A DNA stretch of 64,000 nucleotides from Candidatus Micrarchaeota archaeon (GTDB lineage: Archaea > B1Sed10-29 > JAJRYS01): positions 9,819 through 73,818 of the forward strand of contig CAZBZN010000001.1 of the NCBI GenBank assembly GCA_964496415.1, read 5' to 3'. Both the position numbers and the translations under genes were made by a program. The notes under the pieces were generated by a model. It was given only the letters and a program-made list of their open reading frames with translations, had not been told where the DNA came from and did no database searches. Of the stretch, positions 1 through 64,000 are shown piece after piece; the first letter of the stretch is position 1, and each line of letters starts with the position of its first letter.

Positions 1-382
1 CCTTTTGCTTTAGGAAGTTCTTTTTCCTTAACAATTATCTTTGTTTCTATTTCCTTAGCTATTGGCCTAAAATCAGTCCTCTCAACTTTGACTTCAATTA
101 TCTCTTTCACTTTTTCTTTTTTCTCTTCAAGAATTTCAGGAGTTATTATCGTAGAATCTGAGGAAAGAATCTTAGTCATTAGTTCATCAAAATCAGAGTG
201 CCTTCTTATGATTTCAAGAGCCTCTGGAGTGATTAAGTAACCTTTTTCAGTTATTTTTTTTATGAACTCATCCATTAGACCACTCTCTCCAGGCAGCCCG
301 CGGGCTTCGCACGCCTTCATTTCGCTGAACTGCCTTGTAAAAAACAAGGCTGTTAATTTTTGGAATGTCAAAGTATAAATTG

Positions 383-1396
383 TTATGCTCTTTCAAAAGT
401 TTTTAATAAGTCAGGATTCTTTTCAAAGTACTCCCTAATTGGTTTAAGTATTTTTATTAAGTATTCTGCAGTGGCATTTTTTAAGTCAAGAGGATGAATC
501 TCACCATTAAGATACTTTTGCTCTAATTCTTCTGGACTGTTAATAATTAAATCACCACCATATTTTTCAGGCCTTTTAATTACTATTTTTTCTTCTTTTT
601 TCATTATCAAATACTTCATGTATTCAAACACAGGATTTCCTTCAATTTGTTTTTGAGGACAGTATGCTTTCATTATTTTTTGTCTTATTTCTTCCTCAGA
701 GGCAAAAAGCTCAAGCCTGCCTTGTTTTTTAGAAGCATCCATTTTTTTAGCGCCTTCAAGCCCAAGTCCTAAAGGCGTTAGTAACACTGACGGTTTTTTA
801 AAACCCAATTTTGGGAAAATTTCTCTTGTAAGCATGTAAACATGGCGGTTGTCAATCCCAGCATAAGCAAGATCAATATCTAAAGCCCAGCAGTCAAGAC
901 TCTGCATTAATGGGTACACTATTGATGACACTTTAGCGTTTTCCATGTTCCTACATACTTCAGAGGCAGCTCTTGCAGCTCTTTTAACTGTGACATAAGG
1001 CATCATTCTCAATAACTGCTTGTAGTATTCTTGATCAAGTTGAAAATCAGTACCAAACTTATAGGTTACATTTTTTCCTTCAAGCCCTATCAATTGCAGG
1101 CATTTTTTGTAAATCTCAGCCCGGTTATTAATTTCCTCCCACGGGGATTTCATATCATCCATGTAAGCATGCAGATTAGCGATTAGAATGGTATGGTCAA
1201 ACCCTGCTTTTATCAAATCAAACTGTTTTGCTATAGTCCTATAATACCCAATATGAGGTGGTCCTGAAGGAGCTATCCCCCAATAACTTTTTGCAGTCCT
1301 TTGTTTCAGTATTTCAATTAATTCTTGTTCTCCGATTAATTCTAAAGCATCTTGTTTGATTAGTTTTATTTTTTCATCAACATTCATTTTTTTCAC
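383..1396 (-). CDS. tyrS: tyrosyl-tRNA synthetase (archaeal type)
   Basis: The PSGPPHIGYY motif is a class I HIGH-type signature. The C-terminal region KMDASKKQGRLELFASEEEIRQKIMKAYCP...IKRPEKYGGDL...HPLDLKNATAEYLIKILKPIR aligns closely with archaeal TyrRS of the M. jannaschii type. Confidence 0.9.
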   Translation of the reverse strand: MKKMNVDEKIKLIKQDALELIGEQELIEILKQRTAKSYWGIAPSGPPHIGYYRTIAKQFDLIKAGFDHTILIANLHAYMDDMKSPWEEINNRAEIYKKCLQLIGLEGKNVTYKFGTDFQLDQEYYKQLLRMMPYVTVKRAARAASEVCRNMENAKVSSIVYPLMQSLDCWALDIDLAYAGIDNRHVYMLTREIFPKLGFKKPSVLLTPLGLGLEGAKKMDASKKQGRLELFASEEEIRQKIMKAYCPQKQIEGNPVFEYMKYLIMKKEEKIVIKRPEKYGGDLIINSPEELEQKYLNGEIHPLDLKNATAEYLIKILKPIREYFEKNPDLLKTFERA

Positions 1397-1659
1397 TCTT
1401 TTATTTCTTCTTTTATTCTTTCAAGCTCAGATATTATGTTCCATATTTCTGTCCTTGTATGAAAAGGCATGTTAATGTCATTGACAATTTCATCTAATGA
1501 GTAAATCGCACCCATGATGTTTACTTTAAGGTCTCCGCTGCTTAGGATTTTTTCTTTAGCTTCGTTTACTACTTTTTTAATGTTTCTTGGTACAGAATTA
1601 TCTTCAAGAATGCTATCCATTAATTCTGCTACTTGCTGGAGTTCTTCTTCAGGCTTCAT
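1393..1659 (-). CDS. UPF0147 family small archaeal protein
   Basis: 88 aa. Carries the VPRNIKK and NMPFHTRTEIWNIISELE motifs recalled from the archaeal UPF0147 family. There is a 4-nt overlap with tyrS. Confidence 0.55.
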   Translation of the reverse strand: MKPEEELQQVAELMDSILEDNSVPRNIKKVVNEAKEKILSSGDLKVNIMGAIYSLDEIVNDINMPFHTRTEIWNIISELERIKEEIKE

Positions 1660-1723
1660 TTTATCACCTTCAAAAATAGTGGTTATTGTTCTTTTAGAAA
1701 GTTTGTTTTTAAAAGAGTTTCTT

Positions 1724-2635
1724 TTACTTTTCAGAGAATTTTATTATCTCTTTCACTAATTTTTCAACTTCTTTTTCTTCAAGTAAGTTCAAGTGCATGT
1801 CTGCTTTCTCATATTTTTCAGTGCATAAGTCTTTTTTAGTGGCAACTATCATCAACTTGGGTTTTAGCCTTTCTTTTATTCTCTTCAGCAAGTTCTCTTG
1901 TTCCTTTAAAGAAAATCCACAGGTTTCTGAAGGGTCGATTACAAAAATTACTTTATCTGTTAAGTGTTTCAATGCGGCTATTGCTTTTTTTTCTGTCTTG
2001 TTCATTTTTGAAAAGTCCCTGTCAAGTAATCCAGGAGTATCTATTAGTTGAATTTCATGGTAAGGAGTTCTAATGAATCCTATTAGAAGCTTTTTCGTAG
2101 TAAAAGGATATGGTGCTGTTTTTACTTTTACCCCACTTACTCTTTTTAACAGTTCTGATTTCCCAACGTTTGGGCAGCCTGCTATTATTATCGTAGGAGT
2201 GTCTTTTATCCTTGGAAGGTTTCTCAATGCTTTTTCATAAGCTTCTAATGCTTCAAAATCAATGCTTTTAATTAAAGAAGCTATTCTTCCATAGAACTGC
2301 TTTCTTTTTTCAGCAGCTTTTTTCAAGTTCTCAGCGTACTTTGTCTTAATGTAGTACTCTTTTTCCAGTTTCTTTATTATCTCAGCGCAGTCCTTTGCTT
2401 TTTTTGCTTCTTTTTTAGCTTTTTTAACGTCAGTAAGAGTCTCTATTAGTTCTTTTTCAAACTCAGTTAACTGTTTTCTAACCTTACTTGAGGCTTTCAA
2501 AAGCTTTTTTACAGCAAGCTGAGAAGCAGTCTTAACCTTAAAAGCTTCCTTTTCTTTCCTTGTCTTAAACCTCTGCGACCCCGCTGTCTTTTTAGTTTTG
2601 ACAATTATCTGTTCAACAATTTCTTCTGCCTTCAT
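1724..2635 (-). CDS. NOG1-family GTP-binding protein
   Basis: P-loop GCPNVGKS and a G3 motif DTPG, preceded by a K-rich coiled-coil N-terminal region typical of archaeal Nog1-like GTPases. Confidence 0.75.
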   Translation of the reverse strand: MKAEEIVEQIIVKTKKTAGSQRFKTRKEKEAFKVKTASQLAVKKLLKASSKVRKQLTEFEKELIETLTDVKKAKKEAKKAKDCAEIIKKLEKEYYIKTKYAENLKKAAEKRKQFYGRIASLIKSIDFEALEAYEKALRNLPRIKDTPTIIIAGCPNVGKSELLKRVSGVKVKTAPYPFTTKKLLIGFIRTPYHEIQLIDTPGLLDRDFSKMNKTEKKAIAALKHLTDKVIFVIDPSETCGFSLKEQENLLKRIKERLKPKLMIVATKKDLCTEKYEKADMHLNLLEEKEVEKLVKEIIKFSEK

Positions 2636-2664
2636 TTTCTCCTCTTTCAGTTTTCATTTTTCAT

Positions 2665-3057
2665 TCACAGTTTTTCAAGAGCTTTTCTTTCTTTTTCAAG
2701 TATCATGAGTTTTTCTCTTAACTTTTCAATTTCCTTGCCCATTTTTTCTATTTCTAGTTTTTGCTGTTGAGTCAGCCCTCCTCTTATGCTAGCGTATTCT
2801 CCGTAAGCATCAATGTTTCTCAAAAGCAGGTTTATTCTTTCTTCTATTTTCTGTTGTTCTTGGTTAAGCCTTTGCAGGGCTTTTTCTTTTTCTTTCTGAA
2901 TTTTCATTATTCTCTTTTCAGCTTCTTGCCTGGCTTTTTCTATTTTCTTTTCTATCTGTTTTATTCTTTTGTTCTTAGGACCTAATATTTCCATCCATAT
3001 TTTTTGTTTTTCTTTTTTCCATCCTTTTGCAGCGCTTCTTCTTGCCATGAACATCAC
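2665..3057 (-). CDS. hypothetical K/E-rich coiled-coil protein
   Basis: 130 aa with strongly charged heptad-like repeats. I recognised no catalytic motif. Confidence 0.35.
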   Translation of the reverse strand: MMFMARRSAAKGWKKEKQKIWMEILGPKNKRIKQIEKKIEKARQEAEKRIMKIQKEKEKALQRLNQEQQKIEERINLLLRNIDAYGEYASIRGGLTQQQKLEIEKMGKEIEKLREKLMILEKERKALEKL

Positions 3058-3124
3058 CTTCCAATAACTTAGCTTTTTTGAATTATAAAAACTTTTTTAA
3101 GCTAGAAGTGAGTTGTTTTAAAAC

Positions 3125-3814
3125 ATGAAGTACAGGTCATTAATCATTGCATTAGTGTTAAGTTCAGTTGTTTTAGCATCTTGTCAGGACTATGCAAAAT
3201 TAGCTGAAGAAAGAACACTTCCACCTTATCCTAATTATTTTGGAGCAGCTGGAGAATTTCAGCATGCTGCTGACTGCTATTACTCAATAGGTGAAGAAGC
3301 TTTAGCTAAAGAGTATTACGCAAAAGCAGCAGAGTATTATACTGTTGCGGTTACTCAGTTGGTTGAAGGCGGGGATAATTACTTGAGAGGAAAGAGTTAT
3401 GAGCTTGCCGGTGATTCTTATTACAAGGCAGGAATGATTTCACAAGCAATTCAGGCATATAACAAGTCTTTCACTGTTTTTTCATCAAATGGGTATGATG
3501 CTGAAGCGCAACAGGTAATGAAAAAACTAGAAGCTCTTACTAAAAGAGTTGACCTTTCTCCTTATGTTGGATTGATTTCTTTAACAGCATTATTTTTCAG
3601 CTTGTTTTCTTTAGTTTATGTCTGGAGTTATTCAAGAAAAAACCAGCAGCCGTTAGTAATAGAAAAAAAGATAATTAAAAGAGAAGTAGTTGAAAAACCA
3701 ATAAAAAAGATTGAATTTAAGAAGAAAGAAGAAGTTCCAGTAAAAAAGAGAGAAGTGATGAGTCCTAAAGAAAAGCTTGCTAAGAAGCTTAGGGAAAAAT
3801 ACATGCCTAAGTGA
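3125..3814 (+). CDS. membrane-anchored TPR-like repeat protein (putative lipoprotein)
   Basis: N-terminal signal peptide with LASC (lipobox-like). Tyr/Ala-rich TPR-like repeats. One C-terminal TM helix followed by a K/E-rich tail. Confidence 0.45.
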   Translation: MKYRSLIIALVLSSVVLASCQDYAKLAEERTLPPYPNYFGAAGEFQHAADCYYSIGEEALAKEYYAKAAEYYTVAVTQLVEGGDNYLRGKSYELAGDSYYKAGMISQAIQAYNKSFTVFSSNGYDAEAQQVMKKLEALTKRVDLSPYVGLISLTALFFSLFSLVYVWSYSRKNQQPLVIEKKIIKREVVEKPIKKIEFKKKEEVPVKKREVMSPKEKLAKKLREKYMPK

Positions 3815-5499
3815 GGCTGGTTGCTTTGAATTTTTTTGAAATAAAAAGCCATGACCTGGCTGCTAGGATAACAAAGCTTAAGACAAACCATGGGACAATA
3901 ACTACTCCTACGATTCTTCCAGTCATAAACCCAAAAGCACAGGTTATTCCTGCTTCTGAAATGAAAGAGTTCGGAGTAGAAGCAGTGATTACTAATGCGT
4001 ACATTCTTTGGAAGGACTTAAGAGAAGAAGCATTAGATAAAGGCGTGCATGATTTGATAGGGTTTAACGGTCCAGTGATGACTGACTCTGGAGCTTACCA
4101 GTTAATGGAGTACGGCGAGATAAGCGTAAGCAATAGGGAAGTAATCGACTTCCAGAAGAAGATAGGTGTTGATGTTGGAGTAATTCTCGACGTTCCAACA
4201 AGCAGCAGCGACGAAGAAGCAGTGAAAGCAAGCGTTGCAGAGACCATTACACGCGCAAAGGAAGCAAAGCAATGGGCTGATGATTCTCTTTTGTGGGCTG
4301 GGCCTGTGCAAGGCGGGACTAACTTAAAGCTGTTGAAGAAGTCTGCGATGGTCATGGATTCTCTTGGATATGACATCCTGCCAATTGGTTCTGTTGTTCC
4401 TTTGCTTGTGAAGTATGATTTCGCTTCAGTCGTGAGGATGATTAAGACAGTAAGAGAAACCACTGAAAAGCCTTTGCATTTGTTCGGCGCAGGTCATCCT
4501 ATGTTCTTTTCTTTTGCAGTAGCTCTTGGAATTGACTTGTTTGACTCAGCTGCTTATGCTTTGTATGCTAAGGAAGGAAGGTACTTGACTCCTCTTGGCA
4601 CGAAACACTTGTCAGAACTTAAAGAACTCCCTTGCTCCTGTCCAGTATGTTCTAACACTCCTTTAAAAGAAATGGACGAGGAGAAGCTTGCAAGGCATAA
4701 TCTTTTCGTAACAATGCAGGAGATAAGAACTGTAAGACAAGCTATAAGAGAAGGGGAATTGTTTGACTTGTTGTGCCAGAGAGCTGCTTCCCATCCTTCT
4801 CTTTACAAGGCAATGAAACAACTTGTCAAATACAAGGATTTCTTTGACAAAAGAGACCCCATTACTAAGAAGCACTTCTTTTACTCCTCTGAGTTTTCAA
4901 AGCACAGGGTAGAAGTAATAAGAGTCAAGGAAAGGCTTTCAAGAATAAAGTCAAAGCAAAAGCAAGACATAGGACTGTTCAAACAAGTTCCAATAACACT
5001 AACAGAATGCTATCCTTTCACTCAGTATGTTGACGGGGAGGAGAGAAAGCTGAAAAAAGCTCCAAATGGTTTTGAGAAGATAAGAGACGCAAGCTTGTAC
5101 TGGTTTGGAGTGAATTTGTTCAAGCCAACGGACACTGTAAAAGTGTCAAGAAGCACTGGGAAGATAAGAGCAGTGTACAGGAAAGGAGAGTTGTTAGCTG
5201 TTTTCAGAGCATCAGACTTTATGATAATGCTTCATGCTGCTTCAAGAGACCTGCATGAAAAAACAAGACCACCCGAACATAGAGTGATAGTAAGAAAAGA
5301 CGTTGCTGAATTCATCAAGCAAGGGAAGAGCGTGTTCGCAAAACATGTTATTAACTGTGGTAACATAGTGCCAGGCCAACAAGTACTGGTAGTCACAGAA
5401 GACGACGAGCTTTTAGCATCAGGAGACGCTTTGCTTAACTCTTCTGAAATGCTTGCAATGAAAAAAGGCCCTGCAGTAAGCGTGAGATGGCATGCGTAA
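3811..5499 (+). CDS. tgtA: archaeosine tRNA-guanine transglycosylase (ArcTGT) with C-terminal PUA domain
   Basis: N-terminus has the TGT fold (HGTITTPTILPVINP). Zn site CSCPVCS. About 560 aa with C-terminal PUA-like beta domains. Confidence 0.9.
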   Translation: MRLVALNFFEIKSHDLAARITKLKTNHGTITTPTILPVINPKAQVIPASEMKEFGVEAVITNAYILWKDLREEALDKGVHDLIGFNGPVMTDSGAYQLMEYGEISVSNREVIDFQKKIGVDVGVILDVPTSSSDEEAVKASVAETITRAKEAKQWADDSLLWAGPVQGGTNLKLLKKSAMVMDSLGYDILPIGSVVPLLVKYDFASVVRMIKTVRETTEKPLHLFGAGHPMFFSFAVALGIDLFDSAAYALYAKEGRYLTPLGTKHLSELKELPCSCPVCSNTPLKEMDEEKLARHNLFVTMQEIRTVRQAIREGELFDLLCQRAASHPSLYKAMKQLVKYKDFFDKRDPITKKHFFYSSEFSKHRVEVIRVKERLSRIKSKQKQDIGLFKQVPITLTECYPFTQYVDGEERKLKKAPNGFEKIRDASLYWFGVNLFKPTDTVKVSRSTGKIRAVYRKGELLAVFRASDFMIMLHAASRDLHEKTRPPEHRVIVRKDVAEFIKQGKSVFAKHVINCGNIVPGQQVLVVTEDDELLASGDALLNSSEMLAMKKGPAVSVRWHA

Positions 5500-5646
5500 T
5501 TACATTTCCCAGGGTTCTTTTTGACGTTGGTTCATTTTCATTTCTTGAAGTTCTGCAAGTCTTTTTTCAAGCTCTATTCTGGCAATATGTGACTTTACTT
5601 GCTGTAGTTTTCTTCTCACAAGCTCTATTTCAGCATCAATATCCAT
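5500..5646 (-). CDS. putative 48-aa coiled-coil small protein co-transcribed with trmI
   Basis: Not in the ORF track because it is under 60 aa. The ATG lies 13 nt after the trmI stop and is preceded by GAGGTGA 7 nt upstream. Translation: MDIDAEIELVRRKLQQVKSHIARIELEKRLAELQEMKMNQRQKEPWEM. No homolog recognised. Confidence 0.3.
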   Translation of the reverse strand: MDIDAEIELVRRKLQQVKSHIARIELEKRLAELQEMKMNQRQKEPWEM

Positions 5647-5659
5647 TCTCTTTCACCTC

Positions 5660-6379
5660 TTATCTTTTTCTAGCAAATATGAAAAAGCCTGGAAAGCCAA
5701 GAAGCCCTTTCACACGAGCATATTTCTTGACTATCACTTCTTTGTTGTCAAACTGAATCCCACGTATGTCAAAGTAGTTAAGTGCTTCAAAAGCCCTCCA
5801 AACTGGTTTTATGCTGTCCATTACTGGGGAATAAACCCCAAAGAAGCCACCTGGTTTTAAGCAGTAGTCAAGAGCTTTCACTGCTCTTTCAGGTTCTTGC
5901 ATGTCAATGAATACTGCGTCAAAGAATTCTTTTCTAAGCTTTGCAGTTAACACGTCCTTGTTGTACAAGTGCACGTTTTTCAATCCTTTAAGGTTCTCTT
6001 TTGCTTTCTCATAGAACCTTTCTTCTTTTTCATAAGAGTAAACCTCTGCGCCTATCTGCGAGAAATAATAAGCAGTCCCGCCTGTTCCTGTTCCTGACTC
6101 AAGCACTTTTGAGCCTTTTTTTATGCTAAGCATTGCTGCTATTATTCCTGCATCATAAGGGTATATTGGTCTTGAAGCCATTTTGAAATTTTCAACTTGG
6201 TCCTGAATGCTTGACTCGTAGGCTAAGAACACATATCCTTTATGCGTTTTAACTTCTTTTCGTTTACCAACAGCTTTATTAAGCTCTCTGGTTTTAATAA
6301 CCCCGTAATGAGTGTTTATTAATTTGGGGGTTTTCCTTATCACGAGCTTGTTTCCATGAGCATCAATTAAGGTGTACAT
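5660..6379 (-). CDS. trmI: tRNA (adenine57/58-N1)-methyltransferase TrmI
   Basis: The SAM-binding motif VLESGTGTGG and overall layout match Gcd14/TrmI m1A methyltransferases. Confidence 0.75.
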   Translation of the reverse strand: MYTLIDAHGNKLVIRKTPKLINTHYGVIKTRELNKAVGKRKEVKTHKGYVFLAYESSIQDQVENFKMASRPIYPYDAGIIAAMLSIKKGSKVLESGTGTGGTAYYFSQIGAEVYSYEKEERFYEKAKENLKGLKNVHLYNKDVLTAKLRKEFFDAVFIDMQEPERAVKALDYCLKPGGFFGVYSPVMDSIKPVWRAFEALNYFDIRGIQFDNKEVIVKKYARVKGLLGFPGFFIFARKR

Positions 6380-7352
6380 AATGGGAATTTACGATTCAAA
6401 ACATTATAAACTATTACTATTGATTCCTATTACTATCTTAGTGTTTGCATTGTATTTTTCTACAAAAGTTGAGCCAGGCATAGACCTGCAAGGCGGGACT
6501 TTGGTTACTGTTTCTGCTGGCTCAGAGGTAAACGCAGATCAATTAAAGCAAGAGCTTGAGAAAAATTTTGAATTAGAAGATTTGAAAGTGAGAAGCATTA
6601 GTGGTGGAACAACAGGTGTTTATATTGAATTTAAAGGGGAGAAAAACTTGCTTGAAATGCAAAAGTTGATTAATTCAGGCAAGTATCATGAGCTTTCTTC
6701 TTACTGCGGTTATGACGTTAATTCAAAGGATGCTGCTGACAAGTGTTTTTCTCAGAAAAGAGAGGAATTTAAAAATGCTTTTGTAAAGCTTGTTTCAAGG
6801 GAGACTGGTGCTTCTTCAGATGCTTTTTCTATTCAGGAAGTAGGGCCTTCACTTGGCAAGGTGTTTTTGGACCAAGCAAGAAATGCTATAATAATTGCTT
6901 TTGTTTTAATCATTTTCCTAATCTTTTATTACTTCAGGACTCCTGTCGTCTCTTTTGCAGTAGCGCAGTCCGCTTTCTTTGATGTTCTTGTTGCTTACTC
7001 TTCTTTAGGTTTTTTAGGTATTCCATTATCATTATCAACAATCGCTCCTTTATTAATGCTTATTGGTTATTCTGTTGATACTGACATAATGCTTACTGAC
7101 TGGCTTATTTCAAGAAAAACAAAATCACCAACAGATAGGGCTTATAAAGCAATGAAAACTGGTTTGACAATGACTGGTACTACTCTAACAGCACTCACTG
7201 TAATGCTGTTGGTAGCTTATTATGCTCACATAATCACTATTATGAACATAGCTTTAGTGTTATTATTTGGATTGCTTGCTGACTTAGTAGGTACTTGGTT
7301 TACTAACGCAGTAATAATTTTATGGCATCTTGAAAAGAAGGTGAAAAAATGA
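6372..7352 (+). CDS. secF: protein-export membrane protein SecF
   Basis: N-terminal TM helix, GIDLQGGT motif and a C-terminal six-TM bundle. The archaeal secF-secD gene order is present. Confidence 0.8.
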   Translation: MYIMGIYDSKHYKLLLLIPITILVFALYFSTKVEPGIDLQGGTLVTVSAGSEVNADQLKQELEKNFELEDLKVRSISGGTTGVYIEFKGEKNLLEMQKLINSGKYHELSSYCGYDVNSKDAADKCFSQKREEFKNAFVKLVSRETGASSDAFSIQEVGPSLGKVFLDQARNAIIIAFVLIIFLIFYYFRTPVVSFAVAQSAFFDVLVAYSSLGFLGIPLSLSTIAPLLMLIGYSVDTDIMLTDWLISRKTKSPTDRAYKAMKTGLTMTGTTLTALTVMLLVAYYAHIITIMNIALVLLFGLLADLVGTWFTNAVIILWHLEKKVKK

Positions 7353-8899
7353 CTCTATCAAAGATATTTAAAAACAGGAAAGTTAAGATTTCCTTAGCAT
7401 TATTTCTTTTGATTGGTGTTTTTCCTTTAATGTTTAAAGGCTTACAGTTTGGGATGGATTTTAAGGGAGGAACTTTAATTCAAGTAAGTCTTGTAAAAGA
7501 AGAGAATACTTCTTTTGACATTTCTTCAGTGATAAAAGTAATGCAATCAAGGCTTAATGCTTATGGGTTAAAGGATGTCTCTGTAAAGCCTTATGGTAAT
7601 GAGTATGTGATAATTGAGATTGCTGAGACAGATCCTAAAGTTGTTAATCAAATCCAGTCTTTGCTTGGTCAGCAGGGAAAGTTTGAAGCATTATTTGAAG
7701 GAAAGGTAGTGTTGACTGGTTCTGATATTCAGTCAGTAATCACAGATCCTCAGCAGGGTTATGGGATCAGAGGGTCTCAGGGGAATTACGAGTGGATAGT
7801 TCCTTTTAGGATAACTTCTCAGGCTTCTGAGAGAATAGCTAAAGAATTTGAAGGAAAGTGCAGTACTCCTCAAGCACAGACTTGTCCTGAAAAATTATAC
7901 ATGTTTATAGACAGACCATCAAATGCAGTCATAGTTATTCCAACTAATTTAGCTAATGAAGAAGCATACATTTCTGAGACCCTTGAAAAAACACAGGAAG
8001 CCCAATCAACTATTCCTTTAGAAGAACTGGTAAGAGAGTCAGGTGAGGAGCTTATAATAACTAATTCCATTACTGATGAGGTCATTGATAAGGTTAAAGG
8101 CAAGACAGTTATCATTCCTGAAGGGTATTATTCTGACAACGAGGTTGCTTTGCTTAATTCTTCAGCTTCCAAATTGTTGGTTAAAGCAAAAGCAGAAGAC
8201 TATTGGATTGTTAGTGCTTTGAATTTAGAGAATATAGTTCACTTAACTCCAGGAGTGACTGCAGGAGTACCTGTTACTACTCCAAGTATCACTGGTCATG
8301 CTGCTGATTATGAAAAGGCAAATGAAGAAATGAATAGAGTGGTGATCTTGCTTAAGTCAGGAAAGCTTCCTGTTTCTGTTTCAATAGCAAGCGTGTCTAC
8401 TATCTCACCTGTTTTTGGAACAGAGTTTGTAAGGTATAGTTTGTTTGCTGGCTTGCTTGCAGTGTTAAGCGTCGGAGCTTTCATAACTGCAAGATATAGG
8501 AAGCTTGTCATAGCTTTTCCAATAATGGCTACCATGCTGATGGAAGTGATAATGATTTTAGGCATGGCTGCTTTGATAGGCTGGCAGCTTGACTTAGCAG
8601 CTATTGCAGGAGTTATTGCTGCTGTTGGTACAGGGGTCGATCATCAGATTCTGATTACTGATGAGGTTTTGAGAGGAGAAGAAGATGAGGAAGTTCAGAG
8701 GTCAAGACTTGGTAAGATTAAGAAAGCTTTTTCAATAATAATGCGTTCAGCTACCACCACTATCGTTGCTTTGATTCCTTTGTTCATGATAGGGCTTGGT
8801 GCTTTGAAAGGATTTGCGCTTACAAGCATTTTAGGCATACTTATAGGAGTTTTTATTACAAGGCCTACTTATGCTGCCATTATTAAGGAGTTAGTTTGA
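7349..8899 (+). CDS. secD: protein-export membrane protein SecD
   Basis: GMDFKGGT motif, a large extracytoplasmic domain and a C-terminal six-TM bundle. There is a 4-nt overlap with secF. Confidence 0.8.
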   Translation: MTLSKIFKNRKVKISLALFLLIGVFPLMFKGLQFGMDFKGGTLIQVSLVKEENTSFDISSVIKVMQSRLNAYGLKDVSVKPYGNEYVIIEIAETDPKVVNQIQSLLGQQGKFEALFEGKVVLTGSDIQSVITDPQQGYGIRGSQGNYEWIVPFRITSQASERIAKEFEGKCSTPQAQTCPEKLYMFIDRPSNAVIVIPTNLANEEAYISETLEKTQEAQSTIPLEELVRESGEELIITNSITDEVIDKVKGKTVIIPEGYYSDNEVALLNSSASKLLVKAKAEDYWIVSALNLENIVHLTPGVTAGVPVTTPSITGHAADYEKANEEMNRVVILLKSGKLPVSVSIASVSTISPVFGTEFVRYSLFAGLLAVLSVGAFITARYRKLVIAFPIMATMLMEVIMILGMAALIGWQLDLAAIAGVIAAVGTGVDHQILITDEVLRGEEDEEVQRSRLGKIKKAFSIIMRSATTTIVALIPLFMIGLGALKGFALTSILGILIGVFITRPTYAAIIKELV

Positions 8900-8909
8900 A
8901 GGGTGGCTT

Positions 8910-9605
8910 ATGGAGAGAATAAAGACAGGTGTGGAAGGGCTGGATTACTTGCTTGAAGGAGGCTTTCCTCATCCTTCCTCTGTCCTGATTACAGGGCCTC
9001 CTGGTTCAGGTAAGACCATTTTAGGATTACAATTTCTTTACGAAGGAGCTTCAAAGTATAAAGAACCAGGATTGCTGATTAATATGGAAGGTTTTCCTAA
9101 TGAAATTTCTTGGTATGCTGAAGTTTTTGACTGGGATTTGGGAGCATTACAGCAGAAAGGATTGCTTATTTTTTCCTCTTATGATCCTGCAGAGTTTGAA
9201 AAGTTTGAGCTTAGGACTCTTCATTCTGAGATAATAATCCAGCTGCAGAGAGTGATAAAACAGATTAAAGCTAAAAGAGTGGTTATTGATTCTATTACTC
9301 CTTTAGGCCAAGCTTTAAAAGATAAAGCTAAGTTTAGGACTTTACTTTATTACCTTTCTAAAGCACTTAAGGAGAATGGTTGTACTTCTTTGTTTATTGC
9401 TGAAAAAGTTGACGAAAAGGATACTGAGTTTCAGGTGGAATCCTTTTTGATGGATGGCGTTATAGAACTTAATTTTACTGCTCGTGCAGATGTTTTGGAG
9501 AATACTTTAATGATTAAGAAGATGGTTGCTACTAAGTTTCCAAGGTCAAAATACTTGATTGATTTTTCAGAAAAAGGAATAAGGCTTGCTACTGGGTATT
9601 ATTAA
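8910..9605 (+). CDS. KaiC-like RecA-superfamily ATPase (single domain)
   Basis: Walker A GPPGSGKT. A RecA/KaiC-like fold of about 230 aa, typical of archaeal KaiC homologs. Confidence 0.75.
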   Translation: MERIKTGVEGLDYLLEGGFPHPSSVLITGPPGSGKTILGLQFLYEGASKYKEPGLLINMEGFPNEISWYAEVFDWDLGALQQKGLLIFSSYDPAEFEKFELRTLHSEIIIQLQRVIKQIKAKRVVIDSITPLGQALKDKAKFRTLLYYLSKALKENGCTSLFIAEKVDEKDTEFQVESFLMDGVIELNFTARADVLENTLMIKKMVATKFPRSKYLIDFSEKGIRLATGYY

Positions 9606-10109
9606 TTACCATGGTACTTTTTTTAGTTTTAGTAAATAACCGATGAAATTAACGGTTAAGTGCGCTGCAGGGGTTATTATTAGTAAAAAACAGAACTGGT
9701 TTAGGGTTATTGGTTTTATCAGCATGCCTAAGCATACTGCTCCTATTAAGAAATCAATCTGGTCAAGGATTGGAACTGGCTGACCGCTTTTTACCCCCAC
9801 TTGTCTTTTTAAGAAGCTTCCCGCAAAGTCTCCTAATACTGCTCCAAGAGACAAGAAAAATGCTAAAATAATTAATGAAAAATCTGCTGTAAACGTGGCT
9901 AGTAATGCTCCTGTAAGAGTTCCAAAGAAAATACCGCTTGCTGTTCCTCTTATTGTTTTCCCTTTTCCAAGAATTCTTTTTCCTCTTATTGTTTTTCCGA
10001 AGTCAATGCTTTTTCCTCCTCCGAATAACGCTGCTGAAGAATTACAAATGTACGCTGGGAGGATGTATATTAACGCCTGAACCATTGTTGAGGGATTCAT
10101 TTTTATCAC
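9606..10109 (-). CDS. carS: CDP-archaeol synthase
   Basis: 167 aa, multi-TM. Motifs GKSIDFGKT and GKGKTIRG, and a C-terminal KVPW, match CarS (DUF46) such as A. fulgidus CarS. Confidence 0.85.
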   Translation of the reverse strand: MIKMNPSTMVQALIYILPAYICNSSAALFGGGKSIDFGKTIRGKRILGKGKTIRGTASGIFFGTLTGALLATFTADFSLIILAFFLSLGAVLGDFAGSFLKRQVGVKSGQPVPILDQIDFLIGAVCLGMLIKPITLNQFCFLLIITPAAHLTVNFIGYLLKLKKVPW

Positions 10110-10790
10110 TTATAGTAACGCTCCTACGAGCATTCCTATTATGGCTCCAACTGTTGTTGCTGCAAGGTTTGTTGAGGAATTCCCAATTATTTTTTTATTT
10201 TCAAGTAAAGCTCCGACTAATGAGTCAGTAAGGTTTCCAGCAAGACCTGCTACTATTGCTATTATTATTGCTTTGACACTTGGAAGGATTATTAGAGAAG
10301 AGACACCTATCATTAAAGAAGCTATTACCCCTAATATTGTTCCTGTGAGTGTTACTCCTCCATTTACTCCTGGATTTACTTTTTTGAAGTTTGTTATCAT
10401 TCTTGGAGTTTCTTTTGAAAGAACTCCTAGTTCAGAAGAAGTTGTATCTGCTGTTGCTGTTGCTATTGCGCCGATGAACCCGTAAGTCCCTGCAGGCCCT
10501 CCTAGTAAAGCCATTAGCATTGCTATTCCGCCGTTGGATACTACGTTTCTTGACCCTCTTATCTTTTGCAGTACTTTGAGCTTTCTTTTTTTATCCCATC
10601 CATATCTTGTAACAAGGTTTCCTATTATGAAAAACAAGAACATTATTAAGAACCATTTTATTCCCTGAGTTAACAGAATAATGTATGCTAAGAATAATGC
10701 TGAAAGTGCTCCTGGAAAGTTAAGGGATTTTTTTTCTATTCCAAGCACGACAATAAAAAGAGGAAGAGAGTAAATAGCTAACTCATTCAT
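10110..10790 (-). CDS. DUF92/TIGR00297-family integral membrane protein
   Basis: 226 aa polytopic membrane protein with Gly-rich loops. The family assignment is from memory. Confidence 0.5.
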   Translation of the reverse strand: MNELAIYSLPLFIVVLGIEKKSLNFPGALSALFLAYIILLTQGIKWFLIMFLFFIIGNLVTRYGWDKKRKLKVLQKIRGSRNVVSNGGIAMLMALLGGPAGTYGFIGAIATATADTTSSELGVLSKETPRMITNFKKVNPGVNGGVTLTGTILGVIASLMIGVSSLIILPSVKAIIIAIVAGLAGNLTDSLVGALLENKKIIGNSSTNLAATTVGAIIGMLVGALL

Positions 10791-11371
10791 TGCCTACCAC
10801 TTATTAACTTGCATTTTCCAAATTCAATTCTTTTTATTGGGACTATTTTTTTAACTTCTTTGAAGAGTTCTCCAGCATAAGTTCCGAACACGCATTTTTG
10901 AATAAAAGCATCAAAGTTTTCTTCTTTTGCTTTATTTTCTACGAATTCTTCCATTATTTTTCTTATTGCTGACTTTTTGCTTGTTTCTATTCTTCTTGCA
11001 GTGAAAGTATAAACTGTTACTCTTATTTTTTTACCGTCCTTTGTTTCAGCATTTTTGACTAGCTTAACCATACTCCTTCTTCTTCTGACGTTTCTCCTAA
11101 GGTATTCTTCTGAAAGTTCAAATCCTTCAAGCTGAGTGTACGCGCTTTTTCCTTTCACTTCTTTTATTCTTAAAGTTAGTTTTACAAATTGATGACTCAG
11201 GTTGTTAGTAATTTCTTTTAATGGGCACCTGTAAATTCTTCCTATTAATTTCTTTTCATCATCAGCAACAGTGATCCCGACTGCTTTTTCTTCAAAAGAT
11301 TTTGGAGAGTAAATAGTGTATTTTTCTTTCTTTTTCCAAGTGTCTGTCTTTTTTCTTTTTTTAACAGCCAT
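10787..11371 (-). CDS. rps3ae: 30S ribosomal protein S3Ae (eS1)
   Basis: The N-terminus MAVKKRKKTDTWKKKEKYTIYSPKSF and the length match archaeal S3Ae. Confidence 0.9.
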   Translation of the reverse strand: MAVKKRKKTDTWKKKEKYTIYSPKSFEEKAVGITVADDEKKLIGRIYRCPLKEITNNLSHQFVKLTLRIKEVKGKSAYTQLEGFELSEEYLRRNVRRRRSMVKLVKNAETKDGKKIRVTVYTFTARRIETSKKSAIRKIMEEFVENKAKEENFDAFIQKCVFGTYAGELFKEVKKIVPIKRIEFGKCKLISGRQ

Positions 11372-11377
11372 CTTTTA

Positions 11378-11833
11378 TCACTCTCTAATCAAAAGTTTGA
11401 CTTTTTCAGGATCATAGTACCAGTCTTTAGCCACTACTCCTTTCCTCTTGTAGTATTTTACGAGTCTTCTTATTTTTGACTCTGTTAATTGTAGAGCGCG
11501 TCTGTTATGAATATCCTTCTTATGCTCTTCTAAGTGTTTTCTTAATCTAATTGCTTTTTTGAATAAGTTCATTAAATCTTCAGGCCATTCAGGCAATAGG
11601 TTTTCTTCTTTTAAGATTTGTGAAACTGATTTTCCAACTATTGCCTTTACACTTGGAATCCCATATTGGTCTCTTAAAACAAGACCTATCATTGAAAGAC
11701 TTTTTCCTTCTTTAAAGAGTTTAATGACTAATTCTTTTACTTCTTCTTTTGAATAATTTACCCAGTCAGGGGCTACCTTTTTAGGTCTTTTTGACCCTGA
11801 CTTCCCTCTTTTCCTAGCATGCATTCTTGCCAA
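11378..11833 (-). CDS. rps15: 30S ribosomal protein S15 (uS15/S13e)
   Basis: [18 protein letters not shown]-terminus. The apparent start codon is TTG, preceded by GAGGGAT. Confidence 0.9.
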
Positions 11834-11847
11834 TTTTATCCCTCTTT

Positions 11848-11895
11848 AACGCGTCAGGCACGGGCTTGTTTGGACCCGTCCTCTTCCCGCGTTTT
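11848..11895. ncRNA. GC-rich nested hairpin in the bud32-S15 intergenic region (S15 5' leader)
   Basis: aacgcg...cgcgtt forms an outer stem that encloses acggg/cccgt. It stands out as GC-rich in a 30% GC background. There is no oligo-T on either strand. Confidence 0.3.
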
Positions 11896-11975
11896 GAACT
11901 TAATTAGAAACAACCCTATTTAAAGGGTAGAATTGTAGTGTTATTTTATTATTTGGGGTTTATAAAAGCTTCGTT

Positions 11976-12563
11976 TTAAGCATACCTTGCTCTTTTTTCT
12001 ATTTCTTCTAACTTTTTTTCAACTTCTTTGTTTTTATAAGCTTTTAAGATATTTTTCCAGATTTTTTCAAAGTTTTTCCAATGAGTGCTTTTCAGCATTT
12101 TTTTTAAGACTAATAAGTCAACTGCTTTGTCTTCTATTCTTTTTGATTTTGAAGCAAGCCCGAAGTCAATTAAGTAGATTTCCCCATCTTTTTCAATCAT
12201 GTTTGAAGTAGTAAGGTCATTATGGATTATGTTATTTTTATGAAGTTTTTTTACCATCAAACCTATTTTTTTACCGTATTCTTCAGGCGCTTTATCAATT
12301 ATCTTTTTTAATTTTTTCCCATTTATGTATTGCATTGTTATTGTTTTTTCTTTTAAGTCAACGTCAAAAACATAGGGGGCTTTTATTATCTTTTTAACTT
12401 CGTTTAGCATTAATGCTTCTCTTTTTATCCTTTCGTTTCTTACTTTTTCATCTATTTCCTTTATTCTATAAGCTTTCCTTATTCTTTTTTTTATTACTGA
12501 TGGGTAAGACAAGTATTTTGATTTGTATAATACTGCTTCTGCTCCGCGGTAAATTAGTTCCAT
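11976..12563 (-). CDS. bud32: KEOPS complex kinase Bud32 (PRPK)
   Basis: The MELIYRGAEAVLY N-terminus and the catalytic HNDLTTSNM...DFGL motifs belong to the small atypical Bud32 kinase. Confidence 0.8.
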   Translation of the reverse strand: MELIYRGAEAVLYKSKYLSYPSVIKKRIRKAYRIKEIDEKVRNERIKREALMLNEVKKIIKAPYVFDVDLKEKTITMQYINGKKLKKIIDKAPEEYGKKIGLMVKKLHKNNIIHNDLTTSNMIEKDGEIYLIDFGLASKSKRIEDKAVDLLVLKKMLKSTHWKNFEKIWKNILKAYKNKEVEKKLEEIEKRARYA

Positions 12564-12608
12564 AGTTATGTTTTTAAGCTTCCTTTTTATTAAAAACTAT
12601 GTGATAGA

Positions 12609-13433
12609 ATGCCTGTTATCTCGTTAGAAGAGTATGAGTTTTTGTTAAGCAGACTTAATGATTTGCATGATGTAGAGTTTGTTCATGAAAGAACAGGGTA
12701 TCCTTTTGAAATGCTTTTGAATATTCTTGCTAAGAAGATAACTAGGAATACTTTAAGAAATTATTATGTAGTGAAAAAAAAGTCAAAGATTTTGAAACAA
12801 AGGTGGCTGCTTGGAGAGTCAATAACTTTTATTGCTAAGAAAGAAAATTTTCCTCCAGTGCTCATTGCTTCTTTTATCATGAGTGAGTTAGGATACTCAA
12901 AGAGAAAGATAAAAGAGTTCATTAGAAATCCTGAATTAGTTGAAGATAAAAGGTTAAGGTTGGAGCTTGAGAAAGCTGTTCAGGAGGATTTTGTTTATTC
13001 TCCTGCTTCTTCAGAAGCTCAAGCTAAAAATGGGAGAAGGGCTGAGGATTTTATCGCTGAATGGCTTGACAAAAATAAAGTGCCTTATCAGACAGAAGTT
13101 GAGAGCAGGGAAAAAGGGCTTTCTAAAACTCCTGACTTTCTTCTGAAGAAGAAGATTCTAATCAAAGGAAGAGAAGTTAATTGGATTGAAAGCAAGTCAA
13201 GCTTTGGTGACCCATACGAAGTTAGGAGGAACAGTAGGCTTCAGCTTTCTTATTATGTTAAAATGTTTGGTCCTGGAGCAGTGGTTTATTGGTATGGTTA
13301 TGTTGAAGGCTTAAAACCAAGGGGATTCATCTTACTGACGAAAGAAGACCTTAAGCAGAAAGACCTGATTAAGAAAATTTCTTTAACTCGACGCCAAGCC
13401 CATAAACCTCGTCGCAGTAAAAAGGCACGGTGA
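12609..13433 (+). CDS. TPD-motif (CDIN1/C15orf41-like) predicted PD-(D/E)xK nuclease with N-terminal helical domain
   Basis: A KTPDF motif followed by EVNWIESK gives a D...ExK arrangement, consistent with the TPD sequence-motif family. The call is tentative. Confidence 0.4.
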   Translation: MPVISLEEYEFLLSRLNDLHDVEFVHERTGYPFEMLLNILAKKITRNTLRNYYVVKKKSKILKQRWLLGESITFIAKKENFPPVLIASFIMSELGYSKRKIKEFIRNPELVEDKRLRLELEKAVQEDFVYSPASSEAQAKNGRRAEDFIAEWLDKNKVPYQTEVESREKGLSKTPDFLLKKKILIKGREVNWIESKSSFGDPYEVRRNSRLQLSYYVKMFGPGAVVYWYGYVEGLKPRGFILLTKEDLKQKDLIKKISLTRRQAHKPRRSKKAR

Positions 13434-13761
13434 AGTTTATTTCTTTTTTTACCAACAAGTTTTTCTCTAAGTCTTCAAGCTCAATTACTGTTAGCCCTAA
13501 TTTTTCTCCTTTAGAATTTATTGCGCTTATTTCAACTTCAGCGTGTTTCGCATATTCTCCTTTGTTGACTAATTCTATTGTCCCATTTATGAAGCATTCT
13601 TTTACTTCTGGGTATTGTGTTTTAGTAATTGTTTGGTTTACTATTACTATTTTAGGCGGCTTTGTAAGATTAATTTGAAAGTTAAACAAGGTTACTAAGA
13701 CAACTATTGCTGTGCTTACCACTAAGATTATGCTTACTTTTTCATAAGGAGTAAGTTTCAT
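13369..13761 (-). CDS. small N-terminally membrane-anchored hypothetical protein
   Basis: 130 aa with a single N-terminal TM helix and an extracytoplasmic beta-rich region. Its 3' end overlaps the convergent gene by 65 nt. Confidence 0.35.
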   Translation of the reverse strand: MKLTPYEKVSIILVVSTAIVVLVTLFNFQINLTKPPKIVIVNQTITKTQYPEVKECFINGTIELVNKGEYAKHAEVEISAINSKGEKLGLTVIELEDLEKNLLVKKEINFTVPFYCDEVYGLGVELKKFS

Positions 13762-13793
13762 GCTTCTAAATAATGCTTTTCCTTTTTAAAAAC

Positions 13794-14753
13794 TTACCAC
13801 TCAACTTCATCAGTACGCCATCTTGGTTTTATGTCTATTTCAGGAAGTTTCTTTTTTTCAGTTAAGGCAATGACTCCGGCCCAAGCTATCATTAACCCGT
13901 TATCTCCACAGACTTCTTTTTTTGGAACTAAGAATTTTGCGTTGTGTTCTTCGCTCATCTTTTTAAGCATTTCCTGAAGTCTTTTGTTTTGAGCAACTCC
14001 ACCTGTTAGTATTACTTCTTTTTTTTCAGAATGCGCTAAAGCCCTCTCAGTAACTTCAACTAACATTGAAAAAATAGTTTCTTGGAAAGAATAGCATAAG
14101 TCTTCTATTTTTGCTTTTTTCTTTAAAGCAGCAGTTACTACTCCTGAAAATACGAGGTCCATTCCTTTCACGGTGTAAGGAAGAGGAATATATTCTTTTC
14201 CTTTTTTAGCAAGTTTTTCTATTTTAGGCCCTCCAGGAAAACCAATTCCTTTTTCTCTTGCAAATTTGTCAATAGCATTTCCTATGCCTATGTCAAGAGT
14301 TTCTCCAAATACCCTGTATCTTCCAGCTTCATACCCTATTATTTGCGTGTTTCCTCCTGAAACATAAACTGTTAGTGGGTCTTTCATTTTTCCATAGAGT
14401 TTTGCTATTTCAATATGAGCTATGCAGTGGTTTATCCCTATTAATGGTTTTTTGCTTTCTTCTGCTAGTTTTTTTGCTATTTTTATTCCTTCAAGCAAGC
14501 ACGGAGGAAGCCCTGGACCTATTGATATTGCAATACCATCTACTTCTTTGAGGGTTATTCCTGCTTTTTCCAGAGCAGAAGAAATCACTTCTTCACTTAC
14601 TTTTTTATGATGTCTTGCGGCGTCAGATGGGATTATACCCCATCCTTCTTTTGGCTTATAAATGTCTCTTTCGTTTGCTAGTTCTTTTCCTTTTTCAGTG
14701 ATTATTCCAACACCAAAAGTATGGGCAGTGCCTTCTATCCCAAGCACGATCAT
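13794..14753 (-). CDS. kae1: tRNA N6-adenosine threonylcarbamoyltransferase Kae1
   Basis: The [18 protein letters not shown]-terminus and the ASKH fold of 319 aa match the Kae1/TsaD family. Confidence 0.9.
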
Positions 14754-15259
14754 ACCGAATACACCAAAAGTATCATTATTAAATTGTATAATACGTGGGT
14801 GAGGGCTGGAGTGAACAAATTTTTTCTTTTCATGAACTCTATCCCTAAGATTAATCCTAAAAAGAAAGCGCCTATTACCTCTGAAAGTGAGCCATAAATT
14901 ATGTGAAAATAACTAAAGATGAAAGAGGACATTAGAAGGTTTGTTTTCTTTAATAAGTATCCTCTGAAAAAAGCTTCTTCTACAATTGACCCAACTACTA
15001 TTATTGAAAGGACTTCTTCCAAGCTTATTGATTTTATTATTTCAGGTACTTTTGCAGTATCTGATGCCATTCCAAAAGAATAAAAGATTACTCCAATTAA
15101 GATTGTCACTGCAAGCATTAAAAATAAATAAAATACTGCGTGGATGGTTTCTTCTAGTAAGTCTGTTTTTTTGAAGCCTAATTTTTTCAGTTTGTTTTTC
15201 CCAAGGCTAATGTATAGAAAAAAAAGCATTAATCCGTATAAGAGAAAAGAAGCGTTCAT
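14750..15259 (-). CDS. CPBP (CAAX/Abi) family intramembrane metalloprotease
   Basis: EEAFFRGY and FSYFH motifs within a multi-TM protein. Confidence 0.7.
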
Positions 15260-15260
15260 T

Positions 15261-15406
15261 TACTTCTTCCACCTGGTGTAACCGCATTTCCCGCATTGGA
15301 ACCTGTCTGCATGTTCAGCCATGAAGACTCCTGCCCCGCACTTTGGACAGGTTTGTTTTTTTCTAATTAGTTTTCCATCCTTTATTTCATAAGCGTCACT
15401 TTTCAT
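15261..15406 (-). CDS. rps27ae: 30S ribosomal protein S27ae (eS31), interrupted by a frameshift
   Basis: The N-terminal frame gives [16 protein letters not shown]. The downstream frame gives [32 protein letters not shown], a C4 zinc ribbon. The two are joined only by a shift inside the A6 run (plus 15357-15362). ATGA start/stop overlap with S24e. Confidence 0.6.
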
Positions 15407-15750
15407 TTTTCATCACCTGCTTTTTCTTCCGTTTGTTGTTCTGGTTGCTGTGTTTGTGATTCTTTTTCTTCAGTTTCTTCTCCTTTTGTTCTTTTTATTT
15501 TATGTTCATTTTCTATTTTTAAGCTTTCTTCTGTTTCATATACTTTAATGTAAGCATAGCATTCAGGTTTTCCAAAGCACTGGTCAATCCTGTCAATTAC
15601 TGTCTTGTTTAAGTCAGCACCTGCTTTTGCAGTAAATGCTGAGAGCACTTGTTGTCTTGAAGGGGTTTCGTTGAATTCGCTTATCTTAACTTTGTATTCT
15701 TTCCTGTTTAGTAGTTTGTTTTCTTTTTCTTCGATTATTTCTATTTTCAT
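15403..15750 (-). CDS. rps24e: 30S ribosomal protein S24e
   Basis: [35 protein letters not shown] matches S24e. It has an acidic C-terminal tail. Confidence 0.85.
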
Positions 15751-15760
15751 TTTCTCACCT

Positions 15761-15952
15761 TTATTTGCTTACTCTTAATGCGTATTTTCCAGGTACTTTT
15801 ATTCCAAATTTTTCAGCTATTTTTGATTTTTCAGGATTTAAAATTAAAGTGAATCCTTTCCAGTTTGCAGTTAATTCTGAAGTCTTACAGATTGGGCAGA
15901 TATCTCCTGTTACTATTAAGTGACAGTTTTTGCAAGCTTTTTCAGTTGTCAT
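15761..15952 (-). CDS. spt4: transcription elongation factor Spt4 (RpoE'')
   Basis: 63 aa. Zn ribbon CKNCH...CPIC plus KVPGKYALRV. Confidence 0.8.
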   Translation of the reverse strand: MTTEKACKNCHLIVTGDICPICKTSELTANWKGFTLILNPEKSKIAEKFGIKVPGKYALRVSK

Positions 15953-16524
15953 TTCTTCCCACCTTTTTTCTTATTTTTTTCAGTTGTTTTTTTCTTTTTC
16001 AACCATTCTTTTTTACCAAGACCTTCTTGTCTCATGGTTAAATTTATCTTACTATCAGTGATTTTGTCTTTTAATGAAATTGCAGTTATTCTTGCAAGAA
16101 CAATATCATCCTTTTTCAAACTCTTCTTTGACTGTTTTCCTGATAATGCTCCTGTTTTTGGATTGTAACTCATAAAGTCATCTGTTACTTGTGATACGTG
16201 AACTAATCCATCTATTGGCCCAAACCTTATGAATGCCCCAAATTCTGTTATGTCATTTACTTTTCCACGGACTATTTCATGGAGTTCTGGTTTAAAGACA
16301 AGTGCTTCAAACTTTACTTTGTGATATGTTGCTCCATCTCCTAAGATTATTTTTCCAGGAGCTATTTCATCTGCTTTAGTTACAGCGACTATTACTCCTG
16401 TTTTCTTGCTTATGAAACCTTCGTATTGCTGCCTTAGTGCCTCTATTACTGATTTTTCTAAGTTTTCTGAAAAAAGCTTTGGAGGAATTCTAACAGTATC
16501 TTCTATCTTCATTAACTTATACAT
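15949..16524 (-). CDS. rpoE: DNA-directed RNA polymerase subunit E' (Rpb7-like, S1 domain)
   Basis: Rpb7 N-domain plus an S1 domain with a K-rich tail. Conserved position next to spt4. Confidence 0.85.
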   Translation of the reverse strand: MYKLMKIEDTVRIPPKLFSENLEKSVIEALRQQYEGFISKKTGVIVAVTKADEIAPGKIILGDGATYHKVKFEALVFKPELHEIVRGKVNDITEFGAFIRFGPIDGLVHVSQVTDDFMSYNPKTGALSGKQSKKSLKKDDIVLARITAISLKDKITDSKINLTMRQEGLGKKEWLKKKKTTEKNKKKGGKK

Positions 16525-17051
16525 TATTTCATCTCCTTATATCTTTTTAGACATTCTCTTATTATTTCTTTAGCATGTTCTACGTCTAAGAACCCATGGA
16601 CTTTAGCCCATTTTCCAGGCTCGAGTTTTTTATAGTTAAGCATGAAATCTTGGATTTCTTTCTTTACATGATTTGGAAGGTCTTTTATTGATTTTATTTC
16701 AGATTTTCTTGGTTCAATACTGCTTATTGGAACTGTTATTATTTTGATGTCATTTCCTGCTTGGTCCTCCATTTTTAAAGCGCCTATTATTCTTGTTTTT
16801 ATAACGCATCCTGGGAAGGTTGGTTGTTCTGTTAGTACAATAGCATCTAATGGGTCCATGTCTTCTGCTCTTGTTTGAGGGATAAAACCATAATCAAATG
16901 GGAAGAACATTGCTGAGTGAAGAGCTCTATCAAGTCTGAAAACTTCTAGTTTTTCATCATACTCATACTTGTTGCTGCTTCCTTTTGGTATTTCTATTAT
17001 TACATTTAAACCTTCAAGGCTTCCGTGACTGATGTCAACAAGGTTTTTCAT
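16524..17051 (-). CDS. ppa: inorganic pyrophosphatase (family I)
   Basis: IEIPKGSSNKYEYD...DPLDAIVL motifs. The likely start is MKNLVD; the longer ORF (to 17120) runs into the PIN gene. Confidence 0.85.
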   Translation of the reverse strand: MKNLVDISHGSLEGLNVIIEIPKGSSNKYEYDEKLEVFRLDRALHSAMFFPFDYGFIPQTRAEDMDPLDAIVLTEQPTFPGCVIKTRIIGALKMEDQAGNDIKIITVPISSIEPRKSEIKSIKDLPNHVKKEIQDFMLNYKKLEPGKWAKVHGFLDVEHAKEIIRECLKRYKEMK

Positions 17052-17413
17052 TCCAACCCCCTTATTTTTATTATTCTCTTTTTTCTTACAAACATTACAG
17101 GTATTCCTTGTTTGATGCATTTGTTTTTAAGTTCTTTGTCATTTGTGAATACTACTGCCTTTAGTTTTTTAGCAGTTTCTATTATTTTTTCATCAACATT
17201 TCCTTCTGTTGGGATTATTCTCACATTATGGATTTTTAATAGTTCAAGCCCAACTTTTGCAGCTTTTTTGTCTTTTATTTTTTTAAGTTCATCTATTACT
17301 GTTGAAAGGGTAAGTATTTCTGGGTTTGGTATGAGTTTTTTGATTTCTTCAAATATGTCTATTTTTAGTTGTTCTGGCACTGCAAGTGCGTTAGTATCTA
17401 AGAGGACTTTCAT
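17048..17413 (-). CDS. PIN-domain protein
   Basis: The [11 protein letters not shown]-terminus gives the first acidic residue of the PIN fold. This is the conserved neighbour of eIF2gamma in archaea. Confidence 0.6.
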   Translation of the reverse strand: MKVLLDTNALAVPEQLKIDIFEEIKKLIPNPEILTLSTVIDELKKIKDKKAAKVGLELLKIHNVRIIPTEGNVDEKIIETAKKLKAVVFTNDKELKNKCIKQGIPVMFVRKKRIIKIRGLE

Positions 17414-18639
17414 TCAACCACTCCGTACCCTATAAGGCACCATCTTGTCGGAGATTTTCTGGAAATAGCTATTTTTGCTTTTTCTTCAACGCAAATTGGT
17501 TTTTTTAAGCTTATTTTTGCTTTTCCTTTTTTGGTTTCCTTTACGACTCCAAGAGTGGTTGCTGTTCCTGCGTTTATTACTAATAATTCCCCTTGTTTTA
17601 AGTCTTCAACTTTGTCAAGTCCTATTACTTTATCAAACAAATGAACAGTGATTGTTATTTCATTTCTTACTGGTGGAAGAGTTCCTGGCTTTCCAACAAC
17701 ACTTCCTATTAGATTATCTCCTTTAGTAAAAGAGGGGTCTAACCCTGTGCCTATTCCAACTAATCCTCCTGGCCTGGCTTCTTTGATTAAGCCTTCTTTT
17801 ATTGAAAGACTTTTTACTTTTGTTTTTATAGGCTGGGTTTCTCCGTTTTCTTTTATTAGTCCTGGCAGGATTTCTATTTCATCCCCTACTTTTACTACTC
17901 CTTGAATTATTGACCCTCCAACTACTCCTCCTTTTAGTTTTTCTATTGGAGTGTTTGGTTTGTTAATATCAAAGGATCTTGCTACAAGCATTCTAAAAGG
18001 CTTTTTTTCATCTCTTTTAGGAGTTTTTATAGTGTTTTGAATTGCTTCTACTAAATCACTAATGTTTATAGGGTAATGAGCAGCAAAAGGAATTATCGGC
18101 GCGTTTTCGGCTATCGTGCCCTTTACAAACTCTTTTATTTGTTTGTAGTGTTCTATTGCTTTTTCTTTTGAGACAAGGTCTATTTTGTTTTGAACTATCA
18201 CTATGTTTTTTATTCCTGCTATTTGAAGGGCTCTAAGGTGCTCTGCGGTTTGTGGTTGTGGGCAAGGCTCATTGGCGGCTATTACAAGCATGGCGCCGTC
18301 CATTATTGATGCTCCTGCGAGCATTACTGCCATCAGGCTTTCATGTCCTGGACAGTCAACAAAAGATACTTTTCTTAAGAATTTTGTTTCATGTCCTTTG
18401 TCACAAGTAGGTGTTGTGTAGTACTTCTTACATTTTTCACAATAATAAAAGCTTGCATCCGCGTATCCTAATTTTATTGTTATTCCTCTTTTAAGTTCTT
18501 CAGAGTGTTTGTCTGCCCACTCATTAGTAAGTGCTTTCACTATTGTTGTCTTGCCATGATCTACGTGTCCTACTACTCCGATGTTTACTTCAGGCTGCTT
18601 TGGTATTTTCATCACCCTCTTTTGTTTCTTCTTTTCCAA
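17410..18639 (-). CDS. eif2g: translation initiation factor 2 subunit gamma
   Basis: [16 protein letters not shown]1 motif, Zn knuckle CEKC...C. The probable true start is MKIPKQ at 18612. Confidence 0.9.
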
Positions 18640-19009
18640 AGATTTCAGCTAATTTTTTACTGCCTTCTTTTGTTACCACTGTATTTACTTGTGCGATGTG
18701 CTCTGAGATAGTATTTCCTCTTACTGTTTTTTTCCTTCTTTCTCCTTTTCTTTTTTTCCTTATTCCTGGCCCGCTTCCTATCAGGATGCTTTTTCTTTCA
18801 GGTCCATGCACGTCTGGCCTCATTGGAAAACCGTCTTTGTCTGTGCCTCCTGTTATTTTTAGTTTGTAGCCATTAAGTCCGAAGAGTGCTCCGTCAATTT
18901 CTTCTCCAATTTTCATGCCAATCAGTGGCTTGCTTTTGTTTTCATCAATTTCTGTTTGATAGCTTCTGCCTGTTTTTGGGTCAGATATCACTATCTTCAT
19001 TTTTTGCAC
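18590..19009 (-). CDS. rps6e: 30S ribosomal protein S6e
   Basis: [20 protein letters not shown]...[14 protein letters not shown]. Confidence 0.85.
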
Positions 19010-20751
19010 CTCTCTTTTATTTTTCTTATTTCTTTTATTAATTCTTGATCTTCAAAAAATTCAATCAGCTCATATAATTGCTCGTAAGGGACATTAGTAT
19101 ATAGAAAGCCGCCTTCTTTGATGTTTCTTCCAACAACACCGTTGTCTATTGATATTGCTACTTTTTCTCCTTTTTCAGCTTTTCCCACTGCTTGGTTTTT
19201 ACTTTGGATTCCAAGGATTTTCCCAACAGGACTCCCTTTTTCATTCATTAGAGGGTACTTTGGTTTTATCACGCCGCTTATTACTTCAACTCCTATTATT
19301 GCTGGCTTGCTTGCTCTGAAAACAAACCCTGGGAGGACTTTAAGTTTTGCAGGAAACACGTATTTTTCGAGTTTTTTCTCTTTTTCCTCTTCTTCTTTTT
19401 TCTTTTTCCATTCTAAATAATCTTCTTCAAGTTTGTAGATTACTTTTGATTCAAAGATTGGTATTTCTTCTTTTTCAGCTTCTTCTTTTGCGTCATCATT
19501 AATTTGGGTGTTGAAGGCAATTATTACGCCAAGAAGGGGGTTTTCTTTTTTTACTGAAGCTGCTTCAAGCACGTCTTTTTTGGTAACTACTCCCACATCT
19601 GCTTTTTTTACAGGAACTTTTAATTGTTCAAATAGTTTAACTAATGCTTCTAAAGAACCTAACGCATCTGCTTTTATTATTATCCCCAAGCTTTCTTTTT
19701 CTATTATTACGTCTTCTACTTCTGCTTTTATTTCTTTTATTACTTCTTGTTCGTTTCCTCTTATTACTCTTAAAGGAGATCCTGCTAAAGCATTTTCAAG
19801 TCCAGGAGCTGCAATTTTTAACCCAGCAGCAGCGTATACTTTTTCAACTGTTTTAAATTTTTTCTTTGTTTCTCTAATTTCTTCTAAAGGTTGTGGAAGA
19901 AGAAGGGCTCTTATTTTTGTTTTTATTATTCCATTTTTTCCAATTAGTGCTATCTCGTCTCCTTTTTTTATACAACCCTCATAAATTATTGCGTCTATAG
20001 TCATCCCAAGCCCTTGTACTTCTTTTACTTCTAACACGTTTCCTTTTGCTGGTTTTTCCAAATCAATTTCAAGTTTTTTCTTCATAAATTTTTGAGCTAA
20101 TCCAGAAACAAAGAGAAGGAGTTCTTGTATTCCTTCACCTGTTTTTGCAGAGACTGGGATGATTATTACTTCTTTAGTGAAGTCTTTTACTCTGTCAAAT
20201 CTTTCAGCATTAAACCCCTCTTCTGATAATTGAGCTATTAATTCATAGATTTTTTGTTCCAGTAAGTCAATTACATGCTGTCTTTGTTCTTGTGATGTAT
20301 CTAAAAAGCATTTGTTTTCTTTAGGAAGCCATCCGTTGATTAGGTCTATTTTGTTAGCAGCTACAATAAAAGGAACTTTGTTGATCTTTAGAATTTCTAT
20401 TGCTTCTTTAGTTTGTGGTTGGATTCCTTGAGTTATGTCTATTACTAAGATTGCAATGTCTGCTATTGACCCTCCTCTTTTTCTTAGGTTAGTAAAAGCT
20501 TCATGTCCAGGGGTGTCGATGAAAAGTAATCCTGGAATAGTGAGTTCAAACTTGTATTTTTTTATTAAGTCAGCGCATTTCTTTTTTATCACTTCTATTG
20601 GAATAAAGCTTGCACCAACATGCTGGGTTATTGCTCCTGCTTCTCTTTCTGCTACACTTGTTCCTCTTATTCTATCAAGTAGTAAAGTCTTTCCATGATC
20701 CACGTGACCTAATACAGCTACTATTGGAGATCTTAAGGTTATTTTTATCAC
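18997..20751 (-). CDS. infB: translation initiation factor aIF5B (IF-2)
   Basis: [19 protein letters not shown] and DTPGHEAF GTPase motifs. About 584 aa. Confidence 0.9.
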
Positions 20752-20797
20752 CTTTTTGAAAGAGTCTTCTCAGCTTTTGCCGAGAAGCATTTCTATA

Positions 20798-21457
20798 TCA
20801 TTCTTTTATTATTCTGATTATTTTTTCAAGCATTACTTCTATTGGAATGTCTATTTCACCTTCAGGGACTAGTTCTTTTTTCCATTCAACTGTATACAAC
20901 CTGCCGTCTTTTTTATAGTAATCTAAGACTTCCTGTGCTGTTTCCCTGTATTTTTCAAGCCTTTTTCTTATAGCTTCTTCTTTGTCATCTTCTCTTTGAA
21001 TTAGCTTAGCCCCGCACTTGTCGCAGATGCCTTCTACTTTAGGCTTTAATGTTAAGATATTGTATACTGCTCCGCAGTTTGGGCAGATTCTTCTTGAAGA
21101 AAGTCTTCTTATTATCACTTCTTCAGGTACTTCAATATTTAGTGCTTTGTCTATTTTTGCAAACTCATCTAATGCTTTTGCTTGGTTTAATGTTCTTGGC
21201 ATTCCGTCAAGGATAAATCCATTTTTGCAGTCTTCTTGAGAAAGTCTTTGTTTTGTTATTTCAATTACTATTTCATCAGGAACGAGCTCTCCTTTTTCAA
21301 GGATTGGCTTTATCTTTTTGCCAAGTTCTGTTTCTTTCGCTACGTGTTCTCTAAAAATGTCTCCTGTAGAGATATGTGGGATTCCTAAGATTTTTGAAGC
21401 TCTTGAAGCGTAAGTTCCTTTTCCTGACCCTGGTGCTCCGAAGAATGTTATTTTCAT
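20798..21457 (-). CDS. adk: adenylate kinase (long form with Zn lid)
   Basis: [10 protein letters not shown]-loop. Lid CPNCG...CDKCG. Confidence 0.9.
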
Positions 21458-21633
21458 TTTTTCTCCTTCTTTTTTTGTTTTTTAACCCATTTTACTTTTG
21501 CTGGCTTTCTTTTGAGTTTTAGAAGGTTTTTTTCACATTTTGATGAGCAAAAATAGTACCTTGTGCCATCTTTTAAAGCATAAATTTTTCCAGTTCCAGG
21601 GATTATTTCTTTTCCACAGAAAGAACACTTCAT
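21454..21633 (-). CDS. rpl24e: 50S ribosomal protein L24e
   Basis: Not in the ORF track (59 aa). Translation [63 protein letters not shown] overlap with adk. Confidence 0.8.
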
Positions 21634-21637
21634 TAGC

Positions 21638-21847
21638 TCACCTTACTTTTATTGGCTTTGCTTCTGTTTCAGTATCTAATAACATTAAAATGTCCCCGAT
21701 TCTTACAGGTCCTTTTACATTTCTTCTCATTATTCTACCTTTGTCTCTTCCTTCAAGGATTTTTACCATCACTTGCCAGATTTCTCCATGTACTCCTGTT
21801 TTTCCAATGATTTCAACTATTTCTGCTGGAGTTGCTTCTTCACTCAT
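21638..21847 (-). CDS. rps28e: 30S ribosomal protein S28e
   Basis: [40 protein letters not shown]. Confidence 0.85.
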
Positions 21848-22223
21848 TAGCTTTCACCTGTTTTTTCAGTTCTTCCATTTTTGTAGCTATGTCTTTTATT
21901 AAGTCTTTGGCATTTCCTGGTTCTACTATTGCTACCGCGCTTGAAGCTACTTTTATTCCAGCAGCTTCTCCGAGTTCTTTTTTACCAGGAACAAAGACGT
22001 ATGGGATTCCTTTTTCATCACATAATACTGGCAGAAAAGCAACTATTTCTGGTGGGTTGACATCTTCAGCGATTATTACTAACTTTGCTATCTCTCTTTC
22101 AACTGCTTTTGTTGTTTCGTTTATTCCTTTTCTTATTTTTCCAGAAGATCTTGCCATTTCAACTGCTTGGTATGCTTCGTCAGCTAATTCTTTTGGAACA
22201 TTTATTTTTGCAACCATTTTCAT
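21840..22223 (-). CDS. rpl7ae: 50S ribosomal protein L7Ae (K-turn binding)
   Basis: L7Ae/L30e fold. KELADEAY...[22 protein letters not shown] lies before the start. Confidence 0.9.
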
Positions 22224-22324
22224 ACCTCCTTTGTCACAGTTGCTTGCGCAACTCCTTCATTGGGTTTAAAAAAAGTAATAGTATTCTGAAATTGATAGTA
22301 TTTAAAGCTTTACACTATGTTTTG

Positions 22325-23542
22325 TCATTCCTTAAAGGTGGGTTTTTTCCTTGCTTTTTTATCAGCTGCTTCTATCATTGACCAAGTAAGGGTCACATTG
22401 TTCTTTTTTACCCCAAGATCCCAGATTAATTGTTTTATTCCCTCAGCAGAGATCCCTCTCTTCCTAAGTCCTCTGATTGTTAATAGCCGTGGGTCATCCC
22501 AGCCAGAATATTCCCCTTGTCTTATTTTTTCAGCCATCCATGAGCAGCTTAGTTTTGCTCCCTCAACATTGACTTTTCCTGTTACTATTGTTACAGGATA
22601 CTCCCATCCAAAGTGGTTGTATAAGTATTTTTGCTGTAATTCAGTGAAATCCAAGTCTCTTCCTCTTATGATATGAGTGGTTCCAAGTAAGTGGTCGTCA
22701 ATTGCTGAGTTAAAATTAAGCAACGGCCACACAACTGCTTTTTTATTTCTTGGATGGTCATGGTTTTTTACAATCCTAAAACCAGGCCAGTCTCTTAACG
22801 CAGGATTAGGGTCTTTCAAGTTTGTTTTTACTCTGAATACTGCTTCTCCTTCATCATACTCAGTGAACATCTTCTCCCAGCGCTTTAATTGTTCTTCAAC
22901 AGGAAGCTCCCTGCATGGGCATGGCTCTCCTTTCTTCTTAAGCTCTTTGAAATATTCTGGGTTGCAAGTGCATACGTAAGCTTTTCCCATTTTCAAGAGC
23001 TTTTCAGCGTACTCGTAGTAAATTTCAAGCCTGTCAGAAGCATAGATTACTTTGTCTGGTTTTATCCCAAGCCATTCAAGGTCCTCAAGCCACCACTCAT
23101 AAGCTTCTTTTAAAGGAGGCTTTACTTTTGGGTCAGTATCGTCAAATCTTAAAATGTACTTCCCGTTATATTTTCTTACGTAAAACCAGTTGAGGAGGGC
23201 TTGTCTCGCATGACCTAAATGCATTGGTCCGTTAGGATTTGGAGCCATCCTCATTATTACTTTTCCTTCTACTGCTTTTTCAAGTTCAGGAAGAGCATGT
23301 CTTTCTTCATCTTTTTTTTCTAATGCTTCTGGCCATAACTCCTTAAGTTTTTCTCTTATTTCTTCGATGCTCATTTTATTTACTTCTTCTACTACTTTCT
23401 TCACCGTAATGCCTAGTTTTTTCATGTCTTTCTTAAGCTCAGGAGCTTCTCCGAGAACACCATTAATTACAGCTCCTGCAAGTGCTTTCCCTTCATGCTG
23501 GTATGCGTTTTTTAATGCATGTTTTAGAATAAGTTCTTCCAT
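22325..23542 (-). CDS. gltX: glutamyl-tRNA synthetase-like protein: catalytic domain only, with N-terminal helical extension
   Basis: Class I motifs PNPNGPMHLGH and a KLSCS-like KMSKS equivalent. GWDDPRLLTIRGLRKRG is the GluRS/GlnRS signature. The ORF ends about 35 aa later, with no anticodon-binding beta-barrels. A 95-aa N-terminal helical domain is present. Confidence 0.8.
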   Translation of the reverse strand: MEELILKHALKNAYQHEGKALAGAVINGVLGEAPELKKDMKKLGITVKKVVEEVNKMSIEEIREKLKELWPEALEKKDEERHALPELEKAVEGKVIMRMAPNPNGPMHLGHARQALLNWFYVRKYNGKYILRFDDTDPKVKPPLKEAYEWWLEDLEWLGIKPDKVIYASDRLEIYYEYAEKLLKMGKAYVCTCNPEYFKELKKKGEPCPCRELPVEEQLKRWEKMFTEYDEGEAVFRVKTNLKDPNPALRDWPGFRIVKNHDHPRNKKAVVWPLLNFNSAIDDHLLGTTHIIRGRDLDFTELQQKYLYNHFGWEYPVTIVTGKVNVEGAKLSCSWMAEKIRQGEYSGWDDPRLLTIRGLRKRGISAEGIKQLIWDLGVKKNNVTLTWSMIEAADKKARKKPTFKE

Positions 23543-23586
23543 GACTTTATTTAGTTTGAGAGGGTATAAATTCTTGTAGGTCTTTT

Positions 23587-24390
23587 TTACTCAAAGATTA
23601 TTGAAGCATAGCCAACTACTTTAAAATAATCTCCATTTATGTCTCCGCTTGTTGAGTACTTGAGGAGTTTTGCTTTTTTTACATCTCTTTGCTTTGAAAA
23701 AATCATAGCACTTAGTATACATCCATATCCGCATATTGACATCTCTTTTTCTTCAACTAATTTATAGAAGCCTTCGTCGTCTAATTGTTCTATTTTTTTA
23801 ATGGCTTCATTGTCTTTTTGAAAAGCAGACTCCTGTGGCTCGTAGTGAGTGAAGTCAGAGGAGGCAATGATTATGTCATTTTTTTCAAGAACTTCTGCTA
23901 AAGAGCTTCCAAGTTTTTTCATTGTTTGATATGATTGATCCATCACGCATATTGGAAGTATTTTAAAGTTTTCAAAGATTACTTGTAAGAAAGGTAACTG
24001 TACTTCTATGGAGTGTTCATATTCATGAGCTATTTGGTCGATTGCAAAACCTTTTTCAGCAAGAAAATTAGCTTTTTCTTTGTCAGTTTCTATTATGCCT
24101 AAAGGAGTTTCCCAGTCTTGAGTTGATATTGAGACAAGACTTCCCAGGCCAGTGTGGTTTGGACCAATTATTACAATAGTCCTTGGATCAGTGTTTTTTA
24201 ATGCAGAGTAAGAATAAGCTGCAGTTTGCCCTGAATAAATATACCCAGCATGAGGGCTTACTGCTGCTTTTGGTTTTGCTTTTATTTCACCAGCTTTTTC
24301 TAAGAACGAGGATATCATCTCTTTTAGTTCATCTTTGTCTGCAGGGTAGAACTGTCCAGCCACAGCTGGTTTTCTAACCATTTTTGTCAC
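23587..24390 (-). CDS. AmmeMemoRadiSam system protein B (MEMO1-like)
   Basis: AVAGQFYPAD...SPHAGYIYSG...GPNH are Memo family motifs. Confidence 0.8.
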   Translation of the reverse strand: MTKMVRKPAVAGQFYPADKDELKEMISSFLEKAGEIKAKPKAAVSPHAGYIYSGQTAAYSYSALKNTDPRTIVIIGPNHTGLGSLVSISTQDWETPLGIIETDKEKANFLAEKGFAIDQIAHEYEHSIEVQLPFLQVIFENFKILPICVMDQSYQTMKKLGSSLAEVLEKNDIIIASSDFTHYEPQESAFQKDNEAIKKIEQLDDEGFYKLVEEKEMSICGYGCILSAMIFSKQRDVKKAKLLKYSTSGDINGDYFKVVGYASIIFE

Positions 24391-25031
24391 TTTATTGGTT
24401 TTGTTTCAAACTCACTTACTGGTACTTCAAATTCTTTGTCATTTTTTAAGTAGCCTCTTTCTTTTAGAACCTCTCTTGTAAGTAACCAGTAAATCAGGGC
24501 TAAAGCTTTTTTTCCTTTGTTATTAGTTGGGATTATCAAATCAATGTTTTTAGTCAAGCTGCTTGTGTCACATAAGGAAATTACAGGTATTCTTGCTTTT
24601 TTTGCTTCTTTTATTGCTTGCCTGTCAATTGGAGGGTCTGAAGTTATTATGAGCTCTGGTTCTACAAAGTTTTCTGAGTTTGGGTTGGTTAATGTTCCTG
24701 GAATAAATCTTCCAATTACTTCCATTGCTCCTATTCTTTTAGCAAATTCATGAGCAGGTTTTCTAGCATATGCTCTGTTAGCTACTACTAAGATTTTTTC
24801 AGGGTCATATTGTGCTATAAATCTTGCAGCTACTTTTATTCTTTCATTTAAAGAGTTAATGTCAAGTACGCATAATCCGTCTGTTCTTATTTTGTAAATG
24901 AATTTTCTCATTGTTCCTGACTTGAATTTTGAGCCTATATGAACTCCAGCTTCTAAGTATTTTTCAAGAGGGACTAAGGATCTTTTAACTTCTTGCTTTG
25001 AAGATTCTTCTTTCCCTTTTCTTTTTTTCAT
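24387..25031 (-). CDS. rps2: 30S ribosomal protein S2 (uS2)
   Basis: LEAGVHIGSK...ILVVANR...PVISLCDT. Confidence 0.9.
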   Translation of the reverse strand: MKKRKGKEESSKQEVKRSLVPLEKYLEAGVHIGSKFKSGTMRKFIYKIRTDGLCVLDINSLNERIKVAARFIAQYDPEKILVVANRAYARKPAHEFAKRIGAMEVIGRFIPGTLTNPNSENFVEPELIITSDPPIDRQAIKEAKKARIPVISLCDTSSLTKNIDLIIPTNNKGKKALALIYWLLTREVLKERGYLKNDKEFEVPVSEFETKPIK

Positions 25032-26220
25032 GTTTTATCACCTTTTGAATTTTCATTAGCCTTTTTATTTTTATTACTCTTTCTTTTCCTATGATCCCTA
25101 TTTTCATGTAAGGAATGTTAAGCCCTACTGCAAGGTCTGAGATGAGGTCATCCATTGTTTCTCCTGACCTATGAGATATTATTGGAGTGTACTGGTTTTC
25201 AAAAGCTTTTTTTACTACGTTAAGAGTTTGAGTTATTGTTCCCGCTTGATTTGGCTTTATTATTATAGAGTTTGCTGCTTTTAATTTTATTCCTTTTTCA
25301 AATCTTTTTTCATTTGTAGCAAATAAGTCGTCCCCGCATATTAGCCTGTCAGGAAATTTTTCAGCCAGCCATTTGAATGATTTAAAGTCATCTTCATGAA
25401 AAGGATCCTCGATGTAATAAAGGTCATATTCTTCTATTAGTTCAGCCACGTATCTTCTTTGTTGCATGGTGCTTAATTCTTTGTCCTTATAAACATATTT
25501 TTTCCCATTGTAAAAACTGCTTGCTGCGAAGTCAACTCCTATTGCTATTTCAATTTTTCTTTTTCTGCTCAGTTTTTCAGCTTCTTCATTTAGAATTTTT
25601 AATGCGATTTCGTTTGGAATTTCAGCAACCCATCCTCCTTCATAGTCAAGTTTTTTTGACCCAATTTTTTTACCTATCCTTGCATGGAGTTCTTTACTAA
25701 TCTTAAAGGCTTTTTTAATTGACGAAGTTAGGGGAATTGCAAGGAATTCTTGAATTTCTGTTGAGTTCTCAGCGTGTTTTCCTCCGCCTATCATCTTGTT
25801 AATCATTAAAGGGATTGATGGGTTAGATTCTTTTGCTAAATATTTGTATAGTTCTTTCTTTTTTGACTTAGCAGCTGCTTTTAGGCAAGCAGCAGAGATT
25901 GCAATTGCAATATTCCCGCCTATTGCTGAGAAATTATTTGTATCATCAACTTTTCTTATTATGCTGTCAATTTTTTCCTGGTCAGTGACTTCAACACCTA
26001 TGAGCTTAGGGATAAGGGTCTTTTCAGCTCTTTTTATTAACAAATCTATATCTCTTGGAAAAGCTATTGCCTCATACTTGCTTACAGAGGTTCCAGAAGG
26101 AGCTATTGCTACTGCTTTTGAATTTTTTGTTTTTACTATTGCCTTCACTGTTGGCTCGTTTTTTGAATTCCTGTCTTTTTTGATTTTAATGCTCTTTATT
26201 TTTGCCAACTTCTTCACCAA
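24985..26220 (-). CDS. eno: enolase
   Basis: SHRSGETMDD, IKPNQAGTITQTL and an N-terminal PTVKAIVKTKNSKAVAIAPSG. Its start overlaps the rpoN 3' end. Confidence 0.85.
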   Translation of the reverse strand: MVKKLAKIKSIKIKKDRNSKNEPTVKAIVKTKNSKAVAIAPSGTSVSKYEAIAFPRDIDLLIKRAEKTLIPKLIGVEVTDQEKIDSIIRKVDDTNNFSAIGGNIAIAISAACLKAAAKSKKKELYKYLAKESNPSIPLMINKMIGGGKHAENSTEIQEFLAIPLTSSIKKAFKISKELHARIGKKIGSKKLDYEGGWVAEIPNEIALKILNEEAEKLSRKRKIEIAIGVDFAASSFYNGKKYVYKDKELSTMQQRRYVAELIEEYDLYYIEDPFHEDDFKSFKWLAEKFPDRLICGDDLFATNEKRFEKGIKLKAANSIIIKPNQAGTITQTLNVVKKAFENQYTPIISHRSGETMDDLISDLAVGLNIPYMKIGIIGKERVIKIKRLMKIQKVIKHEKKKRERRIFKARS

Positions 26221-26422
26221 GAGTCTTTATTCTTTTGAACTTTATTATCTCGTCAATGTAGTCTTTGTGAGTTAAGAGCATTCTTCTGCAGCAGTACCTT
26301 TTTATTCCAAGCTCGTCCATTACTTTTCCGGGTTCTTCTCCGTTTTTCACTCTTTCAGCATATTCTTCCCAGTATTGTCCAATAGGTTTTCCACAGGAAA
26401 AACATCTTATTGGGATTATCAT
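26186..26422 (-). CDS. rpoN: DNA-directed RNA polymerase subunit N (Rpb10)
   Basis: MIIPIRCFSCGKPIG...RYCCRRML. There is an 18-aa C-terminal extension relative to the usual ~65 aa. Confidence 0.85.
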   Translation of the reverse strand: MIIPIRCFSCGKPIGQYWEEYAERVKNGEEPGKVMDELGIKRYCCRRMLLTHKDYIDEIIKFKRIKTLGEEVGKNKEH

Positions 26423-26426
26423 CTTT

Positions 26427-26858
26427 TCACCTGAATGATTTTATTGGTTTAGCTCTAGCTCCTTTTCTAAGGAACTTCTTAGGTTCTTTTCTTCTAACAT
26501 CATCAATTATCAATGACCTATCATATTCTAAGAACTTATTTTTCAAGTCCTCGCTTTCACTCCATTCAACAAGTGCTTTTCCTATAGCTGTTCTTACTGC
26601 AAATGCCTGTCCTGATACTCCTCCTCCTTTAACATTAGCTCTGATGTCAAGAGTATTAATGAAGTTGTCTCCGAGGACTTTTTTAGCAATAGTGATTGGT
26701 TCCATTATTATTTCTCTCACATGAGCTGGTTCATAAGCATCAATTGAATAGCCGTTTATCTTTATTGTTCCATGCCCTTCTCTTATTCTTACTCTAGCTA
26801 CTGCTGCCTTTTTCTTTCCTTTAGTGAACACGATTTTTTCTTTCTTTTTTGAAGTCAT
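26427..26858 (-). CDS. rps9: 30S ribosomal protein S9 (uS9)
   Basis: GGGVSGQAFAVRTAIGKAL. The C-terminus ends in R. Confidence 0.9.
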   Translation of the reverse strand: MTSKKKEKIVFTKGKKKAAVARVRIREGHGTIKINGYSIDAYEPAHVREIIMEPITIAKKVLGDNFINTLDIRANVKGGGVSGQAFAVRTAIGKALVEWSESEDLKNKFLEYDRSLIIDDVRRKEPKKFLRKGARAKPIKSFR

Positions 26859-26861
26859 TTT

Positions 26862-27275
26862 TCATCCCTTCCATCCAAGTCTTTTACAGAGTTCTTCAAT
26901 TGTTATGTATTTTTTTGCTTTTGTTTCAGGAATGATTTTTTCAGCTTTTCCAGAATACTCTTCAGGAACCCCTATGAATGCTTTAACTCTTCTCATTGCT
27001 TCCATTCCTCTTTTTGTTTTTCTTGGAACCATGCCTCTTATGGTTCTTTTTACAAACAAGTCAGGCCTTCTTGAAAGCTTAGGACTTTTTATTGGTTTTG
27101 CGATATCTCTTATTTCAAACTTTTTCTTCCACTCTTCATAAACAGATTCAGGATTGCCTGTTATTACTGCTTTTTCAGCATTAACTATTATCACAGTTTC
27201 ACCATTCAACAGTAATTTTGCTGTTTCTGAAGCAAGTCTTCCAAGCGCTGTTTTTTCAGCATCTATTATTTTCAT
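26862..27275 (-). CDS. rpl13: 50S ribosomal protein L13 (uL13)
   Basis: MKIIDAEKTALGRLAS...RTIRGMVPRKTKRG. Confidence 0.9.
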   Translation of the reverse strand: MKIIDAEKTALGRLASETAKLLLNGETVIIVNAEKAVITGNPESVYEEWKKKFEIRDIAKPIKSPKLSRRPDLFVKRTIRGMVPRKTKRGMEAMRRVKAFIGVPEEYSGKAEKIIPETKAKKYITIEELCKRLGWKG

Positions 27276-27281
27276 ATCTCC

Positions 27282-27626
27282 TCACTGAATGATTTTTAAG
27301 TTTTTCACTTCTCCCATGTTTACCAATTCTTCTAAACTAATTGCTTTTGACCCGTTTTTTTCTATTTTTTCTTTAGCTTTTTTTGAGAACTGGTAAGCAG
27401 CAATCGTTACTTTTTTACTTAGGTTGCCTTCTGAGAGCACTTTTCCAGGAACAACTACTGTTTCTTCTTCTTTAGCATATTTCTGAATTTTAAATAAGTT
27501 AACTTCAGCCCTTTTTCTTGAAGGCTTTTCAAGTTTTTCAGCTACCGCTACTAATGCTGGCTTTTTTGTTTTTTTAAGGCTAATGATAAGCTTCCTGAGG
27601 TTTTCATTCGTTGTTCCTCTTTTCAT
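27282..27626 (-). CDS. rpl18e: 50S ribosomal protein L18e
   Basis: 114 aa. NENLRKLIISLKK...AVAEKLEKPSRKRAEVNL. Confidence 0.85.
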   Translation of the reverse strand: MKRGTTNENLRKLIISLKKTKKPALVAVAEKLEKPSRKRAEVNLFKIQKYAKEEETVVVPGKVLSEGNLSKKVTIAAYQFSKKAKEKIEKNGSKAISLEELVNMGEVKNLKIIQ

Positions 27627-27661
27627 AATACCACTCAGTATTTTTAGTCGCTTGTTGCTTT

Positions 27662-27701
27662 CAGGCGATTGAGAACCACGTTAGTGGTTCGATGTCGCCT
27701 G
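27662..27701. repeat. HP element copy A (extended hairpin, L18e leader)
   Basis: caggcga-ttgagaaccacgttagtggttcgatg-tcgcctg. Outer 7-bp stem, internal loop, inner 7-bp stem gaaccac/gtggttc, GTTA loop. The outer stem differs from the other copies by compensatory changes. Confidence 0.6.
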
Positions 27702-27723
27702 CCCGCAAGCCGTATGCGGCTCT

Positions 27724-27762
27724 AGGGGATTGAGAACCACGTTAGTGGTTCGAACATCCCCT
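27724..27762. repeat. HP element copy B
   Basis: aggggattgagaaccacgttagtggttcgaacatcccct. Identical to the copies at 30277 and 63719. Confidence 0.6.
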
Positions 27763-27785
27763 GTCCGTAAACCGCACGCGGTTTA

Positions 27786-27923
27786 TGCAGGGGACGAGAT
27801 TTGAACTCGCGTGGGCACTAAGCCACAGGGCCCTCAACCCTGCCCGTTTTCCGGGAGGCCCCGCCTCTTATTACTTTTATTAACAGGAGGCAGGGGCCAC
27901 CGTCCAGGCTCCGGCACCCCTGC
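27786..27923 (-). tRNA. tRNA-Leu(GAG) with ~51-nt intron in the D-loop
   Basis: Minus strand. Acceptor GCAGGGG/CCCCTGC with A73. Anticodon arm CAGGG-TTGAGGG-CCCTG. 15-nt variable arm. T-arm GCGAG-TTCAAAT-CTCGT. It is collinear with the intron-less Leu(TAA) at 63802, apart from a GC-rich insertion between GCCTGGA and AAAACGG. Confidence 0.7.
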
Positions 27924-27990
27924 GTAGTTTTCATAGCATAGGGGTTGCGGGGAAGCTTTGCTTACCCAAGTACCCCTGCATAGTAATCCA

Positions 27991-28557
27991 TTATAACTGT
28001 TTTTCAAGCTCTTCAGCTTTTTCTTTTAATATTTCTACTGCTTTTTTAAGCAGTTCTTTTGGTTCAAGGTTTCCAAATGATTCTATTTCAAAGTCAAAGT
28101 TGTTTTCATTGGTTTTATGAACATTATATGATGCAATGCATGGTTGGAATTTAGCATGCTGTTTTCCAGTTCCCATTATTGCTGTGGCTTCAAGTCTTAG
28201 GTTTTGTTCTTCTCCTAACTTTATTATTGGTATGTTGTCATACACTGGCTTTACGTTTGATTTTGTTTTTAAGTCTTTTGAATAGACCACTGTTGGCCCT
28301 TTTGCTTCAAGGTGAAATGTGGCTTTTGATTTTGAGGTTGCTGTTTTAGGAGTTACGAGGGGGATTAGCCCAAGTCTATGAGCTATGAACTCGTCAAAAA
28401 GGTTTGAAGTGTTTTCAAAAAAGTCCACTTCATCTATTGCCATTATTGGTACTTCTGACATTAATGCCCTTCTAAGTGCGTTTGCTTTTGGGTACGAAGC
28501 TTCTTTTAAAGTGAATTTCAAGTAATTCCCATCAACTTTTAAGTTCTCTATTTTCAT
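27991..28557 (-). CDS. rpoD: DNA-directed RNA polymerase subunit D (Rpb3-like)
   Basis: 188 aa with an Rpb3/AC40 dimerisation fold. Conserved position after S11. Confidence 0.8.
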   Translation of the reverse strand: MKIENLKVDGNYLKFTLKEASYPKANALRRALMSEVPIMAIDEVDFFENTSNLFDEFIAHRLGLIPLVTPKTATSKSKATFHLEAKGPTVVYSKDLKTKSNVKPVYDNIPIIKLGEEQNLRLEATAIMGTGKQHAKFQPCIASYNVHKTNENNFDFEIESFGNLEPKELLKKAVEILKEKAEELEKQL

Positions 28558-28567
28558 TTTTCATCAC

Positions 28568-28963
28568 TTATACTCTTCTTCCTCTTTTCCCACCTTTTCT
28601 TCTTGTAGTGTCATGAGGAATAGGAGTGACGTCTTCAATTCTTCCTATTCTAAGCCCGCTTCTTGCAAGAGCTCTAATTGCTGCTTGGGCTCCTTGTCCA
28701 GGAATTTTTGACCTATGACCACCAGGAGCTCTTACATGAATGTGAACTCCTACTACTCCTTTGTTTTTAAGTTCTTCAGCTACTCTTTGAGCAGCCATCA
28801 TTGCAGCGTAAGGTGAACCTTCTTTTCTATCAGCGTCAACCACCATTCCTCCAGAGCATTTTGCCAGAGTTTCTGCTCCTGTCAAATCAGTAACAGTAAT
28901 TATAGTGTTATTCTTTGAAGCATAAATGTGTGCTATTCCCCACAGTTCTTCTTTCATTTTCAT
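28568..28963 (-). CDS. rps11: 30S ribosomal protein S11 (uS11)
   Basis: [19 protein letters not shown]...HVRAPGG. Confidence 0.9.
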
Positions 28964-29601
28964 TCACCTAAATTTTCAGCTGCTTCTTTCAGTTCTTCTT
29001 CCTCTTTTTCAGCGAGTTCCTGTTCTTTTTCCATGATTTCTTTTTCTTCTTCTTTTTCCACTTCTTTTGCAATTACTTCTAATCCTGTTTCCTGCTTTGG
29101 TTCTTCAATTGCTATTTTTAAAGGTTCCTTATACCAGCCAACAGTTTTTTCAGTTTCAAGGTCAATGATCATTGAAGGAGCAGTAGTCTTTATCCCATTG
29201 ACAGCAATATGCCCGTGAGTTATAAATTGTCTTGCTTGTTTTATTGTTCTCGCAAGACCCTTTTTCCATACGATTGTTTGAAGCCTTCTTTTTAACAAGT
29301 CTTCTGTTTTTAATGATAAAACATCATCAAGGCTGCTGTTTTCAGGAAGAATTCCATATCTTTCAAGTTTATTAAGTAAAGCTTTTTCTTTTTCTTCTCT
29401 TTCTTCAGGAGCAAGCCCAACCAGTTCTCTAGCCATGTGCCTGTACTTTCTTATTTGAGTTTTAGCTCTCCAGATTTCTTTTTTGTTTTTTAACCCATAC
29501 TCTTTCATTAGTTTCTTTTCTTCTAAGATTCTTTCTTTCTCCCAAGGATGTGATGGAGGTTCATATTTTTTCTTTAGTCTTCTCGGATCTCCCATTTTCA
29601 A
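28960..29601 (-). CDS. rps4: 30S ribosomal protein S4 (uS4) with acidic C-terminal extension
   Basis: The uS4 core followed by about 55 aa of E/K-rich tail. Confidence 0.9.
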
Positions 29602-29605
29602 TCAC

Positions 29606-30091
29606 TTATTTTTTCTTTTTAGCAGGCTGCTGTTTTTTCCTTTGCACTCCTACGGTTACTCCTGTTCTTCCCATTGTTCTTGTTCTCTGCCCTCTTACTG
29701 GCAGTCCAAACATGTGTCTTACTCCTCTGTATGAACGCATGTTCATTTCTCTTTTCTTGTCATTTTGAATGGCAAATTCAAGATCTGAACCAACTAAATG
29801 AATATCTCTTCCACTTTCAAAGTCCTTTCTTCTATTAAGCATCCATGTTGGAATGCCAAATTCTCCAGGAGAAGCTATTATCTTTTCTAATTTTTCTAAT
29901 TGTTCATCAGAAAGATAACCTATTTTTGTGGACTTTTTAACTCCTTCTGTTTTTTCAAATTCCCCAGCTATTGCTTCCGCTAACCTTTGTCCTATTCCTT
30001 TAACCATTCTTAAGGCTTTTATCATGTCGTAGTTTCCATCAACTTCGTAGCCTGAAAGCCTTAATCTTCCCTTGAATTCTGCTTCAGTCAT
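29606..30091 (-). CDS. rps13: 30S ribosomal protein S13 (uS13)
   Basis: VKGIGQRLAEAI...MRSYRGVRHMFGLPVRGQRTRT. Confidence 0.9.
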   Translation of the reverse strand: MTEAEFKGRLRLSGYEVDGNYDMIKALRMVKGIGQRLAEAIAGEFEKTEGVKKSTKIGYLSDEQLEKLEKIIASPGEFGIPTWMLNRRKDFESGRDIHLVGSDLEFAIQNDKKREMNMRSYRGVRHMFGLPVRGQRTRTMGRTGVTVGVQRKKQQPAKKKK

Positions 30092-30226
30092 TCATTCACC
30101 AGAATTTTTTATTTCCCTGTAGGTCACAGCCTTAGCGGCTCGCCAGGATTTGGTTTTTTATAACAAGTGTTATGATTTGTGAACTCTTTTGTTTATAAAC
30201 CTTATGGAAACAGCCGCACCACTGGG

Positions 30227-30275
30227 TTGAGGTCCGTAGGACCGAAGTCCTGTAAATGCAGGCTTTTTGAAGCCT
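30227..30275. repeat. E element (inverted copy), a hairpin-rich module in the S13 leader
   Basis: Reverse complement of 63638-63689, with a compensatory change gcaggctt/aagcctgc versus gcaagctt/aagcttgc. Confidence 0.5.
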
Positions 30276-30276
30276 T

Positions 30277-30315
30277 AGGGGATTGAGAACCACGTTAGTG
30301 GTTCGAACATCCCCT
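30277..30315. repeat. HP element copy C
   Basis: aggggattgagaaccacgttagtggttcgaacatcccct, 3' of the tRNA at 30340-30507. Confidence 0.6.
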
Positions 30316-30339
30316 GTCCGTAAACCGCACGCGGTTTAA

Positions 30340-30507
30340 CGCGGCGGGGGAGATTCGAACTCCCGTGCCCCGAAGGGCACCAGCTCTCCAGGCTCACCTC
30401 ACTTTGTTTAAGTTCACTTTTTAAGCAAAGTGAACTGGCGCAATACCATTGCACCCACAAGGGTGCAAACCAAATGGCTTGCCATTTGTGGTCTATGCGA
30501 CCGCCGC
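30340..30507 (-). tRNA. intron-containing pre-tRNA, most likely tRNA-Ser(GGA) with two introns (D-loop and anticodon stem)
   Basis: 168 nt, GC-rich. Acceptor GCGGCGG/CCGCCGC with G73. T-arm GGGAG-TTCGAAT-CTCCC. A class II variable arm TGCCC-TTCG-GGGCA. Joining ...GCGCCAG to CCTGGAGAGCTGG gives the stem CCAGC/GCTGG around the loop CTGGAGA. A D-stem GCA/TGC is separated by about 50 nt of hairpins. Confidence 0.45.
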
Positions 30508-30513
30508 ATGTTT

Positions 30514-31347
30514 TTATTTGATAACTTTTTCTGTTTTTATCATTTTTCCTTTTTTCGAATTTATTATTGTTTTTTTATCATAGAGAGCTGTTCCTATGGC
30601 TATAAGTTCTTGCTTTTCATTGATTATGGCTATTGGTGATCCTTTTACTATGTGTCCTTTTAGTTCTATTATTCCTGATCTGAATACTGGCGCTCCTTTT
30701 AGTATGTTTTTTTCAGCAGTTTCTTTTACTATTGCTTTTGGCATTAGTTTTACAGCGTACTCTAAGGGTTTTATTACTTCTTTTAGTAGCTTTGGATTTT
30801 CTTTTTCTAATGCTACCGCGTCTTTTAGTTTTGTTATGGTAATACATTCTTCTTCAGTGAATGGTCCTGAGCGGGTTCTTCTTAGTTGCAGCATTGTTGT
30901 TTTTGTTCCTAAGACTTTTCCAAAGTCTTCAACTAATTTCCTTATGTATGTTCCATGCTGGCAGCTTACTCTGAAAAGATAGTAGTTTTTTTTCTTTTGA
31001 ATTAGTTCAAGCTCGTATATTCGTCTTATCCTTATTTTTTTCGAAACAGCTGAAAGTTCAGGTGGTTTTTGGTAGATTTTTCCAGTGAATTCTTTAAAAA
31101 GAGTGTTTATTTTTTCTTCAGGAATTTCTTCTTCTATTTTCATTAGGCAGACGTACTCTTTGTCATGTTTTTGCAGGTATTCTATTAGTTTTCTGCCTTT
31201 TCCTACTAGTATTGGCAGGACTCCTGTTACTTCAGGGTCAAGAGTGCCGCAGTGCCCTGCTTTTTCATTAAGGATTTCAGATACCCATTGAGTGACTTGG
31301 GCACTTGTAGGCCCTCTTGGTTTGTCAATTAAAATCAGAGCATTCAT
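30514..31347 (-). CDS. cbf5: tRNA pseudouridine synthase Cbf5/TruB with PUA domain
   Basis: LILIDKPRGPTSAQV...GTLDPEVTGVLPI catalytic motif. C-terminal PUA domain. Confidence 0.85.
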   Translation of the reverse strand: MNALILIDKPRGPTSAQVTQWVSEILNEKAGHCGTLDPEVTGVLPILVGKGRKLIEYLQKHDKEYVCLMKIEEEIPEEKINTLFKEFTGKIYQKPPELSAVSKKIRIRRIYELELIQKKKNYYLFRVSCQHGTYIRKLVEDFGKVLGTKTTMLQLRRTRSGPFTEEECITITKLKDAVALEKENPKLLKEVIKPLEYAVKLMPKAIVKETAEKNILKGAPVFRSGIIELKGHIVKGSPIAIINEKQELIAIGTALYDKKTIINSKKGKMIKTEKVIK

Positions 31348-31577
31348 TTTTTCTCCTTTTTCTCTTCTTTACTTTTTTTGGTTTTTTCTCTTGGTTTTGG
31401 TATTTCTTTCGCTTTTGAACTTAAGAGTTCTATGTGTTTTATGTTTATTCTTCTTTCTTTTACTTTTTCACCTACTATTTTTACAAAGTTTTCATCAATA
31501 ACGTCAACTATTACTGCTTTTTTTCCAGCATCTGATCCTTTAACTATCACGCATTCTCTTCCTTTTTCAAGCAGCAT
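31344..31577 (-). CDS. rpl14e: 50S ribosomal protein L14e
   Basis: 77 aa. GRECVIVKGSDAGKKAVIVDVID. KOW-like. Confidence 0.8.
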   Translation of the reverse strand: MLLEKGRECVIVKGSDAGKKAVIVDVIDENFVKIVGEKVKERRINIKHIELLSSKAKEIPKPREKTKKSKEEKKEKK

Positions 31578-32106
31578 TATTTACCACCTCTTTTATTACT
31601 TTTGTTATTTCTTCAGGAGTTAGTTTTGTTGTATCTATGATCATGTCATACAATTCTTTGTCTTTCACATAATCAATTCCGTACAATTCTTTAAATTCTT
31701 TTCTTTCTATTTCTTCTCTTTCTTTTATTCTTTTTAATGCTTCTTCAACATTTATTTTTTCTCTTTTAGCCACTCTTTTTGCTCTTTCTTTTAGTTCAGC
31801 AGTAAGAAGAATCTTTAAGTCAGCGTTTTTTATTTGAAAAGCACTTAGCTTTCCGTTTATTATGACGTTTCCCTTTTCTGCTTCTTTTTTCTGCAGTTCA
31901 TCTAATTTTTGATGGAATTCTTTTAGTTTTTGTTTATCTTGTCTTATTCTCTTCCAGTGTTCTTCAACTGTTAAGCCTTTTTCTTTAGCAATTTTTTTAT
32001 GTAATTCACCAACTGTCACTAATTTTAAACCAAGTTCTTTTGCAAGCATTTTTGAAATAGTGGTGCTTCCAGCTCCAGGTTCTCCGCTTATGGTAATGAT
32101 CATCAT
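31567..32106 (-). CDS. cmk: cytidylate kinase (archaeal type)
   Basis: IITISGEPGAGSTTISKMLAKELG P-loop. About 180 aa. Confidence 0.85.
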   Translation of the reverse strand: MMIITISGEPGAGSTTISKMLAKELGLKLVTVGELHKKIAKEKGLTVEEHWKRIRQDKQKLKEFHQKLDELQKKEAEKGNVIINGKLSAFQIKNADLKILLTAELKERAKRVAKREKINVEEALKRIKEREEIERKEFKELYGIDYVKDKELYDMIIDTTKLTPEEITKVIKEVVNNAA

Positions 32107-32111
32107 GAGTT

Positions 32112-32423
32112 TTATTTTTCAACAAACTTTCTATACTTTGGTTCAACTTCTTCTATTTTCATTTCTCCTGCTTTTATTCTTGCTTTTAATCTTATCACTC
32201 TTTCAGCACAAGAATGGCATAGATTTCCAGAGTATTTTCTTCCCGGCTTTTTCTGAGTTTTTGACAGCTTTTTATCAGTGCTTACTCCGGTTAGTTTTTT
32301 CCCACAGATTTCACAGGAAGCATGAGTACTTTTTCTTCTTTTGTAGAAAGTTTTAACTTCTCCTTTAGGTGTTCTTTTCTTTATTCTTCTAAGACTTCTG
32401 CTTCTTTTTCTTGGTTCAACCAT
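32112..32423 (-). CDS. rpl34e: 50S ribosomal protein L34e
   Basis: CEICGKK...CHSCAE zinc motif within a basic protein. Confidence 0.85.
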   Translation of the reverse strand: MVEPRKRSRSLRRIKKRTPKGEVKTFYKRRKSTHASCEICGKKLTGVSTDKKLSKTQKKPGRKYSGNLCHSCAERVIRLKARIKAGEMKIEEVEPKYRKFVEK

Positions 32424-32862
32424 TATTCTTCCCCCTATCTTTTGCCTTGTAAGCTATTTCAAGTATTATCGTTGTTATTAACGAAGATAGAATGTATAAT
32501 CCAAGCCACCCGAACTTACTGTGGAAAGGTAATGGGATTTCAGCTATTACTCCAAGGCTTCCATATCTCATGCTCATGAACCCAATTATTATCAAAATTG
32601 GGATGGTGGTATACATTAATGGTTTCATGCTCATATTTGTTTGCTCTTTCATTAAATCCAATAGTTCTTTATTTATCTCCTGTAATCTTTTATTTCCTGG
32701 GTCGCCTTGCATTTTCTTTAATTCTTTTTGAAGCTCTTTTTGTCTCTTTCTTATTTCTTTTAATTTTTTCTGGTCAACGAGTCTTTTATTTGCAGCAAAA
32801 TTTATGAGTGAAATCAACACTCCTAAGGTTATTATTTCAATTCCAGCTTGAGTTATCATCAT
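32416..32862 (-). CDS. DUF106 (EMC3/YidC-like) membrane insertase homolog
   Basis: 148 aa with 3 TM helices and a K/E coiled-coil loop. The position after secY is the conserved one for the archaeal DUF106 gene. Confidence 0.65.
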   Translation of the reverse strand: MMITQAGIEIITLGVLISLINFAANKRLVDQKKLKEIRKRQKELQKELKKMQGDPGNKRLQEINKELLDLMKEQTNMSMKPLMYTTIPILIIIGFMSMRYGSLGVIAEIPLPFHSKFGWLGLYILSSLITTIILEIAYKAKDRGKNNG

Positions 32863-32863
32863 T

Positions 32864-34225
32864 TTATCCCCCTATTAATCCTTTAAGCATTGGCATTAAT
32901 TCTGCGGCTTGTTGTGCTGCTAATTCTTCATACATCCTGTATAGTATTCCTACTGTTAATAATATTCCAGTACCTGTTCCTAATGCTCCTGTTAGGTCTG
33001 CTATTACAGCAATTATTCCTACTGTAGCAGAACCAAGAACAGTTATTGCTGGGATGTATCTTTCTAATACTCTTTCTATTATTCTTGGGTCTCTTCTGAA
33101 TCCAGGCACATGCAGGCCTACTTGTTGGAGTTGTTTTGCTACGCTTTTTGAGTCCATACCACTTAGTTCTACCCAGAACTTCCCGAAGAGTATGCAGAAA
33201 ATTATCATTGCAAGAGTATAAATTAGTATGTGAAGTACCATTCCAGGGCTTGTTAGTGTGTTAATCATTTGAGTAGGAGTTGATAATGCTCCATAGGGTG
33301 CTTTTAGATAGTAAGCTATTCCACTTACTGGCTGGTTTTCTACGAAGTTTCCAAGTAGTGGTAGTCCTATTTTCTGTAAGGCAACACCCCATAATTGGAC
33401 ATTGGCAAATAATGCTGCTGTGAATATTACTGGGATGTTTGAAACGTATAAGAATTTCAAAGGCCATCTTGCTCCGAAGCCTTTTATTCTTCCAAATGTT
33501 AATGGGATTTCTATTTTCATTGATTCAGCATATACGACAAATAAGAATACTAAGATTGTGAAAATTAGTGGGAATAATGCTGTTTCAGGGATTTGTCCAT
33601 TAATTAATCCTTGAAGTAATTGTGGGACTAGCCCAACATAGGTTCCTGAGGTTGGAACCCATGATAATGCTCTCCATATTATTGTAAATGATACCCCTGC
33701 TGCTATGAATAATCCTACTCCAGAACCTATTCCGTATTTTGAAACTACTTCATCTAAGTACATTATCATTAAAGCTGCGAAAGCTAATTGCAGCATTACT
33801 AAGACTTTATTAAAACCAACTGCTGGAACGAAGCCGCTTATTACGTAGACCCCTGCTTCAAAAAAACAGAAGAATATGGCCATGAGTTTTTGAAGTGATT
33901 GATAATATGCTTTTTGTTTTGGGTCATGAACGTCTATTTTTATTATCCCTGCACCCATTAGTAATTGTAATACTATTGAACCCATTACTATTGGTCCTAT
34001 TCCAAGTGTTGCAAGAGTTCCTATTTTTGATGCTGTTACAAGTTGAAGATTTTTAAGAAAATCTGATTGCCTTGTGGCAGTCATTCCAACAGGTGTTATT
34101 ACTCCAAGAATGGCAAAAATAAGTAATGCTATTGCAGTCCATTCTAATCTTCTTTTAAGGCCTGGTTTTCTTTCAGGAGTTTTTACTTCTGGAATGAATT
34201 TCATCAAGGAATTAACAATACTCAA
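32864..34225 (-). CDS. secY: preprotein translocase SecY
   Basis: 453 aa, 10 TM, standard SecY topology. It follows L15. Confidence 0.9.
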   Translation of the reverse strand: MSIVNSLMKFIPEVKTPERKPGLKRRLEWTAIALLIFAILGVITPVGMTATRQSDFLKNLQLVTASKIGTLATLGIGPIVMGSIVLQLLMGAGIIKIDVHDPKQKAYYQSLQKLMAIFFCFFEAGVYVISGFVPAVGFNKVLVMLQLAFAALMIMYLDEVVSKYGIGSGVGLFIAAGVSFTIIWRALSWVPTSGTYVGLVPQLLQGLINGQIPETALFPLIFTILVFLFVVYAESMKIEIPLTFGRIKGFGARWPLKFLYVSNIPVIFTAALFANVQLWGVALQKIGLPLLGNFVENQPVSGIAYYLKAPYGALSTPTQMINTLTSPGMVLHILIYTLAMIIFCILFGKFWVELSGMDSKSVAKQLQQVGLHVPGFRRDPRIIERVLERYIPAITVLGSATVGIIAVIADLTGALGTGTGILLTVGILYRMYEELAAQQAAELMPMLKGLIGG

Positions 34226-34629
34226 CTTTCTTCACCTATGAGAAAGGCTTTGCCTCCTGCTTTTTCTATTTTTTCTTTAGCTTTTTCAGTAAAGTAATGT
34301 GCTTTTATTGCTAAGGGTTTTGAAATTGTTCCTGCGCCAAGAACTTTCTCATAACCATGTTTTGTGACATCAACTTCTAATGACCCTTCTTTGACTAGTT
34401 TTTCCAATTCTTTTAAGTTTATTGCTTTTGGTTTTTTCTTCAAGCTGTGAAATCCTTTTTTGTATAATCTTTCTGGCTCGTATTTTATTATATGGAGTTT
34501 GTTTCTTTGCCCTCTTTTCACAGAGCCTCTTCCCATTCTGCTTCCTTTTCCTCTTTTGTTTTTAGTATTTCCTTTACCGCAAGTTCTTGTTCCACGTTTT
34601 TTTGTTATCTTTCTTTTATGCCTTATCAT
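34222..34629 (-). CDS. rpl15: 50S ribosomal protein L15 (uL15)
   Basis: RTCGKGNTKNKRGKGSRMGRG. Confidence 0.9.
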   Translation of the reverse strand: MIRHKRKITKKRGTRTCGKGNTKNKRGKGSRMGRGSVKRGQRNKLHIIKYEPERLYKKGFHSLKKKPKAINLKELEKLVKEGSLEVDVTKHGYEKVLGAGTISKPLAIKAHYFTEKAKEKIEKAGGKAFLIGEES

Positions 34630-34650
34630 TCTTACACGCCTCTTGCATTT

Positions 34651-35109
34651 TCATATCATTCTTTCTAATAATTCGTTTATTTTTTCACCTCTGTACCCGA
34701 GGTCTCCTTTCATTGTAAACGGTCTTTTTATTGACTTGTATCCTTTTCTTGGTGGGTGAAGCCTGAAAGGTTGTTTTATTCCGACATCCTTGAATTTTAC
34801 TTTTAATGAGTACAAGTCATCTACTGTTATTCCTTTTTCTTTTAAGTATTCTGGAGTTACTTTTTTATCTCCTTCTATTCTTCCCCATTTGAACAGAAGT
34901 TTTTCAAACACATCTTTGCTTATTTCTCCAAAAGTAGCATAGTCTTTTATTTTTTGAAGCATTCCCTTGTAATATTTATTATAAGGAACTATCACACAGT
35001 TGTTTACTTTTTTAAGTTTAAGCAGTTGCATTGTTCTTTCTATTGGCTCTCTTACACCTACATTTCCTCTTATTCTTATTACTGCCATTGGTTTTACTTC
35101 CTCATTCAT
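34651..35109 (-). CDS. rpl30: 50S ribosomal protein L30 (uL30)
   Basis: MAVIRIRGNVGVREPIERT. Confidence 0.9.
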   Translation of the reverse strand: MNEEVKPMAVIRIRGNVGVREPIERTMQLLKLKKVNNCVIVPYNKYYKGMLQKIKDYATFGEISKDVFEKLLFKWGRIEGDKKVTPEYLKEKGITVDDLYSLKVKFKDVGIKQPFRLHPPRKGYKSIKRPFTMKGDLGYRGEKINELLERMI

Positions 35110-35714
35110 TCATATCCCTTCATTTTTCTTGTATTTTTTAATGCTTCATAGGTTGCTTTTGCAAAGTTGAAGACAGTGCTTGTTTTTCCATAGCTTTTTG
35201 ACCAAACATCTTTGATTCCTGCTAATTTAAGTACTTTTGCAGCAGTGCTTCCTGCAACTATTCCAGTTCCTTTTGGTGCTGGCATTAATTCAATTGTTAC
35301 TGAGGAGCATGAGCCTTTTACCTTGAATGGGATTGAATGGTTTTCGTTACATCCGCATTGCCAGCTTCCACATCCTCTTCTAATACTTATCATGTTCTTT
35401 TTTGCTTCTCTTACTGCCTTTTCTATTGTTGGTCTTACTTCTTGGCCTTTTGCAGTTCCTATGCCTATGCATCCGTCTTGGTTTCCTACTGCTACCGTTA
35501 TCATGAAAGAACCTTTTCTTCCTGAGTCTGTTGTTCTTTGAACCATTTTTATTTGGAGCACTTCTTCTTTCAGGTTTGGTACTAAGTAATCTATTATTTC
35601 AGGTTCTAGAATTGGCAGATTTCTTTCATAAACCTGCTCAAGGCTTGTTATTTCTCCGCTTTTTACAAGTTTTCCAAGCTTTGTTTTTGGAATCCATTCT
35701 TTTTCTTCTTCCAT
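35106..35714 (-). CDS. rps5: 30S ribosomal protein S5 (uS5)
   Basis: RGCGSWQCGCNE...GTGIVAG. Confidence 0.9.
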   Translation of the reverse strand: MEEEKEWIPKTKLGKLVKSGEITSLEQVYERNLPILEPEIIDYLVPNLKEEVLQIKMVQRTTDSGRKGSFMITVAVGNQDGCIGIGTAKGQEVRPTIEKAVREAKKNMISIRRGCGSWQCGCNENHSIPFKVKGSCSSVTIELMPAPKGTGIVAGSTAAKVLKLAGIKDVWSKSYGKTSTVFNFAKATYEALKNTRKMKGYE

Positions 35715-36202
35715 TATTTCACCTTTTGTATTTCTTCAATTATTTTTTCTATTTCCCTTTTCTTTATTTTTTCATCATTTGGGAATACTTTTTCATCATG
35801 AGGGATAAGCATGCCTGCTTCAACAGCTCCTCTTAATGCAGCAAATACATTGGATCCTTTTACAGGAGTCCTTAGTCCGATGTCTAATACTGCTTCTTTT
35901 ATTTGTTTTGCCAGGGCTTTTTTGCCACAGAGCATTCCTGTGAGATATGCTGCTGAAGCATTTCCTTTGTGTCCTGAGTACCCGTACTTTTTCAGTTCAT
36001 GAGAAGTTGTATTCACTATTGTTTCATCTCCTTTTGGGTTATATTTTATTATTTGAGCGACTATTTGATTGTTTCCGATTCTTACAACTAATCTTGGCTT
36101 TTTTGATTTAAGCAAAGCAAGTCTTTTTTCTTTGTTTGTTTTTCCTTCCCTTCTTCTTCTTTCTTTTACTTTGTAAGTTGTTTTATGTGCCATTTTCTTC
36201 AC
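35714..36202 (-). CDS. rpl18: 50S ribosomal protein L18 (uL18)
   Basis: AHKTTYKVKERRRREGKTN...RLVVRIGNNQIVAQ. Confidence 0.9.
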   Translation of the reverse strand: MKKMAHKTTYKVKERRRREGKTNKEKRLALLKSKKPRLVVRIGNNQIVAQIIKYNPKGDETIVNTTSHELKKYGYSGHKGNASAAYLTGMLCGKKALAKQIKEAVLDIGLRTPVKGSNVFAALRGAVEAGMLIPHDEKVFPNDEKIKKREIEKIIEEIQKVK

Positions 36203-36636
36203 GCCTTTTCTTCTTTCAATAATTTTCTTTCAGTAACATAAAGTTTTAAGTGTGATTTGCTTCTAAAGTACCCTCCTTTTATCATCTTATAAAGTCTTTT
36301 ATAGTCAGCTGGCTCAAGTTTTGGTTTTAGCTCTCTTAATTGTTTTCTTAAAGCTCTTACTTTTTTCATCCATTCTTCTTTAGTTCCTTTCTTTGTTTTT
36401 TTCCTGCTTCCAGGACCTCTTCTTCTTCCTTTCTTTTTCTGTTCTTCTATTTTTCTTGCTCTTGCTCTGCTTGTTCCTTTTTCTGGTTTTTTACTTATGG
36501 CTCCTTTTTCAACGAGCTTTCTTACGTCTTCTCTTGTCATTGCTTGCGCTGCTTCTTCTGGTTTTTTTACCACTACTCTTGAAATTCCTACCTTTAGTAC
36601 CTTTGAGGCTATTCTTTTTACTTGGTTAAGCTCCAT
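36199..36636 (-). CDS. rpl19e: 50S ribosomal protein L19e
   Basis: MELNQVKRIASKVLKVGISRV. Confidence 0.9.
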   Translation of the reverse strand: MELNQVKRIASKVLKVGISRVVVKKPEEAAQAMTREDVRKLVEKGAISKKPEKGTSRARARKIEEQKKKGRRRGPGSRKKTKKGTKEEWMKKVRALRKQLRELKPKLEPADYKRLYKMIKGGYFRSKSHLKLYVTERKLLKEEKA

Positions 36637-36983
36637 TTCACTCCCTTATTTAGAATTTTTATTCCAAGTTCTTCAGCTTTTTTTATTATCTCAATTCTTT
36701 TTTTCTTTCCAACTGTCGCTCTTATTCTAGCAGCATGAGTTTTAGGATTTATTTTTTCAAGGTCATTAACATTACTTACTAATACTTCATAATAGCCTGA
36801 AGGGTGTTTTCCTCTTACTTCTTTTGGTTGTCTGAAGCCAACAGTTGGCCTTTTACCATAAGATTTTTCTTTTTCTCTTTGATGAGAATATCTTCCTCTT
36901 GGCTTTCTCCAACTATCACTTACTCTTTTCTTTCTATGTGAATTTTGCCTGTGGAACTTTGGCTTTTTTCTTTTTTTCAGCAT
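36618..36983 (-). CDS. rpl32e: 50S ribosomal protein L32e
   Basis: KPKFHRQNSHRKKRV...SWRKPRG. Confidence 0.9.
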   Translation of the reverse strand: MLKKRKKPKFHRQNSHRKKRVSDSWRKPRGRYSHQREKEKSYGKRPTVGFRQPKEVRGKHPSGYYEVLVSNVNDLEKINPKTHAARIRATVGKKKRIEIIKKAEELGIKILNKGVKWSLTK

Positions 36984-36987
36984 TTCT

Positions 36988-37506
36988 TCACCCTTTCTTT
37001 ATTATGAATATCCCGTCTTGGAATACTCTTATGTCTCTTCCTCTTACTCTTGTGGCTTGTTCAATGTTTGCTGCTGTCTGACCGACTATTTCTTTATTTA
37101 TTCCTTTTACTTCAATTATTTCTCCTTTTATTTGAACTTCTGCTCCTGGAAGGATTTTAGCATATCTTGGTTTTTTCTCTCCGTAAAAGTTTTTTATTAC
37201 TACTTGGTTTCCTTCTACTGATAAGTTTATTGGAAAGTGCTTGTAAACTGCTTTTAATTTGTAAGTGTATCCTTCAGTTACTCCTTTTATCATATTTCTG
37301 ATGTGTGCTGCTATTGTTCCAAGGATTGCTTTTTCTTTCCTTCTTGCATTTTCTTTTGAAAGGATTATTTTACCATCTTCTTTTTTTACTTCATACTCTA
37401 AATCAAAGCTTCTTTTTAACTCTCCTAATTTTCCTTTTACCACTACTTCTTTTCCTTTGAATTCTACAGTTACTTCTGGTGGCACTATTATCTCAAACTC
37501 TGCCAT
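36988..37506 (-). CDS. rpl6: 50S ribosomal protein L6 (uL6)
   Basis: Two uL6 repeats. IIVPPEVTVEFKGKEVVVKGKLGEL. Confidence 0.9.
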   Translation of the reverse strand: MAEFEIIVPPEVTVEFKGKEVVVKGKLGELKRSFDLEYEVKKEDGKIILSKENARRKEKAILGTIAAHIRNMIKGVTEGYTYKLKAVYKHFPINLSVEGNQVVIKNFYGEKKPRYAKILPGAEVQIKGEIIEVKGINKEIVGQTAANIEQATRVRGRDIRVFQDGIFIIKKG

Positions 37507-37517
37507 TCAAATCACTC

Positions 37518-37901
37518 TTAATAAACATAAGCTAATAGCTTTCCACCTATCTTGTTTTCTTTTGCTTCTTTGTGGCTCATTACTCCTTTTGAGGTTGAGA
37601 CTATCAGGATTCCAAGGTGTCTTGATGGTAAGTATCTTTTCTCCCATTCCATGAACTCGTCTTTTCCAACAGAGTATCTTGGTTTTATTGCTTTACAGTC
37701 ATTTATTTTCCCTATTAATTGAACTTTGTATTTTCCACCTCTGCCATCATCAATGAATTCAAATCCTCCAATGTAATTGTATTTTTGCATTACCTTTAGA
37801 ACGTTACCAATGAGTTTTGAAGCTGGCTTTATGAAGCATTCTTTTTTACCAACTGCCTCGTTATTTTTCAAGTTTATCAAAGCATCTGCTAAAGTATCCA
37901 T
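37518..37901 (-). CDS. rps8: 30S ribosomal protein S8 (uS8)
   Basis: [15 protein letters not shown]... The longer ORF (to 37976) is an out-of-frame N-terminal extension across S14. Confidence 0.9.
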
Positions 37902-37905
37902 TTTC

Positions 37906-38076
37906 TCACCCGTACTTTTTGAATCCAAGGGATGCTGCTTTTTCTCTGAAGCATTCTCTGCAGATGAGCAGCCCATATTTTCTTATGAGAGCATCATTTC
38001 TACCGCAGAAAATACAGGCTCTTCCAGGCTCTCCTCTTCTTGGGTACTTGTATTTTTGCTCTGGTTTTACTTTCAT
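37906..38076 (-). CDS. rps14: 30S ribosomal protein S14 (uS14, Zn type)
   Basis: Not in the ORF track (56 aa). Translation [60 protein letters not shown] overlap with L5. Confidence 0.85.
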
Positions 38077-38570
38077 TCTACTTCAACTCCGAATTCTTTT
38101 TTTATGAATTCAATTGCTTCTTCTTTTTTTACAGAATGCCTTTTTGGGTATTTGCTTTTCTTTATTTTTCTTCTTTTTACACGGTATCCTTGTTTTCCTA
38201 TAGTAACGCAAACATCAAATCCAAACATTCCTATTTCAGGATCGTATTTTTCTCCAGGTAGTTCAATGTATTCTTTTATTCCAAATGAGAAATTACCATT
38301 AGCATCAAAGTTTGATTCTTTGATTTTGTTGTCAACTGCTTCCAAGCATTTTTTCAGGAATTCTTTTGCTTTTTTTCCTCTTAGGGTTACTTTTGCTCCT
38401 ATTGGAAGTCCTTTTCTTATCCCCCAGTTTGGTATTCTTTTTTTGCTTACTGTTTCAATAGGCTTTTGCCCAGTGAGTTTTTCAAGTAGTTTTTTTGCTT
38501 TTTCAAGTCTTTCTCCAGCAGCTCCTGCGCCAATGTTTATTGTGACTTTTTCAACTTTTATCATTAGCAT
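38073..38570 (-). CDS. rpl5: 50S ribosomal protein L5 (uL5)
   Basis: KVEKVTINIGAGAAGERLEKA. Confidence 0.9.
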   Translation of the reverse strand: MLMIKVEKVTINIGAGAAGERLEKAKKLLEKLTGQKPIETVSKKRIPNWGIRKGLPIGAKVTLRGKKAKEFLKKCLEAVDNKIKESNFDANGNFSFGIKEYIELPGEKYDPEIGMFGFDVCVTIGKQGYRVKRRKIKKSKYPKRHSVKKEEAIEFIKKEFGVEVE

Positions 38571-38573
38571 CCC

Positions 38574-39290
38574 TCAAATTTTTACAGCAGGTTCTTCTTT
38601 TCCAATCACGAACACGTAATCTTTTATTGTGTTGAAGGTTTCTTTTTCTGATTGAAGCACTACTTCTGGTTTTCTTGTCATAGTACCTTCTTTTATTCCT
38701 ATTATTTTCCCGATTTTTCCAGCGTGTTTTCCGTTAATGACATATCCGAGGTTTCCTGGTTTTAACTCAAATCTTTCAACTATCTTTTGTTCTGGGACAG
38801 TTATCTTGAATACTTCCCCTACTTTGTATTCTTGGTCTTTGTCAAAAGTAAGGTTTCTTCCATCATGAGTGGTCAGCAGGATTTTTCCTCCTTTTATTTT
38901 TCTTTTTTTATTCACTCTTACTAGTTTGAAGTTTGCTTCAGTTTCTATTTCTTCTACAATTATTCTTCCTTTTTTGTCAAGCATTACTCTGTAGTTTTTA
39001 CCAAGTTCTGGGATTTGGATTAAATCCATGAATCCTACAGGGAATTTGTGATCAGTTACTTTTCTTCCGTCAACAAGGACTTTTCCTTGTTTTATTATCT
39101 TTTTTGCTTCTTTTGCTGTGTCAGCTAGTTTTAGATAATCTCTTATTATGACTAGTAATGCTACTGCTTCTTTTGGAGAGTGAGGTCCTGTTCTTGGTTT
39201 TGTGAGCCAAGTGCTTATTTTTTTAAGTACCTTTACTTTTCTTCCTGATGCGATTCTTTTAAGTTGTTTTGTTTCTCCTTTTTTACCCAT
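38574..39290 (-). CDS. rps4e: 30S ribosomal protein S4e
   Basis: GPHSPKEAVALLVIIRDYLKLA. KOW plus S4 domains. Confidence 0.9.
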   Translation of the reverse strand: MGKKGETKQLKRIASGRKVKVLKKISTWLTKPRTGPHSPKEAVALLVIIRDYLKLADTAKEAKKIIKQGKVLVDGRKVTDHKFPVGFMDLIQIPELGKNYRVMLDKKGRIIVEEIETEANFKLVRVNKKRKIKGGKILLTTHDGRNLTFDKDQEYKVGEVFKITVPEQKIVERFELKPGNLGYVINGKHAGKIGKIIGIKEGTMTRKPEVVLQSEKETFNTIKDYVFVIGKEEPAVKI

Positions 39291-39295
39291 TTACA

Positions 39296-39658
39296 TCACT
39301 TTCTCATCAAGGCTTTTTTCCTTTTTTCATCACTTAAGTTAAGGCTTGTGATCATAAGGTTTGACGGTTGTAATGGTACTAATTTTTCCTCTCCCTTCTG
39401 ATTTTTCACAGTGATTCCTTTTACGTAGACTAATGCTTTGGTGTGGCTTACTTTTGCTACTTCTCCTTCTTTTCCCTTAAAGTCTCCTCTCATGATTTTT
39501 ACTTTATCCCCCTTTCTTATGGGGAAGTTTCTTTTCCCATATTCTTTTTGCAGTTCTTTACTTAGTCTTGCACTTAGGAGTTTCCTCTTTTTATGAAGAG
39601 GAAGATTGTACAGTTTTTTTCTTTGTTTTCTTGGTTGTTTTGATACCATTTGCCTCAC
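39296..39658 (-). CDS. rpl24: 50S ribosomal protein L24 (uL24)
   Basis: KOW motif RKGDKVKIMRGDFKGKEGEV. Confidence 0.9.
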   Translation of the reverse strand: MRQMVSKQPRKQRKKLYNLPLHKKRKLLSARLSKELQKEYGKRNFPIRKGDKVKIMRGDFKGKEGEVAKVSHTKALVYVKGITVKNQKGEEKLVPLQPSNLMITSLNLSDEKRKKALMRK

Positions 39659-40053
39659 ACTATGTTTTTTGAAATTGTAGAGATTTTAGGGAATCTTTCA
39701 GCAACTTCTTTTGCTACTACTCCTTTAATTTCAGATGCTTTTGGCTCGTTTTTGTCAGTGATGAGCACGCAAGCATTATCTTCAAATTTTATCCTTTCCC
39801 CACTTGCTCTTCTATATTCTTTTTTTTGCCTTATTAGAACAGCTCTTACTACTTTTTTTCTTAGGTCTTTTTTCCCTTCTATTACTGAACCTATGAGGAT
39901 ATCTCCAACACTTATTGTTGGGAGTCTTCTTCTTCTCCCTTTATAGCCTTCTTTTGCTATTACTCTTATTTTTTTAGCTCCTGAATTATCATCTACTTTT
40001 ACAACAGAGCCTATTGTTACTCCTCCACTCATTTTTGAGCTTACTGCTTTCAT
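39655..40053 (-). CDS. rpl14: 50S ribosomal protein L14 (uL14)
   Basis: [18 protein letters not shown]. Confidence 0.9.
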
Positions 40054-40343
40054 TTTTTCTGCACCTTTTCGATTACTACGAAGCTTTTAGTCTTGCTTAT
40101 TTTTTTACATTCTCCTATTTTTACCTTGTCTCCAACGTTTATTTCCATGCATTCAGGTTTGTGAGCATTAATTCTTGATTTTCTTCTTTCATATCTTTCA
40201 TACTTTGGAACAAAGTGTAAGTATTCTCTTTCAACTACTACTGTGTTTTTTGGTTTGTTACTTACCACTACTCCTTCAAGTATTATTCCCCTTACTTTTA
40301 GATTTCCGTGGATTGGACAGTTTTTGTCTTTGCATTCTTGCAT
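40050..40343 (-). CDS. rps17: 30S ribosomal protein S17 (uS17)
   Basis: [16 protein letters not shown]...VVS. Confidence 0.9.
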
Positions 40344-40611
40344 GGAATTTCCTCCAATATTTTTTTATTCTTTCTTCTGGTCTGAAGAGGATTTCTTCCC
40401 CTTTTATTGTGACTCCTTCAATCATGAACGTGTTGTGTTTTTTGTTTATTTTTTTTATTTCACCGTTTTCCTCTTCTATTATTAACAGTTTCATTGTTTC
40501 GTCGATGATCTTTCCTTCTTTGCCTATAAGGCTTTTGTCAGGGCTTTTTATTACCCTGACTTTTTTTCCTATTAGTTCTCCCATCAAGAGCATTGGTTTT
40601 TTGTTTTTCAT
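40276..40611 (-). CDS. rnp1: RNase P protein component 1 (Rpp29/Pop4)
   Basis: [33 protein letters not shown] Sm-like barrel. The basic C-tail overlaps the S17 start by 68 nt. Confidence 0.75.
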
Positions 40612-40910
40612 ATGACGTCAATTTGATCTTCATGATAGTTCATTTTTAGCATGATTTGTTTTACTTTTTCTTTATGATCCCCTTGAAGGATTATTTTCCC
40701 GTCTTTTGCAGTTCCACCGCATGCGAGTTTCTTTTTTAATTCTTTTGCGAGACTTGAAAGTTCTTTTTGGTTGTCTATCCCTTCAATGGTGGTGTATATT
40801 TTTCCGAACTTTCTTTTTTCAGTTCTTATTTTTATCTTTTGAGTTGTTTTTGAGATTTCTTTGCACACGCAAAGTTCTTTTGGCAGCCCACATACTGGAC
40901 AGATTTCCAT
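40608..40910 (-). CDS. eif1: translation initiation factor 1 (SUI1/aIF1)
   Basis: MEICPVCGLPKELCVC Zn knuckle. ...KKKLACGGT...IILQGDH SUI1 motif. Confidence 0.85.
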   Translation of the reverse strand: MEICPVCGLPKELCVCKEISKTTQKIKIRTEKRKFGKIYTTIEGIDNQKELSSLAKELKKKLACGGTAKDGKIILQGDHKEKVKQIMLKMNYHEDQIDVI

Positions 40911-40913
40911 TTT

Positions 40914-41126
40914 TTAGCTAACACCTCTTTCTTTTTTTATTGTTAGTATCCTTGCTATTGTTTTTCTCATTTCTCTTATTTTTCCAGGGTTTTCTGGTTT
41001 TGCACCGCTTTTTACTGCTGATCTTTCTCTTGCTATTTCTCCTCTTAGTTCTTTTTCTATCTTTTCAAGTTCTTCAGTTGTTTTTTCTCTCAGTTCTTTT
41101 ATTCTGTAAATTGCCATAAGCATCAC
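40914..41126 (-). CDS. rpl29: 50S ribosomal protein L29 (uL29)
   Basis: LREKTTEELEKIEKELRGEI. Confidence 0.9.
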   Translation of the reverse strand: MMLMAIYRIKELREKTTEELEKIEKELRGEIARERSAVKSGAKPENPGKIREMRKTIARILTIKKERGVS

Positions 41127-41968
41127 TTATGCACTCTCTTATGAGCTGAGAGCCCTCTTTTGGAATTAAACTCTTTTCCACAGATCTCACATTTGAACAC
41201 TTGCTTTTTTTCAGTTTCTTCAGCTATCTCTTTTATTACTTCCTTTGCAGTTTCTTTTTCAGGTTTTTCAGGAATCACTTCTTCACTTAGCTCTTTTATT
41301 CCTGTTTCTTTTATTTCTTCAGCTGCTTTCTTTTCTTCAGGAAGCACTGTTGTTTCTTCAGCTATCTCTTCTATGCCTGGTTTTTGAATTTCGATTTTGT
41401 CAGGGAATTTAAGTTCTCTTGGAACAATTCTAACAGTTATCCCAATTACTCCTTGTTTTAGGAAAGCCTGCATTTTTGTTTCTTTTATCTGATTAACAGG
41501 ATCACCTGCTTTTTTCAAATAGCCTCTTGCTACTCTTTCTTTTCTTGATCTTGCTCCTTTACTTTGAGTACCATCAGCTATTATTTCAACACCTATGGCT
41601 CCAGCATCCATTACTCTTTTTGCAGCTTTTTTAATTGCTATTCTTGGTTTTGTTCCTCTTTCAATCATTCTTTTTACCCATCTTGCGATTACTGTTGGTT
41701 CAAGGTCTGGGTTTTGTACTTCAATAACTTCAAGTTGAGGATTTTCTATTCCAAGTTCTTTTTCAAGTCTTTCGTTAAGTTCTTTTATGTTTGACCCTTT
41801 TCTTCCAATTACTAATGCTATTCTTTCAGCTATTATTCCTATTCTTGTTGAGATAGGGGTTCTTTGAATTTCAACGTCAACTATTCCGGCTCTTTCTAAT
41901 TCTTTTTTTATGAATTCCCTTGTCTTAAGTCTTTTTACTGCTTCTTCAACGAATTTTCTTTCAATCAT
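41123..41968 (-). CDS. rps3: 30S ribosomal protein S3 (uS3) with E/K-rich linker and C-terminal C2H2 zinc finger
   Basis: KH domain GRKGSNIKEL and a uS3 C-domain in residues 1-210. Then about 55 aa of acidic repeats. The ORF ends FKCEICGKEFNSKRGLSAHKRVHK (C-x2-C-x12-H-x4-H). Confidence 0.9.
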   Translation of the reverse strand: MIERKFVEEAVKRLKTREFIKKELERAGIVDVEIQRTPISTRIGIIAERIALVIGRKGSNIKELNERLEKELGIENPQLEVIEVQNPDLEPTVIARWVKRMIERGTKPRIAIKKAAKRVMDAGAIGVEIIADGTQSKGARSRKERVARGYLKKAGDPVNQIKETKMQAFLKQGVIGITVRIVPRELKFPDKIEIQKPGIEEIAEETTVLPEEKKAAEEIKETGIKELSEEVIPEKPEKETAKEVIKEIAEETEKKQVFKCEICGKEFNSKRGLSAHKRVHK

Positions 41969-41971
41969 TTT

Positions 41972-42436
41972 TCATACCTCTTTTACTACTATTTCTACAT
42001 TGGCTAGTTCAATGTTATGCATCATTCCACTAGTGTATGAAAATCCTCCTCTTGAGCCTGTCTTTGGTTTTACTCTTTCAAGGGTTATTGTCTTGTAAGC
42101 AGTAGCATGAATTATTTTGAGTTTTTCAGTGTCAAGACCCTTTTGTTCAGCATTGTTTTTAGCATTTTCAAGTATTTTTTTAATTATTTTTGCTGCTTTT
42201 ACAGGATATCCTCCTGGAATTCCTCCTTTTCTATGTGCTATGCCTGTATTATATCTTCTGTAAGGAACGAATTCTTTTCTTTGCATTACTTTTTCAAGGT
42301 ATTCTATTGCTTTGTTTAGTTTCATGTTTTTTATAGTGTAACAAATCTCATTGCATTTTTTCCATGATACATTAAGGTCTTTTCCTAATGCTCTTGCTGT
42401 TTTTTCTAAGTCACCTTGGTATGAGTATCCTTTCAT
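41972..42436 (-). CDS. rpl22: 50S ribosomal protein L22 (uL22)
   Basis: VSWKKCNEICYTIKNMKLNKA. Confidence 0.9.
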   Translation of the reverse strand: MKGYSYQGDLEKTARALGKDLNVSWKKCNEICYTIKNMKLNKAIEYLEKVMQRKEFVPYRRYNTGIAHRKGGIPGGYPVKAAKIIKKILENAKNNAEQKGLDTEKLKIIHATAYKTITLERVKPKTGSRGGFSYTSGMMHNIELANVEIVVKEV

Positions 42437-42442
42437 TTTTCA

Positions 42443-42829
42443 TCACTTCATTGAAGCAAACTTAGTGCTCCTAGTAGCCCCTATTCCAGGGCCAGAGTGA
42501 ATCACTCTTTTTCTGGTTATTGCGAATTCTCCTAAGTAATGCCCAAGCATTTCAGGTTTTATTTCAACAACATTCCATTCTTTTCCGTTGTGGATTGCTA
42601 TTTTTTTACCAAGCATTTCTGGAATGATTATCATGTCTCTAACATGAGTTCTTACTATTTTTTTATCTCCTTTTTTCCTTAGTTTTTTAAGCAAGGTTTT
42701 TTGAGGTTCTTTAAATCCTCTTTTAATAGTTCTTCTTGCTCTTGCAGTAAGCAATTCTGCAAATTCTTCCAGACTCATTTTCTTAAGTTCTTCTACTGTT
42801 TTTCCCTTAAACTTAAACTCTTTTGCCAT
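42443..42829 (-). CDS. rps19: 30S ribosomal protein S19 (uS19)
   Basis: [11 protein letters not shown]...[12 protein letters not shown]. Confidence 0.9.
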
Positions 42830-42835
42830 GTTTCA

Positions 42836-43552
42836 TCACGCGCGTTTTCTTCTTCCAGTTCTCCTTGCTCCGAAGGAACCAACGTGTTGTCCAGGTGATC
42901 CTCCCTTTCCTTTCTTTGTCTTTGCTCCATGATGTTCTTTTCCACCGAAAGGATGTTCATAAGCAGCCATTTTTACTCCTCTTACTGTTGGGTATCTTTG
43001 TCCTTTTGCTTTCTTTCTTTTGTAATTATTTCCTGCTTTTAACAGAGGCTTTTTTGTTCTGCCTCCCCCTGAAGCATTACCAATAGTTGCAAAGCATCTT
43101 GGGTCAAATGATTTTACTTTTTTAGAAGGAAGTCTTAATACTACTTCTTTTTCACTTTTGCTCATTATTAGGCATACTGCTCCTGAAGCTCTTGCAAGGT
43201 TTCCTCCTTTTCCTGGTTTTACTTCAACATTGAATACTGGAAATCCTTCAGGGATTTTTCCTAATGGCAGTATGTTACCTATTTCTGGTTTTGCTTCTTC
43301 ACCATGATGAATTATTTTTCCAACGCTTAATCCCTCAGCACTTGGAACATAAGCTTCTTTTCCATCTTCGTATAATAGTTTTGCAAGAACAACAGTTCTT
43401 GCAGGGTCATCTATTAAGTCAACTACTTGTGCTTTCATTGTTTTTCCTTGTGGGATTGACCTATAAACAGCATCTGCTTTGAACCTCGTATGATTAGCTT
43501 GAAATGTTGGGCTTCCTTTTCCTCTTCTTTGAGTTATTAATGGTTTTCCCAT
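42836..43552 (-). CDS. rpl2: 50S ribosomal protein L2 (uL2)
   Basis: GGGRTKKPLLKAGNNYKR...HPFGGKEHHG. Confidence 0.9.
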   Translation of the reverse strand: MGKPLITQRRGKGSPTFQANHTRFKADAVYRSIPQGKTMKAQVVDLIDDPARTVVLAKLLYEDGKEAYVPSAEGLSVGKIIHHGEEAKPEIGNILPLGKIPEGFPVFNVEVKPGKGGNLARASGAVCLIMSKSEKEVVLRLPSKKVKSFDPRCFATIGNASGGGRTKKPLLKAGNNYKRKKAKGQRYPTVRGVKMAAYEHPFGGKEHHGAKTKKGKGGSPGQHVGSFGARRTGRRKRA

Positions 43553-43558
43553 TTTTCA

Positions 43559-43807
43559 TCACATTAGTTTAAGTTTTGTAGCTAAGTCCAAAGCACTTGA
43601 TTCTTTACTTAGTTTTACAAGTGCTTTTTTAGGTCCTTTTATTGTTCTTATAGTGTTCACTTTTTCTACTTTTACTCCGTAAAGTTCTTCTATTGCTTTT
43701 TTTATCTGTGCTTTAGTAGCTTCTTTTTCAACTACAAAGATGATTTTATTTTCTTTTTCAATCATTCCTACTGCTTTTTCAGACACGACTGGGTAAAGGA
43801 TAACCAT
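43559..43807 (-). CDS. rpl23: 50S ribosomal protein L23 (uL23)
   Basis: 82 aa. ILYPVVSEKAVGMIEKENKIIFVV. Confidence 0.9.
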   Translation of the reverse strand: MVILYPVVSEKAVGMIEKENKIIFVVEKEATKAQIKKAIEELYGVKVEKVNTIRTIKGPKKALVKLSKESSALDLATKLKLM

Positions 43808-43813
43808 TATTTT

Positions 43814-44614
43814 TCACCTGAACTTTTGTCCTATTTCTTTTAAAGCACTCTCAGTGAATACAGTTAATCTTCCAGGGTCTCCTCCAGGGGCAAGGTGGTC
43901 AATGTTTAATTCTTTTACAGTGCATACTTCAACTCCAGGGATGTTACTTCCTGCTTTTTTGATTCCTTTGTCTTCTTTTATTACTATTAAAGGACCTTTT
44001 TTCTTCTTGTATTTTCTTCCTCTCATTTTTCCTTTTCCTGCTTTTATTTTCTTCTTTTCACATCTTTTTAGTTCTTCTTTTAATCCTAAGTTTTCAAGAA
44101 GTTTTCTTACTTCTTTTGTTTTTTTGAGTTCTTCTGCTTTGTCTTCTAAAACTATTGGAAGAGTGTTTAGTTTTGTTACTTTATGCCCTCTTTTTTCAGC
44201 TAGTTCTTTTTTTGCAGTTGCTGCTATAGCTGATTTCATTGCCTTGGCTTTTTCTTTCTTGTTAATTTTTTCAATTATTTTCTTTTCTGTTTTTGGAGGA
44301 TGAGCTCTTCTACCTCCTTTTGCTTGCGGGACTCTTTTTACGTCTCCCCATCTTCCTTCAGGGAGTTTTTCTCTTGGAAGCCTTGCTCTTCCAATGTTAA
44401 TACTTGTTCTATAAACTTTATGCCTTCTTCCAACGTATTCTGCTGAAGTCATTAATCCAGCAAGTTTAAAAGCTCCTTTTATCTGGTATAATTTTGACCT
44501 GAAAGCATGAAAAGCTCTTCTTATGATATCCTTTCTTAATTCTTCGTTGAATACTTCTGGAAGTTGTATTTCTTTTATTGGTTTTCCTTCAAGGTCAAAT
44601 ACTTGTGTTTTCAT
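43814..44614 (-). CDS. rpl4: 50S ribosomal protein L4 (uL4)
   Basis: RRHKVYRTSINIGRARLPRE. Confidence 0.9.
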   Translation of the reverse strand: MKTQVFDLEGKPIKEIQLPEVFNEELRKDIIRRAFHAFRSKLYQIKGAFKLAGLMTSAEYVGRRHKVYRTSINIGRARLPREKLPEGRWGDVKRVPQAKGGRRAHPPKTEKKIIEKINKKEKAKAMKSAIAATAKKELAEKRGHKVTKLNTLPIVLEDKAEELKKTKEVRKLLENLGLKEELKRCEKKKIKAGKGKMRGRKYKKKKGPLIVIKEDKGIKKAGSNIPGVEVCTVKELNIDHLAPGGDPGRLTVFTESALKEIGQKFR

Positions 44615-44620
44615 TTTTCA

Positions 44621-45607
44621 TCATCCTTGTTGTGATTTTGTTATTATTTGTTCAATACTTGGTAATGGAAGATCTTTGTTTTTCCTTAGAGCTTCTCTTA
44701 TTACTATTGTTCTCTTCTTAGGTCCTGGAACTGATCCTTTTATTAAGATGTAGTCTGCTTTTACTTCACCGTAATTTACAAATCCTCCTTTTGGAGTGAC
44801 TTCTTTTCCATCTGTTCCTATTTTAAGAATTCTTTTGTTAAGCTCTGTTCTTCTTTGGAATCCCATTTGACCAGTCATTGGAACAGTGTAAAGGACTCTG
44901 GCAGGATGCCAGGCGCCTATTGCTCCAGGCATTCTTCTATGTCCTTTTGCTTTCCTTGTTTGGATTTTTATTCCAAATCTTTTTACAGGCCCCTGGGTTC
45001 CTTTTCCTTTAGTTACTCCTATAACGTCGACCCATGCTCCTTCTGTGAATATGTCACTTATTTTTACTTCTTTTCCTAAAAGTTCAAGGCCTTTTTTCCA
45101 TGCTTCTTCAACACTTCCTCCTATCTTAAGTTCCATTATTTCAGGAGTCTTCTTAAGTCCTATCTTATCAGGCTGAGTGTGAATTATTGCTCTTACTTCT
45201 TTTACTTTTGAAAGCATGCCTTCAATTTCTTTTATTCTTTTTTTATGATCGTAATTTTTTGGTAAGATTATTTTTCTTCCAACATTTTTGCTTAGTTTTT
45301 CAGCCCATACTTCTGTAAGTGTTTTTAGCCCTTCAGGTGTTTTTTCATAGACTCTTATTCCAAGTACTACAATTGGCGGGCATTCAAGAACAGTGACTGG
45401 AATCGCTATTTTTTTTCCAAAAGCTGGAGACTTCTCGTAAGTCTCAGTGGCTATTATTTGGGTCATTCCAGCTTTGTATGCTGGAAACCCAAGAATTTTA
45501 GGTTCAGCTGTTTCTTTGAAGCTTTTAACATCTGGGTAAATCCTCTTTGCTCTTTTACGAGGATAGAATGCAAGTGATCCTCTTCTTGGTCCGCTTCTTT
45601 TTCCCAT
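44621..45607 (-). CDS. rpl3: 50S ribosomal protein L3 (uL3)
   Basis: GSLAFYPRKRA...GKGTQGPVKRFG. First gene of the L3 operon. Confidence 0.9.
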   Translation of the reverse strand: MGKRSGPRRGSLAFYPRKRAKRIYPDVKSFKETAEPKILGFPAYKAGMTQIIATETYEKSPAFGKKIAIPVTVLECPPIVVLGIRVYEKTPEGLKTLTEVWAEKLSKNVGRKIILPKNYDHKKRIKEIEGMLSKVKEVRAIIHTQPDKIGLKKTPEIMELKIGGSVEEAWKKGLELLGKEVKISDIFTEGAWVDVIGVTKGKGTQGPVKRFGIKIQTRKAKGHRRMPGAIGAWHPARVLYTVPMTGQMGFQRRTELNKRILKIGTDGKEVTPKGGFVNYGEVKADYILIKGSVPGPKKRTIVIREALRKNKDLPLPSIEQIITKSQQG

Positions 45608-45807
45608 TGTGATTCACGTCTTAAAGTTAATTTTAGGTGATTATGAAAGGCAAAAACCCGCCTTCAGGCCATAAAAACCAAAGGCCTTCAAGTGCCGCCG
45701 GACATATTTTCAAATAAAAAGCAAGTATAATTCTTATCAAAACAATATATAAATGTTGTGGTAAGGTTTTTGGTTAAAGTTTAAATACTCTTATTGTTTT
45801 TTAGTTT

Positions 45808-47712
45808 TTGATGAGGATTCTTAAAAAAGTTGACGTGCTTGAAAAGAAAGGTAAGAAAGTGGTATTATTAGGAAATGAAGCTATTGTCAGGGGAGCGTTA
45901 GAAGCAGGAGTAGGAGTTGCTACTGCTTACCCAGGAACTCCTTCTTCTGAAGTTCCAATGACTTTTTCAAGAATAGCCAAGCAAGCCGGAGTGTATTTTG
46001 AGTATTCCACTAATGAAAAAGTTGCTTTTGAAACAGCTGCTGGAGCAGCTTATTCAGGTGTTCCAGCTATCGTTTCAATGAAGCATTTTGGGCTTAATGT
46101 TGCTTCTGATTCAGTAATGCCTGTTATTTATACTGGTGTCAAGGCTCCTTTGATTATAATGGTTGCTGATGATCCTCAAGGTTGGAGTTCAGCCCAGTCA
46201 GAGCAAGATTCAAGGTTTTACTCAAGATTAGGCCATATCCCAACAATAGAGCCAGCTAATCCTCAAGAATGTAAGGACTTCACAGTCCTTGCTTTTAAGA
46301 TTTCAGAGGAATTCAACATCCCTGTAATGCTTAGGACTACTACTAAAGTGAGCCATTCTATTGGAACAGTAAAGCTTGGTGAAGTCAAGAAACCAAAAAG
46401 AAAAGGAAAGTTTGTGAAGGATAAAAAGGTTTACTATAACATAAGACCTAATCTTCAAAAGCTTCATGAGCTTTTGCTTGAAAAAAATGAAAAAATAAGG
46501 AAAAAATATTCTGAAAAGTTAGTTGATGTTATCCCAGGTTCAAAAAATCTCGGCGTGATTTGTTCAGGAGTTTCTTATGAATACGTGCTTGAAGCAGTTA
46601 AGGAAATGAAAGTAAAGCCAAGGATTTTAAGAATTAAGATGACTTATCCTCTTCCAGTAAAAATGATTTCAAAGTTTATCAAAGACCTTAAGTCAGTGGT
46701 TGTTGTTGAAGAACTTGAGCCAATAATAGAAGAAGAAGTTAAAGCCATAGCTAAGGAGGTTAACCCCAAACTTGTTGTTCATGGAAAGGATTTATTACCT
46801 TCAGTAGGAGAGTATAACACTGAAGACATTATTTCTGCTTTTGAGAAGCTTTACAAAAAGAAGTATCATATTGATTTTAAGAAACATTTAAGGAAAGCAG
46901 AAGCCATGGTTAAGGACTTACCTCCAAGAAAGCCCTCTTTCTGTCAAGGATGTCCTCATAGGTCAACTTTTTACGCGGTCAAGAAAGTACTTGGAAGCAA
47001 GACAATTTACGCAGGAGATATTGGTTGTTATATTTTGGGAATTTTTGAGCCTTATGAAATGCAGGATTTTATAATAAGCATGGGGGCCTCTGAAGGAATA
47101 ACTCATGGGATTATGAAGTCAACAAAGCAAAAGCCAGTAGTGTTCATAGGGGATTCTACTTTTTTCCATGCAGGAATGCCTGGGTTGGCTAACTTTCATT
47201 TTAACAAGACAGACGCATTAGTAATCATTCTTGACAATTCAGTTACTGCAATGACAGGACATCAACCTCATCCAGGTACTGGGAGAACAGGAATGAATGA
47301 ATCAGTACCAGCTTTAAAACTTGAAGAAATAGCCAAAGCATTAGGAGCTGACAACGTAAGAGTAGTTAATTCTTTCAACCAAAAAGAAGTTCAAAAGGCA
47401 GTTAAGGAATTGTATTCTAAGCCAGGTGTGAATGTTATTGTTTCAAGAGGAGAGTGTAGGCTTTTGTTCATGAGAGAAATGAAAAAAGAGCAAATTCAAG
47501 TTCCAAAGTTCCAGATTGATCCTGAAAAATGCGTTAAGTGTGGGGTGTGCACTGATGAATTTGCCTGCCCTGCGATCATAAAAGAAGGTAAAGGAAAGAA
47601 TGCCAAATATTATATTAACGAGGACATGTGCTGGGGTTGTTCTGTCTGCGCTCAAATATGTCCTTATAATGCAATAAAACCAGCAAGGCTGGTTAAGAGG
47701 GATGATTTATGA
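45808..47712 (+). CDS. iorA: indolepyruvate:ferredoxin oxidoreductase subunit alpha
   Basis: LLGNEAIVRGALEAGVGVATAYPGTPSSE TPP/PFOR N-terminus. Two C-terminal 4Fe-4S CxxCxxCxxxCP motifs. 634 aa. Confidence 0.85.
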   Translation: MMRILKKVDVLEKKGKKVVLLGNEAIVRGALEAGVGVATAYPGTPSSEVPMTFSRIAKQAGVYFEYSTNEKVAFETAAGAAYSGVPAIVSMKHFGLNVASDSVMPVIYTGVKAPLIIMVADDPQGWSSAQSEQDSRFYSRLGHIPTIEPANPQECKDFTVLAFKISEEFNIPVMLRTTTKVSHSIGTVKLGEVKKPKRKGKFVKDKKVYYNIRPNLQKLHELLLEKNEKIRKKYSEKLVDVIPGSKNLGVICSGVSYEYVLEAVKEMKVKPRILRIKMTYPLPVKMISKFIKDLKSVVVVEELEPIIEEEVKAIAKEVNPKLVVHGKDLLPSVGEYNTEDIISAFEKLYKKKYHIDFKKHLRKAEAMVKDLPPRKPSFCQGCPHRSTFYAVKKVLGSKTIYAGDIGCYILGIFEPYEMQDFIISMGASEGITHGIMKSTKQKPVVFIGDSTFFHAGMPGLANFHFNKTDALVIILDNSVTAMTGHQPHPGTGRTGMNESVPALKLEEIAKALGADNVRVVNSFNQKEVQKAVKELYSKPGVNVIVSRGECRLLFMREMKKEQIQVPKFQIDPEKCVKCGVCTDEFACPAIIKEGKGKNAKYYINEDMCWGCSVCAQICPYNAIKPARLVKRDDL

Positions 47713-48305
47713 CTGATGTCTTGCTTACTGGTATTGGAGGTCAGGGGGTTTTAAGCACTTCAGCAGTACTTGCAAGAGCTGCTCAACTTGATGGTTTTTT
47801 TGTCAGAGGCGTCACGCTTCATGGTCTTGCTCAAAGAGGAGGCTCAACTCATACTTTCATCAGGTTTTCCAAGGATAAAGTATTCTCACCATCTGTTTTA
47901 ACTGCTAACGCTGATTTGATTCTTGCTTTTGAGCCTTTAGAAGCATTACGAGTTTTGAAATACGCGTCTAAAGAAAAAACAGCAATAGTGGTTAATGATT
48001 ATCCTTTGACTCCAATTTATTCTAACGTGCTGAAAATACCTTATCCTAAAAAGGAAGAAATAATGTCAAAGCTTAAGAAGTTTTCAAAAGAAGTAGTAGT
48101 CTTTAATGCTTTTGGAAAAACAAAAGAAGAATATGGCAATATTCTTTATGGCAATTTAATGCTTCTAGGAATCAGCATTGGAAAAGGATTTTTAAATCTT
48201 TCTGAAAAAAATGTTGAAAAAGCAATACTCTGCACGATAAAGTACGACTTGGATAAAAACTTAAAGGCCTTCAGGGAAGGCGTGAGCCTTGGTAAAAAAT
48301 TATAG
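47709..48305 (+). CDS. iorB: indolepyruvate:ferredoxin oxidoreductase subunit beta
   Basis: TGIGGQGVLS PFOR gamma-like domain. There is a 4-nt overlap with iorA. Confidence 0.8.
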   Translation: MTDVLLTGIGGQGVLSTSAVLARAAQLDGFFVRGVTLHGLAQRGGSTHTFIRFSKDKVFSPSVLTANADLILAFEPLEALRVLKYASKEKTAIVVNDYPLTPIYSNVLKIPYPKKEEIMSKLKKFSKEVVVFNAFGKTKEEYGNILYGNLMLLGISIGKGFLNLSEKNVEKAILCTIKYDLDKNLKAFREGVSLGKKL

Positions 48306-48310
48306 GCTGC

Positions 48311-49738
48311 TCATCCTTTAATACAGCCTATTGGTCTTACTCTTACTACTTTTTTAGCTAACCCGGCATTGTGCACTGCGTCAACTACTTCTGCTACGTC
48401 CTTGTAAGCTTCAGGAGCTTCTTCAGCTACTCCTGCGTAAGAATGTGCTTTAACTATGATTCCTTTTTCCCTTAGTCTGCGGATTATTTCCTCTCCTCTC
48501 CAGGAATGTTTTGCTTTTGTCCTGCTCATTCTTCTTCCACCGCCATGGCAAGCGCTTCCAAAAGTCTTACTGGTTCCGGTTTCTGTTCCAACTAATATGT
48601 AAGAGTATGTTCCCATGCTTCCTCCTATGAGTACTGGTTGTCCTACTTCCATGTAATCTTTTGGCAATTCTTTCCTGCCAGGACCAAAAGCTCTAGTAGC
48701 TCCTTTTCTATGAACATAAAGTTTTCTCTTCTCCCCGTCAACGTCATGCTCTTCTATCTTGCACGTGTTATGTGAGATATCATAAAGTGTTTCCACTTTT
48801 GCTTCTGGAAGTACTTTTTCAAAAGCAGTCCTTGCCAAGTGAGCTATTACTTGCCTGTTCGCTAACGCGCAGTTTATTCCAGCATTCATTGCACCCCAGT
48901 AATCCTGTCCTTCTTTTGATTTTATAGGAGCACATACGAGTTCCCTGTCCCTTATAGGAATCCCGTACTTTTTTGAAGCCTGCGCAAGGATTGGAAGGTA
49001 ATCCATTCCTATCTGATGCCCAAGAGCTCTTGAACCACAGTGAAATGATATTAAGACATCTCCTTTTTCCACTTTGAACACTTTTGCTGTTTTTTCATCA
49101 AACACTTCATCAACTACTTGAATTTCTAAGTAGTGGTTTCCTGAACCAAGAGTCCCTACTTGCTTGTACTGCCTTTTTTTTGCTTTGTGTGATACTTTTG
49201 AAGCATCAGCTCCGTCAACTCTGCCGAATTCTTCTATGAATTCAAGGTCTCTTTTTGTCCCATACCCTTGTTCAACAGCCCAAACAGCTCCTCCTTCTAG
49301 CACTTCATCAATTCCCTGTTCAGTTAGCTTTATTTCACCAGTGCTTCCAAGACCAGCAGGTACTGTTCTAAACAATTCGTTTACTACCTCCTCTATTTTT
49401 TCCTTTACTTGTTCTTCTTTCAGGCCAGTCCTCATTGTTCTTACTCCGCAAGAAATGTCAAACCCTACTCCTCCTACTGAAAGTATTCCTTCATCTTCGT
49501 CAAAAGCACCTACTCCTCCTATTGGGAAACCGTACCCCCAGTGAGCGTCAGGCATTGCCATTGCTGCTTTAACAATGCCTGGAAGGCTTGCCACGTTCAT
49601 GAGTTGTTCTCTTACTTTTTCATCCATTTCTGTAACTAGTTTCTCGTCAGCGTAAATCCTTGCAGGAACATTCATTTCACCAGTTTTTTCAATTTCCCAT
49701 TCATAGTCACTTATCTTTTTCAAAGCTTTAATATCCAC
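48311..49738 (-). CDS. rtcB: RNA-splicing ligase RtcB
   Basis: GSACHGGGRRMSR...and metal-binding His motifs. 475 aa. Confidence 0.9.
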   Translation of the reverse strand: MDIKALKKISDYEWEIEKTGEMNVPARIYADEKLVTEMDEKVREQLMNVASLPGIVKAAMAMPDAHWGYGFPIGGVGAFDEDEGILSVGGVGFDISCGVRTMRTGLKEEQVKEKIEEVVNELFRTVPAGLGSTGEIKLTEQGIDEVLEGGAVWAVEQGYGTKRDLEFIEEFGRVDGADASKVSHKAKKRQYKQVGTLGSGNHYLEIQVVDEVFDEKTAKVFKVEKGDVLISFHCGSRALGHQIGMDYLPILAQASKKYGIPIRDRELVCAPIKSKEGQDYWGAMNAGINCALANRQVIAHLARTAFEKVLPEAKVETLYDISHNTCKIEEHDVDGEKRKLYVHRKGATRAFGPGRKELPKDYMEVGQPVLIGGSMGTYSYILVGTETGTSKTFGSACHGGGRRMSRTKAKHSWRGEEIIRRLREKGIIVKAHSYAGVAEEAPEAYKDVAEVVDAVHNAGLAKKVVRVRPIGCIKG

Positions 49739-49757
49739 AGGACTCCCTCCTTAAGAC

Positions 49758-50174
49758 TCATACGTCAACAATGCATTGAGCAATCCAATGATCATTTGTT
49801 TTCTCAACTTTTACCTGTGAGTAAGTGGCTGCTTTTACTTCTGTCTTAGGATGGTGCTTTTCAGGGTTAAATTCTTCTCCGAGAGCGATAGCGGTTAGTT
49901 TGTTATCGTTTATGGTTACTTTAAAATCTTTGAAGACAATTCCTTCTAAGTCCATTTCTGTAAGCAGCTCGTTGAGGAATGATACGAGAAGACTTTCAAG
50001 GTCTGTTGACTCGCAGGTTATTTTTATTTCTTTGCAGGGGGTTATGTTTTCTAAGTCAAACATTATTGAAAACATTGCCTTGGCACATTCAGTAAAAGCT
50101 TCTTCAACTGTTTTTCCAATTCCTCTTACTCCTATGTCAGCAGTGTGTTCAAAAGTTTCGAACAACTTACTCAC
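49758..50174 (-). CDS. archease (RtcB activator)
   Basis: FEHTADIGVRGIGKT...EVKAATYS is the archease signature. Located upstream of rtcB. Confidence 0.85.
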   Translation of the reverse strand: MSKLFETFEHTADIGVRGIGKTVEEAFTECAKAMFSIMFDLENITPCKEIKITCESTDLESLLVSFLNELLTEMDLEGIVFKDFKVTINDNKLTAIALGEEFNPEKHHPKTEVKAATYSQVKVEKTNDHWIAQCIVDV

Positions 50175-50244
50175 TCCTTATTAGTGATCTAAGCATAGTT
50201 TAAGCAATTAAGTTTATAAGGTTTTTTTGTTTTAAATTTGTTTA

Positions 50245-50547
50245 ATGAAGAGAAGAAATCCTAACAAGGCTAAAAAGAAAGTTGAGGAAAAGAGAGCTGA
50301 GAAAGCTGCTGTTGATTCTTTGATTAGCGTTATAAGGTCAAGGATTACTTTTTTGACTCCTGAGGAGAAAAAAGCTGATAGGATTTTTAAAGAAATTGAA
50401 AGAGACCCGTCATTGGTTGATAATCTTTCAGCAAGAGACATAGATTGGCTTATGGAAGTTGCAGAAAAACGTGAGCATGAAATGAGTATTTATTTAAATG
50501 TTCTTCCTCTTTTAGAGAAAAGACGTGAAGAGTTAAAGAAAAAATAG
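50245..50547 (+). CDS. hypothetical K/E/R-rich helical protein
   Basis: 100-aa charged ORF, apparently leaderless, with a TATA-like tttataagg upstream. A competing antisense ORF (50232-50441) is hydrophobic and low-complexity. Confidence 0.35.
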   Translation: MKRRNPNKAKKKVEEKRAEKAAVDSLISVIRSRITFLTPEEKKADRIFKEIERDPSLVDNLSARDIDWLMEVAEKREHEMSIYLNVLPLLEKRREELKKK

Positions 50548-50552
50548 TTGGC

Positions 50553-50861
50553 TTATTCAAGTTCTATTTCTATGTGGACTTGGTCTGGGATTTGCACTCT
50601 CATTATTTGCCTTAATGTCCTTTCATCTGCTTGGATGTTTATCAGTCTTTTATGGATTCTCATCTGCCATTTTTCCCATGTCTTGCTTCCGTCACCGCAA
50701 GGAGTCTTAAGTGTTGGTACAGTTAGTTTTTTCGTAGGAAGAGGAATGGGGCCTGATACTCTTGCCCCTGTTTTTAAAGCTACTTCTTTTATTTCTTTGC
50801 ATACTTCTTCAAGTTTCTTGTAGTCAGGGCTTACAAGTTTTATGCTTGCGGTTTGAGTCAC
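50553..50861 (-). CDS. rps10: 30S ribosomal protein S10 (uS10)
   Basis: IKLVSPDYKKLEEVCKEIKEVALKTGARVSGPIPLPTKK. Confidence 0.9.
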   Translation of the reverse strand: MTQTASIKLVSPDYKKLEEVCKEIKEVALKTGARVSGPIPLPTKKLTVPTLKTPCGDGSKTWEKWQMRIHKRLINIQADERTLRQIMRVQIPDQVHIEIELE

Positions 50862-50899
50862 TTTTTTTCACCTTAAATTAAAATAAAAAAGGAAAGGTT

Positions 50900-52171
50900 T
50901 TATTGTTTTTTCTTAACGTCTATCACCATTCCTGCTGCTACTGTTTGACCCATGTCTCTTACTGCGAACCTTCCAAGTGGTGAGAACTCGTTTGCTTTTT
51001 CAATGACCATTGGCCTTGTTGGCTTGAATTTTACTATTGCAACGTCTCCTGTCTTAATGAATTCAGGGTTTTCTTGTTCTACTTGTCCTGTTTTTGGGTT
51101 GATTTTCTTTACAAGCTCAGTTATTGTACAAGCTACTTGTGCAGTGTGCGCATGGATTACTGGCTGGTATCCTACTGTTATTGCTGTTGGGTGGTTTAAT
51201 ACTACTATTTGAGCAGTGAATTCTTCTGCCACCGTTGGTGGATTGTCAGGATGACCTACTACGTCTCCTCTCTTTATGCTTTTCTTGTCAACCCCTTTGA
51301 GGTTGAATCCAATGTTGTCTCCTGGTTCTGCTTCCTGTAATGGCTGGTGGTGCATTTCTATTGATTTTACTTCTCCAACCACTCCTGATGGCATTACTAT
51401 TACTTTGTCTCCTACTTTGAGTTTTCCGGTTTCAACTCTTCCTACTGGCACTAATCCTACTCCTGTAATTGTGTATACGTCTTGTACTGGTAGTCTTAAT
51501 GGTTTGTCTACTGGTTTTTCAGGTACTTTAAAGTCGTCAAAAGCTTCTACTATTGTTTTTCCTTTGTACCATGGAGTTTTATCTGACTTTTTAGCTACGT
51601 TGTCTCCGTAGTAAGCTGATACTGGAATGAATGGAATTTCATCTGTCTTGTATCCTATGGTTTTCAGTAAGTTTTCTACTTGTGATTTTACTTCGTTGAA
51701 TCTGTTTTCATCATAGTTTACTGTGTCCATTTTGTTTATTGCAACTATGAGTTGTCCTACTCCAAGAGTTCTTGCTAAGAAAGCATGCTCTTTTGTTTGT
51801 GGTTGTGGTCCTTCTTTAGCTGATACTACTAAAACTGCAGCGTCTGCTTGAGAAGTACCAGTAATCATGTTTTTAACGAAGTCTCTGTGTCCTGGAGCGT
51901 CTATTATTGTGAAGTAGTATTTGTTTGTTTGGAAGTCTTTGTGCATTACGTCTATTGTTACTCCTCTTTCCCTTTCTTCTTTGAGTTTGTCCATTACGAA
52001 TGCAAACTCAAAAGTTGCTTTTCCAAGCTTTGCTGCTTCTTCTTTGAGTTTTCTTAGTTCAACATCACTGAGTGCTCCTGTGTCGTAGAGGATTCTTCCA
52101 ACCAAGGTTGACTTTCCATGGTCTACGTGTCCTATGAACACCAGGTTAAGGTGTGGTTTTTTGTCTGCCAT
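50900..52171 (-). CDS. tuf: elongation factor 1-alpha
   Basis: [20 protein letters not shown] and DAPGHRDF motifs. 423 aa. Confidence 0.95.
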
Positions 52172-52267
52172 TTCTTCTTACCTCCGTTTTTAATTAATAT
52201 GAAGTGGTTAGTTTGATTTTTAATACTTTTGTTTTTTAAGCCTAATAAACTTTTCTCTTCTCGTTTT

Positions 52268-54460
52268 TCATGCTAGTAACTCTTGTGGGGTTGGTGGCTG
52301 TGGTTTTAATCCTTTTCTTTCTCTTACTTTTTTAATTATTTCTTCTTGTAAGCTTTTTGGAACCATTTCATATCCTAAGTATTCAGTGCTCCATAGTGCT
52401 CTTCCCTGAGTAGCTGACCTTATTGCTGCAGCAAATCCAAACATTTCAGCTACTGGTACTTTTGCGATTATTGTTAATGCGTCTTCTTCTTGATTCATTT
52501 CAAGTATTTGCCCTCTTCTTCCTTGTATTTCTTTTGTTACCGCGCTCATGTATTCTTGTGGTATTGAGATGAATAGTTTTTGTTTTGGTTCCATGAGGAC
52601 AGCGTCTCCTAACAGCATTGCTGCAAGGATTGCTCTTTTTACTGCTGGGATTACTTGAGCAGGCCCTCTGTGAACAGCATCTTCATGGAGCACTGCGTCA
52701 TGAAGTTTTACTATCATCTTTATTCCTTTTTCCTGGGCTAAAGGCCCTGCATTCATTGCTTCTATAAATGCTTGGATTATTAGTTCTTTTGCTTCGTTTA
52801 AGTATTGTACTCCTTTAGTGACGTCTATAAGCATGCAGTTATTGTGAATATACCATACTTTTTTGGATTCTTCAGCATCCATGCCAAGGTTTCTTAGTTT
52901 TTCTGCTAATGCTTTTTGGTCTTTTACTTTTCCTTCTTTTATTTCCCCTTCTTTTATTGCTTTGTGGATTTCATCGCTCATTGGTTCTACTGTTAAATAA
53001 AATTTATTGTGTTTGTTTGGGGATTTTCCTTCTACTTGTTGTGATTGACTTGCAACGCTTTCACGGTAAACTACTATTGGCTGTGATGAGGTTATTTCTA
53101 CTCCTTTGTCTTTTCTTAGTACGTGTTCAAGGATTTCTAAGTGAAGTTCTCCCATTCCAGATAGTAAGTGTTCTCCTGTTTCTTCATTTATTTCTACCCT
53201 TACTGTTGGGTCTTCTTTTGCTAATTGTCTTAGAGCTTCGATGAGTTTTGGAAGGTCTTTTGGGTTTTTTGCTTCAATTGATTTTGTAACTACTGGTTCT
53301 GAATAGTGTTTTATTGATTCAAATGGCTCTATTTTTTCTTCGCATGCTGTTTCTCCTGCAAAAGCATCTTTCAAGCCTGTTATTGCAGCAATATTACCAG
53401 CAGGAATATCAGGCAACTGAATTCTTCCATCATTCATGTATATTGCTACTTGTTGCACTGTTGCTTCTCTTGCAGAGTTGATTAAGTATAATTTTTGTCC
53501 TTTTTTCACCGTTCCTGAGAAGACTCTGCCTGTGGCTACTTCTCCAGCATGAGGGTCTATTGAAATATTGGTTATCATTATGGTTGTTTTTCCGTCTTTG
53601 TCGCAGTTTATCATTTGTTTCCCTACTTCACTTTCAGGGTCTCCGTTCCAAATGTTTTCAATCCTGTATTTTTGAGCTTCTTTTGGGCTTGGCAGGTGTT
53701 TTACTACCATGTCTAAGATTACTTGATAGGCTGGGATTTTTTTAGCTAATTCTTTTTGTTTTTCTTGTTGGGAGTATTCATAGATTTCTTTGAAACCAAT
53801 GCCTGTTTTTTTCATGAATGGAACTGAAATAGCCCAGTTATGATAAGCAGAGCCAAAAGCAACAGACCCATCTTGCACTCTTACCTGCCATTTTTCTTTG
53901 TATTCAGGTGGGGCATATTTTCTAATAAGTTCGTTTACTTTTGTTATTATTTTAGTAAGTCTTTTTTGAAGTTCTTCAGGCCCTACTTGCAATTCATTGA
54001 TTAACCTGTCTACTTTGTTTATGAAGAGTACTGGTTTTACTCTTTCTTTTAGAGCTTGTCTTAATACTGTTTCTGTTTGAGGCATTACTCCTTCAACAGC
54101 GCAAGCTACTACTATTGCTCCGTCTACTGCTCTCATTGCTCTTGTTACTCCTCCTCCAAAGTCAACGTGTCCAGGGGTGTCTATTAAGTTGATTAAGTAA
54201 TAATCATTTTCAAAGTTGTATACCATTGAAATGTTTGCAGAGAAAATTGTTATTCCTCTTTCTGCTTCTAGTTCATACGAGTCTAATTCACAGGCTTTTC
54301 CAGCTAGTTCTTCACTCATCAATCCTGCTCCAGCGATTAGGTTGTCTGATAAAGTTGTTTTTCCATGGTCAATATGAGCGACTATTCCAATGTTTCTTAT
54401 TCTTTCAGGCATGTACATTAGTTCATGAACTTTTTGTGCCATTTGTTCTATTCTTCCCAT
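52268..54460 (-). CDS. fusA: elongation factor 2 (aEF-2)
   Basis: [19 protein letters not shown]. 730 aa. The diphthamide-region motif HRGPAQ is present. Confidence 0.95.
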
Positions 54461-54495
54461 TAACTACCACCTTTTCAGAAACAAGTTTTTAAGTC

Positions 54496-55098
54496 TTACC
54501 TGCTGCTCTTTGCTATCCTCTCTACTTCTATTTTTCTTGAAATAGCATAACTTTGTGAATCATTATTAGCTGCTAAGATTAGTTCTTCTGCTAAGGCTTC
54601 TTCAGCTGATTTTTTGTTGTCAAATGATCTTATCGCTACCGCCCTTCCTATGTTTCTTAGGGCGAAATCAACTCTTCTTTGAGGAGAAGTATCAACAGCT
54701 ATCGGGGTGACTATCCCACCGTATTTCACTCTTGTGGTTTCTTCCCTTGGGGCTGAGTTTTCAATTGCTTTTACTAGTATTTGAATAGGGTTTTGTTTTG
54801 TCTTTTTATGCACTATTTCAAAAGCTTTTTCAACTATTTTTGTCATTTTTGCTTTTTTTCCACAGCCTCCTCTTCCTCTTATTACTCTTCCACCTATTTT
54901 TCTTCCAGTTCCCCCTATCATTAATGAGTTGATTAGTCTTTCAACAATATGAACTTTGCTTTTACCACCTTCTTTTTTCACGTGCCTTCCTTGATTATTC
55001 ATTGTGATTCTTGGCTTTAAGCTTATGTACTTCCTTAACCCTGGGTCTGTGACTTCTGCTTTTGATTCCCATTTTCCGAAAATTAAAAAGTCATCCAT
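54496..55098 (-). CDS. rps7: 30S ribosomal protein S7 (uS7)
   Basis: LINSLMIGGTGRKIGG...AIENSAPREETTRV. Confidence 0.9.
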   Translation of the reverse strand: MDDFLIFGKWESKAEVTDPGLRKYISLKPRITMNNQGRHVKKEGGKSKVHIVERLINSLMIGGTGRKIGGRVIRGRGGCGKKAKMTKIVEKAFEIVHKKTKQNPIQILVKAIENSAPREETTRVKYGGIVTPIAVDTSPQRRVDFALRNIGRAVAIRSFDNKKSAEEALAEELILAANNDSQSYAISRKIEVERIAKSSR

Positions 55099-55106
55099 TA
55101 ATCATT

Positions 55107-55535
55107 TCACCTTTTTGGCTTTTCTTTTCTTCCTGTTCTTAATTCTTCTAAGCTTACTCCGTTTACTTTTATTACCTTATATTTTATTCCCCACATTGAT
55201 CCTATAGCTCCTCCTTGTGAGCCTCCTAGTCCTTCTATTAGAACTTCATCGTGCTCGTCAACAAATTTTGAAGCATTTTCTCTTGGAAGATGAGCAGTAA
55301 CCATTTTTCCATTTTTTATTAATTGTACTCTTACGCATTTTATTAATCCTGAGTGTGGTTGTTTTTGTTCCCTAACAGTCTTTTCAGTGACTATCCCAGA
55401 AGCTTGAGGAGCACCTTCTAACGGATCTGTAAGTCTTCCTGCTTTTCTTCTCATTCTTGTTACATACTTTACTTGTTTCCACCTAAACCTCTGCCTGTCT
55501 TTTTTCAGTTTTCTAGCAGCAAATTCTCCTGGCAT
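55107..55535 (-). CDS. rps12: 30S ribosomal protein S12 (uS12)
   Basis: [36 protein letters not shown]. Confidence 0.9.
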
Positions 55536-55536
55536 T

Positions 55537-55937
55537 TCACATCACGGTTATTTTGTTTATTTTATAATGTCTTCCAACTATTTTTTTTACTTGGTTTATT
55601 TTTTTCCCTTCTTTCCCTATTGCTCTTTTTTTGTGTTTTGGGTCAATATATACTTTTGCTTCTGAACCGTTTATCTCGATTTTGTTTACTTTTAGTGGGT
55701 AAAGAAGGTTTTTTATAAATCCTTCAGGGGTCTTATCAAACTCATAAACATGAATTTCTTTTCCTATCTCTTTTTTTATTTTGTTTATTATGCTTCCGTT
55801 TTTTCCTATTGCAAATCCAATGTATCCTTTGTCAACGATTATTGTTATGTCGTCGCCTTCTATAAGGCAGTCTACTACTTTTGTTTTGGTTTTTGCTTCA
55901 AAAAAGTTTATTAGTCTCATTTCGTCTGCTGTGAGTT

Positions 55938-55941
<4 letters not shown>
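55537..55941 (-). CDS. nusA: transcription termination/antitermination factor NusA (archaeal two-KH form)
   Basis: Two KH motifs, GFAIGKNGS and AIGKEGKK. 134 aa. Confidence 0.8.
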
Positions 55942-57358
<1,417 letters not shown>

Positions 57359-59884
57359 TTAGATTTTTTGAGGATTAAAGCAATCATCCCCATAAGTGAA
57401 CTGTACTATTGAGTCAGTAGCATCTCTTACTGTTCCATCATTTTCTATGGTGACGTCTATTAAAGCGTTGATTAATCTTCTTTGCATGTATCCTGATACT
57501 GAAGTATTAATTCCCTTGTCTATCAGAGTGTCTCTTCCACTCATTGCATGTAAAAAGAATTCAGTTGGAGTAAGGCCTTCAATAAATGAACTTCTTACAA
57601 AGCCTCTTGCTTTTGCTCCAATATCTCCTTCTTTAAAGTGAGGTAAGGTTTTATTTCTGTATCCTCTTGTAATCCTTTTTCCTCTCACACTTGTCTGACC
57701 AATACAACCAGTCATCTGTACTACGTTTAGAATATTTCCTCTTGAACCAATCCTACTCATTATTACTGCTGGGTTGTTTTTACCAAGGTCTCTTTCAACA
57801 ATTATTGCTACTTCTTTTCTTGCTTTTTCAAGAATCATCATCGCGTGGTCTTCAAGGGTCTGTTCAAGGGTCTTTCCAGGAGTCTTTTCAAGCTGGCCTT
57901 TTTTGTATTTTTCGATTAATTCCTCTACTTCTTTTTCAGCTCTTGTAAGAGCAAGTGAAGCTTTTCTTAATGCTTCTGAAGACAGCTCATAATCACTTAC
58001 TCCAATAGTATATCCTTTAAGCATTATTGCGTATAATGCTAGTTTTGTCATTTTGTCAATGTAATCTCTTGTTGCTTCTGGCCCGAATTGTAAGAAGATT
58101 TGTTTGACTAAATCTTTTGAAGTAGCTACTGCGTCCATTGCTCCGCAGATTATTTTTCCATCAACTATTTTCACATAGGCGTCAAATTCGCATTTTTCTT
58201 TGTCACATGTTCCGCAGTTTCTACAGAGTTTTGACTTGTATTCTGCATTAAGTCCTTTTGGCAGGATCATTGAGAAAATGTCCTTTCCTAAGTATTTTCC
58301 TTTCTTTTCTTCAGGCAGTTCATGGATTCCTACTTGTGCTAAAAGCCATAATGCTTCTTCTTTAGTGAATGAAGTGTTAAAAGCAGTTAGTAAGTATGAT
58401 CCTGTCACGTGGTCATGATTTCCTCCTATTAATGGATTGCCATGTCTTATGGAAACTATGTGCTTTTCTACTGCCATTAGTTCTTTTGCTTCTGTTATTG
58501 CCTCTTCAGTTTGTGGAATGTGGAGGTTCATTTCGTCTCCATCGTAGTCAGCGTTGTATGGGGTTGAGACAGCATCATTCATTCTAAAGGTTTTTCCAGG
58601 AAGTACTTTTACTTCATGAGCCATCATTGAAACCCTATGAAGTGATGGCTGTCTGTTGAAGATAGCAATGTCTCCATCAATTAATTGTCTTTCAACCACG
58701 TATCCTGGTTGAAGTTCTTCTGCTATTTCCTCAGCATTAAGTTCAGTTACTTTCTTTCTTCTACCATCAGGTCTTATTACATAATTTGCTTTTGGGTATG
58801 AGGTTCTTTTTACTAATTTTTTCATCTCTTTTAAGTTTGTTTCTGTTACTGTTACTGGAACAGTTAGTTCTTCTGCTATTTCCTGAGGAACACCCACTTC
58901 TTTAATTGATAATGCTGGGTCAGGGGATATTACTGTTCTTGCTGAGAAGTTAACCCTCTTACCTGACAGGTTGTACCTGAACCTTCCTTCTTTTCCTTTA
59001 AGCCTTTGGAATAATGTTTTTAAAGCTCTTCCTGACCTGTGTTTTGCAGGAGGTATTCCTGATACTTCATTGTTAAAGTAAGTAGTTACGTGGTATTGCA
59101 GTAAGTCCCATAAGTCTTCTATTATTAGTTGAGGAGCTCCTGCTGAAATGTTGTCTGCTAACCTTTGATTTATCCTAATAATGTCCACGAGTTTATGAGT
59201 AAGGTCATCTTCACTTCTTTCTCCTGTTTCAAGAGTAATAGATGGTCTTGCAGTTACTGGAGGAACTGGCAAGACCGTTAGTACAGCCCATTCAGGTCTT
59301 GCTACCGTTGGTTTTATTCCAAGAAGCTCTAAGTCTTTGTCAGGAATTCTTTCAAGCCTTTCTCTTATTTCTGATGGAAGGAGTCTTACATCATCTTCGT
59401 AAAAAGTAGTTGGTTTTAGTAATTTTATTTTACCTTGTTTTGCACCGCAATGAGGGCATTTGCTTGCTTTTTTAGCTTTTTCAATCAAGTCAAGAGTTTT
59501 TGTTTCCTCTTCTTCTTTTTCTTCTTTAAGCATTAATTCTCTTAGGGTTTCAAGTTCTTCAGGGCTTGCTAAGATCCTCCCACATTTGCTGCAGGTTGCT
59601 TTTAGTAAGGTAAGGATCATTTTGACGTAACCAACATGAATGACTGGTCTTACTAGTTCTATTGAACCAAAATGCCCTGGACAGGAGTTCATTTTTCCTC
59701 CGCAGGTTTTACATCTTAGTCCAGGGTCTATTACTCCCATTCTTAGGTCCATTAATCCGCCTTCTATTGGATAACCATCATCACTATAAGTGTCAGGAGT
59801 AACTACTCTTACTGCAGACATTTTCCTAATTGTTTCAGGGCTAAGTAACCCGAATTCTATTGACTTAATTGTTTTTCCTATCAC
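57359..59884 (-). CDS. rpoA1: DNA-directed RNA polymerase subunit A'
   Basis: Zn motifs CKTCGGKMNSCPGHFG. NADFDGDEMN active site. Confidence 0.95.
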   Translation of the reverse strand: MIGKTIKSIEFGLLSPETIRKMSAVRVVTPDTYSDDGYPIEGGLMDLRMGVIDPGLRCKTCGGKMNSCPGHFGSIELVRPVIHVGYVKMILTLLKATCSKCGRILASPEELETLRELMLKEEKEEEETKTLDLIEKAKKASKCPHCGAKQGKIKLLKPTTFYEDDVRLLPSEIRERLERIPDKDLELLGIKPTVARPEWAVLTVLPVPPVTARPSITLETGERSEDDLTHKLVDIIRINQRLADNISAGAPQLIIEDLWDLLQYHVTTYFNNEVSGIPPAKHRSGRALKTLFQRLKGKEGRFRYNLSGKRVNFSARTVISPDPALSIKEVGVPQEIAEELTVPVTVTETNLKEMKKLVKRTSYPKANYVIRPDGRRKKVTELNAEEIAEELQPGYVVERQLIDGDIAIFNRQPSLHRVSMMAHEVKVLPGKTFRMNDAVSTPYNADYDGDEMNLHIPQTEEAITEAKELMAVEKHIVSIRHGNPLIGGNHDHVTGSYLLTAFNTSFTKEEALWLLAQVGIHELPEEKKGKYLGKDIFSMILPKGLNAEYKSKLCRNCGTCDKEKCEFDAYVKIVDGKIICGAMDAVATSKDLVKQIFLQFGPEATRDYIDKMTKLALYAIMLKGYTIGVSDYELSSEALRKASLALTRAEKEVEELIEKYKKGQLEKTPGKTLEQTLEDHAMMILEKARKEVAIIVERDLGKNNPAVIMSRIGSRGNILNVVQMTGCIGQTSVRGKRITRGYRNKTLPHFKEGDIGAKARGFVRSSFIEGLTPTEFFLHAMSGRDTLIDKGINTSVSGYMQRRLINALIDVTIENDGTVRDATDSIVQFTYGDDCFNPQKI

Positions 59885-59894
59885 TATCCCACCT

Positions 59895-61712
59895 TCAAGC
59901 TTTATCTTCTATCTTTAGTTTAGGATACACGCACATTGCTTTTATTTCGTTAAGCAGTAGTTTGAAAGCGTAACTCATCTCAATTTCATGCACGTCAGTG
60001 CTTCCGCATACTTTGCAATACCTCTTTTTACGGATTTTATCATCAATGGCTATCATTCCACAGTTGTTGCATACTAATTCTACTACTTTGTCTGATTCTT
60101 CTAACAGCCTTTCAAGCAAAAGCATTGAAGTACCATGTCCTATTAAGCAGTCTCTTTCCATTTCTCCAAACCTCAATCCTCCTTCTCTAGCTCTTCCTTC
60201 AGTTGGCTGTCTTGTGAGTATTTGCACTGGCCCTCTTGCTCTTGCATGAATCTTGTTAGCTACCAAGTGTTTTAGTTTTTGATAGTATACTATTCCAACA
60301 AATATCTCTGCTTCCATTTTTCTTCCAGTGATTCCATCATAAAGAATTTCTTTTCCAGTTGACTTGAAACCATAACTTTCAAGCACTTTTCTTAACTCTT
60401 GTTCTTTGTCCCCGTCAAACGCAGTTGCGTTTATGAATTCTCCTTTTAATGCTCCTGCTTTTGCTCCTAAGCATTCAAGAATATACCCTGCAGTCATCCT
60501 GGAAGGAATAGCATGAGGATTCATGCACATGTCAGGAATTATGCCGCTTTCAGTGAAAGGCATGTCTTCATTTCTAACTATTAATCCAACTACTCCTTTT
60601 TGCCCGTGTCTTGCAGCGAACTTATCTCCAATTTCAGGAATCATGGTGTCTCTTACTTTTACTTTGACAAGCCTGTTACCGCCAACAGTTTCAGTTATTA
60701 TTACTGTGTCAACAAATCCTTTTTCCCCTTCCTTCACAGGCAAAGAGTTTTCTCTTCTTTTTTCTTCCATTACTCCTATCTCAGATATTTCTTCTAAGAA
60801 TCTTGGAGGAGAGGTTTTTCCAACAAGCACGTCCCCGCCTTTTACTTTAACTTCTGGTTCAATTATTCCATCTTCATCAAGGTATTTATAAGCTTCTTCG
60901 CCGCGGTAGCCTATTATTTCAGGAGGAACCTGCCCAATCTTGTCTTTTTGACCTCCAGGGTATTTTCTTTCTTCAGTTGAGTAGGACCTGTAGAAAGTGC
61001 TTCTTCCAAGTCCTCTGTCAATGCTTGCTTTGTTTAACACTATTGCATCATTGATGTTATAACCATAATAAGGAACTACTGCTATTACAAAGTTCTGTCC
61101 TGCTGCTCTTTCATCAAGTCCTATTATCTTGTTGTATCCTGTTTTTGCGATTGGTACTTGAGGATAAAATAGTAAATGGCTTTGAGTATCTGTTCTTAAT
61201 AAGAAGTTTGAAGAGTACAAGCCAAGTGCTTGCTTAAGCATTTGTGAACTCATTGTTACTCTTGGAGCTGAGTTGTATTCAGGGAACGGTGAAACTGAAG
61301 CAACTATTCCAAGAATAAGGGATGGGTGTAATTCTAAGTGAGTATGCTCAGGAGTCAGGTCTTCTTCTTTCACAGCAATGTAAGCGTTTTCTTCTTCTTC
61401 AGCATCAAGGAACTCTATTATTCCATTCTTTACTAAGTCAGAGAAGCTCATTTTTCCTTCTTTAATCATCTTTAAATGTTCTTTTGTTAGCTTGCTCTTC
61501 CCGTTTTCGACAACTATTAAGGGCCTTAATGCTCTTCCCTCATCTGCATTAATATACACCTCATTCATGTCTTTGTAATACCCGACAGTTAATTCTACTG
61601 GAAGCTCTCCTCTTCTTCTTTTTTCTTTAATCATTTGGATTAATTCTTCTGGTTTTTCATGGAATCCTATCAAGCTTCCATTCAAGTAAACACTTGCCAT
61701 TTTTTCAGTCAT
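59895..61712 (-). CDS. rpoB1: DNA-directed RNA polymerase subunit B' (C-terminal half of split RpoB)
   Basis: GQKGVVGLIV and GEMERDCLIGHG motifs. C-terminal Zn ribbon CNNCG...CKVCG. Confidence 0.95.
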   Translation of the reverse strand: MTEKMASVYLNGSLIGFHEKPEELIQMIKEKRRRGELPVELTVGYYKDMNEVYINADEGRALRPLIVVENGKSKLTKEHLKMIKEGKMSFSDLVKNGIIEFLDAEEEENAYIAVKEEDLTPEHTHLELHPSLILGIVASVSPFPEYNSAPRVTMSSQMLKQALGLYSSNFLLRTDTQSHLLFYPQVPIAKTGYNKIIGLDERAAGQNFVIAVVPYYGYNINDAIVLNKASIDRGLGRSTFYRSYSTEERKYPGGQKDKIGQVPPEIIGYRGEEAYKYLDEDGIIEPEVKVKGGDVLVGKTSPPRFLEEISEIGVMEEKRRENSLPVKEGEKGFVDTVIITETVGGNRLVKVKVRDTMIPEIGDKFAARHGQKGVVGLIVRNEDMPFTESGIIPDMCMNPHAIPSRMTAGYILECLGAKAGALKGEFINATAFDGDKEQELRKVLESYGFKSTGKEILYDGITGRKMEAEIFVGIVYYQKLKHLVANKIHARARGPVQILTRQPTEGRAREGGLRFGEMERDCLIGHGTSMLLLERLLEESDKVVELVCNNCGMIAIDDKIRKKRYCKVCGSTDVHEIEMSYAFKLLLNEIKAMCVYPKLKIEDKA

Positions 61713-61717
61713 TTCAA

Positions 61718-63196
61718 TCAGTCCTTTATCATTTTTACGCCAAGCTTTTCAAGCTCTGGTTCAAGCCCTTCAATCTCATGAGAGGAAATAACACACCCTA
61801 TTGCAAGGTTTTTAACTAATCCTACTCTTTGCCCTTCAGGAGTTTCATGAGTGCATATTTTTCCAAAGTGAGTTGGGTGGAGGTCTCTTGCTTCAAAGTG
61901 CTGTTGAGTTTTCATTAAAGGTGAGTTAACTCTTCTTAAGTGAGACAAAGTAGCCATGTAACATAGCCTGTCAAGCAATTGAGATACTCCTGTTCTTCTT
62001 CCACCAAGCCACATTCCAGTGCCCATTGCAAACATTATCCTATCAGTTAATGCATCTGGTCTTACTAAAGTTTTTACTTGCATTTTTCTCCCACGAGTAG
62101 CTGCCCTGTCAATCTGGTATTTTAAGTCTTTTATGAAGTGACCTAAAGCATACCTAAAGAGTTCTTCCATTAGCACTCCTGAAATTCTAAGCCTTTTGTT
62201 AGCATAATGGTCTCTGTCATCTTCTTCTCTTTTACCATAAGCTACTTCAATCATTCTTTCAATCATTCTCGCAATGTAATGAGCTTTCTTAAGCCTGTCC
62301 TCAGGCTTTACTCCAACATGAGGAAGTAAATAGTTGTCAAGAATGTAAGCTGCTCTGTTTTTTCTAAATTCTTCTGACTGTCCTGCAGCTACTCTTTTTC
62401 CAAGGTAATCTAAAGCTTCATCCATGTTTTTAGGTTCTATTGCTTCAAGGTTAAGAAGCACGTCATTAATGACTTCAAGCTTATCTGAAAAAGCATTAAG
62501 TATTTTATTTTTTGATTCAAGACCAAGAGCCCTCATTATTATGAAAGCATTAATGTTATTCGGTGATGATGGAAATGAAATGTAGAAAATGCCATCAGGT
62601 CTTCTTTCAACAGAAACCTTGGCTCTAAAACCTTTCCTTACAGAGAACAAGCTAGCAGTAATTACTTCTCTTCCACTCACAGTATCTTTTGATACTATTA
62701 CCCTATTAGGTGCTAAGTCTTCAATTGTCACAAGAACCCTTTCAGAACCAGACACTATAAAGTATCCTCCAGGATCGTTTGGGTCTTCTCCTTTTTCAAT
62801 TAATTCTTCTTTTGAAAGGCCTTTCAAATAACACAAGTCTGATTTAAGCATTACAGGAAGTTCTCCTATGTACACTTCTGCTTTGTCCTTTTCAGCTCCT
62901 TCTTCAAGAATACTGATATTAGCATAAATAGAAGCAGAATAAGTCCTGTCTCTTATTCTTGCCTCTATTGGAAGCAAAGGTTTTCTACTTCCATCAGCCT
63001 CTACTACCACAGGCTTTTCAAGCCTAATGCTGTTGAACCTTATAGTGTACTTGCTTAAGCTTGCAGCTTCACTTTCATTCACTTCTTGAATTATTTCATA
63101 AATCTTCTTGTTAACAAATTCATTGTAAGAATCTAAATGCTGTTTTACAGGAGAGTTTTCTTTAAACATTGCTTCAACTAACTCCCAGTGATACAT
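61718..63196 (-). CDS. rpoB2: DNA-directed RNA polymerase subunit B'' (N-terminal half of split RpoB)
   Basis: N-terminal lobe and protrusion domains of Rpb2. Adjacent to B'. Confidence 0.95.
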   Translation of the reverse strand: MYHWELVEAMFKENSPVKQHLDSYNEFVNKKIYEIIQEVNESEAASLSKYTIRFNSIRLEKPVVVEADGSRKPLLPIEARIRDRTYSASIYANISILEEGAEKDKAEVYIGELPVMLKSDLCYLKGLSKEELIEKGEDPNDPGGYFIVSGSERVLVTIEDLAPNRVIVSKDTVSGREVITASLFSVRKGFRAKVSVERRPDGIFYISFPSSPNNINAFIIMRALGLESKNKILNAFSDKLEVINDVLLNLEAIEPKNMDEALDYLGKRVAAGQSEEFRKNRAAYILDNYLLPHVGVKPEDRLKKAHYIARMIERMIEVAYGKREEDDRDHYANKRLRISGVLMEELFRYALGHFIKDLKYQIDRAATRGRKMQVKTLVRPDALTDRIMFAMGTGMWLGGRRTGVSQLLDRLCYMATLSHLRRVNSPLMKTQQHFEARDLHPTHFGKICTHETPEGQRVGLVKNLAIGCVISSHEIEGLEPELEKLGVKMIKD

Positions 63197-63197
63197 T

Positions 63198-63446
63198 TCA
63201 CACCACTACTCTATAGTAATAAGATTCTCCTATGAAAGGGCTTTTGCGTTTTATTCTTATTATGTCTCCTTTTTTTGCATTAATTGCTTTCACTACAGGA
63301 TCCTTTTCACTTATCTTAGGAAGCTGTTCTTTCTTTACTCCGAACTTTTTAAGAATAAGCTGTGCTTCTTCTTTGCCAAGTACTTCGTGTACTGGCACTA
63401 ACTCGTGGTTTAAGATTATCTCTTTGTTCAAGAGGTATGCCTCCAA
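63198..63446 (-). CDS. rpoH: DNA-directed RNA polymerase subunit H (Rpb5)
   Basis: 82 aa. HELVPVHEVL...GDIIRIKRKSPFIGESYYYRVVV. A TATA-like tatttatatga sits about 40 nt upstream. Confidence 0.85.
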   Translation of the reverse strand: MEAYLLNKEIILNHELVPVHEVLGKEEAQLILKKFGVKKEQLPKISEKDPVVKAINAKKGDIIRIKRKSPFIGESYYYRVVV

Positions 63447-63511
63447 AAACAGCTAAAATAAGCTAAGTGAAGATTACGCATTTTCTCATATAAATACTTA
63501 ACTGTTTGAAG

Positions 63512-63639
63512 CGCCCCAGCCGGGATTTGAACCCGGGTCTCGGCCTCGACAGGGCCGAATCCTAGACCAATCTTCCACCTTTCTCAAGTTTTCTTTGGTG
63601 CAGCTTTCTTCTTAAGAAAGGTGCCTAGACTACCGGGGC
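63512..63639 (-). tRNA. tRNA-Asp(GTC) with ~55-nt AT-rich intron in the D-arm
   Basis: Minus strand. Acceptor GCCCCGG/CTGGGGC with G73. Anticodon arm CGGCC-CTGTCGA-GGCCG. T-arm CCGGG-TTCAAAT-CCCGG. The D region is interrupted by gcacctttcttaagaagaaagctgcaccaaagaaaacttgagaaaggtggaagattg, flanked by GTCTAG direct repeats. Confidence 0.65.
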
Positions 63640-63689
63640 AAGCTTCAAAAAGCTTGCATTTACAGGACTTCGGTCCTAACGGACCTCAA
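63638..63689. repeat. E element (direct copy), a hairpin-rich module at the tRNA-Asp 5' flank
   Basis: gcaagcttcaaaaagcttgc plus aggacttcggtcct, with an alternative pairing ggtcctaacggacc. It is the reverse complement of 30227-30275. Confidence 0.5.
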
Positions 63690-63718
63690 TCCAGTATCCG
63701 TGAGCCGTATGAGGCTCT

Positions 63719-63757
63719 AGGGGATTGAGAACCACGTTAGTGGTTCGAACATCCCCT
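63719..63757. repeat. HP element copy D
   Basis: aggggattgagaaccacgttagtggttcgaacatcccct, 3' of tRNA-Leu(TAA) after two GC hairpins. Confidence 0.6.
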
Positions 63758-63801
63758 GTCTGCCAGCTGCACGCAGCTGTCCGCAAGCCGCGCGCGGCTT
63801 A

Positions 63802-63886
63802 TGCAGGGGAAGGGATTTGAACCCTCGTAGGCACTAAGCCACAGGATCTTAAGTCCTGCCCGTTTTCCAGGCTCCGGCACCCCTGC
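63802..63886 (-). tRNA. tRNA-Leu(TAA), intron-less
   Basis: Minus strand: GCAGGGG-TG-CCGG-AGCCTGGAAAA-ACGG-G-CAGGA-CTTAAGA-TCCTG-TGGCTTAGTGCCTAC-GAGGG-TTCAAAT-CCCTT-CCCCTGC-A. Class II cloverleaf. Confidence 0.8.
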
Positions 63887-63946
63887 GTAGTTTTCATAGC
63901 ATAGGGGTGCCGGGAGAGCTATGCTTGCCCGAGCACCCCTTTGAAG

Positions 63947-64000
63947 TCCCGCCGGGGAGATTCGAACTCCCGATCCCCCGGTGACAGCACCCTTTTGCTG
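63947..64000 (-). tRNA. partial tRNA-like 3' portion truncated by window edge
   Basis: Minus strand ...GGGAG-TTCGAAT-CTCCC-CGGCGGG-A. The 5' part lies beyond 64000, so identity is unresolved. Confidence 0.35.

Follow-up and report, generated by a model that had tools for sequence, protein, structure and literature searches.

What is the 39-nt imperfect palindrome that recurs beside tRNA genes in the 64-kb stretch of archaeal DNA analysed here (the window)? The initial annotation reported four copies of it, and all four were found where it had placed them: the 20-mer core GAGAACCACGTTAGTGGTTC has exactly four matches in the 64-kb window, all on the plus strand (at 27671, 27732, 30285 and 63727), compared with none in 100 dinucleotide-preserving shuffles. 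The element, here called module A, is identical at three of these sites, and its fourth copy differs in the outer stem.

27662..27701, plus strand: variant copy of module A, with the outer stem CAGGCGA(U)/(G)UCGCCUG
27724..27762, plus strand (the best-pairing strand): full copy 1 of module A, identical 39-nt element
30277..30315, plus strand: full copy 2 of module A, identical 39-nt element, 3' of a class II tRNA (probably tRNA-Ser)
63719..63757, plus strand: full copy 3 of module A, identical 39-nt element, in the 162-nt spacer between tRNA-Leu(UAA) and tRNA-Asp

Against a G+C content of ~35% for the window as a whole, just three large non-coding islands stand out as GC-rich, at 27662-27983, 30108-30510 and 63496-64000. 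All three hold tRNA genes with large non-canonical introns, genes that ARAGORN and Rfam detect in part.

27786..27923, minus strand: tRNA-Leu(GAG), with a D-loop intron of ~48 nt; ARAGORN and Rfam call only part of the gene
30340..30507, minus strand: class II tRNA, probably tRNA-Ser(GGA), with several introns; identified by eye and from conserved gene order, and detected by neither ARAGORN nor Rfam
63512..63639, minus strand: tRNA-Asp(GUC), with a D-loop intron and without trailer modules
63802..63886, minus strand: tRNA-Leu(UAA)

Read in the minus-strand sense, the A copies of the window all lie 3' of intron-containing tRNA genes, namely tRNA-Leu(GAG), the class II gene (probably tRNA-Ser(GGA)) and tRNA-Leu(UAA), with one or two short GC hairpins between tRNA and A. 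The earlier description of each copy as lying just 3' of a tRNA, after a GC hairpin, is therefore right as to the side and the hairpin, but not as to adjacency for the copy at 27662, which is the second A of its array and does not directly adjoin the tRNA. The covariance model of A accounts for seven full copies and four short variants in the window and related metagenome contigs. Every copy of the A family lies within a tRNA spacer, no more than ~260 nt from a tRNA end.

Folded, module A has an outer and an inner stem of 7 bp each, separated by a UGA/GAAC internal loop and capped by a GUUA loop. Within the internal loop, a U-A pair is accompanied by two sheared G.A pairs and by a bulged C that some members of the family lack. 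The tandem sheared G.A pairs belong to the plus strand, where the arrangement 5'-U-GA-G...C-GA-A-3' flanks the inner helix in all instances of A and of a second module, D (described below); the minus strand, which is the tRNA sense, has no G.A pairs and presents a GUUC/UCA loop. Coordinated change in the outer stem of the variant copy had originally been taken as covariation in support of a selected RNA structure. Aligned with the others, this copy has a single true double change (G-C to C-G); beyond that, a U-A pair has become U.G, 1 nt is deleted and the outer stem is one pair longer. The covariation observed among full-length A copies alone is reached in 70 of 500 shuffles and is not significant. 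Covariation among the four copies is thus thin, and it is the wider family that upholds the claim. The short A variants keep AGGGGAUUGA...GAA(N)AUCCCCU and have the inner hairpin replaced, while the D modules have their inner hairpins swapped with full compensation (GGUCC/GGACC, GGAGC/GCUCC, AGGCC/GGCCU, GC/GC, or none), with the outer stem and UGA/GA intact; because the inner hairpins are swapped while the outer stem and the UGA/GAA tandem G.A pairs are retained, the pairing in A, short A and D is under selection.

The strand on which this pairing is best is not the one that was expected. The pairing cells of distinct instances comprise 142 Watson-Crick, 14 G.U and one A.C, instances that are related to one another and for which we estimate ~8 independent wobble events versus one. 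Folding is more stable in the module's own sense than in its reverse complement in 14 of the 15 distinct instances, and the wobble-preserving changes become A.C mismatches when read in the tRNA sense. The minus-strand transcript had been proposed as the structured molecule; wobble and G.A pairs both favour the opposite strand, and in all seven full A copies and most D modules the better-pairing strand is antisense to the tRNA transcript. The leaders of tRNA-Asp and tRNA-Gln are different: the D-C unit of the former and the short A of the latter run in the tRNA sense. With most modules antisense and these two sense, selection for pairing tracks the element's own orientation and not the direction of host transcription.

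Module A is the best-conserved member of a larger set of short, self-contained GC-rich hairpins (A, B, C, D, E and F), which recur with A in variable number and order. The further modules of the window are as follows.

27708..27721, no strand assigned: B' hairpin between two A copies, with a homologue at 63702-63717
27768..27785, no strand assigned: module B hairpin TAAACCGCACGCGGTTTA, 1 nt past the tRNA-Leu discriminator base
27940..27977, minus strand: module E, tRNA-Leu leader hairpin, with a second copy at 63903-63940
30220..30275, plus strand: D-C unit, D then C
30321..30338, no strand assigned: module B hairpin adjoining the class II tRNA
63640..63696, minus strand: second D-C unit, inverted relative to the first and immediately adjacent to the tRNA-Asp 5' end
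63764..63800, no strand assigned: pair of B-type hairpins (CAGCTGCACGCAGCTG, AAGCCGCGCGCGGCTT) separating A from tRNA-Leu(UAA)

Module B consists of TAAACCGCACGCGGTTTA and variants of it, and module C is a hairpin with the loop CUUUUUG (CTTTTTG in DNA). In module D the outer stem is GGGUU/AGUCC, UGA/GA supplies the tandem G.A pairs, the inner hairpin varies and the tail is UGUAAAUGC; the module follows the pattern CACTGGAYTGA-(variable hairpin)-GAAGTCCTGTAAATGC. Module E joins a direct and an inverted partial copy of the tRNA-Leu 5' end (AGGGGUGC...) and leads both tRNA-Leu genes, while module F, GGGGACACC-NNN-GGTTTCCCC, occurs three times in tandem on the metagenome contig L002. A similarity of module F to the T-loop intron of tRNA-Gln was considered and set aside as not significant (best p ~0.03).

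These modules form arrays of 60-290 nt, which start 1-3 nt past the tRNA discriminator base (N73) or end at +1 of the next tRNA. The trailer arrays all begin 1-3 nt beyond N73; on the leader side, a C module reaches right up to +1 of tRNA-Asp, and tRNA-Gln has a B-like hairpin 2 nt ahead of it. A typical composite reads (F or short A)-D-C-A-B-(C) and then the tRNA 3' end, and is homologous behind tRNA-Ser in the window, tRNA-Ile on contig L005 and tRNA-Val on contigs L002 and L010. Module B at 27768..27785 and A make up an invariant A-B block of 62 nt, identical at 27.7 kb (tRNA-Leu) and 30.3 kb (tRNA-Ser), with 66 of 66 positions identical in L005, next to tRNA-Ile. Full A-B blocks keep the same orientation relative to the tRNA 3' end in seven of seven cases, while the family as a whole occurs in both orientations (D-C on the plus strand at 30220 and on the minus strand at 63640; short A in the tRNA sense in the tRNA-Gln leader). 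By our own count from the list of open reading frames of the window, modules are present in three of three tRNA-containing gaps and in none of the ~11 other gaps of at least 97 nt (Fisher estimate ~0.003). The same genome also has tRNAs without arrays, namely the trailers of tRNA-Asp, tRNA-Gln and tRNA-Glu and two upstream tRNAs in locus L106.

The initial annotation also noted that the copies stand 5' of major r-protein and RNA polymerase operons, and considered a role in their leaders. The same A-B block is found behind tRNA-Ile, tRNA-Pro and tRNA-Val, beside unrelated (non-ribosomal) genes, and between two tRNAs (tRNA-Leu and tRNA-Asp). The link to r-protein operons is therefore incidental, and element A is not a sequence-specific regulatory site of these operons. 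The arrays are, to judge from the sequence, almost certainly transcribed in the tRNA sense, inside polycistronic tRNA/mRNA units, since the Leu-to-L18e, Leu-to-Asp and Val-to-Glu spacers contain no AT-rich promoter-like stretch, the rpoD-tRNA-Leu-L18e layout is conserved, and L106 carries a promoter-tRNA-ORF-tRNA-E-tRNA-Leu-array-tRNA-Asp unit. The 159-nt gap between tRNA-Leu and L18e in the window is made up of B-A-B'-A'' and a Shine-Dalgarno-like GAGTGG, leaving no room for a promoter, and copy 1 of module A is probably transcribed as its reverse complement within the rpoD-tRNA-Leu-L18e unit. Runs of at least four T are nearly absent from the tRNA sense of seven spacers (none in five of the seven) and frequent in the antisense, and the signal of archaeal intrinsic terminators, at least 4-5 T after the tRNA in the transcribed sense, is accordingly missing from most of these spacers. 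This suggests that module orientation is filtered by avoidance of oligo-T termination signals, with the exception of one C module that places T5 in the tRNA sense just before tRNA-Asp.

The distribution of the family is narrow. An exact scan for the 20-mer GAGAACCACGTTAGTGGTTC in the contigs of 185,579 species genomes (GTDB, one genome per species) gave no match, and a metagenome scan found the element in this context in three hydrothermal contigs, L002, L005 and L010. L002 and L229, the latter joining the L002 and L010 regions, appear from sequence to be other parts of essentially the same genome as the window, since the TrkH of L002 and the RpoB' of the window both occur on contigs of the samples ERZ27248007 and SRR35108318, and L010 is a 91%-identical relative. 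The kinship of L005 aside, all copies found are from one species-level population of an uncultured, heat-loving DPANN archaeon, of which the family data span ~90 kb. Its closest L18e homologues, from sources labelled Candidatus Aenigmatarchaeota or Nanoarchaeota, are only 58-64% identical, so the host is a DPANN archaeon without close sequenced relatives. Four further sets of matches were discarded: a metagenome match on contig L011, which has an identical inner hairpin, is GC-rich and coding-looking, contains no other module and was treated as chance; bacterial matches share only the 23-nt hairpin searched for and were treated as an unrelated family; viral contigs lack A and gave only chance matches to a 15-mer from D; and BLAST against plasmids and phages returned only 30-nt chance matches.

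Among relatives, the covariance model of A found nothing in Aenigmatarchaeota-like loci, two sister genera or other archaea, and a locus search based on S11 returned only distant archaea (40-50% r-protein identity), in which the element is absent. Relatives retain the order rpoD-tRNA-Leu-L18e with ~15-45 nt from the tRNA to the L18e ATG and without hairpins. In the sister genus represented by L234 (TrkH 50% identical), tRNA-Gln, tRNA-Val and tRNA-Glu occur in the same neighbourhood, intronless and without arrays, and in that represented by L232 (55%) the tRNA-Glu 3' end and the tRNA-Gln 5' end are each present three times, with hairpin-bearing separators of ~50-125 nt. Within the population, the Val-Glu spacer exists in two orthologous forms, those of L002 and L010 (91% identical), set apart by whole modules, B' being found only in L010 and the D inner hairpin only in L002. 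These module differences, together with the repeated tRNA ends of L232, point to the tRNA flanks as recombination or insertion hot spots in this clade.

The search of Rfam that the initial annotation had suggested returned no family matching the element: at the gathering score, Rfam 15 reports only tRNA in the window, and permissive scans of 27630-27990 and 30205-30345 gave over A only chance-level matches of at most 15 bits. The earlier inability to fit A to a C/D box, H/ACA or tRNA model is borne out by its anatomy, as it has neither a box C nor an ACA tail and no Rfam snoRNA or sRNA matches at E<=10, and by ARAGORN and the Rfam tRNA model, which miss both A and the D-C-A-B composite, the Rfam model on either strand and at E<=10. 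The loops of A lie directly opposite each other and are not staggered, and a strict scan for bulge-helix-bulge motifs, which missed the known introns too, gave nothing convincing. Several traits of REP/BIME-type repeats are present (short imperfect GC-rich palindrome, extragenic, multi-copy, clustered), and a small structured repeat targeting tRNA flanks is the best fitting of the roles first listed; its MITE-like character is another matter, since no consistent terminal inverted repeat or target-site duplication was seen where the A-B block and the composites begin and end, only a recurrent TA at the hairpin feet. A Pfam scan of 30 open reading frames of the window found no transposase or integrase; the 30 are housekeeping genes, including those for RtcB, archease, ArcTGT and Cbf5.

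The explanation that best suits these observations, to which we give about as much credence as doubt, is a REP/BOX-like, lineage-specific family of modular palindromic repeats, confined to tRNA flanks and co-transcribed as structured spacers, with A as its most conserved module. The family is young. Its arrays would have spread and been reshuffled at the DNA level among tRNA flanks through recombination, gene conversion or a mobilising activity, and spread of this kind would explain the identical dispersed copies, the whole-module differences between strains and the array-less sister lineages. Transcribed within polycistronic tRNA/mRNA units, mostly as the reverse complement of the best-pairing strand, the arrays may be structured spacers that are either inert or of mild use: with their start 1-3 nt past the discriminator base, the hairpins could prevent flanking RNA from pairing with the tRNA, and once tRNase Z or RNase P has cleaved, they could shield the freshly made ends of the neighbouring RNA from exonucleases. 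Their orientation would be constrained by the oligo-T that one sense of the composite carries (T5 in C) and that would terminate archaeal RNA polymerase, although the single C module before tRNA-Asp speaks against this. Against the repeat family itself stands that a mobilising enzyme, terminal inverted repeats and target-site duplications were not found, mobility being something that we infer. Confinement to tRNA flanks, the start 1-3 nt past the tRNA and the constant A-B orientation argue for function, and a dedicated role in tRNA 3' processing or in the RNA metabolism of the operons could equally be at work.

If so, the modules may be a dedicated cis-acting RNA signal of the tRNA/mRNA transcripts, which defines tRNase Z or RNase P substrates, blocks exonucleases or shields the spacer from factor-dependent termination, and the arrays would be selected host elements and not selfish repeats. 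We regard this as the main rival and a real possibility, albeit an unlikely one. The placement of the arrays fits it well, in that every trailer array has its fixed start after N73, C and the B-like hairpin lie at or next to +1 of tRNA-Asp and tRNA-Gln, the A family keeps to tRNA spacers close to a tRNA end, the A-B orientation never varies, and the arrays lie inside transcription units with oligo-T avoided in the tRNA sense. It accords less well with the array-less tRNAs of the same genome (the Asp, Gln and Glu trailers and the two in L106), with relatives that have the same operon layout and no arrays, and with the gain and loss of modules between strains. Moreover, the wobble changes favour the antisense strand and yield A.C mismatches in the tRNA sense, and a purely structural role needs no 100% identity among copies.

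The same strand preference raises the idea that the modules act on their own strand, as convergent small RNAs or as hairpin plus oligo-T terminators of antisense transcription into the tRNA genes. The tandem G.A pairs and the excess of G.U over A.C cells (14 versus 1) in the module sense agree with it, as do T5 in C and T3-T6 after B, found only in that sense, and a source of such transcripts could be the bidirectional TATA boxes of the next gene; at 30.2 kb and in L005, by our own reading, the array starts ~26 nt from a TATA-like box that could fire both ways. There is nevertheless no plausible module-sense promoter at 27.6 kb or at the Val-Glu arrays, the purine-rich flanks of the TATA boxes favour the downstream genes, and the modules in the tRNA-Asp and tRNA-Gln leaders (D-C and short A, respectively) have the tRNA sense, so that we hold action on the module's own strand to be distinctly doubtful.

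A more far-reaching reading makes the modules a novel kind of structure-dependent mobile element with DPANN tRNA termini as its specific target, mobilised by way of an own-sense single-stranded DNA or RNA intermediate; a trans-acting recombinase, or else the enzymes of tRNA processing or splicing, might drive this, and the process would also seed the unusual non-canonical tRNA introns and partial tRNA duplications of the clade. This we likewise rate as quite unlikely; were it true, the locus would offer a directly observable system for the fragmentation of archaeal tRNA genes.

As to origin, A might be a decayed duplication of a tRNA T-arm and acceptor stem, either an att-like scar or a fold-back of the tRNA-Leu 3' end, later copied to other flanks, a proposal that is compatible with a repeat family and that we judge decidedly improbable. 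Without 18 nt, A reads AGGGGAU-UUCGAAC-AUCCCCU, a T-arm-like hairpin; it aligns weakly with the tRNA-Ser T-arm (GTTCGAATCTCCCC; shuffle p ~0.002-0.006, uncorrected for 16 tests), and AGGGG/CCCCU(G) is part of the tRNA-Leu acceptor stem. Module E, as a direct plus inverted copy of the tRNA-Leu 5' end, and the triple repeats of the tRNA-Glu 3' end and tRNA-Gln 5' end in L232 are further signs of this kind. The similarity of A to tRNA is, on the other hand, short and partly due to the palindromic TTCGAA, the Rfam tRNA model misses A and the composite on both strands at E<=10, and the same A stands beside five different tRNAs and so is not a copy of the local tRNA end.

Least probable by far, and in our view hardly credible, is that A forms a K-turn or loop-E motif recognised by L7Ae/L30e, or serves r-protein operons as an autoregulatory operator. 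A helix does adjoin tandem sheared G.A pairs of Y-GA-R context, and the window does contain an L7Ae/L30e-family gene, but the 3-nt bulge 5' of GA and the AGUA/GAA motif are absent, the G.A motif is found only on the strand antisense to the operon mRNAs, and the element also stands by non-ribosomal genes and between tRNAs. What defines a K-turn is a bulge of 3 nt where its C stem meets the G.A pairs. The full A has instead a 1x2 loop, with one unpaired U on the 5' strand and two bases (AC) on the 3' strand, which puts the extra bases on the wrong strand; in the short variants, at most a single nucleotide bulges out. As a loop E or sarcin-ricin motif, the UUGA/GAAC loop fails for want of a GUA on the 5' strand as well as of AGUA/GAA. 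The resemblance to these motifs that was initially proposed thus reduces to the G.A pairs. The gene named as L7Ae, an open reading frame at 55938-56243 between rpoA'' and NusA-S12-S7, occupies what we take, by established archaeal gene order, to be the position of L30e; it most likely encodes L30e, and is irrelevant to the element in any case.

Bacteria are well known to carry dispersed palindromic repeats (REP, BIME and BOX among them), which to our knowledge are little described in archaea, and a full-text literature search found no description of such elements confined to tRNA termini. If the family is real, structured spacer amounting to hundreds of bases is tolerated, or put to use, around operon-embedded tRNAs even in a very compact DPANN genome. 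It would provide a test case for the punctuation and stabilisation of archaeal polycistronic tRNA/mRNA transcripts, for what makes the tRNA loci of this clade change so readily, as seen in their introns, partial duplications and hairpin arrays, and for whether archaea have REP-like mobilisation systems. There is also a practical side, as the GC-rich islands with their intron-laden tRNAs are missed by standard annotation and could be mistaken for novel sRNA genes.

Among known systems, the bacterial REP/BIME elements are likewise GC-rich imperfect palindromes of ~35-40 nt with internal asymmetry, strictly extragenic, assembled into composite arrays and co-transcribed at gene ends; they too keep pairing on one strand via G.T/G.U, and their copies are conserved within a genome and lineage-specific. 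By contrast, the tRNA-flank family is archaeal (DPANN) and confined to tRNA flanks, where REP/BIME elements occupy 3' UTRs in general; it lacks the conserved GTAG head and the inverted REPIN doublets, combines several unrelated hairpin families, and has no known RAYT/Y1 transposase (in the ~90 kb of genome covered). The BOX elements of Streptococcus pneumoniae (boxA-boxB-boxC) and other modular repeats like them share with it a small number of module types in fixed order and variable copy number, intergenic location, stable secondary structure, transcription with the neighbouring genes and presence or absence between strains. They differ in having no sequence relation to the modules, which are single hairpins of 16-40 nt at tRNA termini in an archaeal host. 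The kink-turn bound by L7Ae/L30e has in common with A two consecutive sheared G.A pairs by a Watson-Crick helix; in A, unlike the kink-turn, the 3-nt bulge is lacking, the extra bases are on the opposite strand or missing, and the helix is essentially continuous.

Two systems of tRNA loci themselves complete the comparison. Partial tRNA duplications that integrative elements leave at att sites differ in that an identical A block lies behind five different tRNAs and that no integrase or cargo was found, yet they share the location at tRNA 3' flanks, the T-loop-like GGTTCGAA and CCCCTG of A, and the example of the sister genus L232, with its genuine triple repeats of tRNA ends. The non-canonical tRNA introns of the Thermoproteales, with their proposed transposition, and the fragmented tRNA genes are set apart by the location of the modules outside the mature tRNA and by the scan that found no bulge-helix-bulge in or around A (and missed the known introns); the likeness lies in host tRNAs with several large non-canonical introns, in modules built as a conserved frame with a hypervariable hairpin insert, and in the dynamic tRNA loci of the clade.

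Both tRNA-Leu genes of the window begin 16 nt downstream of module E, one of the short GC-rich hairpin repeats of the tRNA-flanking spacers:
window 27940-27977, minus strand: module E hairpin
window 63903-63940, minus strand: module E hairpin

The tRNA-Leu 5' end (AGGGGUGC.CGG) is duplicated in the 5' arm of this hairpin and reappears, reverse-complemented, as the 3' arm. Because the arms are thus a direct and an inverted copy of the tRNA-Leu 5' end, the leader could either self-pair or anneal to the tRNA's acceptor and D-stem strand.

Several tRNA genes, in the window and in the related contigs L106 and L229, carry large or multiple non-canonical introns, located in the D-loop, the T-loop or elsewhere, and were undetected or cut down by ARAGORN and the Rfam tRNA model:
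window 27786-27923, 30340-30507 and 63512-63639: intron-bearing tRNA genes
L106 478-628 and 973-1087: intron-bearing tRNA genes
L229 8005-8128 and 8422-8521: intron-bearing tRNA genes
L229 1932-1960 (= L010 1932-1960): hairpin AGAGGGGCUGUGCCCCUUCUAACCCCC, at the start of the tRNA-Gln T-loop intron

Two protein genes of the window are neighbours:
window 48311-49738: tRNA-splicing ligase RtcB, adjoining archease
window 49758-50174: archease, adjoining RtcB

The hairpin opening the tRNA-Gln T-loop intron is similar in appearance to spacer module F, a likeness without statistical significance (best p ~0.03).

In the tRNA sense, the spacers (window 27627-27785, 30092-30339 and 63640-63801, together with those of L229 and L005) almost lack T runs of at least four, and A runs of at least four are frequent, a strong asymmetry that agrees with read-through transcription and avoidance of oligo-T terminators. 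The ~77-nt 5' UTR of the S13-S4-S11-rpoD operon holds a GC-rich segment that does not belong to the repeat modules and may be an r-protein leader structure. An L7Ae/L30e-family gene lies between rpoA'' and NusA-S12-S7, the usual position of L30e:
window 30100-30170, minus strand: GC-rich segment ccaaatcctggcgagccgctaaggctgtgacctacaggg
window 30193-30200: TTTATAAA box, upstream of this segment
window 55938-56243: L7Ae/L30e-family gene

A bacterial-looking multi-hairpin element of ~130 nt was also observed in seven metagenome contigs (L001, L003, L004 and L006-L009; 41-62% GC), sharing the hairpin TGAGAACCAC-N4-GTGGTTCGA and closed by GGAGGTGGA...TCCGCCTCC. It lies 60-450 nt from tRNA genes at 5/7 loci (e.g. 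between tRNA-Tyr and tRNA-Gly), and the one locus scanned against Rfam, L006, produced no hit at E<=1. We regard this element as probably an ncRNA that is unannotated and unrelated.

Repeated tRNA ends are found in the sister-genus locus L232:
L232 6650-7540 (GCA_027076045.1): repeated tRNA-end region

Here, the tRNA-Glu 3' end AAATCC(C/T)GCCAGAAGCA recurs as three direct repeats downstream of its gene, and three repeats of the tRNA-Gln 5' end ATAGCTCCGTAGTCTAGTG lie upstream of tRNA-Gln. Spaced by hairpin-bearing segments of ~50-125 nt, these repeats resemble att-like scars or miniature insertions located at the ends of tRNAs.

Follow-up and report, generated by a model that had tools for sequence, protein, structure and literature searches.

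A tRNA-Leu(GAG) gene of a Micrarchaeota-like archaeon with a probable D-loop intron of the relaxed HBh' type

The minus strand at positions 27786-27923 of the window, by which we mean the whole 64-kb stretch of DNA analysed, carries a tRNA-Leu(GAG) gene with a precursor of 138 nt and no encoded CCA. Its letters run GCAGGGGTGCCGGAGCCTGGA[...]AAAACGGGCAGGGTTGAGGGCCCTG...CCCCTGCA, in full from 27923 to 27786 GCAGGGGUGCCGGAGCCUGGACGGUGGCCCCUGCCUCCUGUUAAUAAAAGUAAUAAGAGGCGGGGCCUCCCGGAAAACGGGCAGGGUUGAGGGCCCUGUGGCUUAGUGCCCACGCGAGUUCAAAUCUCGUCCCCUGCA. It is flanked by rpoD (27991-28557) on one side and by L18e-L13-S9-RpoN on the other, within the archaeal S13-S4-S11-RpoD cluster. The best matches of RpoD are almost all from Micrarchaeota, at 57-63% identity, and the best genome locus belongs to an unclassified 'archaeon'. 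These matches suggest a divergent, Micrarchaeota-like member of the DPANN as host, in agreement with the original prediction, which had named some DPANN among the few lineages with D-loop introns.

When tRNA-Leu(GAG) is aligned with the intron-less tRNA-Leu(UAA) of the same window, the sole gap comprises 53 columns and falls in the D-loop. On the unspliced gene ARAGORN gave a distorted 82-nt Leu(gag) call (27786-27867) with intron bases serving as acceptor strand, and the general Rfam tRNA model, due to the 53-nt insert, gave no match even at E<=10. A clade-specific covariance model made from 26 intron-less Micrarchaeota tRNA-Leu orthologues aligned all 138 nt to model positions 1-86, its full length, with 84.3 bits (E=8e-17), compared to 91.9 bits for tRNA-Leu(UAA). 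Thus, failure of a covariance model to place a tRNA here, which had been named as grounds for abandoning the prediction, occurs with the general model only, and the clade model finds the gene by means of a local insertion. The alignment to this model puts GGAC on the consensus GGuc, followed by 55 nt against three D-loop positions. After splicing in silico, the resulting 85 nt gave a clean cloverleaf for Leu(gag) in ARAGORN. Being contiguous and collinear, the exons make up neither a split nor a permuted tRNA gene, and the insert sequence occurs only once in the window. A group I or group II self-splicing intron was rejected, since the insert has only 53 nt versus a catalytic core of >200 nt and no Rfam intron family matched it. 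The features of the locus and of the other tRNA genes are collected in the table.

Table. Coordinates of the tRNA genes, predicted introns, flanking elements and processing genes (window positions unless a related locus is named).
Feature	Position	Strand	Basis or remark
5' exon of tRNA-Leu(GAG), precursor nt 1-22, ending ...GCCUGGAC	27902-27923	(-)	HBh' motif, L131 D-arm, covariance model
Predicted 53-nt intron GGUGGCCCCUGCCUCCUGUUAAUAAAAGUAAUAAGAGGCGGGGCCUCCCGGAA	27849-27901	(-)	HBh' motif; ARAGORN cloverleaf after removal
3' exon of tRNA-Leu(GAG), precursor nt 76-138, starting AACGGGCAGGG	27786-27848	(-)	HBh' motif, L131, ARAGORN
Predicted H, exon strand CUGG, nt 17-20	27904-27907	(-)	2 nt upstream of 5' splice site
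Predicted H, intron strand CCGG, nt 70-73	27851-27854	(-)	2 nt upstream of 3' splice site
Predicted h', intron hairpin	27855-27900	(-)	MFE fold and constrained fold
tRNA-Leu(UAA), intron-less comparison gene	63802-63886	(-)	ARAGORN, Rfam, clade covariance model
tRNA-Ser(GGA)	30340-30507	(-)	two non-canonical introns; spliced in silico a clean 82-nt cloverleaf
tRNA-Ser(GGA) intron 1, 44 nt, D-loop 15/16	30449-30492	(-)	strict hBHBh': H GCAU/GUGC, h=3, h'=6
tRNA-Ser(GGA) intron 2, 42 nt, anticodon stem 30/31	30393-30434	(-)	H CGCC/GGUG, h'=8
tRNA-Asp(GUC)	63512-63639	(-)	52-nt D-loop intron
tRNA-Asp(GUC) intron	63572-63623	(-)	H UCUA/UGGA, 4-nt 5' bulge GG↓CA, 3-nt 3' bulge AG↓A, h=3
tRNA-Tyr(GUA), 3' part in window (C1-G72)	63947-64000	(-)	37/38 insert placed by hand
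tRNA-Thr(UGU), upstream of window end	L139 478-625		approximate D-loop insert and strict 37/38 intron
21-nt leader common to both Leu genes	27924-27944, 63887-63907	(-)	
Upstream hairpin GCAGGGGU...ACCCC(UA)UGC	27936-27979, 63899-63940	(-)	outer stem copies tRNA-Leu acceptor stem
tRNA-Leu(GAG) 3' trailer	27661-27785	(-)	21-nt hairpin plus RCGG alternating with ~41-nt hairpin element
21-nt modules	27765-27785, 27703-27723, 30318-30338, 63781-63801, 63760-63780, 63700-63720	(-)	
21-nt module in L003	L003:4771-4791		first element of the 171-nt tRNA-Leu(GAG) T-loop intron
~41-nt hairpin of tRNA trailers	27724-27764, 27661-27702, 30277-30317, 63719-63759	(-)	
RtcB ligase	48311-49738	(-)	Pfam E=6e-173
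Archease	49758-50174	(-)	Pfam E=1e-47

For the placement of the splice sites we used a BHB rule derived on relatives for which the intron-less consensus gives the mature sequence (L-numbers are our labels for related loci, and ↓ marks a cut). According to this rule H is formed by two runs of 4 nt, of which one stops 2 nt short of the 5' site and the other 2 nt short of the 3' site; every bulge is on the 3' side of its own H strand, and the cut follows bulge nucleotide 2. The rule recovers the consensus in three cases: a T-loop intron in L004, whose H is GGGU/GCCC and whose bulges are UC↓A and AA↓A, a D-loop intron in L016 with H GGUC/GGCC, and a 171-nt T-loop intron in L003 with H UUCA/UGAG and an h of 5 bp. 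With one mismatch allowed in h', the sole candidate in tRNA-Leu(GAG) has a 5' exon of 22 nt and a 3' exon starting at nt 76, which predicts the layout ...GCCUGGAC ↓ GGUGG...CCCGGAA ↓ AACGGG.... Splicing would then join ...GCCUGGAC to AACGGGCAGG... in an 85-nt tRNA with the D-loop GGAC^AACGG (GAGCCUGGACAA). Helix H consists of three Watson-Crick pairs and one GU pair (C17-G73, U18.G72, G19-C71, G20-C70) and is separated by the predicted 5' bulge, A21 C22 ↓ G23, from helix h' (G24-C69, the mismatch U25xU68, GGCCCC/GGGGCC, the bulged U32, GCCUC/GAGGC and UGUUA/UAAUA). The predicted 3' site, A74 A75 ↓ A76, falls within a 4x4 internal loop, where G13-C16 face A74-A77; this loop adjoins a 3-bp D-stem (C10-G80, C11-G79, G12-C78).

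This motif has several flaws, namely the G.U pair in H, the UxU mismatch in h' adjoining the bulge, the absence of helix h, and a 3' site that is not in a bulge. Of the 3-nt bulge, 4-bp helix and 3-nt bulge that the original prediction proposed to look for at the junctions, the predicted fold has the 5' bulge and the 4-bp H but not the 3' bulge. The strict canonical hBHBh' class was rejected on the D-loop position in place of the usual 37/38, the lack of h and the 3' site in the 4x4 internal loop, and a strict 3-4-3 scan of the precursor returned nonsensical junctions only and no strict motif. Likewise rejected was a D-stem strand as H (CCGG 10-13 x CCGG 70-73, or UGCC x GGCG), which would remove G18G19 or A14. 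Because the closing helix h is missing, the insert belongs to the relaxed HBh' class; it interrupts a complete tRNA and has a 4-bp H and at least one 3-nt bulge with a splice site flanked by h'. A relaxed scan that counted only uninterrupted flanking helices ranked the motif low, and it was recognised by analogy to L016 and L083. In the MFE fold of the precursor (z=-3.9 for the whole precursor) the hairpin GGCCCC-U-GCCUC.../...GAGGC-GGGGCC is present, and the intron ends pair with both D-stem strands instead of forming H. The conformer with cloverleaf and H reaches -68.5 kcal/mol versus -71.1 for the MFE, a gap of 2.6 kcal/mol, and ViennaRNA favours a 2-nt over a 3-nt 5' bulge. After randomisation of the junction-proximal intron bases, a motif giving an 84-86 nt product with UGG kept arose in 3% of trials; the 4-bp helix by itself arises by chance in ~3-9% and is weak statistical evidence.

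Comparative support for the junction comes from three to four related sequences. The closest relative recovered, L131 (GCA_013425355.1, JACCLE010000068.1; RpoD 60-63% identical), has an uninterrupted D-arm that reads GCCGGAGCCUGGACAACGGG, the exact product of cuts at C22↓G23 and A75↓A76. The original prediction had placed an insert of ~51 nt, quoted as a string of 52 nt, between GCCUGGA and AAAACGG and had taken the hairpin GGCCCCUGCCUCC/GGAGGCGGGGCC with its bulged U as the BHB-like signal. This GC-rich hairpin does exist in the MFE fold, and the resulting 86-nt product is also accepted by ARAGORN. However, a continuous hairpin with one bulged U lacks the pair of bulges and the 4-bp spacer, it would leave the splice sites 4-6 nt outside, and no helix H can form with these junctions. 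The product GGAAAAACGG would have one extra A compared to any relative; L131 reads exactly GGACAACGG, and the clade covariance model aligns GGAC as exon. Therefore, this placement of the cuts is very unlikely: the hairpin corresponds to the distal helix h', H is formed by exon CUGG and intron CCGG, and the predicted junction GGAC/AACGG differs from the earlier one by 1-2 nt. The D-loop insert as such stands, with the motif-defined intron shifted and 53 nt long.

In two further relatives, L003 and L134, the same D-loop site is occupied by a 33-nt intron without recognisable similarity to the intron in the window. Their H uses the same exon strand (C17-G, U18-A, G19.U) with a mismatch of G20 x A beside the bulge, and some canonical introns of the phylum, such as those of L022, L033 and L042, are also mismatched at the H position beside the bulge. 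Splicing at this site would yield GGAA^AACGG. Two pairs of helix h' differ between L003 and L134 in a compensatory manner (A-U to G-C, C-G to U-A), and the L003 motif appears already in the unconstrained MFE; a mirror-image 'BHB' in the L003 intron (AUUC/GAAU, AGU bulge) was rejected for its wrong handedness. D-loop introns with H on exon GG also occur in tRNA-Leu(GAG) of other DPANN/Micrarchaeota, namely L016, L083, L113, L115, L116, L122 and L125, again in the slot between rpoD and L18e, but these use H = GGUC/GGCY, are cut 2 nt further 3' (GGUCAA↓A) and have unrelated intron sequences.

Our survey covered 80 related rpoD loci fetched from 185,579 species-representative genomes, and in 70 of them tRNA-Leu(GAG) follows directly 3' of rpoD. 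The gene is intron-less in 39 of the 80 loci and has a canonical 37/38 intron alone in 25; seven have a T-loop intron, two of these together with a 37/38 intron, five have a D-arm intron (L003, L005, L016, L046, L061), and in the remaining four the gene is absent or the contig cut. Thus, in the phylum as a whole (L003, L131, L004/L007/L008/L011/L018/L015/L024, L016) this gene has introns at four or more sites, and in many Micrarchaeota it carries a T-loop intron of 19-171 nt with a strict BHB. A metagenome scan with an anticodon-arm pattern returned 48 loci, all from more distant DPANN or other archaea, and the intron of the window was in none of them. For the RpoD homologues P0004, P0006 and P0007 the contig stops at rpoD, or the gap between rpoD and L18e holds no tRNA.

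Taken together, the alignment with tRNA-Leu(UAA), the clade covariance model and the motif argue that the gene very probably encodes a functional tRNA-Leu(GAG) with a 53-nt protein-spliced BHB-type intron in the D-loop, at Sprinzl position ~20a/21. This agrees with the non-canonical D-loop intron originally proposed. We judge it improbable that a palindromic or mobile GC-rich hairpin has inactivated the tRNA, with another gene supplying Leu(GAG) or UAG decoding. Such a pseudogene would be in line with the imperfect splice motif and with lineage-specific GC-rich hairpin modules scattered around the tRNA genes of this genome, of which our view is a 64-kb window. On the other hand, both exons are intact, and their 84 bits compare well with the 92 bits of a functional orthologue. 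The insert contains the very nucleotides that H needs, and its removal gives the L131 D-loop. In addition, the syntenic slot of rpoD and tRNA-Leu(GAG) is conserved and the window has no second copy of the insert. A pseudogene is further disfavoured because interruption is the norm among the tRNA genes seen here: the Ser, Asp, Thr and Tyr genes are interrupted as well, two of the Ser/Thr introns with strict BHB, so that five of six genes are affected, four of them in the D-loop. This pattern fits the one known for the lineage.

Both tRNA-Ser(GGA) and tRNA-Asp(GUC) were missed by ARAGORN and Rfam. The tRNA-Tyr(GUA) gene is whole in the near-identical strain L139 (970-1085), where a strict BHB scan gave no motif at the hand-placed 37/38 junction. 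Recovery of tRNA-Leu(GAG), tRNA-Ser(GGA) and tRNA-Asp(GUC) despite misses or mis-calls by standard finders affects assessments of genome completeness and codon tables in DPANN. The window also encodes an archaeosine tRNA-guanine transglycosylase with TGT and PUA domains at 3811-5499 (+). In tRNA-Ser and tRNA-Asp the D-loop splice sites are 1-2 nt away from its target G15, and archaeosine modification therefore presumably takes place after splicing.

Based on the motif, we propose the following route, in which splicing and the exact cut sites are predicted. The tRNA body of the precursor would fold, and exon CUGG (C17-U-G18-G19) would pair with CCGG near the intron 3' end to give the 4-bp helix H. 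This would place the 5' splice site (C↓G) in the 3-nt bulge ACG between H and h', and the 3' splice site (A↓A) 2 nt 3' of H, in the 4x4 internal loop beside the 3-bp D-stem. A broad-specificity EndA, likely of the epsilon2 or the loop-bearing DPANN type, would cut both sites, RtcB and archease would join the exons to the 85-nt tRNA, and CCA would be added, none being encoded. Cleavage by EndA leaves 2',3'-cyclic phosphate and 5'-OH ends, which RtcB ligates. RtcB and archease, seen in the original prediction as fitting an intron of this kind, are indeed both encoded in the window, but they are known to be near-universal in Archaea and therefore give no specific support. No gene for the splicing endonuclease lies within the 64-kb window. 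With no helix h and a 3' site that no closed bulge holds, the relaxed motif should be beyond a strict alpha4 or alpha'2 EndA and would require a broad-specificity endonuclease, as had been anticipated. HBh' and hBH motifs are cleaved only by (alpha-beta)2 and epsilon2 EndAs (PMC5829648), to which loop-bearing DPANN alpha4 EndAs possibly have to be added. The epsilon2 EndA was discovered in Micrarchaeum ARMAN-2, where it cleaves relaxed BHB motifs and 56% of the tRNA genes are disrupted (PMC3239211). Least probable of all is splicing at other sites of the same relaxed structure, for example in a register with a 4-nt bulge, H = (U)GGA/UCC(C) and cuts after G23 and G73, which scores similarly in the relaxed scan, resembles the 4-nt 5' bulge of the tRNA-Asp intron and would be tolerated by broad-specificity EndAs, which accept relaxed BHB with bulges of 1-4 nt (PMC3239211), but which needs a U x C mismatch in H and gives a 15-nt D-loop (GGACG^AAAACGG) that is present in no relative and does not reproduce the L131 D-arm.

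The putative HBh' intron cut at C22 and A75 is thus of a kind already described for the Micrarchaeota lineage. D-loop HBh' introns are known from tRNA-Glu of M. kandleri and tRNA-Thr of A. pernix (PMC5829648). These introns, from Methanopyri and Crenarchaeota, share with the present one the short length without ORF, a relaxed BHB composed of one proper bulge, H and h', the need for a broad-specificity EndA, and exon joining by RtcB (PMC5829648, PMC3241643). They differ in lineage, here DPANN, in the tRNA and in the position, here ~20a/21, and cleavage is inferred in our case. Candidatus Micrarchaeum acidiphilum ARMAN-2 belongs to the same lineage at the phylum level, and many of its tRNA genes are interrupted non-canonically, some by multiple introns, with relaxed motifs that its own epsilon2 EndA cuts in vitro (PMC3239211, PMC3488258). 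While the introns highlighted in ARMAN-2 are in the T-loop (53/54, 59/60) and at 37/38, four of the six tRNA genes considered here have theirs in the D-loop; the RpoD of the window, moreover, is only 57-63% identical to that of the Micrarchaeota MAGs found. Thermoproteales likewise have many non-canonical positions and relaxed motifs, and a rapid accumulation of multi-intron tRNAs (PMC4033280), but they belong to TACK and use the (alpha-beta)2 EndA, and their intron sequences are unrelated to those of the window. Our current understanding of archaeal tRNA splicing is not changed by the tRNA-Leu(GAG) intron. It does provide a well-anchored case of such a D-loop HBh' intron from Micrarchaeota, with the junction fixed by an intron-less orthologue and an unrelated intron at the same site in sister lineages, and is as such useful for studies on intron gain and loss and on the substrate range of EndA. 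For Thermoproteales, Fujishima and colleagues are said to have proposed in 2010 that tRNA introns are gained at recurrent sites.

The surroundings of the tRNA genes are structured as well. The 5' leader that the original prediction saw in both Leu genes is a 21-nt sequence, CCCCTATGCTATGAAAACTAC, with exactly two matches in the window, each immediately 5' of a Leu gene, and none expected by chance. The likeness of Leu(GAG) and Leu(UAA) goes beyond this leader to whole cassettes. Hairpins equivalent to the upstream hairpin occur at L003:4602-4645 and L134:~880-925, preceded there by a second copy of the leader, as if in a tRNA slot. Across these four sequences, three of the 12 predicted pairs have double changes. 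The 21-nt modules, located in the trailers of Leu(GAG), Leu(UAA) and Ser(GGA), have a hairpin stem of 6 bp, a loop of 4 nt (CGUG/CAUA/CGCG) and RCRG as the 3' tail. Six distinct sequences, five from the Leu trailers of the window and one from L003, show double changes in three of six pairs; the first Leu(GAG) copy is repeated identically after Ser(GGA). The ~41-nt hairpin, ACAGGGGAU-GUUC-GAACCAC-UAAC-GUGGUUC-UCA-AUCCCCU, is identical in three of its four copies; in the fourth, a G:C pair of the acceptor-like outer stem has become C:G, a compensated change. The outer stems of both this and the upstream hairpin copy the tRNA-Leu acceptor stem GCAGGGG/CCCCUGC. Rfam has no family for the flanking hairpins, and neither 130 related loci nor viral contigs contain the core of the 41-nt element.

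These modules might be the sole part of the locus that leads somewhere new. They could represent operon processing punctuation, mobile palindromic modules or decayed tRNA-Leu fragments, and there is a small chance that the GC-rich modules framing the tRNA genes, namely the 21-nt hairpins with RCRG, the 41-nt hairpin and the upstream minihelix, constitute a new family of tRNA-linked structured elements. In that case, tRNA-like minihelices could serve as RNase P/Z 'punctuation' that frees the tRNA and the r-protein mRNA from an rpoD-tRNA-L18e transcript. Alternatively, mobile hairpin modules could also populate tRNA introns and feed intron gain at recurrent sites such as the D-loop site of tRNA-Leu(GAG). 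A different element, GCUUCAAAAAGC-UGCAUUUACAGGACUUCGGUCCUA(A)CGGACCUCAAYCCAGU, follows tRNA-Ser(GGA) at 30195-30275 (-), and its reverse complement lies just upstream of tRNA-Asp at 63641-63699 (-).

Further hairpins were noticed near ribosomal protein genes. One is located upstream of the S13 gene at 30115-30146 (-), GGCGAGCCG-CUAA-GGCUGUGACCUACAG, and is conserved in L131 (~1820-1856) as GGCGAGCCC-UUUUC-GGGCGGUGACCUUCAG, with a covarying stem; it may be an r-protein operon leader. The S15 gene has in its 5' region, at 11838-11901 (-), the GC-rich hairpin ACGCGGGAAGAGGACGGGUCCAAACAAGCCCGUGCCUGACGCGU, which may be a regulatory leader.

Follow-up and report, generated by a model that had tools for sequence, protein, structure and literature searches.

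In a 64-kb stretch of archaeal DNA, hereafter the window, a short hairpin-forming unit that we call E is found in opposite orientations at two loci close to tRNA genes. This raises two questions: what kind of element E is, and how one of its copies came to be inverted. The answer to the first is that E belongs, as one component, to a family of GC-rich hairpin modules that is specific to this species and forms shuffled, rapidly changing arrays adjoining tRNA genes.

Genomic context

The window is archaeal, has 36% GC and carries the gene cluster L34e-CMK-L14e-Cbf5-[tRNA-Ser]-S13-S4-S11-RpoD-[tRNA-Leu]-L18e-L13-S9-RpoN-enolase, with rpoH-rpoB further on; RtcB, archease, ArcTGT and the RNase P protein p29 are also encoded. 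The closest Cbf5 among 5.8 billion proteins is 62% identical, and the named relatives are Micrarchaeota/DPANN; a genome scan guided by Cbf5 returned bacterial TruB matches only. All tRNA genes of the window lie on the minus strand, several of them with non-canonical introns, and the three tRNA loci are the only GC-rich non-coding stretches in the 64 kb. The relevant features, in window coordinates, are as follows.

30220–30258, plus strand: E copy 1, nested hairpin AC-U-GGGUU-GA-[GGUCC GUA GGACC]-GA-AGUCC-U-GU followed by linker AAAUG; in the tRNA-Ser 3′ flank, antisense to the tRNA
30259–30275, plus strand: small hairpin H2 of E copy 1, CAGGCTT-TTTG-AAGCCT, stem of 6 bp
63658–63696, minus strand: E copy 2, same nested hairpin as copy 1 with inner loop GUUA; flipped relative to HP, in the same sense as the tRNAs; in the tRNA-Asp 5′ leader
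63638–63657, minus strand: small hairpin H2 of E copy 2, GCAAGCTT-TTTG-AAGCTTGC; its 3′ arm overlaps the tRNA-Asp 5′ end by 2 nt
30277–30315, plus strand: HP module adjoining E copy 1, AGGGGAUUGA-[GAACCAC GUUA GUGGUUC]-GAACAUCCCCU
63719–63757, plus strand: HP module near E copy 2, with a small S hairpin between E and HP
27724–27762, plus strand: HP module in the tRNA-Leu(GAG) 3′ flank
27663–27700, plus strand: diverged HP module, GGCGAU.../...GUCGCC, lower stem compensated, one U.G pair
27707–27722, no strand assigned: small S hairpin AAGCCG-TATG-CGGCTC
63702–63717, no strand assigned: small S hairpin GAGCCG-TATG-AGGCTC, between flipped E and HP
27768–27785, no strand assigned: small S hairpin TAAACCG-CACG-CGGTTTA, starting 1 nt past the tRNA-Leu(GAG) discriminator base
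30321–30338, no strand assigned: small S hairpin TAAACCG-CACG-CGGTTTA, starting 1–2 nt past the tRNA-Ser discriminator base
63764–63800, no strand assigned: two small S hairpins, CAGCTG-CACG-CAGCTG and AAGCCG-CGCG-CGGCTT, the second starting 1 nt past the tRNA-Leu(UAA) discriminator
30340–30507, minus strand: tRNA-Ser(GGA), with two non-canonical introns, 5′ end 6 nt past the Cbf5 stop codon; cloverleaf read by hand
63512–63639, minus strand: tRNA-Asp(GUC), with a D-loop intron of ~53 nt
63802–63886, minus strand: tRNA-Leu(UAA)
27786–27923, minus strand: tRNA-Leu(GAG), with a D-loop intron; cloverleaf read by hand

Because of its D-loop intron, unspliced tRNA-Asp is missed by both ARAGORN and Rfam. 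Once the intron had been removed, ARAGORN called tRNA-Asp(GUC) with its 5′ end at 63639.

The two E copies of the window form an inverted repeat

Alignment showed that 30220–30276 and 63638–63696 are reverse complements with ~93% identity over 56 nt. Four of the 56 columns of the full-unit alignment differ, owing to a 1-nt indel in the inner loop (GTA versus GTTA), a single G/A difference in the outer helix and a paired change from A-T to G-C in H2. A repeat search of the 64-kb window returned the same pair as 37-nt arms (30237–30273 and 63642–63678) that are 97% complementary; the remaining inverted repeats of similar length are AT-rich, with 70–85% matches. The E core 14-mer AGGACTTCGGTCCT occurs exactly twice, on opposite strands, against a chance expectation of 0.12. 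The repeat between 30 kb and 63.6 kb reported in a preliminary description of this DNA is therefore real. That description also reported a paired change within an 8-bp stem of the small hairpin. The change itself stands, as one of several compensated pairs, but the stem at 30 kb does not reach 8 bp, as it reads gcaggctt/aagcctTA rather than aagcctGC and is thus limited to 6 bp.

All four copies of HP (GGGGATTGAGAACCACGTTAGTGGTTCGAACATCCCC) in the window are on the plus strand; it thus follows that E is truly inverted relative to HP, the orientation of E being opposite at the two loci while that of the adjacent HP is constant. As had been proposed, E together with H2 behaves as a module oriented independently of HP, with the same orientation at five loci and a flipped one at a single locus (63.6 kb). 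The suggestion that the small hairpin abuts or overlaps the tRNA-Asp 5′ end also held, since its 8-bp version at 63638–63657 covers nucleotides 1–2 of the tRNA, and the additional hairpin GAGCCGTATG(A/C)GGCTC was indeed found at two loci, 63702–63717 and 27707–27722. The element is not confined to two copies, as further E copies are present in the same organism. Nor are both window copies 5′ leaders of tRNAs: one lies just 5′ of tRNA-Asp and the other is antisense in the 3′ flank of tRNA-Ser.

ENA assembly ERZ27248007 reproduces the two loci in the orientation given; in it, contig L025 corresponds to window positions 20514–34767 at 99.99% and contig L032 spans the 63 kb locus (59.4–65.0 kb). 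In two Logan assemblies, E-H2 likewise runs into tRNA-Asp. Since both loci are spanned in ERZ27248007 and the junction between E-H2 and tRNA-Asp is crossed in the Logan assemblies, the orientation of E is not an assembly artefact.

E and HP share one nested design

Both E and HP consist of a stem, GA, a variable inner hairpin, GA and the other side of the stem, followed by a linker and a small hairpin. Read on the window plus strand, which we call HP-sense, each array is a series of units of the form [big hairpin]-UG-linker-[small hairpin]. The E consensus is AC-U-GGAYU-GA-[variable hairpin]-GA-AGUCC-U-GU, then AAAUG, then H2 (..RGCUU-UUUG-AAGCY..). That of HP is GGGGAU(U)-GA-[variable hairpin]-GA(AC)-AUCCCC, then UGYCYG, then an S hairpin of the form AAACCG-CACG-CGGUUU, of which compensated variants exist (e.g., CAGCUG/CAGCUG and AAGCCG/CGGCUU). 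The two types are bridged by an E copy at positions 44–96 of contig L005, which carries UACCCG and an S hairpin behind it. When the common frame GGRYTGA..GA..RTCC was used as a regular expression, it matched E and HP copies only: five in the window, where 0.26 are expected by chance, and 13 more on contigs of the same organism, with none in relatives. We therefore regard E and HP as sister versions of one design. The canonical order E-H2-HP-S-H2 was found again at three loci; other arrays are shortened or extended mosaics of 2–9 hairpins with conserved linkers, and some hairpins are nested within the loops of others.

In an alignment of seven E copies, 100% of cells are paired in the E helices and 88% in H2. 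Seven pairs of the nested fold are compensated on both sides; none of 500 shuffles matched this, and all slid controls collapsed. The comparison supports folding of E as a nested hairpin with an outer helix, a tandem G.A loop and a variable inner hairpin, followed by the linker and H2. HP is almost invariant, with 95% of cells paired and one compensated pair. At both gathering and permissive thresholds, searches for a curated Rfam family for E, HP, H2 or S gave tRNA matches only.

The same alignment bears on the idea, put forward in the preliminary description, that two mutually exclusive helices of E (GGUCC/GGACC versus AGGAC/GUCCU) act as a small RNA switch of the terminator/antiterminator type. 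The alternative helix, aggac-UUCG-gtcct, or AGGAC-CGAA-GUCCU on the other strand, can form in either window copy, because both happen to carry the GGUCC/GGACC inner hairpin. Across the seven copies, however, only 70% of its cells are paired, none of its changes is compensatory and four of its five pairs are broken, and one E allele (L007/L035) lacks any inner hairpin, having GGACU-GAA-AGUCC only. Neither helix is followed by a terminator U-tract on the tRNA-sense strand (no run of four or more T); the sole T5 lies within the H2 loop. The nested fold accounts for all E copies. As it is the nested fold that is conserved and not the alternative helix, a two-state switch is not supported; the comparative data already contradict it, and we consider this reading highly improbable.

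Several known kinds of element were compared with the modules by inspection and set aside. The flanks of the flipped E+H2 unit (GGCTCACGGAT / unit / GCCCCGGTAG) have neither terminal inverted repeats nor a target-site duplication, as a MITE would have; indels between array alleles of contigs L005 and L035 resemble local duplication or module replacement. A BHB motif or split-tRNA leader was rejected as all array folds give opposed internal loops only and tRNA-Asp and tRNA-Ser are complete genes. Tandem GA/GA is present as in a kink-turn, but the bulged side has 0–1 nt and the opposite strand 0–2 extra nt. The defining motifs of loop E, H/ACA, C/D box, T-arm mimics and degenerate tRNAs are absent, as are those of CRISPR repeats, integrase att sites and origin-recognition boxes from the module sequences.

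Modules seen in ~90 kb of genome lie in the flanks of tRNA genes

Every array seen adjoins a tRNA. On the 3′ side of a tRNA we found seven arrays (Leu-GAG, Ser, Leu-UAA, Val, Pro, Ile and one more); they share one orientation, and in each the first hairpin starts 1–2 nt past the discriminator base. Two module groups are located 5′ of a tRNA in the opposite orientation, E-H2 ahead of tRNA-Asp and an HP variant with an S hairpin ahead of tRNA-Gln, both ending flush at position −1. A 3′ array is present at 7 of the 15 tRNA genes seen, and the other eight are without one. In ~90 kb of readable genome we counted ~40 modules, all in tRNA flanks and none in other intergenic regions. The arrays occupy the space between a tRNA and the next tRNA, or between a tRNA and the AT-rich promoter of the next gene.

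The start of tRNA-Val directly follows a stop codon, and only an array separates tRNA-Glu and tRNA-Asp from their upstream tRNAs. Since tRNA-Ser, -Val, -Glu and -Asp have no room for promoters of their own, we infer that the arrays are probably co-transcribed with the tRNAs, in the tRNA sense. That the arrays have no terminating T-runs on their tRNA-sense strand fits this view, as does the presence of RNase P, whose protein p29 is encoded in the window and which should allow 5′ leaders to be removed. In the flipped H2, a T5 run comes to lie on the tRNA-sense strand, 8 nt upstream of tRNA-Asp. Transcription of both E loci on the tRNA strand would allow the leader of tRNA-Asp to anneal to the trailer of tRNA-Ser, with a computed duplex energy of −95 kcal/mol; we know of no role for such sense/antisense pairing of E.

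The modules belong to one population and their arrays recombine

On other contigs of the same organism, we found at least 6 E copies and at least 11 HP-type copies, all in arrays abutting tRNA genes. The E 21-mer GGACCGAAGTCCTGTAAATGC has no exact match in IMG/VR, GTDB genomes or JGI metagenomes. The HP 21-mer retrieved three real loci from JGI metagenomes, on contigs L005–L007 with modules beside other tRNAs, and one chance match. In viral contigs, the HP core gave chance matches only, and BLAST of plasmids and phages gave only 30-nt chance matches. The TrkH protein of L005 is 100% identical to that on contig L035 of ERZ27248007, an assembly that also contains the window, and is found in the same Logan run and the same JGI sample, while the next homologue has 56% identity. 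Given an identical TrkH in the same ENA, Logan and JGI samples, L005–L007 come from the same organism as the window, and all known module copies thus belong to one species-level population. Two relatives with ~60% protein identity (contigs L027 and L029) have no modules, though the syntenic intron-rich tRNA-Ser is kept.

Strain variation was assessed over 5.76 kb aligned between L005 (Ga0190314) and L035 (ERZ27248007), which are 99.9% identical outside arrays. Out of 52 differing columns, 49 are inside arrays and just three in the remaining ~4.9 kb. Within the arrays, 43 columns form one replacement tract in the Val-Glu spacer, where the strains differ in the presence of the inner E hairpin and of an S hairpin and in the H2 allele (CAGGC/GCCU versus UAAAC/GUUUG). 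Both H2 alleles reappear at other loci, CAGGC/GCCU at 30 kb of the window and UAAAC/GUUUG at positions 134–151 of L005. In another four columns, a hairpin loop has been cleanly inverted from GCA to TGC. With 49 of 52 differences inside them, the arrays are hot spots for indels, small inversions and ectopic recombination, and this behavior supplies a ready mechanism for the flipped E+H2.

Possible roles of the modules

The explanation that we tentatively favor is that the modules are recombining structured spacers transcribed with the tRNAs, whose hairpins sit flush at the RNase P and RNase Z sites and whose inversion is tolerated. The arrays would be transcribed as part of tRNA-sense RNA; excision of the tRNA by RNase P and RNase Z would leave flanking RNA with a stable hairpin at its new end, and the hairpins would in addition prevent base-pairing between the flanks and the acceptor stem. 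A hairpin flush at an RNA end shields it from exonucleases, as do bacterial 5′-terminal stem-loops and REP-stabilised 3′ ends. Such a role would require a stable hairpin only and no particular strand, and for this reason the inversion of E+H2 at 63.6 kb would be harmless, a by-product of recombination among palindromic copies.

Several observations sit uneasily with structured spacers. About half of the tRNA genes (7/15) have a 3′ array, relatives of ~60% identity have no modules at the syntenic tRNA-Ser, and the arrays are the fastest-changing DNA between strains; this patchy presence, absence in relatives and rapid change argue for weak or no selective constraint on the array sequences. The T5 of the flipped H2, in the tRNA sense so close to tRNA-Asp, also counts against the model, and so do the RNA-like motifs of E and HP, which at most loci lie on the strand antisense to the tRNAs, as the model does not predict.

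In another reading, the modules have no function of their own, being selfish or neutral recombinogenic palindromes comparable to REP/BIME elements or mitochondrial GC clusters, spread by gene conversion, template switching or an unknown enzyme and kept beside tRNAs as the sole tolerated non-coding space. Species specificity (no modules on L027 and L029), residence at only about half of the tRNAs, extreme strain variation with whole-module swaps, indels and a loop flip, identical H2 alleles common to different loci, hairpins nested in the loops of other hairpins, and the inversion of one E and one HP-type copy all fit, and the general properties of REP/BIME are comparable (PMC3184786). However, the orientation of arrays relative to the tRNA is nearly fixed (7/7 on the 3′ side), the tRNA junction is exact to 1–2 nt, unlike random insertion, and no copies occur away from tRNAs in ~90 kb. 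Among the scanned ORFs of the window, L025, L032 and L035 there are no transposase, integrase, reverse transcriptase or RAYT domains, Pfam scans of hypothetical proteins beside the arrays gave nothing relevant, and neither terminal inverted repeats nor target-site duplications flank the flipped unit. We regard this reading as rather unlikely, yet as the main rival of structured spacers.

The strand bias of the RNA-like motifs in E and HP is left unexplained by the structured-spacer model. If the functional strand were HP-sense, antisense to the tRNAs, an array could hold the gene of a small RNA that converges on the tRNA, or it could fold and terminate stray divergent transcripts before they reach the tRNA, these transcripts coming from the AT-rich promoter of the next gene and being stopped at the T5 loops. 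On the HP-sense strand lie the tandem G.A loops of E and HP and their C-G-closed G..A apical loops, the G.U pairs produced by 9/9 one-sided stem changes, a T5 in every H2, and S hairpins that end in UUUA; in 5/7 arrays, an AT-rich TATA-like stretch is found 5–25 nt upstream, and the canonical E-H2-HP-S-H2 order at three loci agrees with this reading. The bias is visible per module only and is absent over whole arrays, in which neither G.U counts (33 vs. 31) nor folding energies are biased by strand. Moreover, two arrays (Val to Glu and Leu to Asp) have no promoter on the required side, the arrays at 27 and 30 kb are within a one-directional ribosomal-protein operon, about three stem variants (at least 3) favor the other strand, E at 63.6 kb and the HP variant at position 1819 of L007 are on the tRNA strand, and no Rfam family matches. 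Antisense function is thus unlikely in our view. Equally unlikely is that E and HP represent an undescribed class of strand-specific structured elements directed at the ends of tRNA genes, built on the frame GGAUUGA-[variable hairpin]-GAAAUCC and having a tandem G.A core. Such a class could be an archaeal small-RNA or insulator system that keeps antisense transcription out of tRNA genes, or else an archaeal mobile hairpin that targets tRNA boundaries and, when landing inside a tRNA, may seed non-canonical introns.

The flip at 63.6 kb could also be read as re-aiming a promoter at tRNA-Asp, if E-H2 were a portable promoter cassette in which UGUAAAUG serves as a weak TATA ~20–25 nt upstream of tRNA-Asp, with the same spacing ahead of HP. 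GTAAAT indeed precedes the first base of tRNA-Asp by 24 nt, the same spacing as to the first base of HP at other loci, GTAAAAT motifs lie 19–23 nt upstream of three other tRNAs, and the H2 T5 run would halt read-through from tRNA-Leu. Yet TGTAAATG makes a poor TATA box, the real promoters of this genome reading TTTATAAA, and sister units have TACCCG or TGTCCG at the linker position, so that the A/T run is not conserved. A promoter also has no need for a compensated, transcribed-looking E hairpin upstream, and with an RNase P subunit present leaderless tRNA transcription is not required. We find this proposal improbable.

Comparison with known systems

Ultra-small DPANN genomes are generally regarded as stripped of repeats. 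The present one has a recombining hairpin family that, in the ~90 kb covered, is limited to tRNA flanks, is variable between near-identical strains and is absent from its nearest sequenced relatives. Functional modules would point to an unstudied handling of pre-tRNA and operon transcripts in archaea with operon-embedded, oddly introned tRNAs; selfish ones would be the archaeal equivalent of BIMEs and mitochondrial GC clusters. In practical terms, the arrays break short-read assemblies, with several contigs ending in arrays, and inverted copies could mis-join metagenome-assembled genomes.

REP/BIME elements are G+C-rich stem-loops that are clustered, are associated with recombination and have been proposed to form hairpins at transcript ends (PMC3184786). 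Like those of Enterobacteria and Pseudomonas, the present modules are short G+C-rich imperfect palindromes outside genes, which form mosaic clusters of a few module types with linkers, occur in either orientation and are associated with recombination. They differ in having an archaeal host and no sequence resemblance to REPs; neither a GTAG-type head nor a RAYT gene was seen in ~90 kb of the present genome. REP/BIME elements are found in hundreds of intergenic copies genome-wide; the ~40 modules seen in the ~90 kb covered here are all in tRNA flanks, with a near-fixed orientation, a 1–2 nt junction and a nested tandem-G.A design.

GC-rich palindromes are also known from AT-rich mitochondrial genomes, as algal palindromic repeats (e.g., PMC4524435), yeast GC clusters and Allomyces double-hairpin elements. 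The likeness lies in GC-rich hairpins in an AT-rich compact genome, located in intergenic and tRNA-flanking spacers in both orientations, with presence/absence polymorphism between close strains and recombination hot spots. The mitochondrial elements differ in being organellar and in also invading coding and rRNA regions, and they have no sequence relationship to the present modules.

Small inversions and flip-flop of loops or segments between inverted repeats have been described for chloroplast non-coding DNA. The GCA to TGC loop flip in a perfect hairpin is of this kind, and the 59-nt inversion of E+H2 is the same at a larger scale, but the flipped E+H2 has no obvious bracketing inverted repeats. 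Archaeal BHB processing stems resemble the arrays in that GC-rich helices flank stable-RNA genes, in a genome with many non-canonical tRNA introns and with RtcB and archease encoded in the window. In contrast to those stems, there is no leader-trailer complementarity around any tRNA here, and there are no staggered 3-nt bulges 4 bp apart, the internal loops being opposed (3x4 or 2x2).

Protective terminal stem-loops include the E. coli ompA 5′ hairpin and REP-stabilised 3′ ends, and archaeal 5′–3′ exonucleases of the RNase J type demand protection of 5′ ends. The present hairpins lie within ~2 nt of predicted ends made by RNase Z or RNase P, as such protection would demand. On the other hand, many tRNAs here have no arrays, and the arrays (80–300 nt) far exceed what the putative protection would need. 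The closest known kinds are thus, for the behavior of the E/HP modules, REP/BIME clusters and organellar GC-rich palindromes and, for their proposed function, protective terminal stem-loops.

Intron-bearing tRNA genes and the processing genes

Several tRNA genes contain multiple or non-canonical introns, located in the D-loop, the T-loop or the anticodon stem, and because of these introns ARAGORN and Rfam (at the gathering threshold) miss or mis-call several tRNAs. The intron-bearing genes are as follows:

Window 30340-30507, − strand, tRNA-Ser, two introns
Window 63512-63639, − strand, tRNA-Asp, D-loop intron of ~53 nt
Window 27786-27923, − strand, tRNA-Leu(GAG)
L007 (contig of the same species) 1874-2036
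L029 (relative with ~60% protein identity) 11411-11606, tRNA-Ser, three introns

The window also encodes RtcB and archease, whose genes are neighbours, as well as ArcTGT and the RNase P protein p29:

48311-50174, RtcB and archease
3811-5499, ArcTGT
40276-40611, p29

Small as the genome is, it therefore retains an intact toolkit for tRNA splicing and processing.

Orientation of the hairpin modules and leaders of adjacent genes

In the following arrays, the nested hairpin modules E and HP carry their RNA-like features (G.U wobbles, tandem G.A and apical loops of the G..A form) on the strand that runs antisense to the tRNA genes:

Window 27663-27785
Window 30220-30338
Window 63702-63800
Same-species contigs L005, L006 and L035

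Only two module groups are on the tRNA strand and both are 5′ of a tRNA; thus, the modules face tRNAs from both sides.

Both tRNA-Leu genes have a common structured leader of ~55 nt (window 27924-27979 and 63887-63940, 89% identity). At 27.9 kb the leader opens by repeating the 5′ acceptor sequence of its own tRNA, GCAGGGGT; at 63.9 kb it makes up the entire spacer that separates tRNA-Leu(UAA) from the tRNA upstream. A separate motif, GGCGAGCCGCUAAGGCUGUGACCUACAGGG, is found within the S13 5′ untranslated region (window ~30105-30140, − strand) and is recognisably kept in L029 (11686-11722), where Cbf5 identity is only 61%; the motif could represent the leader of a ribosomal-protein operon.

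A further kind of hairpin, GAGGGGGAAACC-NNNN-GGUGUCCCCUC, is present in three tandem copies, one with a UUCG loop, immediately 5′ of tRNA-Glu (L035 2826-2925, equivalent to L005 5459-5560). A similar hairpin is housed in the T-loop intron of tRNA-Gln (L007 ~1936-1955).

Assembly breaks and strain differences at the arrays

Contigs of several public short-read assemblies end in the hairpin arrays:

L001, starts at window 30273
L026, ends at window 30351
L033 and L034, start in E-H2 (H2, a small hairpin) near window 63655
L005 and L007, contig ends

The array repeats break assemblies of this genome into fragments, and mis-joins could be a further result.

L035 and L005 represent two near-identical strains, between which the loop of the perfect-stem hairpin GGGGACACC-GCA-GGTGTCCCC is flipped from GCA to TGC (L035 8353-8373 versus L005 ~1-35), a clean hairpin-loop inversion. 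The Val-Glu spacer likewise exists as two strain alleles (L035 2751-2804 versus L005 5579-5626). In one strain, E lacks the inner hairpin and is accompanied by the UAAAC/GUUUG H2 allele and an additional small hairpin, S, whereas in the other E carries an AGGCC-GAA-GGCCU inner hairpin together with the CAGGC/GCCU allele, and S is absent. Each of the two H2 alleles is also found at further loci, a recurrence that resembles gene conversion.

Follow-up and report, generated by a model that had tools for sequence, protein, structure and literature searches.

The 64-kb window (the whole stretch of DNA analyzed here, 64,000 nt in length) very probably contains a functional gene for tRNA-Ser(GGA), belonging to a DPANN archaeon that is probably one of the Micrarchaeota. 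Judged from its sequence, the gene would be interrupted by two protein-spliced BHB introns, namely one of 44 nt after G15 and one of 42 nt at position 30/31. Its three exons are colinear and lie in order on one strand, the minus strand, within 168 nt. The gene and its parts are as follows.

30340..30507, minus strand: complete pre-tRNA-Ser(GGA) gene, 168 nt (sequence, fold z-score, ARAGORN on the spliced product)
30493..30507, minus strand: exon 1, 15 nt (GCGGCGGUCGCAUAG), with the acceptor 5' strand, U8, C9, the D-stem 5' strand, and A14-G15 (BHB scan, ortholog alignment A1)
30492..30449, minus strand: putative intron 1, 44 nt (nt 16-59), in the D-loop after G15 (top-ranked BHB in the scan)
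30435..30448, minus strand: exon 2, 14 nt (UGGUAUUGCGCCAG), with the D-loop G18-G19, the D-stem 3' strand, G26, and anticodon-stem positions 27-30 (BHB scan, ARAGORN, alignment A1)
30434..30393, minus strand: putative intron 2, 42 nt (nt 74-115), in the anticodon stem at 30/31 (BHB scan)
30340..30392, minus strand: exon 3, 53 nt, with C31, the anticodon loop, the anticodon-stem 3' strand, the 15-nt variable arm, the T-arm, the acceptor 3' strand, and G73 (sequence, ARAGORN)

The tRNA-Ser(GGA) gene

Read from 30507 to 30340, the GC-rich stretch starts with G1 (30507) and ends with the discriminator base G73 (30340), and CCA is not encoded. The acceptor stem counts 7 bp (GCGGCGG/CCGCCGC, followed by G73), the T-arm reads GGGAG-UUCGAAU-CUCCC, and the variable arm, 15 nt in total (UGCCCUUCGGGGCAC), forms the stem GCCC-UUCG-GGGC. 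All of these elements had been named in the original prediction of a 168-nt GC-rich pre-tRNA, and all are present when the minus strand is read. The anticodon arm (CCAG^C-CUGGAGA-GCUGG, where a caret marks a splice junction here and below) has the 7-nt loop CUGGAGA, with the anticodon GGA after U33. In the unspliced gene, the D-stem halves GCA and UGC are separated by 53 nt.

The locus is an island of approximately 50-64% GC in a window of 36% GC. Its 168 nt fold with an MFE of -81.6 kcal/mol (z = -6.47), and none of 200 shuffled sequences was as stable. Nevertheless, neither ARAGORN nor Rfam calls a tRNA in the unspliced gene. No Rfam family reaches the gathering score at the locus or matches it at an E-value up to 10, and the only local match at permissive thresholds is a fragment the size of a T-arm (30348-30365). 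Once both introns are removed, the remaining 82 nt are called as tRNA-Ser(gga) by ARAGORN with all arms intact, the product being GCGGCGG-UC-GCA-UAGUGGUAU-UGC-G-CCAGC-CUGGAGA-GCUGG-UGCCCUUCGGGGCAC-GGGAG-UUCGAAU-CUCCC-CCGCCGC-G. Excision of 44 and 42 nt thus gives a mature length of 82 nt instead of the approximately 88 nt predicted originally. The predicted identity, namely tRNA-Ser with anticodon GGA, is borne out by this call and by the syntenic orthologs. The marks of a class II serine tRNA are all there (anticodon GGA, long variable arm, and G73), unlike in the tRNA-Leu genes of the same window, which have A73 and a different variable arm. A second, separately assembled contig (L001) carries the same gene with both inserts identical, so the inserts are not an artefact of one assembly.

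Introns and their splicing motifs

The archaeal splicing signal consists of a 4-bp helix, 3-nt bulges on opposite strands, and outer helices on the exon and the intron side, with cleavage after the second base of each bulge (PMC7714728). We scanned every pair of positions in the 168 nt for such BHB motifs, without bias toward any junction. The folding of the junctions had been proposed as a check, and it returned one motif at each of them, the one in the D-loop being shifted by 3 nt from the boundary first drawn. The predicted introns in the D-loop and the anticodon stem thus stand in number and general location, while "at least two" becomes exactly two. The cut sites follow from the canonical geometry, which is supported here indirectly by its match with the junction of intron 1 as defined by orthologs.

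The junction of intron 1 reads GCAUAG^ACCAC…GGGUGCAA^UGGUAU. Its central helix of 4 bp is formed between exon GCAU (nt 10-13; 30498-30495), made up of the D-stem 5' strand and U13, and intron GUGC (nt 54-57; 30454-30451). The two bulges of 3 nt are AG^A (30494-30492) and AA^U (30450-30448). On the intron side, the motif is closed by 6 Watson-Crick pairs (CCACAA:UUGUGG), and on the exon side by a weak helix of C9-G61, U8·G62, and additionally G7·U63, of which one pair is Watson-Crick. With H = 4, h = 3 (2-3 pairs), and h' = 6, this motif ranked first of all in the scan. When the intron was shuffled with the exons kept fixed, 7 of 200,000 shuffles matched the motif quality at the junction.

For intron 2, cuts at 28/29, 29/30, and 30/31 would yield an identical mature RNA owing to a repeated AG, and the BHB geometry picks 30/31. 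Here, the central helix of 4 bp joins exon CGCC (nt 68-71; 30440-30437) to intron GGUG (nt 110-113; 30398-30395), flanked by the 3-nt bulges AG^U (30436-30434) and AG^C (30394-30392). The intronic helix is long (8 Watson-Crick pairs, UCACUUUG:CAAAGUGA). The exonic helix is limited to 1 bp (G67-C117), leaving the 3' splice site in a poorly closed bulge, and because of this single pair, the motif (H = 4, h = 1, h' = 8) is to be regarded as relaxed. Its quality was matched at the junction by 0 of 200,000 intron shuffles with fixed exons. The motif lies at the junction …GCGCCAG^CCUGGAGAGCUGG, exactly where the removal of about 42 nt had been predicted, and it defines an intron of 42 nt.

The motifs of introns 1 and 2 use separate nucleotides and can coexist. 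A strict hBHBh' motif needs at least 2 Watson-Crick pairs on the exon side, and neither motif here is strict in the textbook sense (PMC7714728). Relaxed BHB motifs are cleaved by ε2 and (αβ)2 endonucleases (PMC3239211).

The three hairpins that had been pointed out, namely two perfect ones in the D-loop and a third across the anticodon-stem junction, are all present in the sequence. None of them is the splicing signal; they are alternative pairings, of which the second D-loop hairpin (UUGCACCC/GGGUGCAA) is in competition with the BHB of intron 1, and the hairpin GUUCACUUU/AAAGUGAAC with the BHB helix UCACUUUG/CAAAGUGA of intron 2. In the folding model at 37 C, the structure without BHB motifs reaches -81.6 kcal/mol and the BHB-constrained one -64.8 kcal/mol, a difference of 16.8 kcal/mol, and at 60-75 C the non-BHB fold is still modeled as approximately 8-10 kcal/mol more stable than the BHB conformer. 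In the fold preferred by the model, both D-loop hairpins are formed and intron 2 makes a long duplex. The enzyme must therefore capture the active BHB conformer, unless this conformer is favored in ways that lie outside the folding model.

Two other arrangements were considered and rejected. A three-intron model, in which the two D-loop hairpins are introns around a GGUU exon, has no BHB at either of them, loses A21, and disagrees with the orthologs. An alternative BHB candidate (intron nt 81..122) would remove the anticodon loop.

Orthologous loci and intron history

The position of the gene is conserved, and the anchor for synteny is its upstream neighbor.

30514..31347, minus strand: Cbf5 gene, stop codon 6 nt upstream of tRNA-Ser(GGA)

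In the window, tRNA-Ser(GGA) sits between Cbf5 and the S13-S4-S11-RpoD genes, upstream of the latter. Orthologous loci were obtained through homologous proteins and their encoding contigs, from relatives whose Cbf5 is 57-62% identical; a contig scan with Cbf5 as the query gave bacterial TruB loci only and no close relative. The nearest named Cbf5 homologs are from Candidatus Micrarchaeota, and the nearest named homologs of this one protein point to a DPANN archaeon, probably of the Micrarchaeota phylum. In the relatives, tRNA-Ser(GGA) directly follows Cbf5 (L018, L022/L023, and L024) or follows it after one inserted gene (L020/L021). S13 lies downstream, as in the window, with L018 as the exception. 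The intron content of these orthologs differs.

L018 tRNA-Ser(GGA): 0 introns (ARAGORN call; Rfam tRNA, 66.5 bits)
L024 tRNA-Ser(GGA): 1 intron, in the anticodon loop (the Rfam tRNA model confirms this copy)
L022 tRNA-Ser(GGA): 2 introns, in the anticodon loop and the T-loop
L020 tRNA-Ser(GGA): 3 introns, in the D-loop, the anticodon loop, and the T-loop

Including the window, the syntenic series thus runs 0, 1, 2, 2, and 3 introns, with four sites among the relatives. Where the D-arm lacks an intron, it reads GCAUAG-UGGCUAUUGC (L022), GCAUAG-CGGCAGUGC (L024), or GGCAGAG-UGGUAAUGC (L018) in alignment A1. These three are continuous across the intron 1 site, with GCAUAG-UGG/CGG at the predicted junction, and because the uninterrupted D-arms join there, the insertion point falls exactly between AG and UGG.

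The D-loop intron of L020 has an identical junction (GCAUAG^ and ^UGG), the same GGGUGCAA 3' end, and the same 4-bp GCAU:GUGC central BHB helix as intron 1 of the window. It has no counterpart of the UUGCACCC/GGGUGCAA hairpin. What the window and L020 introns conserve is the splicing signal, not the hairpin.

The intron 2 site is uninterrupted in all orthologs (CCAGCCUGGAAAGCUGG), and the window exons joined over it (GCGCCAGCCUGGAGAGCUGG) equal the ortholog sequence except at position 37. Among the loci seen, the 30/31 intron is therefore specific to the lineage of the window. A BLAST search with both window tRNA-Ser introns against all fetched loci returned no paralogous introns.

Alternative interpretations

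The choice of the D-loop junction deserves some attention, since the original prediction kept ACC in the exon and thereby removed about 41 nt. With ACC (or AC) retained, the same gene would have an intron of approximately 41-42 nt, a mature RNA of 84-85 nt, and the D-loop UAGACCUGGUAU. ARAGORN, being insensitive to D-loop length, calls these versions as tRNA-Ser(gga) too, and the resulting loop resembles AGCCUGGUA D-loops of Crenarchaeota. We nonetheless hold this junction to be very improbable: no BHB was found for it in the scan, where one forms for the 44-nt version only, and the orthologs' uninterrupted D-arms (GCAUAGUGGCUAUUGC) fit only that version as well. Relatives without a D-loop intron read GCAUAGUGG and GCAUAGCGG, without ACC, and the homologous intron of L020 is bounded by GCAUAG^ and ^UGG. 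The mature D-arm is accordingly predicted as …GCAUAGUGGUAUUGC… for the 44-nt junction, as opposed to …GCAUAGACCUGGUAU… or …AGACCUGG… for an ACC-kept one. Apart from this 3-nt correction of a boundary, the earlier interpretation is supported.

Slightly less probable still is a tRNA-Ser pseudogene, in which the two small insertions are never removed and a functional copy resides elsewhere in the genome. Such a reading could draw on the MFE fold, which shows no BHB motifs, and on the short repeats that proliferate beside tRNA genes in this genome; neither insert, however, resembles the repeat modules. Furthermore, all exon stems are intact, the exons are nearly identical to those of the orthologs at a conserved syntenic tRNA-Ser(GGA) site, a homologous intron is retained in a relative (L020), and both inserts carry a 4-bp helix and 3-nt bulges placed to restore the tRNA (p < 1e-4 each). 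Archaea are known to carry group I introns (PMC6125680), and the unspliced DNA lacks an Rfam tRNA match, which leaves room for a group I intron in a tRNA gene, for a split or permuted gene, or for a structured RNA that is no tRNA and just has tRNA-like ends, as the original prediction had allowed. All of these are extremely improbable. No other Rfam family matches the locus at an E-value up to 10, and T-arm fragments are the sole local matches above background. Three colinear exons on one strand, joining to a full cloverleaf, argue against a split or permuted gene. Self-splicing group I and II introns measure hundreds of nucleotides and have a conserved catalytic core, whereas the inserts of 42-44 nt are far too short, and no Rfam intron family is found at an E-value up to 10.

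Proposed splicing pathway and its machinery

For the preferred reading, that is, a tRNA-Ser(GGA) gene with BHB introns of 44 and 42 nt, the following pathway can be proposed. A precursor transcript of at least 168 nt would be formed, in which the 3' portion of each intron could pair with exon bases, intron 1 with the D-stem GCAU and intron 2 with CGCC of positions 25-28. Each exon-intron pairing can be drawn in the sequence as a 4-bp helix between two 3-nt bulges. Following the established mechanism of the family, the archaeal splicing endonuclease would cut after the second base of each bulge, and RtcB with Archease would then ligate exons 1, 2, and 3 into the 82-nt class II tRNA. Since the introns tie up positions 25-28 and the 5' strand of the D-stem in the precursor, the D-stem and the complete anticodon stem could form after splicing only. 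Finally, the ends would be trimmed and CCA added, the latter being assumed because CCA is not encoded.

The ligation partners are encoded in the same window, and RtcB, acting in trans, is expected to be the enzyme that joins the three exons.

48311..49738, minus strand: RtcB tRNA-splicing ligase (Pfam PF01139, 576 bits)
49758..50174, minus strand: Archease, RtcB cofactor (Pfam PF01951, 162 bits)

The two genes are adjacent (48311-50174, minus strand). Most of the predicted ORFs of at least 110 aa outside the ribosomal-protein clusters of the 64-kb window were covered, and no splicing endonuclease was found among them. The window also encodes an archaeosine tRNA-guanine transglycosylase (3811-5499, plus strand), a GCD14/Trm61-like tRNA methyltransferase (5660-6379, minus strand), and Kae1/TsaD (13794-14753, minus strand).

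Other disrupted tRNA genes nearby

Other tRNA genes in and just beyond the window are interrupted as well.

27923..27786, minus strand: tRNA-Leu(GAG), with a D-loop insert of approximately 52 nt at 27851-27902 (by comparison with the intron-less paralog tRNA-Leu(UAA))
63639..63512, minus strand: tRNA-Asp(GUC), with a D-loop insert of approximately 55 nt (no ARAGORN and no Rfam call)
63947-64000, minus strand, continuing into contig L030 (974-1087): tRNA-Tyr(GUA), which straddles the end of the window and has a canonical intron
L030 477-628, just beyond the window: tRNA-Thr(UGU), with a D-loop intron (UCCCUCGG…GUUGGGUGAAA) and a second insert beside the anticodon

For tRNA-Leu(GAG), ARAGORN gives a truncated call (27786-27867) and Rfam gives none. 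The BHB scan revealed no strict BHB for its insert at the junction implied by the paralog. Without its insert, tRNA-Asp(GUC) is a valid tRNA-Asp. The insert itself (GCACCUUUCUUAAG…GAAAGGUG…) is similar to one in the D-loop of a tRNA-Gly(CCC) on a related contig (L027), and this sequence likeness suggests a second intron family common to several tRNAs. The D-loop intron of tRNA-Thr(UGU), in turn, closely resembles the D-loop intron of the L020 tRNA-Ser.

Upstream of both tRNA-Leu genes lies a conserved, structured leader (27924-27990 and 63887-63946, both on the minus strand). The two leaders share an identical 3' end (UAUGCUAUGAAAACUAC), and their starts (GCAGGGGUACUUGGG and AGGGGUGCUCGGG) look like a degenerate tRNA-Leu 5' end.

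Trailer modules and a possible S13 leader

Directly 3' of tRNA-Ser(GGA), a further structured element is found, which is one copy of a mosaic repeat and is probably co-transcribed with the tRNA.

30221..30339, minus strand: structured GC-rich trailer, consisting of hp1 (30322-30337), hp2 (30278-30314), hairpin X (30261-30274), and a B3-like segment

The modules can be described as X (GCUUCAAAAAGC), hp1 (AAACCGCGUGCGGUUU), hp2 (GGGGAU…UCAAUCCCC, often enclosing GAACCACUAACGUGGUUC), and B3 (ACAGGACUUC…GUCCAGUG). Within the window, the same modules follow tRNA-Leu(GAG) (27661-27785, minus strand) and tRNA-Leu(UAA) (63641-63801, minus strand). On related metagenome contigs (L025-L028), they follow tRNA-Ile, tRNA-Val, tRNA-Pro, and tRNA-Gly and, in L027, a bona fide archaeal SRP RNA gene (155 bits). 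Eight hp1-hp2 copies are 93% identical. No modules were present at the orthologous loci of the relatives examined. The X+B3 block after tRNA-Leu(UAA) (63641-63700) is inverted with respect to every other copy, including the one at 30221-30274.

Comparison by eye with C/D boxes, H/ACA, K-turns, hammerhead cores, and BHB gave no fit for the modules, nor did hp2 fit a tRNA half or a permuted tRNA, even though GUUCGAAC resembles a T-loop. In scans of viral contigs with module k-mers, a 22-mer returned nothing, an 18-mer two matches that are probably due to chance, and a 15-mer noise only. The modules match no known RNA family or motif, and a literature search turned up no description of them. They could be a REP/MITE-like repeat, a signal for the 3' end of stable RNAs, or a co-transcribed small RNA. 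A more far-reaching and rather doubtful proposal combines them with the introns: the intron after G15 would belong to a BHB family that is now mobile among the tRNA genes of the lineage (near-identical introns are found in tRNA-Thr(UGU) of this genome and in tRNA-Ser(GGA) of another genus, and the one syntenic tRNA-Ser gene has 0 to 3 introns), and the modules would form a class of stable-RNA trailers, co-transcribed and not described before, that acts in the formation of 3' ends or in the mobility of introns or repeats.

Further downstream, a conserved motif (GGCGAGC-loop-GCNGUGACC; 30116-30147, minus strand) lies between the promoter-like box TTTATAAAC and the S13 start codon. It recurs in three relatives (L020 at approximately 6683-6712, L022 at approximately 6096-6125, and L024 at approximately 6008-6037). 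A K-turn can be drawn from it by eye, with GGC-UGU-GA-CC facing GG-C-GA-GCC, and it may act as a leader of the S13 operon to which a protein binds.

Comparison with known systems

The closest parallel is found in Candidatus Micrarchaeum acidiphilum ARMAN-2, where 56% of the tRNA genes are disrupted (Fujishima et al. 2011, PMC3239211) and where strict as well as relaxed BHB motifs are cut in vitro by the ε2 endonuclease (PMC3239211; for ε2, see also Hirata et al. 2012, PMC3488258). The gene described here shares with it the same broad lineage (as judged by the nearest named homologs), noncanonical sites, more than one intron per gene, and BHB motifs of both the strict and the relaxed kind. It differs in its sites, which are after G15 and at 30/31, whereas the ARMAN-2 examples shown are in the T-loop (53/54 and 59/60) or canonical (PMC3239211).

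Thermoproteales are described as having up to three BHB introns per tRNA gene, at sites including 29/30, 30/31, and the D-arm (Sugahara et al. 2007, 2008; examples in the review PMC4090602), and intron transposition has been reported for them, with similar introns in different tRNAs (Fujishima et al. 2010, as cited in the same review). Multiple BHB introns and similar introns across tRNAs (the D-loop introns of the L030 tRNA-Thr(UGU) and the L020 tRNA-Ser) are likewise seen here, in a phylum other than that of the Thermoproteales, which are Crenarchaeota with an (αβ)2 endonuclease. The site after G15 is not among the Thermoproteales examples given in the review, whose list is non-exhaustive (PMC4090602). 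Disruption of different arms in one gene is also known from a eukaryotic nuclear tRNA gene with several ectopic introns, but that gene depends on the eukaryotic endonuclease and shares no descent with the one described here.

Genes of this kind are thus already known. What is specific here is the combination of the after-G15 and 30/31 sites in a tRNA-Ser, together with the range of 0-3 introns at one syntenic gene among relatives.

Implications

The known working of BHB introns is unchanged by this gene, and its importance lies elsewhere. ARAGORN and the Rfam tRNA model miss tRNA-Ser(GGA), and within these 64 kb they also miss at least two further disrupted tRNA genes; an automated annotation would therefore report no tRNA-Ser(GGA), no tRNA-Asp(GUC), and no correct tRNA-Leu(GAG). 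Such falsely absent tRNAs distort inferences on completeness and codon usage for DPANN genomes. The gene, whose single precursor combines a near-strict with a relaxed BHB, also offers substrates that are ready for tests of endonuclease specificity, and the ortholog series is a compact natural case of rapid gain and loss of tRNA introns outside the Thermoproteales.
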